Shown here one piece after another: positions 1 to 64,000 of a stretch of DNA of 64,000 nt (positions within the stretch are counted from its first letter, which is position 1; each line of letters begins with the position of its first letter). The notes below the pieces were generated by a model. That model saw only the letters and a list, made by a program, of their open reading frames with translations, had not been told where the DNA came from and did not search any database. Origin of the DNA: Eledone cirrhosa. Its lineage: Eukaryota. The DNA is taken from assembly GCA_964016885.1 (NCBI GenBank), contig OZ024754.1, forward strand, positions 26,412,001 through 26,476,000. Direction: 5' to 3'. A program made the translations under genes and the position numbers.

Positions 1-516
1 GGTGACTAATCCCCAGCAGGCACTGGTACCAATTTTAAACTGAGTCAACTGGAACAACTTTAAATGAAACATCTAACTCAAAGAAATCACTACGACGTCA
101 CATGACTTCCACAAGAAACATATAATTAGTTCAATCGATATGATGCTTGGCTGTAACATTATTAAATTTTAAAAGAAAATATGACATTAAATATGAAATG
201 AAACTTTCAATTTGAAATCAGACATTTCATAATTAACGATCTGATAATATTTCTCTAAAGTAATTTTCGCACATTTCAGTTCAAATGCAAAGCTTACAGC
301 ATATGTCAGCTGTATAGGCCTGTACCATTTGTACCTCACTAACGTTCTTTAATGGGGTTGCTAACAAAAAGAAACAACATTAGGTTTCCATTGTCCGAGA
401 ACTTCATACAGTTACGTCAACAATGTCGTATGTTGATGATCAATATTAACATCCTGATTCTGACATCTAATTTACAAGTTAGAAAAGTTATCACAAAAAA
501 CCCAAGAGGATAAATT

Positions 517-618
<102 letters not shown>

Positions 619-692
619 AACCAATGTTAAATGTATATACACTCATATACATTCATATAGATAACTACACGCACGCGCACACATACGCATGC

Positions 693-770
<78 letters not shown>

Positions 771-772
<2 letters not shown>

Positions 773-886
773 GTTATTCCGGGTTGAGTCGGAGGTAACC
801 ACAGTAAGTAAGGTACTCAATACATAGCAGAGTATAAAAGTTTTAATATAGATGAGATTCTACAGTTCTAGTCCTGTAGAATCTCA

Positions 887-892
<6 letters not shown>
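771..892 (-). mobile_element. PLE-type terminal fragment (family A), short fold-back hairpin plus tail, in (TA)n
   Basis: Near-identical to 2347-2480 and 12795-12997; ends in hairpin TATAGATGAGATTCTACAG..CTGTAGAATCTCATCTATA; (TA)n on both sides. Confidence 0.7.
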
Positions 893-936
<44 letters not shown>

Positions 937-937
937 T

Positions 938-1005
<68 letters not shown>

Positions 1006-1098
1006 GTATATATATATATGTATATGTATATATATATATATGTATATATATATATGTATATATATATATGTATGTATATATATATATGTATATGCATA

Positions 1099-1138
<40 letters not shown>

Positions 1139-1139
<1 letters not shown>

Positions 1140-2003
1140 TTTACGTATCGAGAGAGAGAAGGAGGGATAGGCGATACATGTAGTTATTTTCCAATATCGT
1201 AAGCAGTGTGTGTTCAATACTAGTGCCGGCAGTGTTAAATATTAGAAGTGTTAATATCTAGTGGGCGAGAGAATTAGCAGAGCGGAAGCACGTGGAGAAG
1301 TAAATAAAGGATAACAAACCGTTAAAACATGTTTATTTAAAATAGCACCTACGTACGTTTCGCCCGAATGGGTTTCTCAAGGGCATAAATAACTAAAAAG
1401 CGTTCCTTACATGACCCGGAATGGGTTTTTAGAGATAAGTTCACGTCAGAGTTCATTCTTCGTAAAAAAGCATGTATTAATTTTGCAGTAGGTCAAGGGA
1501 GATAACTCTAGTCGGTGTTAGGGCAGTCTTTTCCGGACGACTTTTTTTTATCCGTTGCTACTATGTGGTTACTATCTTACCATTGTCGATACACACAGGG
1601 TCAGGTATGCAACGTTAGTTTCGAGACGTTTTTTGCTGCGTCTGCCCGCCTGGGTCGATTCATGCCGAGTCTGTGGTGCATGGTTAGTTTCCGGATGTTT
1701 TTTGCAGCGCCTGCCCGCCGGGGTGTTAAAGCTTGGTGCAGGGAGACCCGGTTTACGGTTTCACTCCTCGTTCTTATTCCATCTGGAGTAGGATATTTTT
1801 AAGCGGCGTGTACAGCTTATCGTCGTTTCAGCTCTGCTGTTGATGAGCTCGTGGGGTGCCGTTATGATATGGTAGAGCTCCATGAGGCAAAGCTCGCACT
1901 TCCTCTTGAAGTTGTACGGTGCTGCTCTGCCGACAATTTCCCAGTGCGTGGAGAAGCTGATGTTTGAGTCTTTTAATGTCTCCACGCAGTGGGAAATTGT
2001 CGG
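1139..2003 (-). mobile_element. 5'-truncated Penelope-like element (end of GIY-YIG domain + 3' UTR)
   Basis: ORF 1761-2024 'HWEIVGRAAPYNFKRKCELCLMELYHII..LINSRAETTISC' resembles the C-terminus of the 13590-14525 PLE ORF (HWEILARARSYNGNKRPCDLCVAEALEIL..LNKKSEAISAC). Confidence 0.8.
1345..1384 (-). ncRNA. Minimal hammerhead ribozyme motif, U3-A8 core variant
   Basis: Minus strand GCCC-TTGAGAA-ACCCATTCGGGC-GAAA-CGTACG-TA-GGTGC; self-complementary stem III ACGTACGT; in PLE 3' UTR. Confidence 0.55.
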
Positions 2004-2075
2004 CAATGTTAAATGTATATACACTCATATACATTCATATAGATAACTATACACGCACGCGCACACATACGCACC

Positions 2076-2141
<66 letters not shown>

Positions 2142-2150
2142 CGAGAGAGA

Positions 2151-2333
2151 GGTAGAACACTGGAAGGTAATATCCGTAGTGGTAGAGCACTCAGTTCATG
2201 GGACGAGTTAGGTAGAAGTGGTAACACAACAGTTAGTTCACCATACCGAGAACAATTGTTTCACCTAGAGGATCCGCTAAGGTGAAACAATTGTTCTTGG
2301 CATGGTGAATTAACTGTTGTGTTACCACTTCTA
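2151..2333 (-). mobile_element. Short fold-back PLE terminal fragment (arms 2213-2267/2280-2333, tail 2151-2212)
   Basis: Inverted repeat carrying the 3' half of a hammerhead (GAAA-CAATTG-TT); lies between TA-rich tracts. Confidence 0.55.
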
Positions 2334-2428
2334 TATAAATATATAAGTTATTCCGGGTTGAATCGGAGGTAACCACAGTAAGTAAGGTACTCAATACATA
2401 GCAGAGTATAAAAGTTTTAATATAGAAG

Positions 2429-2479
2429 AGCTTCTACAGGACTAGAACTGTTTCATTCGTGAGAAATCATCAGGAAGCT
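2429..2479 (-). ncRNA. Type I hammerhead ribozyme (family A)
   Basis: Minus strand AGCTTC-CTGATGA-TTTCTCACGAAT-GAAACAG-TTCTAGTC-CTGTA-GAAGCT: intact core, stems I-III, GUA triplet. Confidence 0.8.
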
Positions 2480-2559
2480 GGCTGTCCAAGTAAATAGTAG
2501 TATTTATGTCTTTCCTTATCTGGTGGTAGGGGTGGGGGTGGTGAATTATGGGGTTCATA

Positions 2560-2945
2560 ATTTTGAGGACAGACGCATAGAGCACGAGAAGATCAAACAG
2601 GATGTGTGTAAGCAATTCCCTGGTGTATCTCTCGAAACGATCGGTGTCTCCATTGAATTGAAGTGCCCTGAGTGTGGAAAAATTTGCTTGAGAAAATCTG
2701 GTCTCAGGAGCCACAGTGGCAGCCATGTTCAAAGAGAACCAGTGAACTATGATCTCCACGGTGTTGTGAGGGTTCACAGGCAACCTGATGCAGGACCTCA
2801 AGCCAGGGAGATCAATAGTTGTCGTCAGTGTATGAAAGAGTGCAAGTCTCTAGCAGGCTTGAAAAGCCATATCCGAGCGTCACACATCTGAATCTGACAA
2901 GCGATTGCAATACTCTTGACAGAGTTTGCAGCCATCATGTATGTA
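2560..2945 (+). mobile_element. 3' fragment of RTE-clade LINE with two C-terminal C2H2 fingers
   Basis: CPECGKICLRKSGLRSHSGSH and CRQCMKECKSLAGLKSHIRASH; ends GCAGCCATCATGTATGTA like the RTE ends at 18860 and 26800. Confidence 0.65.
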
Positions 2946-3585
2946 TAAGGAAGTATTGCACCAAGAAAAATAAAACGTCGGCGTGAAAAGATTATGAATT
3001 TATTTGCTTTGACATATGTTTCTGTGTCTAATATAATTGTCTATTTTCGTTTAATAAATTGTAAATAAGTTAGAAATAGCATGAAATACAGTCAGTTAGT
3101 GTGATAGAAGAGAGGAGAGGGAATGGGGGTAAAGAGTTTCACAATATCAATCCGTGTGCTGTGATGTGGAATAATTATTCTTTGACCATTGTTATAGGTT
3201 TTGATGTTTACCATATATGGGGGTAGAAAAGGTATAAGGAGATGAACAGAGAAAAATACGGTAGAGATTAAGAGTAGGCTTGAGTGGCTAAGGAGGAAAG
3301 GAATTAAGAAAATGGGATTGTTTTGAATATTACTGAATCGATTGGGTGTGAAAAGTTCAAATGCCACAGGAAATGTATCAAATAGGATATAATAAAACCT
3401 AGGTATTAGGGATCGAATCATGTTCTAGTCCAGTTTGTATTTAGCGAAGGTTTTTAGAACTTTGTGTTTGAAATTAAATATCCTAACGTGCCAGGAATTT
3501 AGAACGTCCTTTCCGATTGCTATTTCAATTACTACAGCCAAACCTAATTCACAGTGAGGGATGTTTATATATGTATATACCCCCC

Positions 3586-3709
<124 letters not shown>

Positions 3710-3909
3710 TTTCCTGAGTCCAACCATTTTCGTTGCTATGGCAATGCGGCTGGACTGCCGATCGCTATATTTGATTTGCAAAGCTGTCTAAACGTCGTAT
3801 TGTTATTACTCTGGGGTATTATTCTCTATCGAGTGCTAAATCTACATTCCGAATTTGCATTCGTTAGCTTAGCCGCAGCCTAAAGCTTCGTTAATGCTGT
3901 ACTAAAATT

Positions 3910-3950
<41 letters not shown>

Positions 3951-3973
3951 CATATATATATATATATATATAC

Positions 3974-4706
<733 letters not shown>

Positions 4707-4708
4707 TC

Positions 4709-5665
4709 ACTAGACATGAAAAATGCGCAAGCTCAAAAGTGCCACAGAATGTTATAATAAACCTTCAAAAGTGTGGGACTAGAGTTGTTGCTAAAAAATA
4801 TTGTAATCATTATATATCGTACATTCTGTGGCATCCTTTATAAAAATAGCTTAAACCAACGAAGCCTTTATTTTTACGCTATTTCACTTAGTTAATTCTT
4901 AGAGTGTAACATATAAAAATATGATTTACAACTATAAAATAAATTAATTAATATAACAACAGAGCTGCGGAGCTGAAATTTAGGAAATAATGGAGTATCG
5001 GATCCTGAGTTGGAGCCAGTCAATTTTTGGCCGACTCCGCAGCCCTGTATAATGCATTTCATATTAAAGTTATTAATAAACCTATTTTACACTGCATGCA
5101 AATTACCATGAGATATTGATATTAGATATAAGATACAGCGCAATATCTACAGCTGTAAAAGTACGAAAGCGAAGTAATAATAAGTGGCTTAAGGTAATTC
5201 CAATATGAAAGTTTGTAGTGATAAAAATTTGATAATGCAATACGATTGTTAATATTATAGTTCTATGAAAATGTAACAATAGATAACTAAATTATTTTAC
5301 TATTAGTATATTTAAGAAATTATCATTATAGATTTGATCGTTCATATATGCATCATATTAATTTTCAACACAATTATTTTGTTACTATGAGTATATGATA
5401 ATAATATTACGTAATTATTTATAGCTGTTATTACATTAAACATAGATGTATTTATTTTTATATGTTACACTCTAAGAATTAACTAAGTGAAATAGCGTAA
5501 AAATAAAGGCTTCGTTGGTTTAAGCTATTTTTATAAAGGATGCCACAGAATGTACGATATATAATGATTACAATATTTTTTAGCAACAACTCTAGTCCCA
5601 CACTTTTGAAGGTTTATTATAACATTCTGTGGCACTTTTGAGCTTGCGCATTTTTCATGTCTAGT
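4709..5665. mobile_element. Non-autonomous element (MITE-like) with 213-bp terminal inverted repeats
   Basis: 4709-4921 is the reverse complement of 5453-5665; termini ACTAGACATG..CATGTCTAGT; AT-rich non-coding interior. Confidence 0.7.
4960..5047. mobile_element. Tiny nested MITE with CAG(A/G)GCTGCGGAG terminal inverted repeats
   Basis: CAGAGCTGCGGAG..CTCCGCAGCCCTG; GC-rich island within the AT-rich spacer. Confidence 0.5.
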
Positions 5666-6257
5666 TTAATATTTTTTTAAGGCAACGCTTGTAATAACTC
5701 TAGTTAAACAGGATATATATTAATAATAAATTATCGTTGTAATGTAATTAGATTATGTAATTGTTATTATAAATTATCTTATAAATATTAGTGTAAGATG
5801 TATAAAAATATTTTCAGACTTTTAATATAAACAACTACAAAAAACAATCAATATTAAATCAATATATTATACATAATAGAAAACATAAAATAAACAATAC
5901 AAAAACAAAATATTTACATACAATTGCAATTATCAGTGTATATACATTTTCTTTATATTCCCTGAGCAAATTAATAAGATTTGTTTTTATTGTACATAAT
6001 TTGTTGACTTGTTGGAGTGTATTAAAAGATAGCAACAATTTGTGATTAAATTGTTATCTTAAGCAACTCACTTTTTAATAGTTGTTGGCTGAGCGAAATT
6101 GTAAAAGCCTATGAGCAAATATAAAAAAAAATACACAAACAACATTTCCTTGTGTTATTACAACATTAGATAAAATAATTGAGCAATGTCGTTATATTTT
6201 GCTCTTATTGCACATTAATAGTGTTTCTATTTTTCGGCACAAATCCATTACGGCAGT

Positions 6258-6388
6258 CCATTACTGGTACTTTATTTTATCGAATTAGTAAGTATGAAAG
6301 TCGAAGTTAACCTCGGCAGGATTTGAACTTAGAATGCAAAGGACCATAACAATACTGCAAAGCATGGTGTCTGACGCTCTACCAATAC
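6258..6388 (-). mobile_element. tRNA-derived SINE, partial
   Basis: TTACTGGTACTTTATTTTATCG..GTTAACCTCGGCAGGATTTGAACT matches the family at 34837-35016. Confidence 0.75.
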
Positions 6389-6856
6389 TTGTGTTGAGCT
6401 GGTCATTAATTTATGGTGGTCGTGCGTGGAGTAGAGCAATCGCTAGTTGAAATATTATGAACAAAACATTTTTATTTGCCGAAGAACATATTTTCAATAC
6501 TGTTTGTGAATGTGACGAAGGAAATACATTCTGATATGGAACAGTGTACAAAGTGTGTCTGTGAATAACATAATGTTACCTCATGTTGTTGTCAAGACAT
6601 AATGGATTTCGTATATCCAGTTAGAAGATGAAACCTAGCCATCTCGGATTAGTTATATTTCATGCCATGTGTAAACGTGTTTGAGGATAGCAAAATATGC
6701 GTGTTTCTTGTCTGGAAACTTTCTGCTAAACTGATTGGTTTCGTTTTTGGCACTATACAATACTCATCCAACAGATAACTGTATTGGATCCTTGATTGGT
6801 TAATATTTAGGTGAGGGTGCTTGATGCAGAGTTAGTGCAAAATGGATCAATGAGTG

Positions 6857-7410
6857 TAATAATAATAATGATAATAATAATGAAAATATTGTGTACAATG
6901 CTGAGGTGCACTACAACTCATCAAAAGTGCATATATAATACATAGGGTAATATAAAAACGTCAGGAAAAAAGAACAGTGCATGAGTCATGATATACACAT
7001 ATGTGCATGTGTATGGAAGGGGGACATCAGGTGTAGTTTTGGTGTATTTCGGAATGTATGATGGTTTTAAAGGATGCAGTGTGTCATCAGCTAACAACTG
7101 ATGCAGGAAGTTTGTTCCATCCTTCAGCAACTCTGAGCATGAAGAAATATTTCCTAAAGTCATGGGAGCTGTGTTGTTTTCTGACTTTGTAGGCATGTCC
7201 ACGTGTTAGACACATGGAGATCAAAAAGGTGTTCGGGATTGTTGTTGGTCGGATGGTTAATAACTTTGTGGGTGTTTACCAAGTCCATTGCCAGAGGGAA
7301 GCAAAATATTCAGGGTATGGTAGGTGTCTGATGGAGGGTATGCGCTTGGTTGCATGTCTCTGAACAGTTTCCAGGAGGTCAATGTTCTGAGCAAGATAGG
7401 GGTTCCTGCA
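6857..7410 (-). mobile_element. CR1/L2-group LINE 3' fragment with (ATT)n tail
   Basis: Minus frames give NPYLAQNIDLLETVQRHATKRIPSIRHLPYPE and FFMLRVAEGWNKLPASVV, typical of the CR1 ORF2 C-terminus. Confidence 0.75.
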
Positions 7411-7539
7411 ACATCAAGACCCAATTCACAAGTGCAGCGTTGCTCATTCACATCGGCAGTGGGGACACCAAAATCAGTGACAGGTCTCGATTCACTCGCG
7501 AGATACATCACAGCTACACTATATATTTAAACATATATA

Positions 7540-7600
7540 CAGTGATACCTCGCTACTTGGCGGTTCAACTATCCCGGATTCACGATTTCGCGCATTTTTA
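7540..7600. mobile_element. Possible pogo/Tigger-type transposon terminus
   Basis: TA|CAGTGATACCTCGCTACTTGGCGG; no partner end found. Confidence 0.35.
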
Positions 7601-7947
7601 GAATATATATATGAACACCTAAAATTTTTCATTAAATCCATTAAAATATTAATAATAAACACAGTTCTAATCATACGCTATATATATATATATATAAATA
7701 TAAGTAATTAATACCGTATAAATGGTACAAAGACTGTTTATGTAAAATGTATTTCTCAACAGAGTATTGAATACTTAGGAGAAATTCAAAACGAAGAGTG
7801 ATATATATAGACAAAGCCTGAAGCGCTAATTATAATAATTAGTTAATAATATTACAAAATATATTAATATTATATTAAATATATACTGAAACAAATTTGT
7901 AAGTCATTACCTAATTAAACTCTTTGCTTGAAATTTTATCATTCTTC

Positions 7948-8010
<63 letters not shown>

Positions 8011-8657
8011 TATATATATATATAGAGAGAGAGATTTATCTAGTCCTTCGCTCAAGATTAATCTATAAGTTTAGATGTCTGCCTTCGTTTAAGTAAATAT
8101 TACAGTAAGATTTTTAATATAAACAACTACAAAAAACAATTAATATTAAAACGAAAAAATTATCAATGATAAAAGAAGCGGATGCAACTTTTTTTTTTAT
8201 AAAGTTATATTCCTGTTTCTTTAAAGAACATTTCATTTTTGTTCTATTGTAGGCGAAATAATGCAATGGTTTAATAGGGGAGATATAACTTACCAATTAT
8301 GTCTCTAACCGTGTAACGCTTTTTAAGTAGATAACTACAATTGAAAATACTAAAGAAATGGAACCAACAATTCAATTTGAAAGTCGTCTACTTATAGTGA
8401 CAGTGTATTTACTGGTACTTTATTTTATCGACCCCGTAACGATGAAAGGCAAAAATGCAAATGCTTAAAATTTAAATTGCCTTAATTCTATCGTCTGCTG
8501 TTTCATTAAAGGGAGATTCTCGTCTGTATTTAATTCTATCGTCTACTGTTCCACTAAACAGATATACCTCCACTATCGTCTCTATTTATACATTTTAACT
8601 TATAACTTATACACATTTGATTTGAAATATTTTATCTAGTCCCCCCTCTCAATATTA

Positions 8658-8713
8658 TGATGATTTCTTTCGAATGAAACAGTTCTAGTCCTGTAGAAGC
8701 CATTTATATATAT
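8658..8713 (+). ncRNA. Damaged family A hammerhead copy
   Basis: TGATGATTTCTTTCGAATGAAACAGTTCTAGTCCTGTAGAAGC; lacks C3 and the 5' strand of stem I; ends in a TA run. Confidence 0.55.
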
Positions 8714-8816
8714 AATTGAACTGAGTTAAAAATTCACAATATTTATAATTAAATAAGCTCATATATATATGTGTGTATTTATCTGTTTATTGTATTATAT
8801 ATAATGTGTGTATATA

Positions 8817-8848
8817 CAGGATGTCCCCCAAAAATATATACACACTTC
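8817..8848. mobile_element. Possible Tc1/mariner-type terminus
   Basis: TA|CAGGATGTCCCCCAAAAATATATACACACTT; no partner end found. Confidence 0.35.
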
Positions 8849-9056
8849 AACAGCATTCTAATAACTATTGCCTGTACAGGTAATCAAAGTGTCAATCGAA
8901 TGTTAGTTTCGTGTTTTAACAGTACAAATTTACAATACACACATAAAACCAGTGTATATACATACATGAGTGTGTATACACATACATGAATGTGTATATA
9001 CAATATATATGTATATATATATAGACACATATATCACGGTGCAACGGAACATTAAA

Positions 9057-9408
9057 ATATAGATGCGGGGGGAGGGGTGTATATATAGGGGCGCTGGGGA
9101 TAAAGGAGTGTAAAGCGTGTGTAATTGATATATTGAAGGAGAGGAGCGTGCAGCGATAGAGTAACAAATATATAGAGAGGGGGAGAGATGGTATTGAAGG
9201 GGAGGAGTGCAAAGCGAAAGAGTAAGAGAGATATATATAGAGACGGAACAGATAGAGAGAAACAGGCGTAAGTAACAGTGGAAGAGATATAGAGAGAGGG
9301 GGTAATAAATAAATGGAAATATAAGTGTAACAGTATAAGAGATATATGTTATTGAAGGGGAAGAGTGTAAAGCGAAAGCGTAAGATATATATAGAGAGAG
9401 GGGGAATA

Positions 9409-9410
<2 letters not shown>
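9057..9410. repeat. Degenerate purine-rich minisatellite, reverse-strand relative of 56330-57039
   Basis: Recurrent GATATATAGAGAGAGGGGG and GTAATTGATATA motifs. Confidence 0.5.
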
Positions 9411-9454
<44 letters not shown>

Positions 9455-9548
9455 ACACTTACTCTGATTGGTTGAAAATTAGCCAATGACATACGATCAC
9501 CACCACCACGGCTATCCCCGGAAAATTTATGAAGAAGCTAGGCATATA

Positions 9549-9634
9549 TGTTAGAACACGAAAAGTGAACATTCTGTTGTTTCACACTTTTCGTGTTCTA
9601 ACAGATAACTTGTGTGTTACACCTCTTTTCTTTT
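9549..9634 (+). mobile_element. Minimal hairpin-plus-tail element ending in (TA)n
   Basis: TGTTAGAACACGAAAAGTG..CACTTTTCGTGTTCTAACA then tail ATAACTTGTGTGTTACACCTCTTTTCTTTTA, nearly identical to 51225-51255. Confidence 0.6.
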
Positions 9635-9659
9635 ATATATATATATATATATGGTGTGT

Positions 9660-10395
9660 GTGTGTTTTCAGAATTGTGGTTGCGAAAGTCGATTTTAAAT
9701 AACATTTAGATGTTAAACGTCTAAATGTAATTAGTGATAAAAATTTGATTACTTTCAATTGAATTTTTAAAGGAACGTGTATGTGTTGTATATCTATGTT
9801 CTAATGGGTTTCGAGTATATAAGATATTATTACAAACGTTATTACAGTTGATTTTGTATTGGTAGACAAAGTCTTTATCTTCAATATAGATGACATTGCT
9901 TAAGGTTAATACATTTACACATATCTGGAGGTTTTGTTAAAGCTAGGAGACGGGAGATTATGAGATTTCTGTACTAGAGTTGTAAGGGGAAATAATTTAA
10001 AAAGAAGTTTAATAAAGTAATAAAGTTGTAGGTCACCAGGGTGGCTACTCTGATATTAAACGAGTGTATAAACGAAGTAACGTACTTGTACCTCAGTTCT
10101 TAATAGCAATATTAATGGTATTACGATTAAGATGAAACCGACCCAAGCTAAGATATTAGGAAGCATTTTGTAAGTGTTGTTTATTTGTCAATAGTTTCGC
10201 CAGACTTGGGTAAATATTTGGTATCATGTTAATGATAATATTTCTTGGGTGGTTTCAGTATTTATGATATGGGTAATACAGAGAAGTCATGATATCAAAC
10301 AATACGTTTAAATTGTTGGCGTTAGGAATAGAATTGTGCTAGTGTTTATGGACGTTATCAGTGCACAATCAGTTTTAATAATTTTCAGAAAACGT
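9660..10395 (-). pseudogene. Heavily decayed PLE GIY-YIG region
   Basis: Minus frames give PPDMCKCINLKQC, DFVYQYKINCNN and NPLEHRYTTHTRSFKN, in the same order as the corresponding motifs of 13590-14525. Confidence 0.5.
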
Positions 10396-10660
10396 ATATA
10401 TATATATATGTGTGTGTGTGTGTCTATATATGTCTTCTAGCTATTCTAAACATAGATATAATGCATTCGTACAGAAATACGAATGAAAGAAACCAAACGT
10501 TTAGAACTAATTAGATTTGAACGCTGAAGGACAGGTAAATCCTGCACTCTCTTTAATGGAATATTTTATCTACGGCTATCGACAGCTGACAATATGTGTG
10601 TCAGTAGTTATTGCTTTTTATAGATACAGAATATTTGTGAATATATATATACACATATAA

Positions 10661-10707
<47 letters not shown>

Positions 10708-10751
10708 AAGTTAAATAAAAGTCAAATGATTAAAATTTAGCTTCGTTTATT

Positions 10752-10806
10752 ACTGCTATATATATTTCAGTAACAGCCATCTTTGGCTGTGACCTCTTCA
10801 GGCAGT
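10752..10806 (-). ncRNA. Type I hammerhead ribozyme in a short TA-flanked element (about 10708-10944) ending in a 46-bp palindrome (10899-10944)
   Basis: ACTGC-CTGAAGA-GGTCACAGCCA-AAGA-TGGCTGTTACT-GAAA-TATATA-TA-GCAGT. Confidence 0.8.
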
Positions 10807-10939
10807 TTGAATTAGTATGGTATAGACAAGTACATATGTTATTTAGGTGTATGATATTGTCAATACTCTGATATGCCCAGTTCCTTGTTGGGTTGTTAAT
10901 TCACTGGGGAACTGGAGTCATATGACTCCAGTTCCCCAG

Positions 10940-10978
<39 letters not shown>

Positions 10979-11116
10979 GGAAGCAGAAAATTGCTTATTG
11001 TGATCCAGTTCGTGGTTGAGGAAGCCAGTGTTTCATGGATGGTTTCAACGTACGGTCGTAAATACCTGGATAAAATCCATCTCTTAATGCTTACCTGTGG
11101 TTTTCTCTTTTATACT

Positions 11117-11161
<45 letters not shown>

Positions 11162-11370
11162 TGTGTGTGTGCGCGCGCGCGTGTGTGTGTAATAGTGAAG
11201 GCGCGTGGCCGAGTGGTAAGAGAATTGGAGTTGCAACCGATAGATAGTATTAGAAATTGGAAAGACCAACGGAAACACTGTTTCCTCGGTCCGATTTGAC
11301 CAAAGTCGATCGACTGTTGATATATGTATATATATATAATATATCGACATTCGTATTCATATATATATAT

Positions 11371-12729
11371 ATACAAAGTGTTAAAACGATCAAATTTTAG
11401 TTTAGAACATTTATTTGCTGACAATTGTTTCTTCCAGAGGGAAGTCTGGAATCATCGGAGCATAGGGAATGTCGAAACATGTTACTAAAATCCTAGTCAT
11501 TTAGAACATTTAGGGTACATAATTGTTGTTAGTGTCATAGGTAACATGTGGAGAGTCAGGAGTTAAAAAGATGTTCCGCTTGAAAGAATTACATGCAGCA
11601 CTGGTTGAAAGTGTAAGATGTATAAGTGAAAAGCACAAGCAAAAAAAAAAAAAAAAAATACAGGCAAAAAAAGTTACAAGCAAGGAAAATTGGTGTACAA
11701 TGCATGAGTCAATACAGTCAATAAGGCATGTATGAGGAAAGAGTTATAATTTAGTTAAAATAAACATATTTTGTGTGGAGTGTTATAGCATGTTATAATT
11801 GTTATAAATGTTTAAGATAGTGTGCAATTTGTTGGAGAGGCATGTGGTGATAATGTAGGTATTTGTTATGTAAGGTGTAATGCAAAGCACGTGATTTTCA
11901 TACAAGTGTTTTTGTGTTGTAGTTCGTATGTATGTGTATATGTTGTTTGTAACTCACATCCATTAACCATGGGATTATTTTGAGTCGTTTATAGTCAATA
12001 GGTGTTTGTTTGTTAAATGTAAATTCCACCGAATTACTGGCCATGTTGTTATTGTAGGTATATTATCTTATGCATATAGTCTGCTATGTTAGGTGTGGTG
12101 GAGTAGGAGATTTTAATTGTATTTTTGTTAAATAGGTTGTGGTATTTATGGTTAGTTGGGAAGATTTTTTCTAGAGTAGAGAAGAAAGCTTTAGGTATGT
12201 TTGTTGATACATGATTTAACACCCCACACAAAATATATTTATTTTAACTAAATTATAACTCTTTCCTCATACATGCCTTATTGACTGTATTGACTCCTGC
12301 ATTGTACACCAATTTTCCTTGCTTGTAACTTTTTTGCCTGTATTTTTTTTTGCTTGTACTTTTCGCTTATACATCTTACACTCTCAACCAGTGCTGCCTG
12401 TAATTGTGTTCTTTCAAGCGGAACATCTTTTTAACTCCTGACTCTCCACATGTTACCTATGACACTATCAACAATTATGTACCCTAAATGTTCTAAATGA
12501 CTAGGATTTTAGTAACATGTTTCGACATTCCCTATGCTCCGATGATTCCAGACTTCCCTCTGGAAGAAACAATTGTCAGCAGATAAATGTTCTAAACTAA
12601 AATTTGATCGTTTTAACACTTTGTATCTCGGCTCTGTAAAACACTTGAAAATTTTCATTGAGCCTTTTGTCATATCGGTAACCGGCTAGTACTTAGTACT
12701 ACCCTCCGTATGTATAGTTGTATCAAACA
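11371..12729. mobile_element. Fold-back PLE: arms 11371-11785/12217-12626, tail 12627-12729, decayed ORF piece (- strand) between the arms
   Basis: About 410-bp inverted repeat; ORF 12049-12231 'FPTNHKYHNLFNKNTIKISYSTTPN' matches 'FPPTHKYSNIFNRNTIKISYSTTPN' in the 13590 ORF. Confidence 0.85.
12535..12581 (+). ncRNA. Hammerhead ribozyme, U4C core (mirror copy 11416-11462, - strand)
   Basis: TGCT-CCGATGA-TTCCAGA-CTTCCC-TCTGGAA-GAAA-CAATTG-TC-AGCA. Confidence 0.75.
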
Positions 12730-12762
12730 TATATAAATATAAATATTCTTCTTACTATATAT

Positions 12763-12794
<32 letters not shown>

Positions 12795-12796
<2 letters not shown>

Positions 12797-12997
12797 GTTA
12801 TTCCGGGTTGAATCGGAGGTAACCACAGTAAGTAAGGTACTCAATACATTGCAGAGTATAACAGTTTTAATATAGATGAGATTCTACAGGACTAGAACTG
12901 TTTCATTCTTTAGAAATCATCAGGAATCTCTGAGATTCTTGATGATTTCTAAAGATTGAAACAGTTCTAGTCCTGTAGAATCTCATCTATATTAAAA
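12795..12997 (-). mobile_element. Family A fold-back element: palindrome 12865-12997 (axis 12931) of two diverging hammerheads, tail 12795-12864
   Basis: Minus strand GAGATTC-CTGATGA-TTTCTAAAGAAT-GAAACAG-TTCTAGTC-CTGTA-GAATCTC at 12878-12930; the plus copy 12932-12984 has C3T. Confidence 0.8.
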
Positions 12998-13017
12998 TAT
13001 ATATATATATATATATA

Positions 13018-13365
13018 TTATTATTATAATTAGGGAGGCTCATATTGTTATAATATTGCCAGAAATAATAACAGAACACACTCACTGTTTGGTTTGGGTT
13101 GGTTTTCGCTTCTGTATCTTTTATATCTCCATAGTTAATATATTTGGCAATCAATGTTTGCCAAATAAATTAACTATGGAGACATTGATTGCCAAATAAA
13201 TTAACTATGGAGATATAACAGATACAGAAGCGAAAACCAACCCAAACCAAACAGTGAGTGTGTTCTGTTATTATTTCTGGCAATATTATAACAATATGAC
13301 CCTCCACATGTATAACAATATTTGTTTCAACACACGATTTCATATCAAAAACCTTGCAAAACAAA
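13018..13365 (+). mobile_element. Fold-back PLE terminal element, diverged relative of the 42893-46050 family
   Basis: Arms about 13034-13157/13182-13305; end ATGACCCTCC..TATAACAATA..GTTTCAACACAC..CTTGCAAAACAAAT resembles 45968-46040. Confidence 0.7.
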
Positions 13366-13430
13366 TATATATATATACGCGTATATATACGCGTATATAT
13401 ACAGCATATATATATATATATATATATATA

Positions 13431-15604
13431 TACCGTGACGATGGTCTTTTGACCATGACTAAGTGAAGACCTCGTGCTTGCGACAGGTTCAGAAAAGAAC
13501 TCACAGCCTTCTTTAAAGGCTTCAACCTCTCTATACAGGTTGAAGCCAATCTCTCGGTCGTTAATTACCTCGACGTTACCCTTAATTTATTGTATGGGTT
13601 GTATTACCCGTATAGAAAGCCGAATGATACGCTTAATTACATAAGTAAGCATTCCAACCATCCTGCCAGCATAACCAAGAACCTGGTAAGAAACGTTTCG
13701 TTGAGGCTTTCCCGTCTTTCCACCAACGAACGTATTTTCAACGACCATTCCACTTATTACAATGAAGCTCTTGCTCGAAGTGGATTTGTCGATAAGGTAG
13801 CATATACAGAGCACGAACATAGACATAGAAGAAATAGATCCCGTCGCATTTGTTGGTATAACCCACCATATAATATGGAGGTGGCCACACCATTAGCTAA
13901 GATCTTTCTTTCCCTTATTACGAAGCATTTCCCCCCTACACATAAATATAGTAACATTTTTAATAGAAATACTATTAAAATTTCTTACTCTACGACTCCT
14001 AACCTTGCACATAACATCACAGCTTCAAATTTAGCTAAACTACCTAGCCGTAGGAACACGTGCAACCCTGTAGTTAGTACTAACTGTAATTGTAAGAATC
14101 GGGCTGATTTGCCCCTATCCGGGAAATGCCTCTGTAGTAACATTGTCTACAAATGTAAGGTTGTAACACCCACGTCCCATAGGGCCTACATAGGGTTAAC
14201 CGCCAATAGTTTCAAGCAGCGTCTTTACATGCATACCCATTCTTTTCGTTACCCTCTAAGAAGGAATATGACGTCACTTTCAGCTCATATCTGGAGTCTA
14301 AAAGACAACCACACCCAATGTAAGTTACACTGGGAGATCCTAGCTAGGGCTAGATCGTATAACGGAAATAAAAGACCATGTGACCTCTGCGTCGCTGAGG
14401 CCCTGGAAATACTCTACGCCACAGACCACATCTTAAACAAAAAATCTGAGGCAATTTCGGCTTGTAAACATAAATTGCACAAAACTTTCCTGTATTACAG
14501 CCCCACGTTATACCCTAACGGATAGTACGATCTATACGTGGATATTTTACGTCTTGGTGTGGGAGCTAAGTATATGTTTTGTTTATTCCTTTACTTATTT
14601 GCATAGGTAAGTATATATTACCCGTATGTTTTGTGAAGGTACGTATACCTTCTCGTACGTATATATTGATTGTTATGGCGTATAATTTTATATTTCTGGT
14701 ACATAGGGTTTGACTATGTGTATACGGGAGTTTTGCGTCTGTGTGAGTATGCAGGTTCGTACGTATGGTGGGTGTGTGTATATGTCTACTTCTTGTTTTA
14801 GTTGACTTACGTCTCCGAACATTCGTGTATTTATATGTAGGTATGTGTGTGCGCTTGTTATATACGTATTTATTTATTCTTATACGTTTATATAATTATT
14901 TATTTATTTGTATACACGCATACACACACACACATATTTATATGCGCGTGGTTTTGTATACCTATGGTAAGGTTTTGCGTATGCTTGTGTATGTACGTGT
15001 TTGTTTGCGTGTATGTATTTATTTATTTCTCATTACTTCTGTATTGTATTTATTTACTTTGTTCTTAACTCTGTAGCGGTGATTCATTTGGTCTCCTAGT
15101 TAGAATTTTAGTCTACGACTTCTGCTATACGATTTACGTGGTTTTGTCTTGGCGTGCTATTGTTCCCCACGCTCCACATATGACGTATTATCTTCGTTTT
15201 TTCGTTCATTGCCAGAGAACGTCTCTATGCACCACCTAAGAGAACATTAGTCTACGACCTCTTTTATACCATGAACGTGGTTCTGTCTTTGCACGTAATT
15301 GTTTTTCACCGCTCCTATTAATGACGTATTATTCGTTTTTTCCCGTTCTTTGCCAGCGAACGTTACCACGAACCAAAGTATCGTCTTCCTGTCTTCTTCC
15401 GGTTGCAACGTTTTTTGAAATATCCAGTTCTGCGTTTACAGATTGACTTTGTTAGTATCAGAAGATCCCGTTAAGGGTGAAAGCAGCGATTCTTTGCTTA
15501 ATCTGTTATTTTAATAACTATTTGCTCTATGGTTCTTATATATTTGATATATATTTATCCTTATCGAGCCCTCTTTGGATTTTAGTCTTCAAATTTATTA
15601 TTAT

Positions 15605-15607
<3 letters not shown>
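13431..15607 (+). mobile_element. 5'-truncated Penelope-like element (RT C-half + GIY-YIG; Penelope/Poseidon-like), copy 1
   Basis: Starts at YRDDG; VNYLDVTL, IVYKCK..YIGLT..FKQRLYMH; long 3' UTR; (TA)n both sides; near-identical to 37959-40158. Confidence 0.9.
13590..14525 (+). pseudogene. PLE RT thumb + GIY-YIG endonuclease ORF remnant (311 aa)
   Basis: YRKPN..YISKHSNHP, WYNPPY, Cys cluster, VY..YIG; upstream frame broken by TGA at 13464. Confidence 0.85.
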
Positions 15608-15656
<49 letters not shown>

Positions 15657-15747
15657 GGTGTTGGAGGCTTAAAGCTGGTCGCCAGAGAAACGATTGTAAT
15701 ATGTCCAATAAATTCCATTCATCGCAACACTGATTCTCTTTTTTTCT

Positions 15748-15805
<58 letters not shown>

Positions 15806-15973
15806 CGTCCTCATCATTAAGTTATTTTTTCTCAGTTGTACGTATAGATCAATTAACACTTAGCACTCAACGTAATATACTTTGTAGGCTGTCAACCGGG
15901 TGCCGAAGGAGTAACATCAAAATACTCGCTCAGCACGTATCGCAGAATAAATAGAATATTACGTAATAGCTCT

Positions 15974-16036
15974 CTGATGAGGTTGTATCTATTGTAAAAT
16001 TGATACCACCGAAATGTGAATTACAGTAATGACATT
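15974..16036 (+). ncRNA. Hammerhead-like motif with poor stem I
   Basis: CTGATGA-GGTTGTATC..GATACCACC-GAAA-TGT..ACA-TT. Confidence 0.5.
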
Positions 16037-16645
16037 TAATAAAATGATAAAATTCCAACATATACATTATTCTTGATTATTATGTATGACAGACCATGCC
16101 TTTGTGTGACCAACACATCCATGTTAAACCCTGCACGTGCACACACATATATCTATATATATATATGCGCACACAGAATTCACCACTGTCGGTTGCGGGG
16201 CCCAATCTACATGAAGAACTCAATGTGATAAGAATGACTTGTATTTTAATTTCACTGTCCTAACTTCTTATATTATGGAAAAAATATATGTGTATGTATG
16301 TATATATATATATATTTGGAGGCCATTTCTCTATGTGTGTGGGTGTATGTATGTGTATGTGTGTGTGTGTGTGTATGTGTGTGCATGTGGATGTATGTAT
16401 GTGCATGTATTGCTTCCACCCCCTCACTGACCAGCAGCTGGCCATCTGGCCATTGCTAAATCTGACCTTTATAAAATAACCCACTCCCCCAAATAACTCC
16501 TCATTCACTACCAGAAAGGCACACAGCAGTCAACTTGCTGCTACCAAGATGAAAACTACTATGAAATCCCACACTGAATTTTATACTTGAATTTTCAAAT
16601 CTCAAATTTTAACTCTTCTTATTATTAATTTTCTTAATATTAATC

Positions 16646-16693
16646 AACATTTGAAAAGATGGCTTTTGCAGACCCATCGAAACCGGTCATTTT
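16646..16693 (+). ncRNA. Minimal hammerhead, U3-A8 core variant
   Basis: AACAT-TTGAAAA-GATGG-CTTTTGCAGAC-CCATC-GAAA-CCGG-TC-ATTTT; about 105 nt upstream of (TA)n. Confidence 0.6.
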
Positions 16694-16795
16694 TTATACC
16701 CTTTATTATTTCCTTACCATATAAAATTATATGTTTTTTTCACAAAAATGTATTCTGTCTCTTATATATTCCATGTGCCATTACCAACCTCAATT

Positions 16796-16839
<44 letters not shown>

Positions 16840-16841
<2 letters not shown>

Positions 16842-17294
16842 GATATTAAATAAATGGAAACTATATTTATAAAACCATATTTATTTCATTATATATATTT
16901 CAGGGATATCATATTAAAAATATGGTATGCCTTCTTCAGACAAAATACAATATAAACAGTCTTATAAATAGATAGATTTGACATACCTTACAACTTCAAC
17001 TTCCATTTAAAAAGTTGATTTGACTACCAAATCAACTTTTTAAATGGAAGTTGAAGTTGTAAGGTATGTCAAATCTATCTATTTATAAGACTGTTTATAT
17101 TGTATTTTGTCTGAAGAAGGCATACCATATTTTTAATATGATATCCCTGAAATATATATAATGAAATAAATATGGTTTTATAAATATAGTTTCCATTTAT
17201 TTAATATCGTATATATACTCCAAATACTTGTTGAGTGCTTTTATATCAGTTATAAATATTTACTCGTTGTAACCCAACAATTTAAATAAAACTT

Positions 17295-17298
<4 letters not shown>
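16840..17298 (+). mobile_element. Family B palindromic element, copy 2 (palindrome 16840-17210, axis 17025; 88-nt tail; hammerhead 17104-17167)
   Basis: Same outer arm boundary (ACGATATT) and tail as 3974-4434 but a different centre; core CTGAAGA, stem II AGG/CCT. Confidence 0.8.
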
Positions 17299-17338
<40 letters not shown>

Positions 17339-17429
17339 CATACTTCAATCGTATATATATATATATATGTATAATAAAGTCACGTGACACTGAAGATTGG
17401 GTTTACTACTGCAATGAAAAAATGCATGA

Positions 17430-18870
17430 AAAAATGGAGAGAAACAGGGGGATATTCCAGCACTGACCCTATTTGCCATATACTTTGCAATGGTTTTCTA
17501 TATTGCTTTCAGGAATTGCAAGTATGGTATTTGCATCTACTATCGAACCACTAATTTAACATCAGGCGCTTTGCTGTAAAAACAAAAGTCATAAGAGACC
17601 TCTTGTATGCAGATGATTGCGATCTTGTAGCGCACACAGAGATTGATATGCAGCACATTTTGAATGCATTTTCTGATCTTTGCACTGCCCTAGGATTGAC
17701 TGTCAGTCTCAAGAAAACCGTCGTCAGGTACCAACCTGCCCCTGGTAAGCAGTACAATGAACCAAATATCTATGTGTATGGTAAACGACTTGAAGTGGTT
17801 GATCAGTTTGTCTACCTGGGAAGCACTGTCAATCGATACAGCAATCTTGATAATGAAATTCCACTTAGGATTAGGAAAGCAAGTGGTGCTTTCGGAAAGC
17901 TAGAAAGGCGTCTCTGGGGTCGACGAGACATATGCAAGAAGTCAAAGGTAAAGGTGTACAAGGCGTGTGTACTCTCTTCTCTTCTTTATGCCTGCGAGAC
18001 GTGGGTCACATATCAACACCACCTTAAACAGTTAGAACGCTTCCATGAGATGTCTCAGACGGATCCATAGCGTTCAGTGGAGGGACCACATCAGTGATGT
18101 TGATATTTTGGAAGGCTTTCTGTGTGAAAGTATAGAAGCTCATGTGCCTAAGCAAAGACTCCAATGGAGTGGTCACCTTGCCAGGATGAAGGATTCTAGA
18201 ATACCAAAACAACTCTTTTATGGAGAGTTAGTTAAAGGAAAATGACTTTCACATAAACCAAAAATGAGGTATAAGGATTCGTTGAAAACCTCCTTGAAAG
18301 ACGCTAAAATCTCTGCTGATACATCGGAAAGCGTAGCTGCTGATCGTAATAAATGGAGTAAGACTGTACATGAGGGGAAAGTTGCTTTTGAGGCATCTCG
18401 AATCACATACTAGAAAGTAAAAAGGGATGTGAGGAAGGGCATTGCTGTTACATTTCCAGACAGCGAAGGTCGTTCTATGGCGCTGATATGCAGCGTCTGT
18501 GCAAGACTCTGCCTCAGCAAAGCTGGACTCAAAAGTCATCTTCGCAGTCATAAAGTGAGGCCAGTGGTTGACTACCAGGCTGCTGTCGGAGATGCTGCTC
18601 ATCATACCTGCCGAGCATGTGGAAGAGAGTGTAGATCAGCAGGGGGCTCAAACGACATGCAAACGTACATGAAGACCAACCGAAACCGGCTATTCCCAGT
18701 GAATGTTTTTATTATGGTTACCAACTCTGTGCAATATATTTTAGATCATTGGCTGGGCTACAAAGCCACATTCGATCGCAGCACCGTTAATTATTAATAT
18801 ATATATATATATTTTTTTATCGTGCAATGGCCATATTCGATAACGAGGAGGTAGCCATCATGTATGTATA
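17430..18870 (+). mobile_element. 5'-truncated, decayed RTE-clade LINE
   Basis: GEKQGDIPALTLF, YADD, FVYLGS, LLYACETW, RLQWSGHLARM..RIPKQLFYGEL, then C2H2 fingers; 3' stem-loop GGCCATATTCGATAACGAG..GCCATC and an ATGT-type tail. Confidence 0.9.
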
Positions 18871-18914
18871 TATGTTTACATGTATGTATGTATGTATGTA
18901 TGTATGTATGTATG

Positions 18915-21900
18915 TTCTTTTGGTTTTATAATTTCACAAAGTTTTACCAATAGAGAGAGAGTCGGTTTCTAACATAGACACAAGACTCTCTCATTGGAAT
19001 TTACACAACATCAACTAGGTAGATATGTATGTATGCATGCATGTGTAGATATGGATGTTATTGTATGTGTGGATGTGGATGTTTTGAGTTGTATGTGTGC
19101 ATGTGTATATGCTTTGTATCTGTACATGTGTATATGCAGTTATTAGATGCAAAATGTTTGGAATGTTTTACATATTTTTTACTGTTCCATTAATGGATTG
19201 TACTTGTCGTTTCCTAACTAGTTGTGTTCTTTCTGTTCCTGTGAAGCCTAGCTTCTCAAGATTTGTATTGAGGCAGTTACTTACATATCCCAGTGCCCCA
19301 ATAATCACAGGCATAAATCTGAAGGTGTAATCAGGGTGGAGTATCTGCAGATTTCTCATCAGTTCTGCATAAATATTCTCCTTTTCACTAATCTTTGCTA
19401 TTATATTGGCATCTGCTGGGCAGCTAATTTCCACTACTGTGCATGTTTTCTTCTCCCTGTCCCATATCACAATATCTGGTCTGTTATGCCTGCATATTAT
19501 TGGGGTTTTTACTGGAACATTCCACCAGTACTCTTTCATATTATGTACATGGATGTCTTCCACATTGTTGTAGCTTTTAATGTGTTTATTATCGGGGCTT
19601 TCTTTTTTACGAACTGCATTGTACAGTGTTTTGGCCACTACATCATGCCTCATAGGTAGATAGTACCGTGATGACATCTTTGGGCAGCTGCTGATGACAT
19701 GGGTGATATCCTCGATGTTAGTTCTGCAGAGTCTGCACTTGTTATCACATCTAGGTGTTTTGCCTGCATCCCTATCTCTTTTGTGAATCAGGTATTTCGT
19801 GCTAATCTCCTGTTCTTGGATTGCAAAAGCGTATCCTTCAAAGTGGGAGCCAATATAGCGGTTCTTCGTCCAAGATAGACTACTTTCCTTATCTATACTA
19901 CTCTCACTCTGGAGCTTCCTGGCAACATATCCATGCATGAGTTTTTGCTGATAGGCATGTAGTTTTTCATCCATGGATTCACTGCGATACTGCTGAGCGA
20001 CGTCCCTGGGTGTGAGTTTTTGATTATCACACAGGGAATATCTCTCAAGGAGTTCCTTCCCAACTCTCATAATCTTATCTGTTTCATGCAGATAGACTTG
20101 CTCGAGAAGCGGGCTCCAACGAGATTCGTAGATGTTGTCGGAGGGATATGATGCGACATTCAAATGTTGTCTGGACTGATGTTAGGCCTCTTCCTCCCTG
20201 CTTACGTTTCAAGTAAAGGCGGTCTATGTCACTGTTGATGTGGAAGTTTCCGGTATTGTTCAGTATTTTTCGAGTTCCAACATCAACTGCTCGGATTTCG
20301 TCTATTGTCCAATTGAGTATTCCAAACGTTGGTGTTAGGACAGGCACAGCAAACACATTGTGAGCCACTGTTTTGTTTTGCGCAGAGAGTTCCGATGACC
20401 AGATCTTTCTTAATCGGGTTACGCGTTCTTTATTACAGATACCATTATAGGATATGTTCTCATCTATCCCCAGGTATCTGCAGGAGTCGTCATCAGATAT
20501 CGGTGAAACAGTTATACCATTGATGACAATGTTGCTAGATTGGGTTGTTGTTTTTCCCCGCTTTACAGTCATGTATGAGCATTTATCTTGGCCAAACTCC
20601 ATTCCTATATCCTTTGAGAACGTTGTAACCAGGTGAAGATTTTTCTTCATCCCAACCATGTTCTTGGCATAGAGTTTCAGATCGTCCACAAAGAAGTTAT
20701 GGGTTAGGTTCGTATTTCTGTCCTCCTGTGAGCTAATGATGTATCCCTCACATTTCTTGAGCAGAAAGGACAAGGGGTTTAATGACAAGATGAACAATAT
20801 CACAGAGAGACTGTCCCCCTGAAATATACCCCTGCAATATTTTATTTTATCAGTGAAAATAGAGTCCTCCCTCTCTGTCTTTAACCTTAGGATAATAGTC
20901 CAAGAAGAAGACAGTCTCTATGGCTCTGACAATAATGTCTGGGACTTTAGCAAGTTGGAGGGCCTCTATCATCCAAGAGTGGGGAACAGAATCGAAAGCT
21001 TTCTTGTAGTCCAGCCATATTCTTCCTAAGTTGTCGCACCTCTGACATCGCAGTTTTGTTGATTAGGAGTTGTTCAGCACATCCCCAAACCCTTTTCTTT
21101 CCAGCTGCTTGTTCATCTGTGATGATGTTATTATTTTCACAGTGATCTTGGAGGAATAGGTTGAGGCAGGCTGTATACATCTTATATATCAGGTTCTGGC
21201 ATGCAATGGGTCGGTAGTTTTTTGCCAAGTGGGTGTCTTTGTTCTTGGGGACCAGTAACGTTTGTGCTAATGTCAACCATTCTGGTATAAGTGTATCTCC
21301 ATTAAGAACTTGTTGGTAGAGGTCAGTAAGATACCTCCGATAGAATATTAGTTTTTTGTACCAGTAGCCGACAATCATGTCTCTTCCTGGTGTTTTCTTA
21401 TCTTGGAGTTTTCCTATCACAGTCTCAAGGGTACCCTCACTTATTTCGTATGTTTTTGTTGTAGTGTAGGAGCAATAGTTCTTTCGGATTTCTCTTAGCC
21501 ACACTGCATCTTGGTTGAAATTCTTCTTTTCACCCCATATTTTTCTCCAAAAGGAATCTGTCTTTCTGGGATGGGGCCTCAGTGACACTTATTATTTTGC
21601 CCTTCATATCTCTATAGACTGATGTTTGGTTTCGTCTGAATCTTTTATTAAGCATTTTTCTTTCATCTACCTTCTTCAGGTATCGGCGTTTTTCGCTAAC
21701 AGCTCTCAATTCTTGTTTGAGGGTGATCAGCTTATATTGAAGAGTTCTGGTTCTACTGTTACCAAACATCATCTCTATTTTATTTTTCACTCTTTGTTGG
21801 TGAGGAGTGAGGTTTTTTGTGTTTGTTTGCATGTAAGGAGCATCGTCACATGTCCTATGTTCTTTCGTAGGTCAGCACTCTTTTTTTCTATTTTAGTTAT

Positions 21901-22031
21901 ATATGATGGTATTTTTGGTGGTGTTTTGTTCTAGTTAATATCTCTGCTATAACCAAGATAATGCTTCACTGTCATTGCTAAGGCATATAAACAGGCGTTG
22001 ATTTGCCAAAATGTTGGGGTTTTTATCTGTC
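18915..22031 (-). mobile_element. R4/Dong-clade RLE non-LTR retrotransposon, divergent, 5'-truncated, frameshifted
   Basis: NYRPIAC, FFVDDLKLY, CRLC..ITHVISSC, RHD, RPDIVIWD..VEISCP; bounded by (TATG)n on both sides. Confidence 0.9.
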
Positions 22032-22056
22032 GTATGTATGTATGTATGTATGTATG

Positions 22057-22090
<34 letters not shown>

Positions 22091-22107
22091 TGTATGTATG
22101 TATGTAT

Positions 22108-25100
22108 CTCTTTCTCTTAATTTCGAGTATATTTTTTTGACCGGCCACCTTCCTGGTGGCAAGGTTGTAAAAGAAAATAAATTGTCATCCCTTGAATCGC
22201 AAGAATGTTTTGCAAATTTTGAAGGTGCCAGCTATCTCAGCCATTTGTAGACTATGAATTAGGGAGCTGCGCTTTTTGTCCGCAAATCCAAGTTCAGTCA
22301 TACTTTGGTCCAAGCGGGTTGGTATATAACCCGTAGCTCCAATAATGATGGGTATGAAGGTAAAGGTGTATCTTGGATACTGGATTTGTAAACTCCTCAT
22401 CAATGGTTCGTAGATGTCCTCCTTCTCCTGTATTTTTCTGACAACGTTTACATCAAGTGGGCAGCTGATCTCCACAACATAACACGTTTTCAATGTGTGG
22501 TCCCAAACAACAATATCAGGCCGGTTGTGCTTTAATTTGGTGGCAGTTTTTATTTTCAGGTTTCACCAGTATTCCTTAGTGCCATCTATCTCAATATATT
22601 CCTCCTCGTTTGTTGTTAATTTTGTTTTCCGAAGTGCGTTCCAGATGGTTCTAGCTATCCCATCGTGTCTCATGGGGAGGTAGTAGCGAGATGACAATCT
22701 TTCGCAGCTGGCAACAAGTGGCTTACATCCTCGATCTTTGTTTTACATAGCCTACATTTATTGTCAGCTGCTGACCCTCCTCTTTTGTGCAGCAGATATT
22801 TGGTAGGGAGTTCTTGTTCCTGTATTGCATAGAGATATCCCTCAAGGTGTGATGTCATAAACTTGTCGGAACTCCATGCCAGGCTTTTTGAGTGGTTTAT
22901 CCCCTCTATGGTCTGTGTTTTACGCCTCAAGTATCCATGCACAACTTTTTCTGTAAATTGGTCAATTTTTTTTCATCTTGTTTGAACATTGAATAGGATC
23001 TTCCGATTTCTCTGGGTGAGAGATTTATATCAGGCTTTATTCCATATCTCTCCTCCAGATCAGTCGCTATTCTCATGATATATTTTTTTTTCATGCTCAT
23101 AAACCTGGGCAAGATGGTTGCCAACCTTTTTCCTCTGTTGAAGGTGTTGCTTCAGTGTTACCATCTGGGTCTCATATGTTGTTAATATTGATTTTAGACC
23201 CGGCCACCTTCCTTGCGTGAAAAGTATAGCCTATCCACATCACCATTGATGTTAAAGTTCCCAGTAATACTGAGTAGTTTTCGAGTTCTAACATCCATCT
23301 CACTTAGTTCTTGCAATGACCAGTTCAGCAGGCCAAATGTTGGCGTTAGAATTGGCACAGCATAAGTATTGTGGGCAATGTATTTGTTGTATGCTGACAG
23401 TTCTGATGACCATATTTTCTTTACTCTTCTGAGGTATTCAGTTCTGGTTCTCTCCTTATTTATGGGTCCATCATATCTGACATTCTCATCCTGTCCAAGA
23501 TATCTGTAGTTGTCACCTGACTGCAGAGGTTGTATTGTCAGGCCGTTCATCTCTAGATTTCTAGAGGAGGGCACAGCTCTTCCATGTTTTACTGCCAAAT
23601 ATGCACACTTGGACTCACCAAATTTCATTTTGATGTCGGTTGAAAATTGTATAATGAGGTCCAATTGTTTCTTGATGTCATTGATATTTAGCCCATACAA
23701 CTTCAGGTCATCAACAAAGAAAAGATGGGAGATACTTCTGGGCCCACTTCTTTGTCCACCTTGTTTCCTGAATAGGTAAGATAGTGGATTCAGTGAGAGA
23801 ACGAAGAGTAGCACTGACAAGCTATCACCCTGAAAGATGCCCTTCTGGTAATGTATCTTATCAGTCTTAACTTGCTCCTTCTCACCTCTAAGGATCAAAT
23901 TGGTGTACCAGTTCTTGGTCAGGTGTTCAACAACAGCTACCAATGGTTGTGGGACTTTAGCTAACTGTAAAGCCTTAATAATCCACCCACGAGGTACACT
24001 ATCAAATGCTTTTTGATAGTCCAGCCACACCACAGTCATGTTTCTGCGATTCTTTGTTGTTTTTTCCTGAATCATTTTGTTAGTTAGTAGGTGATCTATG
24101 CAACCCCACACCTCCCTCTTTCCACCAGCTTGCTCAGGTGTTATGATGTTGTTGGTAGCACAGTGATCCTGTAAGAACAGGTTAAGGCACCCAGTATATA
24201 ATTTATACATGATGTTTTGGCAGGCTATTGGGCGGTAATTTTTAGCAAGGGTGGTTTGGCTATTTTTGGGAATGAGGAGAGTAGTGGCAGTTGATAACCA
24301 TCTGGGAAGTTCTTGTGTGCCTTTAATGGTTTCTGTAAACAGCCGTATGAGATCTTGCCGATAGAAAGTGAAATTCTTCAACCAGTATCCTGTAATGAGG
24401 TCTGGGCCTGGCGATTTCCTATTCGACATTTTCTGTAGAGCTGTTTCCAGTATTGACCCATCTATGTCATATTGTTTTGTCTGGACATGTTGGCAGTAGT
24501 CCTGTTCCAGTTCTTTTAGCCAATTAGCTTGTCTGTTGAATCCGTCATCCGTTTCCCATACAGATCTCCAGTAACTCTCAACCTGTTCTTTTGAAGGGGT
24601 GTCGTTTACAGGGATTGAGCTTTTGCCACCGAAGCTGCGATAAACTGATTTAGGATCTATGGCAAACAATCTATTTAGCACTTGTCGTTTATGTGCTGTT
24701 AACTTATATTTTAGTCTTTCTGTTGTAGCTGTGAGTTGTTTCAACTGGTGTAATTTGGAGTTCAAAGTTTTAAATTTTGTATCTCCAAATCGTCTCTCTA
24801 ACTTTTTCTTTAGGTCTTCCTGGTGTCGTGTGAAGTTGCTCTCTATGTTGCATTTCATAACGACTGCGATGTGTGAGATACTTCGTCTCAGGGACAAAAT
24901 TTTGTTTTTTAAATTTCGCATCCACGCTGGTTCAGGCTTTCTGTTTGTATCTTGATTGCGTGGTTTTAGATGTGTGTTATATGATAGCAATGTGACAGCT
25001 GAAACATATAACAAAACATTAAGCGTTTCAAATGTCGTTTCTACACCTTTAGATCGTATAGCCTTCAGATAATTTCCAGCTATTTCGTTCACCGCTTCCA

Positions 25101-26340
25101 ATTCCAATTTATTGGGTTCTTTACTGATTCTGGTGTTGTATGGTTTGTCACTCACATTAAGGCTGTGTATCTCTTGAAACATATCGTTCCATATCACTTG
25201 TAGGGTGTCCACAAGTTTTTGGTGCTCTGTTTGTTCAGTAGAGTCATGAATTTCAGCCTCGATGTTGATGTGGTGACAATTACTACTAGAGTTAGCTGAC
25301 CTTTCTCGCTGTTCTTCAGTGGAAGTGGGATGGATTTCAGCAAAATTGTTGGTGAGCTGTTCACTGTTAGATTTAGCTGGCCATTCTCTTTGTCTGTCAG
25401 TGGAGGTGGGGTGGTTGTCTACAAGGGCTGTATTTGTAGTATCACTCAATTCCGTTAGATGTATCAATTTACATCTAATGATACGTTTTGCCTGTTCATT
25501 TAAATGCTTTGGAGAAAAGTCTAATTCTGGGTGTTTGGAGTTCCATAAAGTTTTTAGCCTTTGCATAAAACCGAACTTTTGGGGTTCAGATTGTTTGTAT
25601 GCTTCATATAATACTTTGTTAAGCTCGTAGCTCCACTGTATACAACGGTTGTAGTTGCGATTTGGTCGAAGGAGACTTGTACTTTTTGCCATGATGAGTT
25701 CGTCTATTCACTAATATTTCGTATTTATTTTTCAAAATAGTCGATGATCTTCTTTAAAAGTTTCGACAAAGTTCTGTCAGAATCAAATTTAAAGTTATTC
25801 ACAGCTTTTTAAATTTAAAGTTATTCACTTCTTTTCAGTTAGTTTTTAATTCTACAACTGTGTTTTAAACGTTGTTCTTGAATCGTTTGAATCGAGAACA
25901 AAAAGAACCGTTACTTAGTATATTCCTTTATGAATGTAATATAATATAACAACGCTGTATTTATATGTTAAAGTTTATGTATCATTCATATAAATAGGTG
26001 TTCTACAACTTATTCACAACATATTCACAGTTCAAACACTTATGTTTTTGTTTCTGAATCGAAAACGTTACTTGTATATTTCTTTATAAATGTAATATAA
26101 CAACGTTGCATTTATATGTTAAAGTATATGTATCGTTCATATATCATAAGTGTATGTATCGTTCATATAAATAGGTATTTTACAACACACTTACAGTTCA
26201 GACACTTATGTAGAATTATTGTATGTAATCTTACCGCGTAATGTAGATCAACTTTTTCCAATATATGGTATGTTGCCTTCATGTAAGCCGTAATTACACA
26301 CGTCCGATTATCGGACACTGACCACAACGGTCGCCATTGT
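22108..26340 (-). mobile_element. R4/Dong-clade RLE retrotransposon, apparently full length, frameshifted ORF (25692 to 22185)
   Basis: Near-identical to 26848-31057; ORF split into 832/65/90/102-aa pieces; (TATG)n at 22032-22107 and 26341-26424. Confidence 0.92.
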
Positions 26341-26654
26341 TATGTATGTATGTATGTATGTATGTATGTATGTATGTATGTATGTATGTATGTATGTATG
26401 TATGTATGTATGTATGTATGTATGAATTCTAGGAGAAGGAAAACTCTGATATAACACCTGCAACCCTGATGGTATCCAATGATGTTGACTTGTTCTTCTT
26501 TTTGGTAAATATCATCTTGGTTAAGAGAGTGGGACTGGCTTTGTGCAGTGCCTTTCCTCACTATAAAAGCTTCACGGCACAGGCATTGCTTTATATCTGG
26601 AGATCTCTCTGCACTTGTCGTCACATGGTACCATGGGCCCAGCACTATGTGTCA

Positions 26655-26799
26655 GTAATTGTCACAAGTGTAGTGTTTGTACCAGAGTTTTCAAGTCGCT
26701 GGCTGGACTAAAAAGTCACACTCGTTCAGCGCTTCGGTAGGGGTTCTCCTACATGGATATAAAGTAGTGGCCGTACTCGAAAACGAGTTGGCAGCCACC
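26655..26799 (+). mobile_element. 3' terminus of an RTE-clade LINE followed by its (ATGT)n tail
   Basis: Encodes CSVCTRVFKSLAGLKSHTRS*; ends GGCCGTACTCGAAAACGAGTTGGCAGCCACC, homologous to the RTE ends at 18830-18860 and 40378-40410. Confidence 0.75.
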
Positions 26800-26847
26800 A
26801 TGTATGTATGTATGTATGTATGTATGTATGTATGTATGTATGTATGT

Positions 26848-29800
26848 TTTCTCTTTCTCTTAATTTCGAGTATATTTTTTTGACCGGCCACCTTCCTGGT
26901 GGCAAGGTTGTAAAAGAAAAGAAATTGTCATCCCTTGAATCGCAAGAATGTTTTGCATATTTTGAAGGTGCCAGCTATCGCAGCCATTTGTAGACTATGA
27001 ATTAGGGAGCTGCGCTTTTTGTCCGCAAATCCAAGTTCGGTCATACTTTGGTCCAAGCGGGTTGGTATATAACCCGTAGCACCAATAATGATGGGTATGA
27101 AGCTAAAGGTGTATCTTGGATACTGGATTTGTAAGCTCCTCATCAATGGTCCGTAGATGTCCTCCTTCTCCTGTATTTTTCTGACAACGTTTACATCAAG
27201 TGGGCAGCTGATCTCCACAACAGAACACGTTTTCAATGTGTGGTCCCAAACTACAATATCAGGCCGGTTGTGCTTTAATTTGGTGGCAGTTTTTATTTTC
27301 AGGTTCCACCAGTATTCCTTAGTGCCATCTGTCTCATTATATTCTTCCTCGTTTGTTGTTAATTTTGTTTTCCGAAGTGCGTTCCAGATAGTTCTAGCTA
27401 TCCCATCGTGTCTCATGGGGAGGTAGTAGCGAGATGACATTCTTTCGCAGCTGGCAACAATGTGGCTTACATCCTCGATCTTTGTTTTACATAGCCTACA
27501 TTTATTGTCAGCTGCTGGCCCTCCTCTTTTGTGCAGCAGATATTTGGTAGGGAGTTCTTGTTCCTGTATTGCATAGAGATATCCCTCAAGGTGTGATGTC
27601 ATAAACTTGTCGGAACTCCATGCCAGGCTTTTTGAGTGGTTTATCCCCTCTATGGTCTGTGTTTTACGCCTCAAGTATCCATGCACAACTTTCTCTGTAA
27701 ATTGGTCAATTTTTTTTTCTTGTTTGAACATTGAATAGGATCTTCCGATTTCTCTGGGTGAGAGATTTATATCAGGCTTTATTCCATATCTCTCCTCCAG
27801 ATCAGTCGCTATTCTAATGATATTTCTTTTTTCATGCTCATAAACCTGAGCAAGATGGTCGCCAACCTTTTTCCTCTGTTGAAGGTGTTGCTTCAGTGTT
27901 ACTATCCGGGTCTCATATGTTGTTAATATTGATTTTAGACCCCGGCCACCTTCCTTGCGTGAGAAGTATAGCCTATCCACATCACCATTGATGTTAAAGT
28001 TCCCAGCAACACTGAGAAGTTTACGAGTTCTAACATCCATCTCACTTAGTTCTTGCAATGACCAGTTCAGTAGGCCAAATGTTGGCGTTATAATTGGCAC
28101 AGCATAGGTATTGTGGGCAATGTATTTGTTGTATGCTGACAGTTCTGATGACCATATTTTTTTTACTCTTCTGAGGTATTCAGTTCTGGTTCTCTCCTTA
28201 TTTATGGGTCCATCATATCTGACATTCTCATCCTGTCCAAGATATCTGTAGTTGTCACCTGACTGCAGAGGTTGTATTGTCAGGCCGTTCATATCTAGAT
28301 TTCTAGAGGAGGGCACAGCTCTTCCACGTTTTACTGCCAAATATGCACACTTGGACTCACCAAATTTCATTTTGATGTCGGTTGAAAATTGTGTAATGAG
28401 GTCCAATTGTTTCTTGATGTCATTGATATTTGGCCCATACAACTTCAGGTCATCAACAAAGAAAAGATGGGAGATACTTCTGGGCCCACTTCTTTGTCCA
28501 CCTTGTTTCCTGAGTAGGTAAGATAGTGGATTCAGTGAGAGAACGAAGAGTAGTACTGACAAGCTATCACCCTGAAAGATGCCCTTCTGGTAATGTATCC
28601 TATCAGTCTTAACCTGCTCCTTCTCACCTCTAAGGATCAAATTGGTGTACCAGTTCTTGGTCAGGCGTTCAACAGCAGCTACTAATGGTTGTGGGACTTT
28701 AGCTAACTGTAAAGCCTTAATAATCCACCCATGAGGTACACTATCAAATGCTTTTTGATAGTCCAGCCACACGACAGTCATGTTTCTGCGATTCTTTGTT
28801 GTTTTTTCCTGAATCATTTTGTTAGTTAGTAGGTGATCTATGCAACCCCACACCTCCCTCTTTCCACCAGCTTGCTCAGGTGTTATGATGTTGTTGGTAG
28901 CACAGTGATCCTGTAAGAACAGGTTAAGGCACCCAGTATATAATTTATACATGATGTTTTGGCAGGCAATTGGGCGGTAATTTTTAGCAAGGGTGGTTTG
29001 GCTATTTTTGGGAATGAGGAGAGTAGTGGCAGTTGATAACCATCTGGGCAGTTCTTGTGTGCCCTTAATGGTTTCTGTAAACAGCCGTATGAGATCTTGC
29101 CGATAGAAAGTGAAATTCTTCAACCAGTATCCTGTAATGAGGTCTGGGCCTGGCGATTTCCTATTCGACATTTTCTGTAGAGCTGTTTCCAGTATTGACC
29201 CATCTATGTCATATTGTTTTGTCTGGACATGTTGGCAGTAGTCCTGTTCCAGTTGTTTTAGCCAATTAGCTTGTCTGTTGAATCCGTCATCCGTTTCCCA
29301 TACAGATCTCCAGTAGTTCTCAACCTGTTCTTTTGAAGGGGTGTCGTTTACAGGGATTGAGCTTTTGCCACCGAAGCTGCGATAAACTGATTTAGGATCT
29401 CTGGCAAACAATCTATTTAGCACTTGTCGTTTATGGGCTGTTGACTTATATTTTAGTCTTTCTGTTGTAGCTGTGAGTTGTTGTTTCAACTGGTGTAATT
29501 TGGAGTTCAAAGTTTTAAATTTGGTATCTCCAAATCGTCTCTCTAACTTTTTCTTTAGGTCTTCCTGGTGTCGTGTGAAGTTTCTCTCTATGTTGCATTT
29601 CATAACGACTGCGATGTGTGAGATACTTCGTCTCAGGGACAAAATTTTGGTTTTTAAATTTCGCATCCACGCTGGTTCAGGCTTTCTGTTTGTATCTTGA
29701 TTGCGTGGTTTTAGATGTGTGTTATATGATAGCAATGTGACAGCTGAAACATATAACAAAACATTGAGCGTTTCAAATGTCGTTTCTACACCTTTAGATC

Positions 29801-31057
29801 GTATAGCCTTCAGATAATTGCCAGCTATTTCGTTCACCGCTTCCAATTCCAATTTAGTGGGTTCTTTACTGACTCTAGTGTTGTATGGTCTGTCACTCAC
29901 ATTAAGGCTGTGTATCTCTTGAAACATATCGTTCCATATCACTTGTAGGGTGCCCACAAGTTTTTGGTGCTCTGTTTGTTCAGTAGAGTCATGAATTGCA
30001 GCCTCGTTGTTGATGTGGTGACAATTACTACTAGAGTCAGCTGACCTTTCTCGCTGTTCTTCAGTGGAAGTGGGATGGATTTCAGCAAAATTGTTGGTGA
30101 GCTGTTCACTGTTAGATTTAGCCGGCCATTCTCTTTGTCTGTCAATGGAGGTGGGGTGGTTGTCTACAAGGGCTGTATTTGTAGTATCACTCGATTCCGT
30201 TAGATGTATCAATTTACATCTAATGATACGTTTTGCCTGTTCATTTAGATGCTTTGGAGAAAAGTCTAATTCTGGGTGTTTGGAGTTCCATAAAGTTTTT
30301 AGCCTTTGCATAAAACCGAACTTTTGGGGTTCAGATTGTTTGTATGCTTCATATAATTCTTTGTTAAGCTCGTAGCTCCACTGTATACAACGGTTGTAAT
30401 TGCGATTTGGTCGAAGGAGACTTGTACTTTTTGCCATGATGAGTTCGTCTATTCACTAATATTTTGTATTTATTTTTTTTAAATAGTCGATGATCTTCTT
30501 TAAAAGTTACGACAAAGTTCTGTCAGAATCAAATTTAAAGTTATTCACAGCTTGGGTAATATTTCTTTTCAGTTAGTTTTTAATTCTACAACTGTGTTTT
30601 AAACGTTGTTCTTGAATCGTTTGAATCGAGAACAAAAAGAACCGTTACTTAGTATATTCCTTTACGAATGTAATATAATATAACAATGCTGTATTTATAT
30701 GTTAAAGTTTATGTATCATTCATATAAATAGGTGTTCTACAACATATTCACAACATTCACAGTTCAAACACTTATATTTTTGTTTCTGAATCGAAAACGT
30801 TACTTTTATATTTCTTTATAAATGTAATATAACAACGTTGCATTTATATGTTAAAGTGTATGTATCGTTCATATATCATAATTGTATGTATCGTTCATAT
30901 AAATAGGTGTTTTACAACACACTTACAGTTCAAACACTTATGTAGAATTATTGTATGTAATCTTACCGCGTAATGTAGCTCAACTTTTTCCAATATATGG
31001 TATGTTGCCTTCATGTAAGCCGTAATTACACACGTCCAATTATCGGACACTGACCAC
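26848..31057 (-). mobile_element. R4/Dong-clade RLE retrotransposon, near full length, intact ORF
   Basis: Single ORF, 620-nt 5' UTR, 80-nt 3' UTR with GCCACC-AGGAA-GGTGGC hairpin; 3' end abuts (ACAT)12. Confidence 0.93.
26928..30437 (-). CDS. RT / restriction-like endonuclease polyprotein (1169 aa)
   Basis: N-terminal Myb-like segment; RT motifs KSPGPD, NYRPIAC, LDYQKAFDSV, GIFQGDSLS, FVDD, YRYLG; CCHC (CRLC..H..C), RHD, PD..E..K. Confidence 0.95.
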   Translation of the reverse strand: MAKSTSLLRPNRNYNRCIQWSYELNKELYEAYKQSEPQKFGFMQRLKTLWNSKHPELDFSPKHLNEQAKRIIRCKLIHLTESSDTTNTALVDNHPTSIDRQREWPAKSNSEQLTNNFAEIHPTSTEEQRERSADSSSNCHHINNEAAIHDSTEQTEHQKLVGTLQVIWNDMFQEIHSLNVSDRPYNTRVSKEPTKLELEAVNEIAGNYLKAIRSKGVETTFETLNVLLYVSAVTLLSYNTHLKPRNQDTNRKPEPAWMRNLKTKILSLRRSISHIAVVMKCNIERNFTRHQEDLKKKLERRFGDTKFKTLNSKLHQLKQQLTATTERLKYKSTAHKRQVLNRLFARDPKSVYRSFGGKSSIPVNDTPSKEQVENYWRSVWETDDGFNRQANWLKQLEQDYCQHVQTKQYDIDGSILETALQKMSNRKSPGPDLITGYWLKNFTFYRQDLIRLFTETIKGTQELPRWLSTATTLLIPKNSQTTLAKNYRPIACQNIMYKLYTGCLNLFLQDHCATNNIITPEQAGGKREVWGCIDHLLTNKMIQEKTTKNRRNMTVVWLDYQKAFDSVPHGWIIKALQLAKVPQPLVAAVERLTKNWYTNLILRGEKEQVKTDRIHYQKGIFQGDSLSVLLFVLSLNPLSYLLRKQGGQRSGPRSISHLFFVDDLKLYGPNINDIKKQLDLITQFSTDIKMKFGESKCAYLAVKRGRAVPSSRNLDMNGLTIQPLQSGDNYRYLGQDENVRYDGPINKERTRTEYLRRVKKIWSSELSAYNKYIAHNTYAVPIITPTFGLLNWSLQELSEMDVRTRKLLSVAGNFNINGDVDRLYFSRKEGGRGLKSILTTYETRIVTLKQHLQQRKKVGDHLAQVYEHEKRNIIRIATDLEERYGIKPDINLSPREIGRSYSMFKQEKKIDQFTEKVVHGYLRRKTQTIEGINHSKSLAWSSDKFMTSHLEGYLYAIQEQELPTKYLLHKRGGPAADNKCRLCKTKIEDVSHIVASCERMSSRYYLPMRHDGIARTIWNALRKTKLTTNEEEYNETDGTKEYWWNLKIKTATKLKHNRPDIVVWDHTLKTCSVVEISCPLDVNVVRKIQEKEDIYGPLMRSLQIQYPRYTFSFIPIIIGATGYIPTRLDQSMTELGFADKKRSSLIHSLQMAAIAGTFKICKTFLRFKG

Positions 31058-31289
31058 CAGCGCTTCGGTAGGGGTTCTCCTACATGGATATAAAGTAGTG
31101 GCCGTACTCGAAAACGAGTTGGCAGCCACCATGTATGTATGTATGTATGTATGTATGTATGTATGTATGTATGTATGTATGTATGTATGTATGTATGTCT
31201 CTCTTGTTCTCTCTCTTTCTTCCCAAGCGTGAAACTAATAAGACTTTGCGCTTTTGCATCTCTGTGTTTGTCTTGTTTAATCTTGAACA

Positions 31290-31414
<125 letters not shown>

Positions 31415-31586
31415 AATATATGTATGTATGTAAATATATATGTATATATATATGTATATATACATAAGAATTTGAGCATATATATATGTATATATATGTA
31501 TGTATATATATATATGTATATATCTATCTATCTCTATATATATATTTGTAAGAAGAAATTAAAAGATGGTTAAAAGAGTTCCATAT

Positions 31587-31654
31587 ATTTTATTATGCGC
31601 ATTTCAAATACAAAATCATCCTGGGACAAAATTTGTGTTCTCATCAGATAAAAT
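31587..31654 (-). ncRNA. Type I hammerhead ribozyme (second copy 40231-40298 has G8A)
   Basis: ATTTTAT-CTGATGA-GAACACAAA..TTTGTATTT-GAAA-TGCGCA-TA-ATAAAAT; in a repeat at 31549-31904 and 40191-40353 next to TA-rich tracts. Confidence 0.8.
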
Positions 31655-31675
31655 AAGGTAACATGATATGAGGCA

Positions 31676-31868
31676 TAATTGTTTCTACTTTTGGCACAAG
31701 GCCAGCAATTACCCAGTGCATTACTGGTACTTTATTTTATCGACCCCGTAAGGATGAAAGGCAAAGTTAACCACGGCGGGATTTTAACTCAGAATGGCAA
31801 GGGCCGTAACTCTATACGTCAAAGCATGGGGTCCGACTCTCTACTGATACTGCCAATCCACCACCCTT
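31676..31868 (-). mobile_element. Full-length tRNA-derived SINE with 10-bp TSD
   Basis: TSD ATATGAGGCA at 31666-31675 and 31869-31878; A/B-box-like head on the minus strand. Confidence 0.85.
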
Positions 31869-32008
31869 ATATGAGGCACTTGTTTACAGGAAAGTGCTAA
31901 GTCTACATATGACAGAAATATAAGTGTTAGGAAAATAGAAGAAAGGAAAGAAGAGGAGAAAAAGGAAAACGAAAGAGATGGAAAGAAAGGAAAAAAGGAG
32001 AAAAAGGA

Positions 32009-32041
<33 letters not shown>

Positions 32042-32136
32042 CTTTTGATCAGGAACGCTGTCAAAATGAAAAACAGCTGTAAATAACGGTTAAAAAGTAA
32101 ATTGATGAGGTGTATGTGAGAATATTATATTAGGGA

Positions 32137-32239
32137 CCGAGGTTAACTTTGCCTTTCATCCTTACGGGGTCGATAAAATAAAATACCAGTAATACACTGG
32201 GATAATTGCTGGCCTTGTGCCAAAAGTAGAAACAATTAT
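32137..32239 (+). mobile_element. 5'-truncated SINE copy
   Basis: CCGAGGTTAACTTTGCCTTTCATCCTTACGGGGTCGATAAAA..GCCAAAAGTAGAAACAATTAT. Confidence 0.8.
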
Positions 32240-32329
32240 ATTAGGGGCCTAAATATAGAAACTGGGTATATTATTTTATATTGGGTTTAAATACTAAAAA
32301 TTGGATTAAGAAGTGTAAAAATGTATTAA

Positions 32330-32408
32330 TAAAATAAAATAAAATAAAATAAAATAAAATAAAATAAAATAAAATAAAATAAAATAAAATAAAATAAAAA
32401 TAAAAATA
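32330..32408. repeat. (AAAAT)n pentanucleotide microsatellite
   Basis: Directly visible. Confidence 0.95.
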
Positions 32409-32989
32409 GTCTATCTATGTCAAAATTAATAATTACTAGTAAAAATCTATATATGTGGGGTATACTATTTAATTTTTATTTTATATCAACAAGTAAATAA
32501 AGGAAATTGCTAGAAAGATTTATAAACGTAGAAAAATATATGACGTCATTTGTTTACAAAATCTACGAAGGTTTGAGCGAAAATCTAAGGCTATAAAAAA
32601 AGAGATCAAAGGCTTAAAATATGATGAGAAAACCAAATTAATATATTGTAGAATATAATGAAAGATGACCGTGACTCGTGGAATATGTTATAGGACATCA
32701 GCTATATACTTTGTGAAAGGTCTACTACTACCACCACCTTTAGTTTTAAGATAAGATAATTTTTGGCTGTCAAATTATACAGGTGATAATATTGTGAAAA
32801 AAGTGTGATGGTTCATGAGTCAAACTTATAACAACCTACACAATTCTTTCCCCACCTCTACCTACTGTTCATCTCACCTCCTTATCAATCTTGATTATAT
32901 TAGTAAAACTGGGAAGGACGCAGGATTGACAAAATCGTACAAACTTCTTTGCAGTATTTATTCTGGTTCTTTATGTACAGCGTTCAAAT

Positions 32990-33101
32990 CTCTTTGTGGT
33001 TAACTTTGTCTTTCATTCTCTCGAGGTCGATAAAATAAAGTACCAGTAAATTACTGGAGTCAATATAATTGACTTTCCGCTCCGAAGAAATTGCTGGCCT
33101 A
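32990..33101 (+). mobile_element. Diverged SINE copy
   Basis: GGTTAACTTTGTCTTTCATTCTCTCGAGGTCGATAAAATAAAGTACCAGTAA. Confidence 0.7.
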
Positions 33102-34730
33102 ATACACTGTAGCGTAATGCTATCATCACGTAACCACCAACACGACTTTCTCAAACAGGTTGTTATGTAAGATTTCTAATGCAATGCAGGCTATCAATAA
33201 GAGGAAGGACTTCCATAGAAGAAACATCGAATTTGTTCGTCCCTTTGAGGTATCGCTGCATTAAAGCTTTAGAGCACGGCCGCTAACGCATAAGCATTTG
33301 CGTTGGTTCCATGCAAGATTTTCGCTGCAAAATTAAGTTTACTTTCGTACTTTTTGAAATGCCTACACCATTAAAATCAGTGTCTTACTATTGATGAATA
33401 CTTCGTGTTGAAATTTATATCCTAGTTCTCATATTTATGGAGATATTTTCTATATGAAGCATACACAACATAGTATGGAGTTATCCAATGTTAACAAATG
33501 CTTTAAGAACAATAGTCTAACATTTATACACCATAATATCTGTATTTTCAGCAAGCCTTCTGATACACAAAATGTCAACATTTTTGCTGAGGTGTGTTTA
33601 TATAATTTCTGTTGTATCAATCACAAATAGAAATGATAGCAGATATTTTTTTTTCATATGCTCTAATGATTTCAATTCAATAACGAATTCAGTGCAATTT
33701 CTTCGAGTCACAGCTCTCATCTGTGGGGCATAGTTATTCAGTATTGTTAAATCAACTATTTAAACTATATTTTTCTGTTGGCAAAAATCATACCTGGTTT
33801 GCTGTATTCGTTGCTGTGTCTCTGCTTAAATTCTGTTATAATATTGCATCCATGAATCTCCATATCTTAAACAAATGCAAATTTATATGTAAACCCAGGT
33901 GATTCGTTTTTAAATACATTAGATAAAACAACAAAAAAACAAAAAACAAATGATGGTTATCGGCTTTGCTTTACCATCAAATAGTACTTGTTGAGATAGG
34001 TGTGCATATTTGAAAGAAAGATATGTTTAAAAATACTGCTCATATGATTAACAATGACAATCATAGGAGGCGAATTGACAGACTGTGTAGGACAATAAAA
34101 TAGGTACTGACCAATGGCGGTGGATTGTCGGAATTGTTAGAGTATCGGACGAGGAGTCTTTCAGTATTTGTTCAAGCCATGTTGTGGCTTATCAGGGTGG
34201 TAGATCTAATCCGTTGCGCTGTTTAACAGCACCAGAGTCTTGACTCTAGGGTTTGAGGACACCATCCTCACTCACTTCCACTATTCTCAGAGTCCTTGGT
34301 GCTGCCTTTCCTTCCCTGACTACACAGTAGAATAAAATGCAATAGGAATCATAGATATTCTTGTCAGTGCAACTCTCAGTGCTGATGGCCTTTCCTTGTT
34401 TGGGAAGTATTGCTGTATTTTCTGCTTCATGAAGGATATAACTTGTGAACCAAACAAGACAATGTTATAATATTTATGTTAGGTATTCACTGCATAAACG
34501 TATTAGCCATACATAGCATGGGGCGTTCGTTTTACGTTTCTCAATTGATTTGCCATTTACATGCCTAATTTAGTAACAAAAAAAAGAAACAAGTTATATA
34601 GTAGTTCTTGATCTTCCCCTCCTTTTTCTCTTTGTATTATAAGCCTAACATTAACATATATGAGGAAGCAGTATAGTAAATTGAACTAATTACAATGCAT
34701 GTCTGCTAATTATTTTATAGACCGATAGAA

Positions 34731-35125
34731 CAGCGTTTCTCAACCTTTTTACCTCCAAGGAACCCTTGAAATAGTTTCCATGTCTCGGGGAAGCCCGGGA
34801 TAAAAAATATTATATACCATTATTAATATCTAAATTGGATTGTCAGTATCGGTAGAGGGTCGGACGCCATGCTCTCACGCATAGAGTTACGGCCCTTGCC
34901 ATTCTGAGTTCAAATCCCGCCGAGGTTAACTTTGCCTTTCATCCTTAAGGGGTCGATAAAATAAAGTACCAGTAATGCACTGGGCAATTGCTGGCCTTGT
35001 GCCAAAAGTAGAAACAATTATTAATATCTAAATTCAATAACCTATTTATCACTGTTTCTCACGGAACCCCTAGTGCCCTCTTGTGGCACCCTAGGCTTTC
35101 GAGGAACCCCGGTTGAGAAACACTG
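34731..35125. mobile_element. hAT(Charlie)-like MITE interrupted by a SINE
   Basis: TIRs CAGCGTTTCTCAACC / GGTTGAGAAACACTG; no clear 8-bp TSD. Confidence 0.7.
34837..35016 (+). mobile_element. tRNA-derived SINE with 18-bp TSD
   Basis: B box GAGTTCAAATCC; TSD ATTATTAATATCTAAATT at 34819-34836 and 35017-35034. Confidence 0.88.
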
Positions 35126-36353
35126 CACCAAAAAACAAAACAAAAAAAGCATATGTTGGATCTGATATTATTTGAATTCAGAATGTAGTGTGCGTATATG
35201 TGTGTGGCTGAGGATATTAATACACTACAGCTTTCTTCTTTATTGTAAATATAAATGCAACATTAAAACGTTAAACGCAATATATTAGAAATAAATAGTT
35301 ATTAGAAATAAATAGTTGTTAGAAATGTGAACTAAAATAAGTAAGAGTTACGTCCCCACTTAAAAAACCCCCAAAAAACAAAAAAAAAACAACCCGCCAG
35401 AAGCAACCGAGTATGAAAGATTATGTGATTCTTAGAATGTTTCGTGATTTCGTGTAAATAACATTCTTCCACGATATCAGTATGTTTATGGTTGATTTAT
35501 GAAAGCGGGTAAAATGCAAGTTAGGAATATAAGAGTGAACACTAGAATAGAGTAACGCAAGAAGATCTCTACTCCTTATCACCATCACATTCCATTTTCT
35601 TTTTTTGAAAAAAGAGGAAAAAAATAGAAAAAGAGTTTAACCTCAAAATACCATGAAATATAAGATAAAAATATACAAAGTGTATATATTTATGTATTTT
35701 TACTTTATACAATTCTGGGGCTTCACTCTTGTATCTCTAACTTGCATTGTACAGGCTTTCCAAAAACAATCTTAATCAGATATTTCACAATATGTTATAT
35801 AATAAGTTATACTACTTTATAGCGCAGTACATTAATAGTTGTTCTTTGTTAAGAATATTCCAAGAAACAGTCTTGACTATTGGAAAGTATGACTCTGAAA
35901 GCACTCTGTAGGTTGCTAGAAATATTGTTATTGATCGTAGCTATATTTTCAGAAACAATGGTTATTTTCTCTTTTCATTTGAATCTCATGTTATTACGTT
36001 TCTTTGTATTAGCATGCTGTCGGTTGTTATTGTTAAAGTTTTCTATGTAGATGCTAAGCATTATCAAAAAGAAAGGTGTAATTTCATGGTTTGTTTTCTA
36101 TAGAATTCCAGTGATTTATCATCATCATCGTCATCATCATCATCATCATCATTATCATCATCCCCATCATCATCACTTGGCAGGCAAATGGAAATACTAG
36201 AAATAGCAGTGCGTTTGGTCTAAAATGAAGCAGCTCAACTAAAGTAAATGCATTAAAATATTGGTTAATACGTAAAATTATTAATCACATTGTCAATATA
36301 TATATATTGATGCGGCTATAGGAAATATATTCGCTATAAACTCGATTGCTCAT

Positions 36354-36386
<33 letters not shown>

Positions 36387-36488
36387 AGTATTGAAATTTC
36401 CGTTGGAAACAGAAAAGGTCATAGAAATGAAGAGTGCTCTATGTAAGTATCAGAGCAAAATTTAATGTATAAAAATCAATACAATATA

Positions 36489-36566
36489 ATTACCTCATTA
36501 CCAGAGGTTTCCCGAATGAGGCGAATACGAAATAAACGACTTCATTCGTTCGTCAGACGAGGCAAT
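36489..36566 (-). ncRNA. Type I hammerhead ribozyme with 10-bp stem I
   Basis: ATTGCCTCGT-CTGACGA-ACGAATGA..TCATTCGG-GAAA-CCTCTGG-TA-ATGAGGTAAT; about 100 nt from (TA)n. Confidence 0.78.
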
Positions 36567-36915
36567 ATAAAACATGGGCAAATACTTAGAAAAACACATC
36601 AAGAAAATCAAAAAAAGATATAGATTAATGAAATAGAAATTGAAATATATAAAAATCTATCAAGAAATATAGTTAGGTGTGTGTATATGTATGTATATAC
36701 GCTCACAGATGTGCATATATGTATATGTGCACATGTATATGTATAGTGAGAAAGTGTGCGTAATTCTAAAATTTAGGGCAAATGTATCTATATGTCTTTA
36801 TTATACAGACAGAAATGGTTACATCGTAAATATATGAATATGAAGGCGCGCGCATAAAACGCCTGCACACTCGTACACTTAGATGCGGAAAGAAAGGAGG
36901 TAAGGGAGTGTAATA

Positions 36916-37038
<123 letters not shown>

Positions 37039-37421
37039 TATACATACATATATATATATATATATGTATATATACGAAATTCTTTTCTCGCTCACTTTTC
37101 GCACGGTACGGATGGTCTTTCGTCTTCTCGTCAATGTTCGCAAGTTCTTATGTTTAAATGAATCACTGACTTGATTTTCTCATTTATCCTCTCTCTACGT
37201 TGCCTCACCATTTTTGTTTGTTCACCTCTTTCTTTCTCCACCCAATTCTTTTTATCCCAATAACTTATTTTAGTTATTGTTCTCGCTGGCCGGAGGTATC
37301 TGATCTTTAATGCGAAGGAATACCTATGATGGCTAGTCGATCACTGATGAAGGGTAGTCCCGGCTTCTCTTTCTAAATTTTACTTCATATGTATCACATT
37401 CGCAACAACACAGCACGCCAT

Positions 37422-37533
<112 letters not shown>

Positions 37534-37866
37534 AGAGTGTTTAAATTTGCTTGAAACATTGGAAAATGGTCGTTTTGGAAGCCTCTACAATGCAGATGCG
37601 TAAATCTCCGGGTAAGAAAATCAGGTGGCAGTAGGAAGAAAGAGAAATGGAGGAAGAAACGTAACAATGGTTACATAATAAATATAATGTGGTGAAATTC
37701 AAACATACTGGCTTCTAATTCGTAACTATACCGACACTGTTGTAGTGATAATATCATAACGGTGGAGCTATACCAAGTCGAGTAATCAATACTGCTTATT
37801 CAAGTGTTCTATTCTATATCTGGAAACTAATAACAGATTTATTAACACGGAATGACTGTATATATA

Positions 37867-40155
37867 TATTAAAATAACAGATTAAAGTTTAAGCAAAGAA
37901 TCGCTGCTTTCACCCTTAACGGGATCTTCTGAAACTAACAATGTCAATCTGTAAACGCGGGCGGTGGTTTGTACCGTGACGATGGTCTTTTGACCATGAC
38001 TAAGTGCGGACCTCGTGCTTGCGACAGGTTCAGAAAAGAACTCACAGCCTTCTTTAAAGGCTTCAACCTCTCTATAGAGGTTGAGGCCAATCTCTCGATC
38101 GTTAATTACCTCGACGTTACCCTCAATTTATTGAATGGGTTGTATTACCCGTATAGAAAGCCGAATGATACGCTTAATTACATAAGTAAGCATTCCAACC
38201 ATCCTGCCAGCATAACCAAGAACCTGGTAAGAAACGTTTCGTTGAGGCTTTCCCGTCTTTCCACTAACGAACGTATTTTCAACGACCATTCCACTTATTA
38301 CAATGAAGCTCTTGCTCGAAGTGGATTTGTCGATAAGGTAGCATATACAGAGTACGAAAATAGACCTAGAAGTAATAGACCCCGTCGCATTTGTTGGTAT
38401 AACCCCCCATATAATATGGAGGTGGCCACACCATTAGCTAAGATCTTTCTTTCCCTTATTACGAAGCATTTCCCCCTACACATAAATATAGTAAAATCTT
38501 TAATAGAAATACTATTAAAATTTCTTACTCTACGACTCCTAACCTTGCACATAACATCACAGCTTCAAATTTAGCTAAACTACCTAGCCGTAGGAACACA
38601 TGCAACCCTGTAGCTAGTACTAACTGTAATTGCAGGAATCGGGCTGATTGCCCCCTATCCAGGAAATGCCTCTCTAATAACATTGTCTACAAATGTAAGG
38701 TTGTAACACCCACGTCCCGTAGGGCCTACATAGGGTTAACCGCCAATAGTTTCAAGCAGCGTCTTTACATGCATACCCATTCTTTTCGTTACCCTCTAAG
38801 AAGGAATATGACGTCACTTTCAGCTTATATCTGGAGTCTAAAAGACAACCACACCCAATATAAGTTACACTGGGAGATCCTAACTAGGGCTAGATCGTAT
38901 AACGGAAATAAAAGACCATGTGACCTCTGCGCCGCTGAGGCCCTGGAAATACTCTACGCCACAGACCACATCTTGAACAAAAAATCTGAGGCAATTTCGG
39001 CTTGTAAACATAAATTGCACAAAACTTTCCTGTATTACAGCCCCACGTTATACCCTAACGGATAGTACGATCTATACGTGGATATTTTACGTCTTGATGT
39101 GGGAGCTAAGTATATGTTTTGTTTATACCTTTACTTATTTGCATAGGTAAGTATATATTACCCGTATGTCTTGTGAAGGTACGTATACCTTCTCGTACGT
39201 ATATTTGATTGTTATGGCGTATAATTTTATATATTCTGGTACATATGGTTTGGCTATGTGTATACGGGAGTTTTGCGTCTGTGTGAGTATGCAGGTTCGT
39301 ACGTATGGTGGGTGTGTGTATATGTGTACTTCATGTTTTGGTTGACTTACGTCTCCGAACATTTGTGTGTTTATAAGAAAGGTATGTGTGTGCGCTTGTT
39401 ATATACGTATTTATTTATTTATATACGTTTATATAATTATTTATTTATTTGTATACACGCATACTCACACACGCACATATTTATATGTGCGGTGTTTTGT
39501 ATACCTATGGTAAGTTTTTGCGTATGCTCGTGTATGTACGTATTTGTTTGCGTGTATGTATTTATTTATTTCTATTACTTCTGTATTGTATTTATTTACT
39601 TTGTTCTTAACTCTGTAGCGGTGATTCATTTGGTCTCCTTGTTATAAATTTAGTCTACGACTTCTGCTATACCATTTATGTGGTTTTGTCTTTGCGTGCT
39701 ATTGTTCTCCACGCTCCACATATGACGTATTATCTTCGTTTTTTCGTTCATTGCCAGAGTACGTCTCTTTGCACCACCTAAGAGAACATTAGTCTACGAC
39801 CTCTTTTATACCATAAACGTGGTTCTGTCTTTGCGCGTAATTGTTTTTCACCGCTCCTATTAATGACGTATTATATTCGTTTTTTCCCGTTCTTTGCCAG
39901 CGAACGTTTCCACGAACCAAAGTATCGCCTTCCTGTCTTCCTCCGGTTGCAACGTTTTTTGAAATATCCAGCTCTGCGTTTACAGATTGACTTTGTTAGT
40001 TTCAGAAGATCCCGTTAAGGGTGAAAGCAGCGATTCTTTGCTTAAACTTTAATCTGTTATTTTAATAAATATTTGCTCTACGGTTCTTATATATTTGATA
40101 TATATTTATCCTTATCGAGCCCTCTTTGGATTTTAGTCTTCAAATTTATTCTTAT

Positions 40156-40158
<3 letters not shown>
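37867..40158 (+). mobile_element. 5'-truncated PLE, copy 2, with inverted terminal arm (37867-37958 = revcomp of 39976-40067) and 91-nt tail
   Basis: ORF pieces 37969-38574 and 38769-39065 (frameshift near 38475); TA flanks. Confidence 0.9.
39998..40048 (+). ncRNA. Hammerhead-like motif with U4A core (also 15454-15503 and inverted near 37886-37936)
   Basis: AGTTT-CAGAAGA-TCCCGTTAAGGGT-GAAA-GCA..TGC-TT-AAACT. Confidence 0.6.
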
Positions 40159-40193
<35 letters not shown>

Positions 40194-40374
40194 AAAAAGA
40201 AATTAAAAGATGGTTAAAAAAGTTTCATATATTTTATTATGCGCATTTCGAATACAAAATCATCCTGGGACAAAAATTGTGTTCTTATCAGATAAAATAA
40301 GGTAACATGATATGAAGCATAATAGCACTTGTTTACAGGAAAGTGCTAAGTCTCTCTCTCTCTCTATATATATA

Positions 40375-41120
40375 TGATGATGGCTGCCCCCTCGTTATCG
40401 AGTATGGCCATTGCACGAGAAAAAAAATATATACATACATATATATATATATATATACACACACATACACATACATATATATTAATAACAATAATAATAA
40501 CGACAACAACAACAATAATAATATATATATATATACACACACACGCACACACATAAACATATCTTTACACACACACACGATAGCAACTAACAGCGCTGCG
40601 ATCGAATGTGGCTTTTTAGCCCAGCCAATGATCTAAAATGTCTTGCACAGAGTCGGCAACCAAAACATTCACTGGGAATAGCCGGCTGTGGTTGAAGTTC
40701 ATGTACTTTTGCATGTCGCTTGAGCCCTCCTGCTGATTTACATTCTCTACCACATGTTTGGCAAGCATGATGAGTAGCATCTCCAACAGCAGCCTAGTAG
40801 TCAACCACTGGTCTTACTTTATGACTGCGAAGATGACTTTCGAGTCCAGCTTCGCACAGACGCTGCATGTCAGCACCATAGGAGGACCCTCGCCGTCTGG
40901 AAGTGCAACAGCAATGCCCTTCCTCACATCCCTTTTTGCTTTCTCGTATGCGATTCGAGTTGCCTCAAAGGCAACTTTTCCCTCATATACAGTCTTTCTC
41001 CATTTATTACGATCAGCAGCAATATTTTCCCATGTATCAGCAGAGATGTTAGCGTCTTTCAAAGAGGCTTTCAAAGAGGCTTTCAAGGAATCCTTATACC
41101 TCTTTTTTGGTTTATGTGGC
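40375..41120 (-). mobile_element. RTE-clade LINE 3' fragment, same family as 18248-18865
   Basis: KPKKRYKDSLKASLK..WENIAADRNKWRKTVYEG; C2H2 remnants; same 3' stem-loop; microsatellite expansion inside the 3' UTR. Confidence 0.85.
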
Positions 41121-41343
41121 TTCAACTATACGAACTCTTGAAAGTCAACAGTATACATATATATATATACATACATATATATATATATAAATGGAAAAAA
41201 AATGAAACGAAATTTCACTTCATTTCTCACTCTTAGTACGGCTGTTACTTAAATATAAGTATGTATACGTACATACATATATGTATACAGACGTACAGTA
41301 GTATGTATATATATACATACATGCACACAAATATATATGTACG

Positions 41344-41403
<60 letters not shown>

Positions 41404-41411
<8 letters not shown>

Positions 41412-42142
41412 ATGTATTTTGCAATACACTTTATGCTTAATTAAAAGCATTTTGAAGACCGTAAGCTATTGTTTTAAAGTAGTGACAAATTCACTTACTT
41501 TGATCTCAGCAAACAGGGGAGATAAGCCGACAAGGCCGTGTTTCGTTTTGGTTGAAGCTTATCAAGGCTAACTACCCCTCCTGTCTACCGAGATCACTGA
41601 TGTTATATTCTTATAGAAATCTAGTAAATAATCAGGAGCTGATTATGCAGAGCGGTTGTTGGTCATGCAGAAATTAAAAATTAGAATTGGAGCTCTGAAA
41701 TAGCAATATATATATGGATGTATATATAATGTATTTTGCAATACACTTTATGCTTAATTAAAAGCATTTTGAAGACCGTAAGCTATTCTAATTTTTAATT
41801 TCTGCCTGACCAACAACCGCTCTGCATAATCAGCTCCTGATTATTTACTAGATTTCTATAAGAATATAACATCAGTGATCTCGGTAGACAGGAGGGGTAG
41901 TTAGCCTTGATAAGCTTCAACCAAAGCGAAACAGGGCCTTGTCGGCTTATCTCCCCTGTTTGCTGAGATCAAAGTAAGTGAATTTGTCACTACTTTAAAA
42001 CAATAGCTTACGGTCTTCAAAATGCTTTTAATTAAGCATAAAGTGTATTGCAAAATACATTATATATATTGCTATTTCAGAGCTCCAATTCCATTATATA
42101 TATTGCTATTTCCATATATATATTGCTATTTCAGAGCTCCAA

Positions 42143-42148
<6 letters not shown>
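41404..42148. mobile_element. Complex fold-back PLE terminal element
   Basis: Arms about 41404-41687/41786-42069; internal direct copy of the arm start at 41720-41787; repeated junction pieces 42067-42148. Confidence 0.75.
41903..41947 (+). ncRNA. Hammerhead ribozyme, U3-A8 core variant (mirror 41525-41569, - strand)
   Basis: AGCC-TTGATAA-GCTT-CAACCA-AAGC-GAAA-CAGGGCCTTG-TC-GGCT. Confidence 0.78.
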
Positions 42149-42190
<42 letters not shown>

Positions 42191-42194
<4 letters not shown>

Positions 42195-42871
42195 AATAAA
42201 GTTCAGAGTTACTAACTCATATTGATACCCTGCAATTAAAAAGCTCAAAGTATAAATACTGAGCATTATATAATAATATATGTAGAAATAAACACAGTAA
42301 ATTGTGTGTCTAAAATTACGAGGGTTGAAATACCAGATTGGTTTGATAAATTTAACCTGAAGCAAACGGAAGATATAGAATAGATAAACAGACCATCTCA
42401 ATAACTATTTCATCTCTCGGACAGATTAGAGATTTAATCTGTTTCGCCCTGAAAATTGTGTTTGTAACAGATAATCCGTAGGCTTTCCTCAGCGAGAGAT
42501 AAGATCAAATGGAACAAACACATACAACTAAAAGACACACGAGCGAATATTTCACCTTGTGCGCTGGATGTTAGAAATGGTGTGAGTAGATATGCTAAAA
42601 ACAATAGCCTTAATACACCCAACTTATAAGCTCACCTAGTTAGGGAGCCGAAATATAAATAACATTCAGAGTTACTAACTCATATTGATACCCTGCAATT
42701 ATATAATGCTCAGTATTTATACTTTGAGCTTGTTAATTACAGGGTATCAATATGAATTATTTACTCTGAATTTTATTTGTATTTCGGCTCCCTAACTAGG
42801 TGAGCTTATAAGTTGGGTGTATTAAGGCTATTGTTTCATCAGAATTAAATTTTATTAGAAGTGGATGTAAG
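42191..42871. mobile_element. TA-flanked element with overlapping inverted repeats
   Basis: 42191-42274 is revcomp of about 42698-42781; 42599-42700 is revcomp of about 42735-42836. Confidence 0.55.
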
Positions 42872-43246
42872 ATATATATATATATATATATATATTGTTA
42901 TTCTTTGGGAGGGTCATGTTGCCAATAAGAAACACACGCACCAGTTGCTTTCACTTCAATTTATTATTATAATAAATTTATAATAAATTTATAAATTTAT
43001 AAATTTCTGGTTGGTTGGTTGGTTCCACAACCAGATAGTTGTTTATATATTGTCATAGTTCTTTCGTCACACACTCTGTGACCTCTTCAGTGACTGGGGA
43101 TTCCTTTCTTTGTTTCTGTGCCTCTCCTTTGTTCTGTCCTACGCCATTTTGTTTCTGTGTGTGTGTTGTGTGCTCAGTCTGCGCATGCGCCACATCCGGG
43201 TGTCTGTGTGTGTTTATGTTCATTTATTTATTTGTTTATTTACATG

Positions 43247-45700
43247 TTACTGGTTGGTTGTTTGTTTTATGGGTGTGTGTGTTTTCATTTTGTCCTTAAT
43301 TGTAAGTTGTGATGTTGCTGTTTTCTGTTGTGAATGTTTTCTATTTAATTTTGGTTGTAATTCTTTTATGTTTATTGCCTCTGTAATTTGTCTAAACATT
43401 GCGTCTTTTCTGTGTGTAGATTCTATTTTTATTTCTATGTTCTCTAATTTACCCTTGTGTTCTATTTTAGCATGTTGGTAGAGTACAGATGATTCTTTAC
43501 TATCTTGAAGGTCTCGCTAGTATTCATTTATCCGTTCCCCTACACTACGAGCTGTCTCACCTATGTACACTATATTTTTGTCTCTACATTGTCCTTCAGT
43601 ACATCTTATGCTATACACTACATTTCTAGTTTTACAGTTAATATGGGGGCTTATTTTACAGGTTATACATTTCTTATCTATACATGAGGGTCTTTGAAAA
43701 GGGTATGTCTTGCTAATAAGTGTTTTTACGGAGGTACCTGGTCTTTCTACTATCTTAATATTGAGTTTATGTTTATTTAGGGCCCTTCTAAATTTGTAAG
43801 CTAATTCACCTCTAGGGGTTGTATCGATGAACATTACACTCTGGTATTTATTGCTATCATACCATGAGTTTATTCTATTAGCCTTGTTCCTAGTTCTTTC
43901 TATTCTATTCCAAAATTTGTTCCTATACAAGGGGCAGGTCCCATTTATGTCATTATTTACCATTTTTTCCCATTTGGTTCTGGCTCCTCTATACACTCTG
44001 ATTTTATCTCTCTGATTGTAGCCAGAGAACTGCATACGGTGGATGAAGTGTTGTATGTGTCTCTCTAGTTCTTCGGGGTTGCACATGCGGGACACGTTTC
44101 TCATCACCCGTACCAAATCCGCAATCAGTATGTTGATTTTGGTATGGTCTGAAACGGCCGAGTTTCGGTGGATCAGATGTTTGGAAGTCATGGGTTTGGC
44201 ATAATGGGAATGGAGGATTTGTTTTTTGTTATTAATGGTATCTCACCAGAGCTCTGTGTCTAGTACAGGTAATCGATGGTTGGGGTGTTTACTTGGGTAG
44301 TCTATAGTAACTGTAATGCTCTGGTGGATGGAGTTAGCTATTTGCTGGATGCTTTCCATTGTGTTTTTCTCTAGTTCCTGACTGTTCTCTAGTGGGGGTG
44401 TCTTAACTACGATGTTTATATCATCAACGTAGCGGGAGTACATTATCAGGGTTAAGGGGTCTTCTAATTGTTCTTTAAGCTTAAGTTTAAGTCTACTGTC
44501 CCACCATACCATGAATAAGTTAGCTATGTCGCCTGCAATGCTAACACCAATGGCTGCTCCTTCCTCTTGGGCATATGTTTTTCCATTAAATTTGAACATA
44601 TGTTCCTTAAGGATTAGTTTTATGCTGGCCCCTACCGCATGTGCAATCATTTTCTTCAGTTTATCGTGGTTTTCGGGTGTCCGTATGGCTCTGGTCCACC
44701 CGTTCCATCTATCTGTGTGGGTTTTCTTGGCCATTGAGGTAATGGTAGGTGGTCTGCCTCTTGCTGGTCTTGTAGGGCATAGGTTGCTAAGGTCATATGT
44801 GTCTAGGTAATTATTACTATAGGTAAGTTTAAGTAGGAGTCCCAGCTCACTGGTATCAATCCCACGGAACTCAACATTGCTCTCACTGATCATTTCTACG
44901 CATTTCTCCACAGCAAAATCCACGTCAATAGATGGATACAGGGACACAACATCCATACTACCTATTATGCAGTTTGGTAGGTCCCTAGATCGGTTACTCA
45001 CGCCGATTCTGCTGAGGAGGAGGTCCTCCGTGCTGTCACATACATCTGAGGACATTTCGATGATGGGGCGTATGATCAGGGAGAGGAAGTAGGACAGTCT
45101 GTAGTTACTAGCAATGTTAGCTCCACAGACTGGCCGTGTTGGTGGTCCCGCGACAGGGTCACTGCCCGTTTTATGGTCTTTTCGAGGCCCATACAACGCC
45201 GGCACGTCATTGTTCCAGGCCTGGAAGTTGTTGGCAGTCCTTTTGTTGGGCTGCATTATATTCGTCCACATCACCATATGGGCATTGAGGGCTTTTTCCC
45301 TATCCTCATGCTCCTGTGGTGTTACCTCTCTTGTGTTAGTGATGTGGGGTTGCATTGCCTGGATGTATTTTGGCAGGCTGTCAACCGACATTCTGCCAGA
45401 CTTGTCTGTTGGAAAGCATGCTATCTCTCCATTGCGCGAGCGCTGCATGAGCTTACGCAAGCCATTTGCAGATTTTGCTCCCAGTTGCTGGGCCTCCATT
45501 CTAATATGCTTCTTGCTATACTGTTCTATAATATTTCTAAGTTCGGATCTAGCTATACTAAATTGTGCTTCTGTTTGTTCATTGACCTGCGACGGCAATT
45601 GCGTGCGTTTGTTAAATGGTAAAGTCGTGGCGGGGACTCGTCGCAGGTCGAACGATTTGTCGGAGGGATTATAAAAACTAGAGTTCCAGGCTGCTGCTTT
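43247..45700 (-). pseudogene. PLE RT-GIY-YIG ORF interrupted by two in-frame stops (TGA 44243, TAG 43517)
   Basis: ORFs 44243-45775 and 43517-44191 share a frame, which continues SVLYQHAKIEH..RQITEAINI..LNRK to TAA at 43247; the first ~24 aa of the 510-aa ORF come from the inverted arm. Confidence 0.85.
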
Positions 45701-45790
45701 ATGCAGACTGAGCACACAACACACACACAGAAACAAAATGGCGTAGGACAGAACAAAGGAGAGGCACAGAAACAAAGAAAGGAATCCCCA

Positions 45791-45833
45791 GTCACTGAAG
45801 AGGTCACAGAGTGTGTGACGAAAGAACTATGAC
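45791..45833 (+). ncRNA. Minimal hammerhead (also 43052-43094 - and 53865-53907 +)
   Basis: GTCA-CTGAAGA-GGTCACA-GAGTG-TGTGAC-GAAA-GAAC-TA-TGAC. Confidence 0.7.
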
Positions 45834-46047
45834 AATATATAAACAACTATCTGGTTGTGGAACCAACCAACCAACCAGAAATTTATAAATTTATAAATTT
45901 ATTATAAATTTATTATAATAATAAATTGAAGTGAAAGCAACTGGTGCGTGTGTTTCTTATTGGCAACATGACCCTCCCAAAGTATAACAATATCGGTTTC
46001 AACACACCATTTCAGATAAAGAATCTTGCTAAACAAATTCAGAAACG

Positions 46048-46103
<56 letters not shown>

Positions 46104-46627
46104 TTATTTATTTTTCAACATAGTCTCTGGAAAGAAATAATGCATGAAATTAATGCATGCAAGATTTCACCAGCACCAGCATTACTCATTCATAGTCAAC
46201 CTATGAACTTTTCAGCCCACCTTCGGAGATAACTTAGGACTAAACACACAACATCAAGGTATATATAATACATTTTCAAGTCTTAAATTTCACTCGAGTT
46301 TTAATCAATTGGATATTTCAAATGTATCATGAAATGTCAAACGATAGGACTAATTACTAGTTACTAATTGGTAGATATTTGGCATTAAATGGTGGCTGGA
46401 TCAGTAAAGAATACCATAAATCATCTATTAACGTGTTGCGTTGACATGCGTTTAATTCTCGATGGAGTCGTGTGGCCGGTGTTGTAATATATGTTGTGGA
46501 ATATCTTGGTCATTTAAACTTGGTAGAGTCCACTCCTCTCAGATATGGGTACAGTCGATTTCTTCTAGACAATGAGAGAATGAAAGAAAGAGGAAGTAAG
46601 AGATAGAGAGGATGAAATGACCGAAAT

Positions 46628-51887
<5,260 letters not shown>

Positions 51888-51924
51888 TTAGTATATCTAC
51901 CAACATATATATACAGATGCATAC

Positions 51925-52547
51925 CTATGCTAGCAAATATATAGGTTTTGTCTTAGTTACTTTGTGGTTCAATGCAAGGGGATGCAGAACAATTATATGA
52001 AAGACGTAAAATAAGAAAATTATAAAAATTAACTTACTTACTAAAATTTCAATCCAACTAATTTGTTTCTGAAAGGGAATAAACATGGTTTCCGAATGGA
52101 ACACATGGAGAAGGCCTTTCGTCATCAGGGGAGTCTATTCTCAGCTAAGTTCCCAGGCAATGCGTGGACACAGGGAACTTATACTATAGTTCATAGTAAT
52201 AGTTCGGCTACTGTCTTCTTAACACCCCACTCCTCACTGATTAACCTCGATGTCACGTGATTGATTCTTTTGAATTTGCCACCGACTAAGTAGGCAGTGA
52301 TTTTTTCAATGTCTTGGATCTTAGTCCAAGCTTGCTTTTTTCCATCCACTGAATTATTTTTGTATAAGTTCCCTGTGTCCACGCATTGCCTGGGAACTTA
52401 GCTGAGAATAGACTTCCCTGATGACGAAAGGCCTTCTCCATGTGTTCCATTCGGAAACCATGTTTATTCCCTTTCAGAAACTAATTAGTTGGATTGAAAT
52501 TTTAGTAAGTAAGTTAATTTTTATAATTTTCTTATTTTACGTCTTTC

Positions 52548-52552
<5 letters not shown>
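51925..52552. mobile_element. Fold-back PLE terminal element: tail 51925-51993, arms 51994-52183/52363-52552
   Basis: 190-bp inverted repeat; TA-rich flanks. Confidence 0.75.
52415..52493 (+). ncRNA. Hammerhead ribozyme with extended stem II
   Basis: TCC-CTGATGA-CGAAAGG..CCTTTCA-GAAA-CTAATTAG-TT-GGA; palindromic stem III. Confidence 0.68.
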
Positions 52553-52581
<29 letters not shown>

Positions 52582-53207
52582 GTGTGTGTATGTGTGTGTG
52601 TATATATATATGCGCGCGCGCGCGCGTGTGTTTGTGTGTGTGTGTAGGTGGAGTGAGAGAGAGAGTGAGAGAGAGAGAGAGAGAGAGAGGTTACACTACT
52701 TGAGACAACATATTTTTACAATCAAATGATATATTACAACCGTAATTAGAAAAAAAAAACATCATTAGCGTTAATGAAAATTTATTCACGAACGACTTGT
52801 GAAGTGCTGCAAAATTGAGATCTTCCTAGATTCTATGACTCTAAAATAAACGGAAGTTATGCAGGCGGATACGATGAGTGAGTCTGATTTTTTGGGATCT
52901 CATTGTAGCTCTTCAGAAAAGCCTAGACTCTTTAGATACCAAAATCGACAAAAATAATGTTTGTTGTTGAGTGGAATAGAGAGATGCTAATTGGGAAAAT
53001 TAAAATAAAATTTATGACATTGGAAATTTTCTCATGGGAAATTTTCTACATGAAGAACTGCTAGTTAATTACAAGCTATAATATTTGAGGTGTTTCGCCA
53101 ATTTGCAAATAAAAAAATTTAGATAAAAAATTATTCTTGGGTTTCTCACACAAATACACAAGCGCGCGCGCATACATACATAACTGCGCGTGCACACACA
53201 CACACAC

Positions 53208-53268
<61 letters not shown>

Positions 53269-53568
53269 TATTGAAATTTGCTTGAAGCATTGTGGAATAA
53301 TAAGGTAAATTTCTTTAAGTCGTTTGGAAGCCTCGACAATGCAGATGGGTAAATCTCCGGGTAACAAGATCCGGTGGCGGAGAGAGAGATGTAAGTGGGT
53401 GTACGTTGAGATGCGTGGCGTGTAGAAGACTGTAGCGTGTAGAAGAATGTAGGAAAGAGCGTAAAGGATAAAATAAAAATAAAACACGAGATAGAGTTAC
53501 CTTGGGAGAGATTTAATTGTCCCTATATATTTCGGATTCACATCCATCAACTGGGTTTTTTTTCTGGG

Positions 53569-53634
<66 letters not shown>

Positions 53635-53728
53635 AAAGGTTGTCTGTCGGAAAGGTGCGAAACGTGTCCTCCGCTGTTCGTTGTTTTGAATATCTGAGGT
53701 ATTCAGCAGAGCGCGCGTGATATATATA

Positions 53729-54118
53729 TATTGTTATACTTTGGGAGGGTCATGTTGCCAATAAGAAACACACGCACCAGTTGCTTTCACTCCAATTTTT
53801 TACAAAAACAAGATGGCGTAGGACAGAACAAAGGAGTGGCACAAAACAAAAAAAAGAATCCCCAGTCACTGAAGAGGTCATAGAATGTGTGACGAAAGAA
53901 CTTTGACAATATATGAACAACCGTCCGGTTGTGGAAGCAACCAACCAACCGGAAAATTATAAATTTTTTTAAATTTATAATTTAATTTATAATAAATTGG
54001 AGTGAAAGCAACTGGTGCGTGTGTTTCTTATTGGCAACATGACCCTCCCAAAGTATAACAATATCGGTTTCAACACACGTTTTCAGATAAAGAATCTTGC
54101 TGTACAAATTCAGAAACG

Positions 54119-54120
<2 letters not shown>
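53729..54120 (+). mobile_element. Mini fold-back copy of the 42893-46050 family
   Basis: Arms about 53729-53798/53994-54063, tail 54064-54120; same arm/tail boundary as the 3.1-kb copy. Confidence 0.85.
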
Positions 54121-54160
<40 letters not shown>

Positions 54161-54245
54161 CTAGGTGGTGCTATTAAGTTAGACATGGCCTATCAAAGTT
54201 ATATATACATACATACATACATACATACATACATACATACATACA

Positions 54246-54379
<134 letters not shown>

Positions 54380-54579
54380 CACACAAGTAAGCACACACAT
54401 ACAAACTTGAAACAGTTTCACCTTTTAAAGTTTGATAAATAAAAATACTAGTCCACATTTTAAAGAAATATTTCATTTATTTTATCAATAGGAGTCTGGA
54501 AGCACATATCTAGTCACTAAAGAATGTCGGTCAATAAAATGGAAATAGTTGATTCGGAATTTGAAATCTGAAGAGAAGT

Positions 54580-55027
54580 AATGATTTCTACTATAGGCAC
54601 AAGGCCAGTAATTTAGGGGGAGGGGAAAGTCGATTAAATCGAACCAGTACGTTACTGGTGCTTTAATTTGTCGATCCCGTAAGGATGAAAGGCAATGCTA
54701 ACCTCTGCGGAATTTGAACTCAAGTCATAAAGGGGCGTAACTCTATGCTGCAAAACATGGTGTCCGACGCTCTACCGATACTGCCAATCCACTAAATAAT
54801 AATTGTTTCTACTTTTGGCACAAGGCCAGCAAATCCACTAAAAATAATAATTGTTTCTACTTTTTGGCACAAGACCAGCAATTATCCCAGTGTATTACTG
54901 GTACTTTATTTTATCGACCCCTTAAGGATGAAAGGCAAAGTTAACCTCGGCGGGATTTGAATTCAGACCGTAAAGGGACGTAACTGTGCTGAAAAGCATG
55001 GCGCCCGACCCTCTACCGATACTGCAA
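54580..55027 (-). mobile_element. Tandem SINE cluster (two near-full copies plus a duplicated 3' end)
   Basis: Family motifs at 54580-54792, 54797-54832 and 54844-55027. Confidence 0.85.
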
Positions 55028-55499
55028 ATATTAAATAGCCCTAATTGCCTGAAATAATGTTTCCATTGGTCTTTCTATTGCTGACAATATTCACCTGTCA
55101 CAATGAAAGAAAAACAAAAAACAAAGCAAATAGACACAGATTTATTTAACATTTATTTTCTGCCTGTGTATTTTTTTAAAGCAAAATCTTCAAGTAGTTT
55201 GTCTATTGATCAAATGGAAAGTTTGTTAAATATGTTTCTGGTTGTGTTATATAAGATGATTATAAATAATTATAAGAGTAGTTTCACAGGAAAACATTTG
55301 TTTTATATCCCTCTGACGTGTTTATATTAACATTAGCTAAAACTCTTCTAAGAAACCGCCAGAATATTCAGACATCTTGACATATTAAGTCGTCTTACGT
55401 ATTATTCTTTCCCCCTTTTTTTATATTCTCTTTCATCTCCTTCCAACATTCTCAGTCTGCCATTTTTAATACGCATGCGAGTATATTCATATCTATCTA

Positions 55500-56048
55500 T
55501 CTTCGGTCCGGTCTTCAGAGGCTGGATCGCTGCCATGCACACCAGCATCTGCTCGGCAGTCAAGGTGAATGGCCAACTATCGGAGCCATTCCAAATCATA
55601 CGTTCTATCCGCCAGGGATGCCCTCTTTCCTCCATTCTGTATGTACTGACTCTCGAGTGATTACTGCGGAATTTGGAGCTGTTGCAGGGCATCCCAATCG
55701 AACTTAGGACTGCGGAAAGCAGCGTCAAACTATGCTGGCGACACAACCGTAATGGTAGTGAAAACCTCGGAAATCGGGGTAATCGGCAACCTATTACAGG
55801 AATACGAAACGTTGACAGGAGCAAGACTGTCGGTTTGCAACTCGGCACATGGAGAGGCAAACCCATGCCTTCCGACAGTGTCGTTGGACGCTGGACGGAA
55901 GGACCGGTGAAATTACTCGGGTTCTGGTTTGGTCCAGACCTCCAGGTGGACAAGAACTGCAACGAAGTCACGGCGAAGGTGTTTGCACTCACCCAGAAGT
56001 GGGCTGAGTGGATATTCTCCTTGAAAGTTCTAGCGGAAGTGGCGAACC
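55500..56048 (+). pseudogene. Tx1/L1-type RT fragment
   Basis: FGPVFRGWIAAMH..RSIRQGCPLS and VGLQLGTWRGK..GPDLQV, paralogous to 60915-61483. Confidence 0.85.
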
Positions 56049-56329
56049 CCAGCCACCTCCCACCCGCTTATTAAATTTTGCTAATCTATTTCCCGCGAAT
56101 TTTTATTGTAAATGATTCATATTGATTCTGGAGAATCTAATAATTATTTTATTTTACTTTAAAAATCATTATATATGACAAAAGAACATTACAAGAAATC
56201 CCATATTTACGAACGTACACTATACAATTACTGATTTCCCCACCCCCACCCCCATTATTGCAACCCCCTCCTATTATTTGGGAGCCGTGAGTGCCACCAA
56301 ACTCTCCTCCTCTGTCTATCTGTCCCAAT

Positions 56330-57039
56330 CTCACTCTGTATATCAATCACCCCTAAACTCTCACCCTCTCTATATCTACTACACGGCACTCTCTTCCAAC
56401 CCCCCTCTCTATATCAATTAACATCAAAGTCTCCTCCTCTCTACTACACGAAACTCTATATCAATTACCACCAAACCACCCCCCTCTCTATATCTAACAT
56501 ACAACACTCTCTCATTATCTCTCACTCTATCTATCACTATCAACCCCCCCTCTCTATATCTATCCATTCTTTCACTCTAGTCATTACCACCAAACTCTCC
56601 CCCTCTCTACATCTACTGCGCGGGACTCTCTTCCAATACACCTCTCTATATCAATTAACACCAAACTCTCACCCTGTCTATATCTACTACACGGTAGTCT
56701 CTTCCATTTCCCGTCTCCATATCAATTAGCACCATACTCTCCTCCATGTGTATCTAATCAATAAACATCAATCTATATCTAATATACAACACAATCTCCC
56801 AACCTCCCTCACTATATCAATTACCACCAAACTTTCCCCTCTCTATATCTACCATACAACACTCTGTCTGGTTCCCTCTCACTCTATCCATCACTACTAA
56901 ACTCTTCCCCTCTCTATATCTACCATACAACACTCTCTCCCAATCTCCCTCTCTATATCAATTATCACCAAACTCTCCCCCTCTCTATATCTACTATACA
57001 GTACTCTTTTCCAATCTCCCTCTCTATATCAATTACCAC
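56330..57039. repeat. Degenerate pyrimidine-rich minisatellite (unit roughly 60-65 bp); resumes at 62747-62880
   Basis: Repeated CTCTCTATATCAATTACCACCAAACTCTCCCCCTCTCTATATCTAC. Confidence 0.85.
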
Positions 57040-57238
57040 TTGATATAGACGTGAATTACTTCGCTCCGGATTTTTACGGATTATTGTAAAAAAAACCGAG
57101 TTCATTGCTCAATTTAATAGCATTGTTTAGTTTAACCCCTTGCCTGGGCCGTCAGACGTTGAGTCAACTAATTTTCGCCCCTTTCTGGGGCGAAATTTTC
57201 ATTTTCATCTCAAAACTGTGTAGACTTGGTAGTCAGCA

Positions 57239-58504
57239 ATGGATGCCATTTCAACCTCGCACACTGTCGTGAGTGCCACGTTCACTAAGAAAAGTGGTGG
57301 AGGGAAGGTAGGAGTACAAAGCTTGCAGCCTTCCCCCTTCGCATTATCGAAAAACGTTGAAAATATTGAAACTACGAAACCAAACCCGGTAAATAATACC
57401 AGCACCAACAACAAGAACAATGACAACAACACCACAACCAACAACTGCAACAATAGCAACACTAAGGAAAACATGAACAATATTACCAACAGTGACAACA
57501 ACAGCAGCAACAAAAAAGATAACAACACCAAAACAACATTCGCACAGACTGTAAAAAAAAACCAACTATACACGCCAATAGACATAACAAATGCTAAACA
57601 ACTATTACAAGACGCAAAACAATTCGTGACTTTTGGCGAAAACGGTGCTTTTTGCATCAATTCTCCACAGGAATTACGTAGAGAGGCTGTCCTGAAAGCC
57701 ACAGTTTTCAGGACAATATCGAACGAAACAAGAAAACCAGCTCAATTATCACAAAATGAAATTGAGCTGGTTCTAAAAGATGCAATGAAGGACTTAACCT
57801 TCATACAAAAAGGTAAACTGTTTGGTAGCATTTCAGTGCTAATGAACAACCAGTCAACAGCACAAAAGTACTCGGTATCACCCATTGTGTCCCCCTGCTT
57901 CACCTTTTTCCCCACATACAGGGGAAAAAGGACACAAAGAATAAAAATAATGAGTATCACACCAAATGTAAATATTTGGTGGATACTATGTGGAATCATT
58001 GACTTTGACGAAGACAAGATAATTTCAATAGGAAAGTCCTCCGGAGGTGTATTTGGTGGGACTAGCGTAGAAGTTCTGGTGAAAATGAGCCCAGAACGAA
58101 TAGCGAATATCCCACAACGCGTGCCTTTGGACGGGCTAACTTATATAAACATTTCAGTGGAGGGAAGGCGGCCGTCATGTTACCACTGCTTAAGCAGGGG
58201 TCACCTGAGGGCTGCCTGTCCTCAATTAACGAGTAAAAAAAAGGCTCTTCTGCCAACCCCGAACACAACAACACAACCACTACCACCACCACCACCACCA
58301 CCACCACAACAACAACAACAACACGGAAAAATAACAACACAACACACTGTTCCACCCAACCCCTCCCTACCTAAAACAAATACAAAAGCAACCACAACAA
58401 AACCCCAAAATATACCCCTCCCCAACAACACGGAAGAGGATTCCGTATCAACGTCACCCAGTGACGACGAGGGAGAACCCTTTCAACAGGTGAAAAGGAA
58501 ATAA
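57239..58504 (+). CDS. ORF1 with CCHC zinc knuckle (probably continued by frameshift toward 59043)
   Basis: VEGRRPSCYHCLSRGHLRAACP; low-complexity N/T and P/Q tracts; lies upstream of APE-RT. Confidence 0.8.
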   Translation: MDAISTSHTVVSATFTKKSGGGKVGVQSLQPSPFALSKNVENIETTKPNPVNNTSTNNKNNDNNTTTNNCNNSNTKENMNNITNSDNNSSNKKDNNTKTTFAQTVKKNQLYTPIDITNAKQLLQDAKQFVTFGENGAFCINSPQELRREAVLKATVFRTISNETRKPAQLSQNEIELVLKDAMKDLTFIQKGKLFGSISVLMNNQSTAQKYSVSPIVSPCFTFFPTYRGKRTQRIKIMSITPNVNIWWILCGIIDFDEDKIISIGKSSGGVFGGTSVEVLVKMSPERIANIPQRVPLDGLTYINISVEGRRPSCYHCLSRGHLRAACPQLTSKKKALLPTPNTTTQPLPPPPPPPPQQQQQHGKITTQHTVPPNPSLPKTNTKATTTKPQNIPLPNNTEEDSVSTSPSDDEGEPFQQVKRK

Positions 58505-59085
58505 AAAGGCACCACATTAACAAAAATGCCACAAACACACAACCACCAGCACAAACAGAACAAACATCACAAATAAAAAAAACCCACCCCTCCCCAAAAC
58601 ATAACACATACTACAAAACGCAAACACGCACAAGAACAACAAACAAAAACAAACACAACACAACAAAAACTCTATACATACATTAACAAGAACAATAAAA
58701 CGTTGATGAAAACAGTAGAAAATAACCCTTCGGTGGAAACCGAAGGGTTATTTTCACCTACGCAGCGAACAAACCGCACCTAATGATGATTAGGGTCCCA
58801 ACGGAAACCTATGTAACTTTGAAAAAGAACCATCCAATGCATGTGGGGACCAACTGCACCAAACCACTTAACCACATCCTATTGAGATGTTTCCCCACCC
58901 CCACACCAGACACCCCACCAAACACCCTAATCCCACCACACACTGATGTCCTCACCCCACCACAAACCACCACCCCACCAAACATCCCTTCCAACACCCC
59001 CATGGAAATTGTGCAGCCTGGTCCCCAGGAGACGAAAAGGTAAGTAATTTCCTTTCCTCTTCCTTTTTAACTCTTCAGCACCAAC

Positions 59086-62000
59086 ATGGCCAATATAAGA
59101 GTTGGATGTGTGAATGCACGCGGCCTGGAGATGTCCTGGAAACAGGGCGAACTCTTAAATGACCTCAGGTCGCAGAGAGTGGATGTAATGGTTATTTGCG
59201 AGTCCAGGATCAGCAGCGAGCGCCAACTGGCCCCCATCTTCGACGACTTTGAGATCTACGCATCTCTCTGTCAGCCGAGGGGTGGGGTGGGGTTGTCGTT
59301 CTGCTGCGAAAATACCTGGGTCTTGCCACTCAGAAGGTACACCTGGAACCGGAGGGTCGACTGGTGGTTTTAGACGTCAGCAGTGGTGAAGGTGGAGCTT
59401 TCAGGCTGGTGGCAGCGTATGCCCCATCTGGGACACCGCGACCGGACTTCTTCCGACGCCTGGAGAATTTCCTGGGAACGTCTCGCTCCTTGCTTTTAGT
59501 GGGGGACTGGAATGGTATCCTGGATGCACGTTTGGACTATGTAGGGGCATGTTCCGATAGAGGGGGGGGGGGGGTGTAACAGCCTAAAACGATTAATCGG
59601 CCGATTTGATCTGCCCGATAGATATCGACTAGATTTTCCGACTGTGCCACTGTGGACGTGGACTAATCTTAGCGGAACATCTAGGTCGTACCTAGATAGG
59701 TTCCTAGTTAGAAATAAGGATAGGGACATATTAAGCTGTCCACGAATGTTCATGGTTGACTATTCGGATCACAAGTTGGTGACCGGAGTGATCAACCTTG
59801 ATAGAACTCATAGACAGGGACCCGGTTACTGGAAGCTAAACTTGTCTTTACCGACAAACAAAGCTTACAGTAAGCGGATTAGCACACTAGTTAAGCAGCG
59901 TTTGACGGGGGCAATTGTCAACAGCAGGTGGTGGGGCTCTCTCAAGAGAGAAATTAGAATAGAATCGATAGGTTTTAGTCGGGAATTAGCATCAGATAGG
60001 AATAGAACTGAAAGGGAATTAACAAATAGAGTAGAAGAGGCGATTAGGAGTGGCAACGTGGCCGGCGTGCTGGCGTCAAGAACGGCCCTAGACCAGTTCT
60101 TTGATGCGAAGCACGAGGGCTGCGTTGTCAGGAGTAAAATACGTGCTCTGGGTAACGAGGGAGCCAAAGCTGTTAGCTGGGCCCGAGTGACAGAGGCAAA
60201 AAGTGGAAACAAGTCCACGATTCGGTCTTTGAAGGACCAGGATAGATGCGTGATCCTTGAACCTGAGCGGATGAGCGCGGCCTTTCAACGGCGCTTTGCA
60301 CGACTGTTCGGGAGGGGCGGCGGGCCGGGTGGGGCCATGGATTTCGGTCCATACCTCGACGGTCTGGCGCGGCTCTCGGACGGGGAGGCGAAGTCCTGCG
60401 AGAGGCCGATTTCAGCCGCTGAAATAGGGGAAGCGCTGAGCCAATGCGGCAAACGCAAATCTCTGGGTCTCGATGGTCTACCATACGAACTTTATGTAGC
60501 GATGCCGGGCTTGTTCTCCGGTCTCCTCGAGGCGGTCTACTGCAACTGGCAACAGAACGGGAGAATTCCCAGTTCTGTGACCAAGGGCGTAGTCACGCTG
60601 GTGAGGAAGGACGAGAACAAGGGGGATGACATAGATAACTTCAGGCCCATAACTCTGCTAAACACAGAGTTAAAGATTTTGGCCAAGGTGCTAGCGAGGA
60701 GGTTGGCGCTTGTCGTCGGGAACCTGGTGGGAGAAGCGCAGACATGCGCAATCCCGTCCAGGTCCATACACGACAACTTCCACCTCATGCGATACATCGT
60801 AGAGAGGCTAGGGAATGAACCCGGCTTTGGTGGGGCCCTGATCAACTTGGATTAATCTAAGGCGTTCGATAAGGGTTGAACATCGGTACCTGGATGAGGT
60901 GCTCGCAGCGGCAGGCTTCGGACCCGTTTTCAGGGGCTGGATTGCTGCAATGCACAGCAGCAACACCTGCTCGAGGGTCAAGGTGAACGGCTACTTCTCC
61001 GAGCCGTTCCAAATCACGCGATCCATCAGACAGGGATGCCCTCTCTCTCCTCCCTCCCGTATGTGCTGGCTCTGGAGCCACTACTGCGGAAGCTGGAGCT
61101 GTTGCAGGGCATCCCCTTGGAACCGGGATTGCGGAAAGCGGTGTCGGCCTACGCCGATGACGTGACAGTAATGGTGTCGTGCGCCACAGAAATCGGGCAG
61201 ATCGGCACCTTACTGGAGGAATATGAAAGGTTCACAGGAGCCAAGCTGAACCGGGACAAGTCCGTCGGTTTGCAACTCGGGACGTGGAGGGGCAAAACGA
61301 TGCCCTCCGACGGCATCGTCGGACGCTGGACGGAGGGACCGGTGAAGCTGCTCGGGGTCTGGTTCGGACCGGACCTCCAGGTGGAGAAAAACTGGAACGA
61401 GGTAACGGGCAAGGTGTTTGCACTCGCCCAGAAGGGGGCCGAGTGCAAACTATCCCTGAAAGGTCGAGCGGAGGTGGCGAACACTTATATAGCGTCCGTC
61501 ATCTACTACCGCTTGACCGTCGTGCCTTGCCCAGAGAAAACACTCGCCAAAATGGAGCTCGCGCTCTTCCGATTTCTTTGGAAGAAGCGGGCTCCTTTGG
61601 TGAGAAGATCCATCTGCTGTCAACACCCTTCGAACAGAGGGCTGGGGATGCCGTGGCTGACGATGCGTAGACACGCATTAAGGCTACGGCACCTCCAGGT
61701 ATTCCTCACCGGTCAGCCGGTGTGGGCCCTGTTTGTGAGGCGAGCCTTTCCGAGACTCGTCTCACTCACCGAGCTGCAATCCTGGGTCAAGCAAAGACCG
61801 AGAAAAGTGGGCGACTGGCACATTGAATGTGCCCAGGCCCTCACGGCCCTCTGGCAAGCGGATCCGGCAATCAGTGGAGACTCAACCTCAACATTCTATA
61901 GAGGATTGGTGCGCAGTAAGTGCGACGACGCTCTCGGAGAGCCTTTGGGCATGGAGGAAGACGAGCTGGCCAGTCTGTTCGGTAGGACGTTTGGCCCGGG

Positions 62001-62532
62001 ACCGATGGACAACTTCCAAAAGTCCCTGGCTTGGCAATGTTACCGAGGAGCTCTACCCGTTCGGGACAAGCTCTACAGACACGGGCGCCCGGGTAGGGAC
62101 CCCTCGAAGAAGATCTGTCCGAGATGCGTGCGTGACGAGGAAACCGTCGCACACGCATTCGTACAATGCCCGGGAGTTGCTGACCTGTGGGGCTATGTGG
62201 AACGACTACTGTCGCGGGTGGGACCAATCCGGTTGACCACCGAGAACATTGTCACGATCAAACCGCCTCCCCCTTTCAAAAACGAAGGAGAGGCGGTTTT
62301 CCTCTGTGTGATAGCCATGGCAAAAGAAGTTGTATGGTGGACAAGGTTGAAAGGGCTGAGGTCAGACACCTTTCTCTCCGGCCAACAACTGGTCTTTTTT
62401 TTCAAGTACCACTTTAGAAGAAGGATCAGAATGGAGAGAGAGGTGCTCTACCCCAGCAAGTTTTATGAAAGATGGGTGAAAGTAGCGAGAATGGCCCGAG
62501 TGAATGGGCCTTCTCTCTATATCAGCCTGTAG
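59086..62532 (+). pseudogene. ORF2: AP-like endonuclease + RT + C-terminal CCHC, with frameshifts and stops
   Basis: CVNARGL, VGDWN, SYLDRFLV, SDH; GLDGLPYE, NFRPITLLN, RQGCPLS, YADD; CPRC..ETVAHAFVQC. Confidence 0.92.
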
Positions 62533-63769
62533 GTGAGAGAGGAGAAGAATGAGAAGAGGAAGGAAGCACCCGCTCTTTGGCTCCTGAAGAGGAGGGTTGC
62601 ACATTTTTTCGAGGGTGTGTGCGACCCATGTCAACGCCCCTCCCTATTGAGGACATCGATTGTTAAATTTAATTTGTTATATGTTTTTTACACGTCTTTT
62701 TAAATGTCCCAATCTTTGATGCCCTGGTGGCAAATAAATAGAAATATATATCAATTACCACCAATCTCACCCCTCTCCATATCTGATATACAACACACTC
62801 TCTCAACCTTCCTCTCTATGTCAATTACCGCCAAACTCTCCCCCTCTCTATATCTGTATCTATCTCTCTCATCTGTCTCTACATCACATGAACATAAATT
62901 GTAGCGCATATACAAATAGATGTGTGTTTTGGTAGTTTGGGGAGAAAAATATAATTATTGAGGGAGCCATGCTCTCCCCCCAGTTCCACCACCCCTGATA
63001 TACATATATAAATATATATAAGTTTCCCGCCCACAATTTAATAGCTCTTGAAGAATCTCCGTTATTCCAGCTATCGATATTTTGGCACAAAATTCTTTGC
63101 AACTTTCTTTTGGTTTTATTCCAACAAACAATGTAATCGTTAACTGAAAAACGAATCTACATTGTTGCAGGTCTTTTAGGATGTTGTCTTGCTAACTTAA
63201 GTTTGCTAGATTCGCCTAAAAGGTGGAGTATGAATAACTTTATTTTAGTGCCCACTCTACGATTTTCGCATAACTTTCGTAATAATGCATGTTTTCTACG
63301 ATGTAGATTACAGATACTGTGATGTCATTAAAAAGCAAACACTATTTTTATTTACAGAATACTTTCGAGTGGTGTTTGTAGTAAAGTAAATGTGAACTCT
63401 AAAATTTGTTCACTATACGTTCCAATTTCTTATTTTTAATGAATGTTTATCAATCAGGCTAATTTAAGAATTTTTTCAGGAATGCGATGTCATATCTATC
63501 TAGATCTAAAGTCTGTCTCAAGTCAGGCGGCTAGTCAGGGTGGTGTTTATTCCGGTCTCGTGGCGTGAAGCGACTGAGAATACAAGATCCCCCTCCCCAT
63601 CTCTTTATAGGGGCTAATAACTGGGGGAGAGGAATACTATCTGCTGGTCATAGCTCCTAGCAAAAGTGTCACCGCTTTTCTGGTGACAAGAATCGGAATT
63701 TGAACGTACAAACCCGGAACTGATGCCACAATGTGTCCCAACACTGCCAATTCATCAGGCATGGATTTG

Positions 63770-63900
63770 CATTTTATTTATCGAACATCAACATGATTTA
63801 AGTCGAAGTTAACTTCGGCAGGATTTGAAACGAGAGAGAGGCTCGGAACAAACAACGAGGCATTTAAACCAATGCACTAACGACTCTAGAAATTGGTAGC
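63770..63900 (-). mobile_element. Diverged SINE copy
   Basis: TTTATTTATCGAAC..GAAGTTAACTTCGGCAGGATTTGAA. Confidence 0.55.
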
Positions 63901-64000
63901 CTATAACAACGCCGTCGCCACCACTGCCACCGCCTCCGTCTCCATCGCTGTTGCCAGCAACACCACCACAACAACAACTACCACCACCACCACCACCACC

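Follow-up and report, generated by a model that had tools for sequence, protein, structure and literature searches.

The window, the whole 64,000-nucleotide stretch of Eledone cirrhosa contig OZ024754.1 that was analysed (assembly GCA_964016885.1, positions 26,412,001 to 26,476,000), belongs to a genome of 3.0 Gb. Between 18860 and 31198 it holds a stack of retroelements in which neighbours are parted by tracts of ATGT/ACAT (18860–18915, 22032–22107, 26341–26424, 26800–26847 and 31131–31198). Three members of the stack, elements A, B and C, are RLE LINEs of two families; all lie on the minus strand, and each has its 3′ end adjoining ACAT. Coordinates and identities in the window thus confirm the preliminary description of this DNA, which had reported three RLE elements from two families in the same orientation with 3′ ends in ACAT. 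The features are listed below.

17514..18859, plus strand: RTE LINE, 5′-truncated and decayed, with its 3′ end at the first tract (87–89% to RTE loci from 17514)
18860..18915, no strand assigned: (ATGT)n tract, the 3′ flank of element A
18916..22031, minus strand: element A, a family A RLE LINE, 5′-truncated and frameshifted, with a structured 3′ UTR (RVT_1, E 8e-11)
22032..22107, no strand assigned: (ATGT)19 tract, the 5′ flank of A and the 3′ flank of B
22108..26337, minus strand: element B, a full-length family B copy, frameshifted past residue ~833 (97.2% to C)
26341..26424, no strand assigned: (TATG)21 tract, the 5′ flank of both B and element X
26425..26799, plus strand: element X, a 5′-truncated copy of a ~608-bp non-coding RTE-related element with a 3′ hairpin
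26727..26847, plus strand: left member of a 121-bp direct repeat without mismatches, with 73 bp from X followed by 12 ATGT units (100% identity)
26848..31057, minus strand: element C, a family B copy without the 13 5′-most bases (98.6–100% to 40 genomic copies)
26928..30437, minus strand: intact 1169-aa ORF of element C
31058..31178, plus strand: right member of the same 121-bp repeat (100% identity)
31131..31198, no strand assigned: (ATGT)17 tract

We take the leftmost element to be an RTE LINE from features ascribed to such elements; this decayed copy gives a weak RVT_1 match (E 4e-5) within 17555–18070. Element A shares 40–67% identity with the protein of C across five HSPs and therefore represents a second family, which has 204 first-look candidates genome-wide; it is not sister to C in a 63-row tree. 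Element B has an ORF of 837 aa followed by two more frames, and its 5′ end matches that of eight full-length genomic copies. No ribozyme was recognised at the 5′ end, for which Rfam returned nothing but spurious hits of miRNAs to the repeats, and shuffled sequences fold about as well as the first 101 nt of element B (z −0.64).

Two of the tracts had been described as following RTE 3′ stem-loops in the opposite orientation. This placement holds at 18859, where the RTE LINE ends, but the element at 26425–26799 is the short, non-coding X and not an RTE LINE. The hairpin of X folds well (z −3.56), whereas the end of the decayed RTE copy does not (z −0.51). Elsewhere in the window, an (ACAT)17 tract at 54207–54274 is unoccupied and lacks an RTE end.

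The sequence at 26727–26847 is identical to that at 31058–31178, and the two copies of this 121-bp direct repeat directly flank element C. To judge from the sequence, the repeat is likely to be the target site duplication of C, the original site probably having been an X end followed by (ATGT)17.

The protein of element C and its relatives

The intact 1169-aa ORF of element C, whose presence the preliminary description had announced, carries both reverse transcriptase (RT) and RLE motifs. Profile searches match it to RVT_1 (E 3.6e-25) and zf-RVT, and the RT motifs are followed by a CCHC knuckle (C980–C997), RHD at 1009–1011 and the RLE motif PD1060..E1075 (PD..EISCP). The RLE motif reads PD..E-I-S, with no lysine at the place expected from PD-(D/E)xK. 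No C2H2 or CCHC pattern that would indicate an N-terminal zinc finger occurs within the first 330 residues, and a search for an APE endonuclease gave no Exo_endo_phos match, the RLE motifs lying at the C terminus of the single ORF. This arrangement (single ORF, RT, CCHC, RLE, no N-terminal zinc finger) upholds the earlier assignment to R4/Dong-type RLE elements. In sequence similarity, insect Dong-like proteins score 350–550 bits and R2 scores 103 bits; the closest named protein relative comes from Argonauta hians (64%).

The structure model of the C protein has a pLDDT of 86 and R2 as its best match, residues 320–1169 aligning with R2Tg at Z 32.0 and rmsd 4.5 over 789 aligned residues. A three-helix unit at residues 22–74 is modelled with confidence, and residues 1–90 of the homologue P0010 match Myb_Rap1 at 0.85, a value under the 0.9 line. 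A divergent N-terminal Myb/SANT-like domain is ascribed to the R4 clade in the available part of PMC7998251.

Metagenomic relatives of C numbered 80, of which 32 reach the end of the ORF. In 19 of these 32 the ORF is followed by (AAT)n, and (ACAT)3 was found within 260 nt past the ORF end in none (0/32). Identity between C and TAA-flanked relatives is only ~30%. In a 30-row RT tree, the lineage of C (100/99) is nested among TAA-flanked and 28S-inserted elements. The tree also joins the 28S elements with the lineage of C (96/93), a grouping that drew long-branch warnings and may reflect long branches. The outgroups of this tree are themselves long branches, its rows include no named R2, NeSL, CRE or HERO reference, and two loci (L291 and L315) were left out as too short. 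One of the 28S elements, L261, was found with C as the query; a 14-bp duplication accompanies its insertion in 28S rRNA, and its alignment with C spans 1,147 aa. We presume that its site is the R4 site. The idea that the ACAT target is an old trait of the lineage was dropped for want of cases: a single one of these relatives, L211, is a member of the lineage, with one ACATACAT near the end of its contig.

ACAT repeats at the junctions of both families

The last 23 nt of family B are present 4,103 times genome-wide, and CATACA lies within 5 nt of the family B end in 2,955 matches, some of them double counted, so that the share is at most 72%; among the first 100 matches listed, it is 71. The same hexamer occurs within 5 nt of 0.8% of random positions in 54 stretches of 10 kb. 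The opposite polarity (TATGTA) follows three family B ends, a ratio of ~1,000 to 1 in favour of CATACA.

Forty young copies of family B, which are the best BLAST matches on a single contig (C1) and hence a non-random draw, are 98.6–100% identical to C. Their 3′ flank opens with ACATA in 39 of 40 cases and carries locus-specific variants. ACAT repeats are also found at the 5′ junction of all 40, of which 32 are 5′-truncated at varying points; in the 40 nt before this junction at least 57% of the 4-mers are of ACAT type in every young copy (40/40), compared with 0.25% of random positions. The presence of ACAT at the 5′ junction of copies truncated at different points indicates that the repeat is the target and not a tail. 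The preliminary description had itself named the opposite outcome, a tract confined to 3′ ends, as the one that would speak against its proposal of specificity for a tetranucleotide repeat; with the tract on both sides in 40/40 young copies and a polarity of 2,955 to 3, that specificity stands. Among these first 100 matches, 29 do not show CATACA. Three of these were already within the 40 young copies and the other 26 were fetched; judged by eye, degenerate ACAT flanks are clear in 18 and marginal in 6, and the 3′ junction of the other 2 lacks ACAT.

Family A behaves in the same manner. Its 3′ flanks open with ACATA in 29 of 30 copies, that of the window included, and of 21 visible 5′ junctions judged by eye 14 carry the repeat clearly, 2 partially and 5 not at all. 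A 3′ flank starting with a TAA repeat was seen in neither family (0/40 for B, 0/30 for A). In the 54 stretches, which are evenly spaced, runs of (AT)n outnumber those of ACAT ~12-fold (635 versus 52), and (AT)n and (AC)n, though commoner, are rarely the junction repeat. The elements thus do not track repeat abundance. Other samples gave a similar picture: loose ends at the 3′ end of the element are ATGT repeats in three of four read runs (X1, X4 and X7), and those at the 5′ end or truncation point are ATGT repeats in two of four (X7 and X23). At L036, a locus with a short 3′ tract, no read of the four runs extended over the unique flank, and an empty allele was not observed. The position of the elements inside ACAT repeats, together with their near-constant orientation, suggests deliberate cutting of the repeat; it is likely that the two related families cut the ACAT repeat specifically.

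Tract lengths, duplications and RTE-type neighbours

Beyond element C, duplications are shorter or harder to read. A variant unit marks a 28-bp duplication at L041, and that at L057 is at most 9 bp; within pure tracts the length of a duplication is not readable. Three loci (L034, L039 and L064) suggest duplications of 70–110 bp but sit in higher-order repeats. A duplication reaching into unique flank was seen once, as the 121 bp at C, and is absent from 40 other copies; a long duplication as the rule was accordingly rejected. A further copy lies directly downstream in 10 of 40 family B copies, a count from a neighbour classifier that is noisy for ‘Dong’ calls because the family A 3′ UTR is itself ACAT-like. 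With 121 bp at C, 28 bp at L041 and these downstream neighbours, the earlier suggestion that insertion duplicates the tract and seeds arrays finds support.

The 5′ tract is longer than the 3′ tract in 31 of 40 young copies (medians of 85 and 37.5 nt, p=1.5e-4), and pure runs of at least 50 nt are found on the 5′ side in 23/40 and on the 3′ side in 2/40. Even if the whole run were duplicated, 31% of 5′ junctions would be expected to hold such a run (p=5e-4), so simple duplication does not fully explain the long 5′ runs. Either long tracts are preferred as targets or reverse transcription writes extra repeat. In the latter case, a short ACAT seed would be enough for the element, which would itself extend its 5′ junction by 40–80 nt of pure repeat, either through slippage or by a jump onto upstream target DNA. 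We consider this a possible but doubtful addition to the best explanation, and not a replacement for it. Besides the asymmetry of the tracts, it draws on the 5′ junction of L065, which has a tandem duplication of upstream sequence, on L056, where a pure repeat of 103 nt stands amid (AT)n, and on long GTAT loose ends (median 101–103 nt) at 5′ junctions in the raw reads of another sample. However, long tracts exist without these elements (37 of 316 runs are at least 50 nt), and 22 5′ junctions of mixed age from unselected loci have a median run of 15.5 nt. Moreover, a preference for long tracts combined with downstream duplication yields the same asymmetry, a combination that element C fits with its 20 nt of tract upstream and 48 nt duplicated.

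The preliminary description held that the targets are made by RTE LINEs. In that case, the ATGT tracts would be the 3′ tails of RTE elements, and RLE elements would depend on these tails. Two of the three 3′ tracts in the window do come after RTE-type ends. For X, the last 36 nt of this ~608-bp non-coding element have 21,478 exact matches by pattern search, of which 6,935 (32%) are followed by ATGTATGT and 8 by ATACATAC; X ends are thus strictly polar and enriched for ATGT, although AT runs exceed ACAT runs 12 to 1. Microsatellites generated by RTE have also been reported (cited in PMC9115989 and in PMC6007223, each available in part). By contrast, an RTE-type 3′ end is missing on the far side of the tract at 71 of 95 RLE insertions. 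Such an end was present in 9/40, 10/29 and 5/26 copies (24/95 together), compared with 4/27 background tracts (p=0.31), where a background of only 27 tracts is compatible with a twofold preference for RTE-adjacent tracts. Furthermore, RTE-type ends precede whatever AT-starting repeat is local: at 30 X loci the flank starts with ATATATAT in 12, ATGTATGT in 6 and another AT-starting repeat in 11, and at 30 RTE loci ATGTATGT is found in 6. The two junctions of X share one local repeat, so that the 5′ and 3′ flanks mirror each other, and the unoccupied (ACAT)17 at 54207–54274 has no RTE end. RTE elements as makers of the targets are therefore improbable, and it is likely that neighbouring RTE elements share the ACAT repeats rather than make them, with some making or lengthening of tracts by RTE being possible.

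X shares its 5′ part with short elements that end like RTE and has a similar 3′ hairpin, and we infer that it is mobilised by RTE. Its duplications measure 8–24 bp in 6 of 13 full-length copies, and it meets an RLE element head to head in 13/40 copies. The same local repeat on both sides and the head-to-head meetings suggest that RTE-type elements, in the opposite orientation and with less stringency, make use of these tracts as well. This looser use of the opposite strand also agrees with a proposal, in the part of PMC6007223 that is available, that RTE 3′ repeats steer site choice.

The absence of any active targeting, with (ACAT)n being the element’s own tail or the elements accumulating passively in microsatellite-rich DNA, would suit a genome that is indeed microsatellite-rich, and passive accumulation has been proposed for Drosophila Waldo-A/B (PMC3812793, in part), but the absence of targeting is largely refuted by the tract at the 5′ junctions of young, truncated copies and by a polarity of about 1,000 to 1, and is made highly implausible also by the rarity of the commoner (AT)n and (AC)n at junctions and by the locus-specific variants in 3′ flanks.

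Proposed mechanism and comparison with known systems

We therefore favour, with a probability of roughly 0.85, the explanation that two R4-clade RLE families reside in (ACAT)n in one orientation, the likely reason being a nick that their protein makes in the ATGT strand and from which it primes reverse transcription. The tract on both sides, the strict polarity, the near-identical young copies and the intact RT/RLE protein together suggest nicking of a pre-existing tract. In this mechanism, the repeat would be recognised by the RLE together with the three-helix, Myb/SANT-like domain at the N terminus. By analogy with R2 biochemistry, the first nick would fall on the ATGT strand of the existing tract, and reverse transcription would be primed at this nick on the structured 3′ UTR, which folds with z of −2.56 and −3.33 (the latter for element A). 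Pairing of a few 3′-terminal RNA bases (ACAU) with the primer is possible. The site of the second nick would vary, lying some 10 to 120 bp downstream and usually within the tract, so that part of the tract would be duplicated and both new junctions would serve as fresh targets. Such duplication, with two fresh junctions per insertion, would produce stacks like that of the window. RTE LINEs and X would enter these tracts from the opposite strand and would be less selective, accepting any repeat that starts with AT, and this shared niche would give rise to tail-to-tail and head-to-head neighbours without dependence of one on the other.

More tentatively, and against the odds as we see them, a separate and widespread R4-clade lineage may have switched from TAA to ACAT and may build its own sites, by duplicating up to ~120 bp and writing extra ACAT at the 5′ junction. 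If the lineage does build its own landing sites, it would be a source of the long ACAT microsatellites of this genome, which it would share in opposite polarity with RTE; it would also provide a young, intact RLE protein for testing target choice by a Myb domain without zinc fingers. RLE LINEs such as R2 are under development for site-specific gene insertion. By natural comparison with its TAA-specific relatives, a young family whose protein is intact, whose junctions number in the thousands and whose target differs would help to trace changes in target specificity to the Myb-like and RLE domains. Additionally, a shared, strand-polarised microsatellite niche would explain mixed stacks of retroelements in this genome.

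The nearest known systems are Dong of Bombyx mori, DongAg, DongBg and Darwinula Dong1/2, which, in the available parts of PMC7998251 and PMC3812793, share with element C a single ORF with RT and RLE, the lack of an N-terminal zinc finger and a microsatellite target. The Dong target is TAA in insects, molluscs and cnidarians (PMC7998251, in part), whereas families A and B target ACAT, and the lineage of C is separate, with good support (100/99), from its TAA-flanked relatives. R4 is specific for 28S rDNA, whereas the family of C occupies a dispersed microsatellite with a variable duplication of up to 121 bp; R4 elements likewise make target duplications, as stated in the accessible text of PMC3636483. 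Active ‘Dong-R4’ families have also been reported from octopus: O. vulgaris has five that were recently active, to which 1,129 insertions belong (PMC13282606), O. bimaculoides has a full-length Dong (PMC9115989), and active octopus families are likewise noted in PMC8967140; the available text of all three papers describes no target. Among HERO and Togen elements, too, there are families with microsatellite targets (PMC4640811, in part). In the research papers searched, we found no report of an ACAT or CATA target for R4/Dong, and databases such as Repbase and Dfam may already record one.

The same repeat is already a known target, however, as Waldo elements of the R1 clade (WaldoAg1/2 and WaldoFs1) target ACAY microsatellites (PMC3812793, in part). 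Waldo uses an APE endonuclease, whereas families A and B use an RLE, and the targeting of ACAT by both is a case of convergence and not of kinship. R9 of Adineta vaga, an RLE element as well, duplicates an exceptionally long stretch of its target, reportedly 126 bp. It differs in being R2-related and rDNA-specific, and the 121-bp duplication of C was seen once. Going by the papers searched, ACAT is a new target variant within a known clade: since targeting of microsatellites by the R4 clade and of ACAY by another clade were both known, these elements represent a new target and not a new mechanism.

5′ junctions and subfamilies of family B

The 5′ junctions of individual copies of family B, the young R4/Dong-type LINE family residing in (ACAT)n, take several forms. 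At the full-length copy L065, 57 bp of upstream sequence is tandemly duplicated at the 5′ junction, the pattern expected of a template jump. Inverted (ATGT)n is found at the 5′ junction of three further copies (L136, L155 and L156). Of these, L155 and L156 point towards one another and have their 3′ flank in common, an arrangement that suggests an inverted duplication.

Among the 3′-end matches listed, the family B terminus occurs in two heritable variants, with either ATAA or AAAA preceding CATACA, which distinguish subfamilies; the AAAA variant is that of the youngest copies. The element is present at a share of 0.39–0.67 in sequencing runs labelled as four different organisms, indicating that the family is either common to several species or present there as foreign DNA.

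ACAT tracts, RTE-type ends and neighbouring retroelements

An unoccupied (ACAT)17 lies at 54207–54274 within an (AT)n run with no adjoining RTE end; it is a target-type tract in a non-RTE context. At L321, L324, L326 and similar loci, a short element of another type combines a 5′ part from X, the ~608-bp non-coding RTE-related element, with a 3′ end from RTE; non-autonomous RTE derivatives therefore number more than one. Further retroelements in the window are listed below.

Further retroelements in the window
40365–41118, minus strand: second RTE copy, its 3′ end continuing as CAT-CAT followed by (AT)n and (AG)n rather than ATGT
13467–14525: Penelope-like element, with a copy at ~37972–40190
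43517–45826: Penelope-like element
48410–50071: Penelope-like element with RT and GIY-YIG
57233–62532: L1/Tx1-like element with two ORFs (zinc-knuckle ORF1, RT, zf-RVT)

The stretch 13431–15639 recurs at 37972–40190 (96%). The L1/Tx1-like element is inserted in an array of TC-rich repeats of 60–130 bp.

RLE elements in 28S rDNA

Three RLE elements (L261, L301 and L302) share a single insertion site in 28S rDNA; two of them come from contigs binned as cyanobacterial MAGs. Many matches of the search for RLE relatives are likely to reflect eukaryotic contamination of prokaryote genomes.

What the first reader, a model, noticed from the sequence alone, without database searches (positions are those of the whole stretch)
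26727..31198. Exceptionally long target-site duplication (73 bp unique + up to 48 bp microsatellite)
Seen: 26727-26799 and 31058-31130 are identical 73-mers (the RTE 3' end), each followed by (ATGT)n and bracketing the intact R4-like element. The sister copy lacks this 73-mer at its 5' end, so it is not part of the element. The implied TSD is 73-121 bp. Known: most non-LTR TSDs are under about 20-30 bp, and rotifer R9 with 126 bp is the noted exception. Perfect identity plus an intact ORF indicate a recent insertion.
Basis: partly seen in the sequence, partly recalled or inferred. Interest (0 to 1): 0.75.

Follow-up and report, generated by a model that had tools for sequence, protein, structure and literature searches.

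The report
One-off long duplication beside young LINE
A young jumping gene is flanked by an exact 121-base repeat that likely arose as a one-off slip during its insertion; none of 163 sister copies shows such a repeat of non-microsatellite DNA, so it is an ordinary rare accident, not a new insertion mechanism.

Summary
The repeat is real: 26727-26847 equals 31058-31178 (73 nt plus 48 nt of ATGT) around a young 4.2-kb R2/R4-type LINE with an open 1174-codon frame. It is not a family trait. Of 372 full-length 5' ends in the genome, only this one has the 73-mer's repeat just upstream. None of 163 other copies duplicates non-microsatellite flank, including 90 inserted in the same kind of target; 144 of 163 have a duplication bound under 100 nt. 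This copy is also abnormal: it lacks the 13-nt leader present in 39 of 39 near-identical copies. The 73-mer is the end of an RTE-derived repeat with over 16,000 copies, so an independent insertion is a live rival. Both copies share a variant carried by about 4-6% of that family, and 0 of 21 comparable flanking pairs are identical, which favours local copying (0.75). Likely mechanism: the element's own second nick failed and a break 73 nt beyond the microsatellite was used, as published for L1, ZfL2-2 and R2. Unlike R9, there is no fixed stagger. The scan noted similar microsatellite trains on other DNA (AAT/TTA). The junction was not confirmed in reads.

The parts
26727..26799 (+). Left copy of the 73-mer: 3' end of a 5'-truncated copy of repeat X
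26800..26847 (+). (ATGT)12: tail of repeat X and insertion target; up to 48 nt of it may belong to the duplication
26848..31057 (-). Young (ACAT)n-targeting LINE with restriction-like endonuclease (copy A), lacking the 13-nt 5' leader; standard 3' junction
26928..30452 (-). Open frame, 1174 codons: reverse transcriptase, CCHC knuckle (985), RHD (1014), RPDI..EISCP..KEDIY (1063-1100)
31058..31130 (+). Right copy of the 73-mer, joined bluntly (no microhomology, no microsatellite) to the 5' end of copy A
31131..31198 (+). (ATGT)17
26425..26799 (+). 375-nt 3' part of repeat X (~600-nt non-autonomous RTE-derived element)
26341..26424 (+). (TATG)21 between sister copy B and repeat X
22107..26338 (-). 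Sister copy B, 97% identical, frame broken, 5' leader present, microsatellite on both sides
22032..22107 (+). (GTAT)19 at the 3' end of copy B

Best explanation
The exact 121-nt repeat around this LINE copy is likely a one-off long target-site duplication, made when the element's usual second cut near the microsatellite likely failed and a break 73 nt inside the neighbouring repeat was used instead. Shown: the family inserts into (ACAT)n in a fixed register, normally with microsatellite on both sides; this copy alone has non-microsatellite target DNA copied to its 5' end, and it lacks 13 nt of its 5' leader. Inferred: first-strand nick and reverse transcription began in the (ATGT)n tail of repeat X as usual; the cDNA ended 13 nt short; it was joined without microhomology to a top-strand end 73 nt beyond the microsatellite; fill-in duplicated the 73-121 nt between the two breaks.
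For: Exact 121-nt repeat abutting both ends of the element. Both 73-mers carry a minority variant: 672 against 15,382 genomic 23-mers; 471 against 7,904 exact 73-mers; 9 of 180 copies in fetched loci. In 21 other loci with repeat X on both sides of an element, 0 of 21 pairs were identical over these 73 nt. The 3' junction is the standard one, seen in 70 of 73 young copies. The event is rare, as a failure route should be: 1 of 372 full-length 5' ends; 0 of 163 other copies. Precedent: R2 protein with impaired or limiting second-strand nicking shifts to large, heterogeneous duplications (PMC13486585, passages); L1 TSDs over 100 bp in up to 10% of events in HeLa cells (PMC5223499, passages); 1 of 25 ZfL2-2 insertions had a long TSD (PMC2666801, passages).
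Against: Repeat X often lands independently just 5' of these LINEs; one young locus has a 131-nt X piece with the same variant upstream and none downstream (L162), and L101 has a 50-nt X piece joined directly to LINE sequence with no duplication. Among 75 young copies no 5' junction lies more than 13 nt from a microsatellite, whereas 24 of 97 truncated X copies have a non-microsatellite 5' junction (some of these are internal deletions or counted twice), so the odd junction is more typical of X than of the LINE. No second case of a long duplication was found. No empty allele was seen and the junction has no read support here.
Confidence: 0.75

Rival explanations
1. The right-hand 73-mer is an independent, 5'-truncated insertion of repeat X into the microsatellite at the LINE's 5' edge, with loss of the 13-nt leader and the repeats between (target deletion), or a longer X copy later trimmed by a deletion.
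For: X has at least 16,000 copies, uses the same microsatellite from the other strand, and is often truncated, down to 50-130 nt. It lies within 900 nt upstream of many LINE copies. L101 shows a direct X-LINE joint without duplication; L162 shows a short same-variant X upstream of a young LINE. It explains the missing 13 nt in one step.
Against: It needs the newcomer to match the local copy at a variant held by about 4-6% of X copies; 0 of 21 independent pairs were identical. Short X pieces within 200 nt of a full-length 5' end occur nowhere else.
Confidence: 0.15
2. Copy A inserted normally; later a break at its 5' microsatellite was repaired by copying 73 nt or more from the empty homologue or the nearby X end (templated repair).
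For: Gives the same sequence and the same shared variant; short inserts copied from nearby element sequence occur at several 5' junctions (L089, L091, L097).
Against: Needs a second event on a very young insertion; nothing in the data asks for it.
Confidence: 0.05
3. Assembly artefact: a filled and an empty haplotype were joined, repeating the flank.
For: The structure equals 'filled allele up to near its 5' end, then empty allele from 73 nt upstream'.
Against: No N gap in the window and no homology at the junction on which an assembler could switch.
Confidence: 0.04
4. The family makes a fixed second nick about 120 bp away, like R9, normally hidden in microsatellite.
For: Only the length of this one repeat (121 nt against 126 bp for R9).
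Against: 144 of 163 copies have an upper bound under 100 nt, 134 under 73 and 78 under 30; 18 of the other 19 are repeat tracts and one is an independent X copy. 90 copies in X tails show no copied X end at the 5' junction. One genomic match for the arrangement.
Confidence: 0.01

Closest known systems
Sporadic long TSDs of LINEs (L1, PMC5223499; ZfL2-2, PMC2666801; avian R2 with impaired second-strand nicking, PMC13486585; passages read)
   Same: Rare, variable duplication well beyond the family's norm, explained by use of a distant second-strand break.
   Different: Those are cell-culture or engineered events, mostly hundreds to thousands of bp; this is a genomic copy of a microsatellite-targeting element with 73-121 bp.
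R9 of Adineta (126-bp TSD; cited in PMC6895275 and PMC13486585, original not held)
   Same: Restriction-like endonuclease LINE; similar length of duplication.
   Different: R9 is rDNA-specific and its 126-bp duplication is described as a property of the element; here it is one copy among hundreds.
Dong / R4 clade (Bombyx Dong on TAA repeats, R4 with 13-bp TSD; PMC3774820, PMC6895275 passages; 'Dong-R4' recently active in Octopus vulgaris, PMC13282606 passages)
   Same: Single frame with RT, CCHC knuckle and PD..E..K endonuclease motif, no N-terminal cysteine finger found, microsatellite target, fixed 5' and 3' ends.
   Different: Target is the tetranucleotide (ACAT)n; no tree with named references could be built; no 5' ribozyme match in Rfam.

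Membership tests
R9-type fixed long TSD | Same long duplication at most insertions | tested here: not met
   0 of 163 other copies; 144 bounded under 100 nt; 1 of 372 5' ends
R9-type fixed long TSD | rDNA target | tested here: not met
   Target is (ACAT)n; no rRNA match around the copy
Target-site duplication (this copy) | Direct repeat abutting both element ends | tested here: met
Target-site duplication (this copy) | Repeat copied from the local target, not from elsewhere | tested here: inconclusive
   Shared 4-6% variant and 0 of 21 control pairs identical favour local origin; not proof
Target-site duplication (this copy) | Empty allele holds one copy | not testable with these tools
   Only short contigs (k-mer graph pieces) and RAD-seq runs were offered; they cannot cross the microsatellite
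RLE-type non-LTR retrotransposon | RT domain related to R2 | tested here: met
   Pfam RVT_1 3.6e-25; best solved structures are R2 proteins, E 1e-28
RLE-type non-LTR retrotransposon | C-terminal CCHC knuckle, RH(D/N), PD..(D/E)..K endonuclease motifs | tested here: met
   Motif scan, (motif definitions recalled); knuckle and RH align with R2
R4/Dong clade | No N-terminal zinc fingers (recalled feature) | tested here: met
   Only one CxxC in the protein, the knuckle
R4/Dong clade | RT phylogeny groups with named R4/Dong | not testable with these tools
   None of the 120 listed homologues carried a clade name
R4/Dong clade | 5' HDV-like ribozyme | tested here: inconclusive
   No Rfam match; the missing leader forms a hairpin with the next bases in a fold
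RTE clade (origin of repeat X) | 3' end and C-terminal zinc-finger remnant shared with RTE-like LINEs | tested here: inconclusive
   3' end aligns with 18800-18870; remnant CSVCTRVFESLAGLKSH resembles frames in the window; that these are RTE clade is recalled, and no autonomous partner was traced

The most novel reading that the evidence does not exclude
This (ACAT)n-targeting family has a loosely placed second nick that routinely duplicates tens of bases of microsatellite, lengthening its own landing pads, and this copy is the rare germline case in which the duplication ran into readable DNA: a natural record of the nick-failure route so far shown only for engineered R2.
Probability: 0.12. 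Interest if true: 0.45.

Novelty: new member of a known kind. Interest (0 to 1): 0.2.

Why it matters
A second family with a fixed ~120-bp stagger would have given a handle on the open question of second-strand cleavage in LINEs; the survey rules that out. What remains is a rate: a long duplication into readable flank at about 1 in 370 full-length copies of a natural restriction-endonuclease LINE, matching a failure route recently shown for R2. It also warns that perfect flanking repeats in genomes full of young repeats need a copy survey before they are read as mechanism.

Tried and rejected
Fixed long stagger: rejected. 73-mer as part of the element or a 5' transduction: rejected, absent from 39 of 39 near-identical copies. 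Tandem duplication of copy B: rejected, the 5' flanks differ. Search for TSDs marked by microsatellite interruptions: only L056 (25-nt core inside a periodic tract) of 138, 1-nt cores at chance level; the family's normal TSD length stays unmeasured. The 15 of the first 100 listed 5' ends that lacked the exact leader were fetched: 14 had point changes, 1 (L153) lacked most of the leader but abutted microsatellite. A pattern for short elements with X on both sides found nothing; it had no positive control. Reads: a first lay on 6.2 kb was swamped by repeats; on 31000-31120 no listed contig piece of 4 runs bridged 31057/31058, while both normal continuations were seen; these runs may be other individuals and the listing is filtered, so this is no evidence either way. 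Rfam gave nothing above threshold for the element or for X. Paper searches for (ACAT)n targeting and for Dong target data returned nothing (one paper); the R9 and Dong originals were not held, so the R9 figure is second-hand. Supplements were not consulted; Repbase-type annotations may already describe this family.

Full report
Observation. The two 73-mers are identical and the exact repeat extends through 48 nt of (ATGT)n, 121 nt in all: 26727-26847 = 31058-31178. Between them, on the minus strand, lies a 4210-nt element with an open frame of 1174 codons. It has a reverse transcriptase (Pfam RVT_1), its closest solved structures are R2 proteins, and it carries a CCHC knuckle, RHD and RPDI..EISCP..KEDIY motifs with no other CxxC (motif definitions recalled). 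One named homologue is from Argonauta hians at 67% identity, so the host is probably an octopod, where 'Dong-R4' LINEs are reported as recently active (PMC13282606, passages). Clade membership was not tested by a tree.

The family. A search with the 5' end gave 40 scored matches of 675 candidates. All 39 other than the window's were fetched: 38 are 99.5-99.9% identical to copy A, one 98.9%. All 39 begin with a 13-nt leader preceded by (TACA)n-type repeats; copy A lacks the leader. Genome-wide there are 372 exact matches to the 16-mer at A's 5' end, 315 with the exact last 10 nt of the leader. Of the first 100 listed, the 15 without it were fetched: 14 have point changes and one lacks most of the leader but still abuts microsatellite. 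The 3' junction is fixed in register in 70 of 73 young copies, and copy A has it.

The 73-mer. It is the 3' end of a repeat, here called X, about 600 nt when complete (49 of 146 scored copies). X has at least 16,000 copies, lies on the strand opposite to the LINE, ends in (ATGT)n and is often 5'-truncated. Its last 60 nt align with the end of an RTE-like LINE at 18800-18870 and it holds a zinc-finger remnant like those of frames in the window; the RTE label for these is recalled. LINE 3' ends sit in X tails at 388 places, so the window's target is a common one.

Test of a fixed long stagger. Only one place in the genome, the window, has the X 3' end within 200 nt upstream of the LINE's 5' 16-mer (exact motifs, so mutated copies are missed). 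169 stretches were fetched; six were dropped (L090 no alignment chain, L152 and L154 no own 3' end, L163 N gap, L065 duplicate of L064, L155 extension of L101). In the 163 left (58 full length, 105 truncated; 90 in X tails) I measured how far the 3' flank can be found upstream. The bound is under 30 nt in 78, under 73 in 134 and under 100 in 144; median 32. Of the other 19, 18 are low-complexity repeat tracts and one (L095) is an X copy with 3 mismatches in 73 nt. A separate search for duplicated interruptions found one 25-nt core inside a periodic tract among 138. The sample is biased to young copies, to X-tail insertions and to contigs C1 and C2. There is no fixed 73-121 bp stagger. The normal TSD cannot be measured inside pure repeats.

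Is this one copy a TSD? X often sits just 5' of these LINEs as an independent insertion, so chance has to be weighed. Both window 73-mers carry a minority base: 672 against 15,382 for the 23-mer, 471 against 7,904 for the exact 73-mer, i.e. 4-6%. In 21 other loci with X on both sides no pair was identical over these 73 nt. That gives roughly 15- to 25-fold support for local copying (inference). Against: the variant copies are somewhat younger than the rest (1.4% against 2.8% from the majority); L162 has a short same-variant X upstream of a young LINE without X downstream; L101 has 50 nt of X joined directly to LINE sequence with no duplication; and non-microsatellite 5' junctions are commoner for truncated X (24 of 97, including internal deletions and repeats of the same copy) than for young LINE copies (none beyond 13 nt among 75). 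The junction is blunt under either reading. I put local duplication at insertion at 0.75, independent X at 0.15, later templated repair at 0.05, assembly artefact at 0.04.

Mechanism. Inferred: the first nick and priming occurred in the ATGT tail of X; the cDNA stopped 13 nt short; the element's own second nick in the microsatellite was not made or not used; a top-strand break 73 nt inside X was joined to the cDNA and filled in. This route is published. For avian R2, impaired second-strand nicking or low protein shifts 5' junctions to large heterogeneous duplications (PMC13486585, passages). L1 gives TSDs over 100 bp in up to 10% of events in HeLa cells and in most events in NER-deficient cells (PMC5223499, passages). 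One of 25 ZfL2-2 insertions had a 1228-bp TSD (PMC2666801, passages). R9's 126 bp and R4's 13 bp are from PMC6895275 (passages); the R9 paper was not held. Dong's TAA target and 5' ribozyme are from PMC3774820 (passages); microsatellite targeting by RLE elements from PMC4640811 (passages). PMC2861651 (passages) added nothing.

Context. The locus is a train on one microsatellite: RTE-like LINE (+), an older LINE of the same kind at 40-53% protein identity (-, 19177-21841), copy B (-), X (+), copy A (-), X end (+). Earlier notes of this scan describe similar trains on AAT/TTA in this genome; a look-up by sequence found nothing. Searches for (ACAT)n targeting in print returned nothing, but the library lacks most older papers and Repbase.

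Verdict. Real repeat, probably a true long TSD, but a singleton of a known kind of insertion accident. Interest 0.2.

Noticed in passing
window 17555-31198: Train of retroelements on one (ATGT)n microsatellite with strand polarity: endonuclease-RLE LINEs (three copies, two families) on minus, RTE-like LINE and repeat X on plus; each tail is a landing pad for the other (388 LINE ends in X tails genome-wide).
   Followed up: partly
young copies, L001-L169: The microsatellite-like tract is longer on the 5' side than on the 3' side of young copies (median 70 against 31 nt, 52 of 75, p=0.003); the sample is biased by how loci were picked. Could reflect nick position, duplication or repeat addition.
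   Followed up: partly
L089, L091, L097, L076 (5' junctions): Short inserts copied from element sequence just downstream of the truncation point, suggesting template jumps or polymerase-theta-type repair.
   Followed up: no
L101:4737-4850: 50 nt of repeat X joined directly to a 63-nt LINE end, with 2-nt microhomology and no duplication.
   Followed up: yes
L061:1467-2072: Complete ~600-nt repeat X in a head-to-tail run; no long frame, RTE-type zinc-finger remnant, 3' stem-loop; autonomous partner not traced.
   Followed up: partly
window 26326-26338 and all full-length copies: The 13-nt leader forms a hairpin with the following bases; possibly the first stem of a 5' ribozyme, which copy A would lack. 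No Rfam match.
   Followed up: partly
window 42892-45993, 47131-51217, 13467-14525, 37939-39065: Penelope-like frames (RT and GIY-YIG-like ends, label recalled), two of them inside long inverted repeats flanked by (TA)n.
   Followed up: no
window 57233-62532: Two-frame LINE with a zinc-knuckle first frame and a split RT frame, Tx1-like by recall.
   Followed up: no
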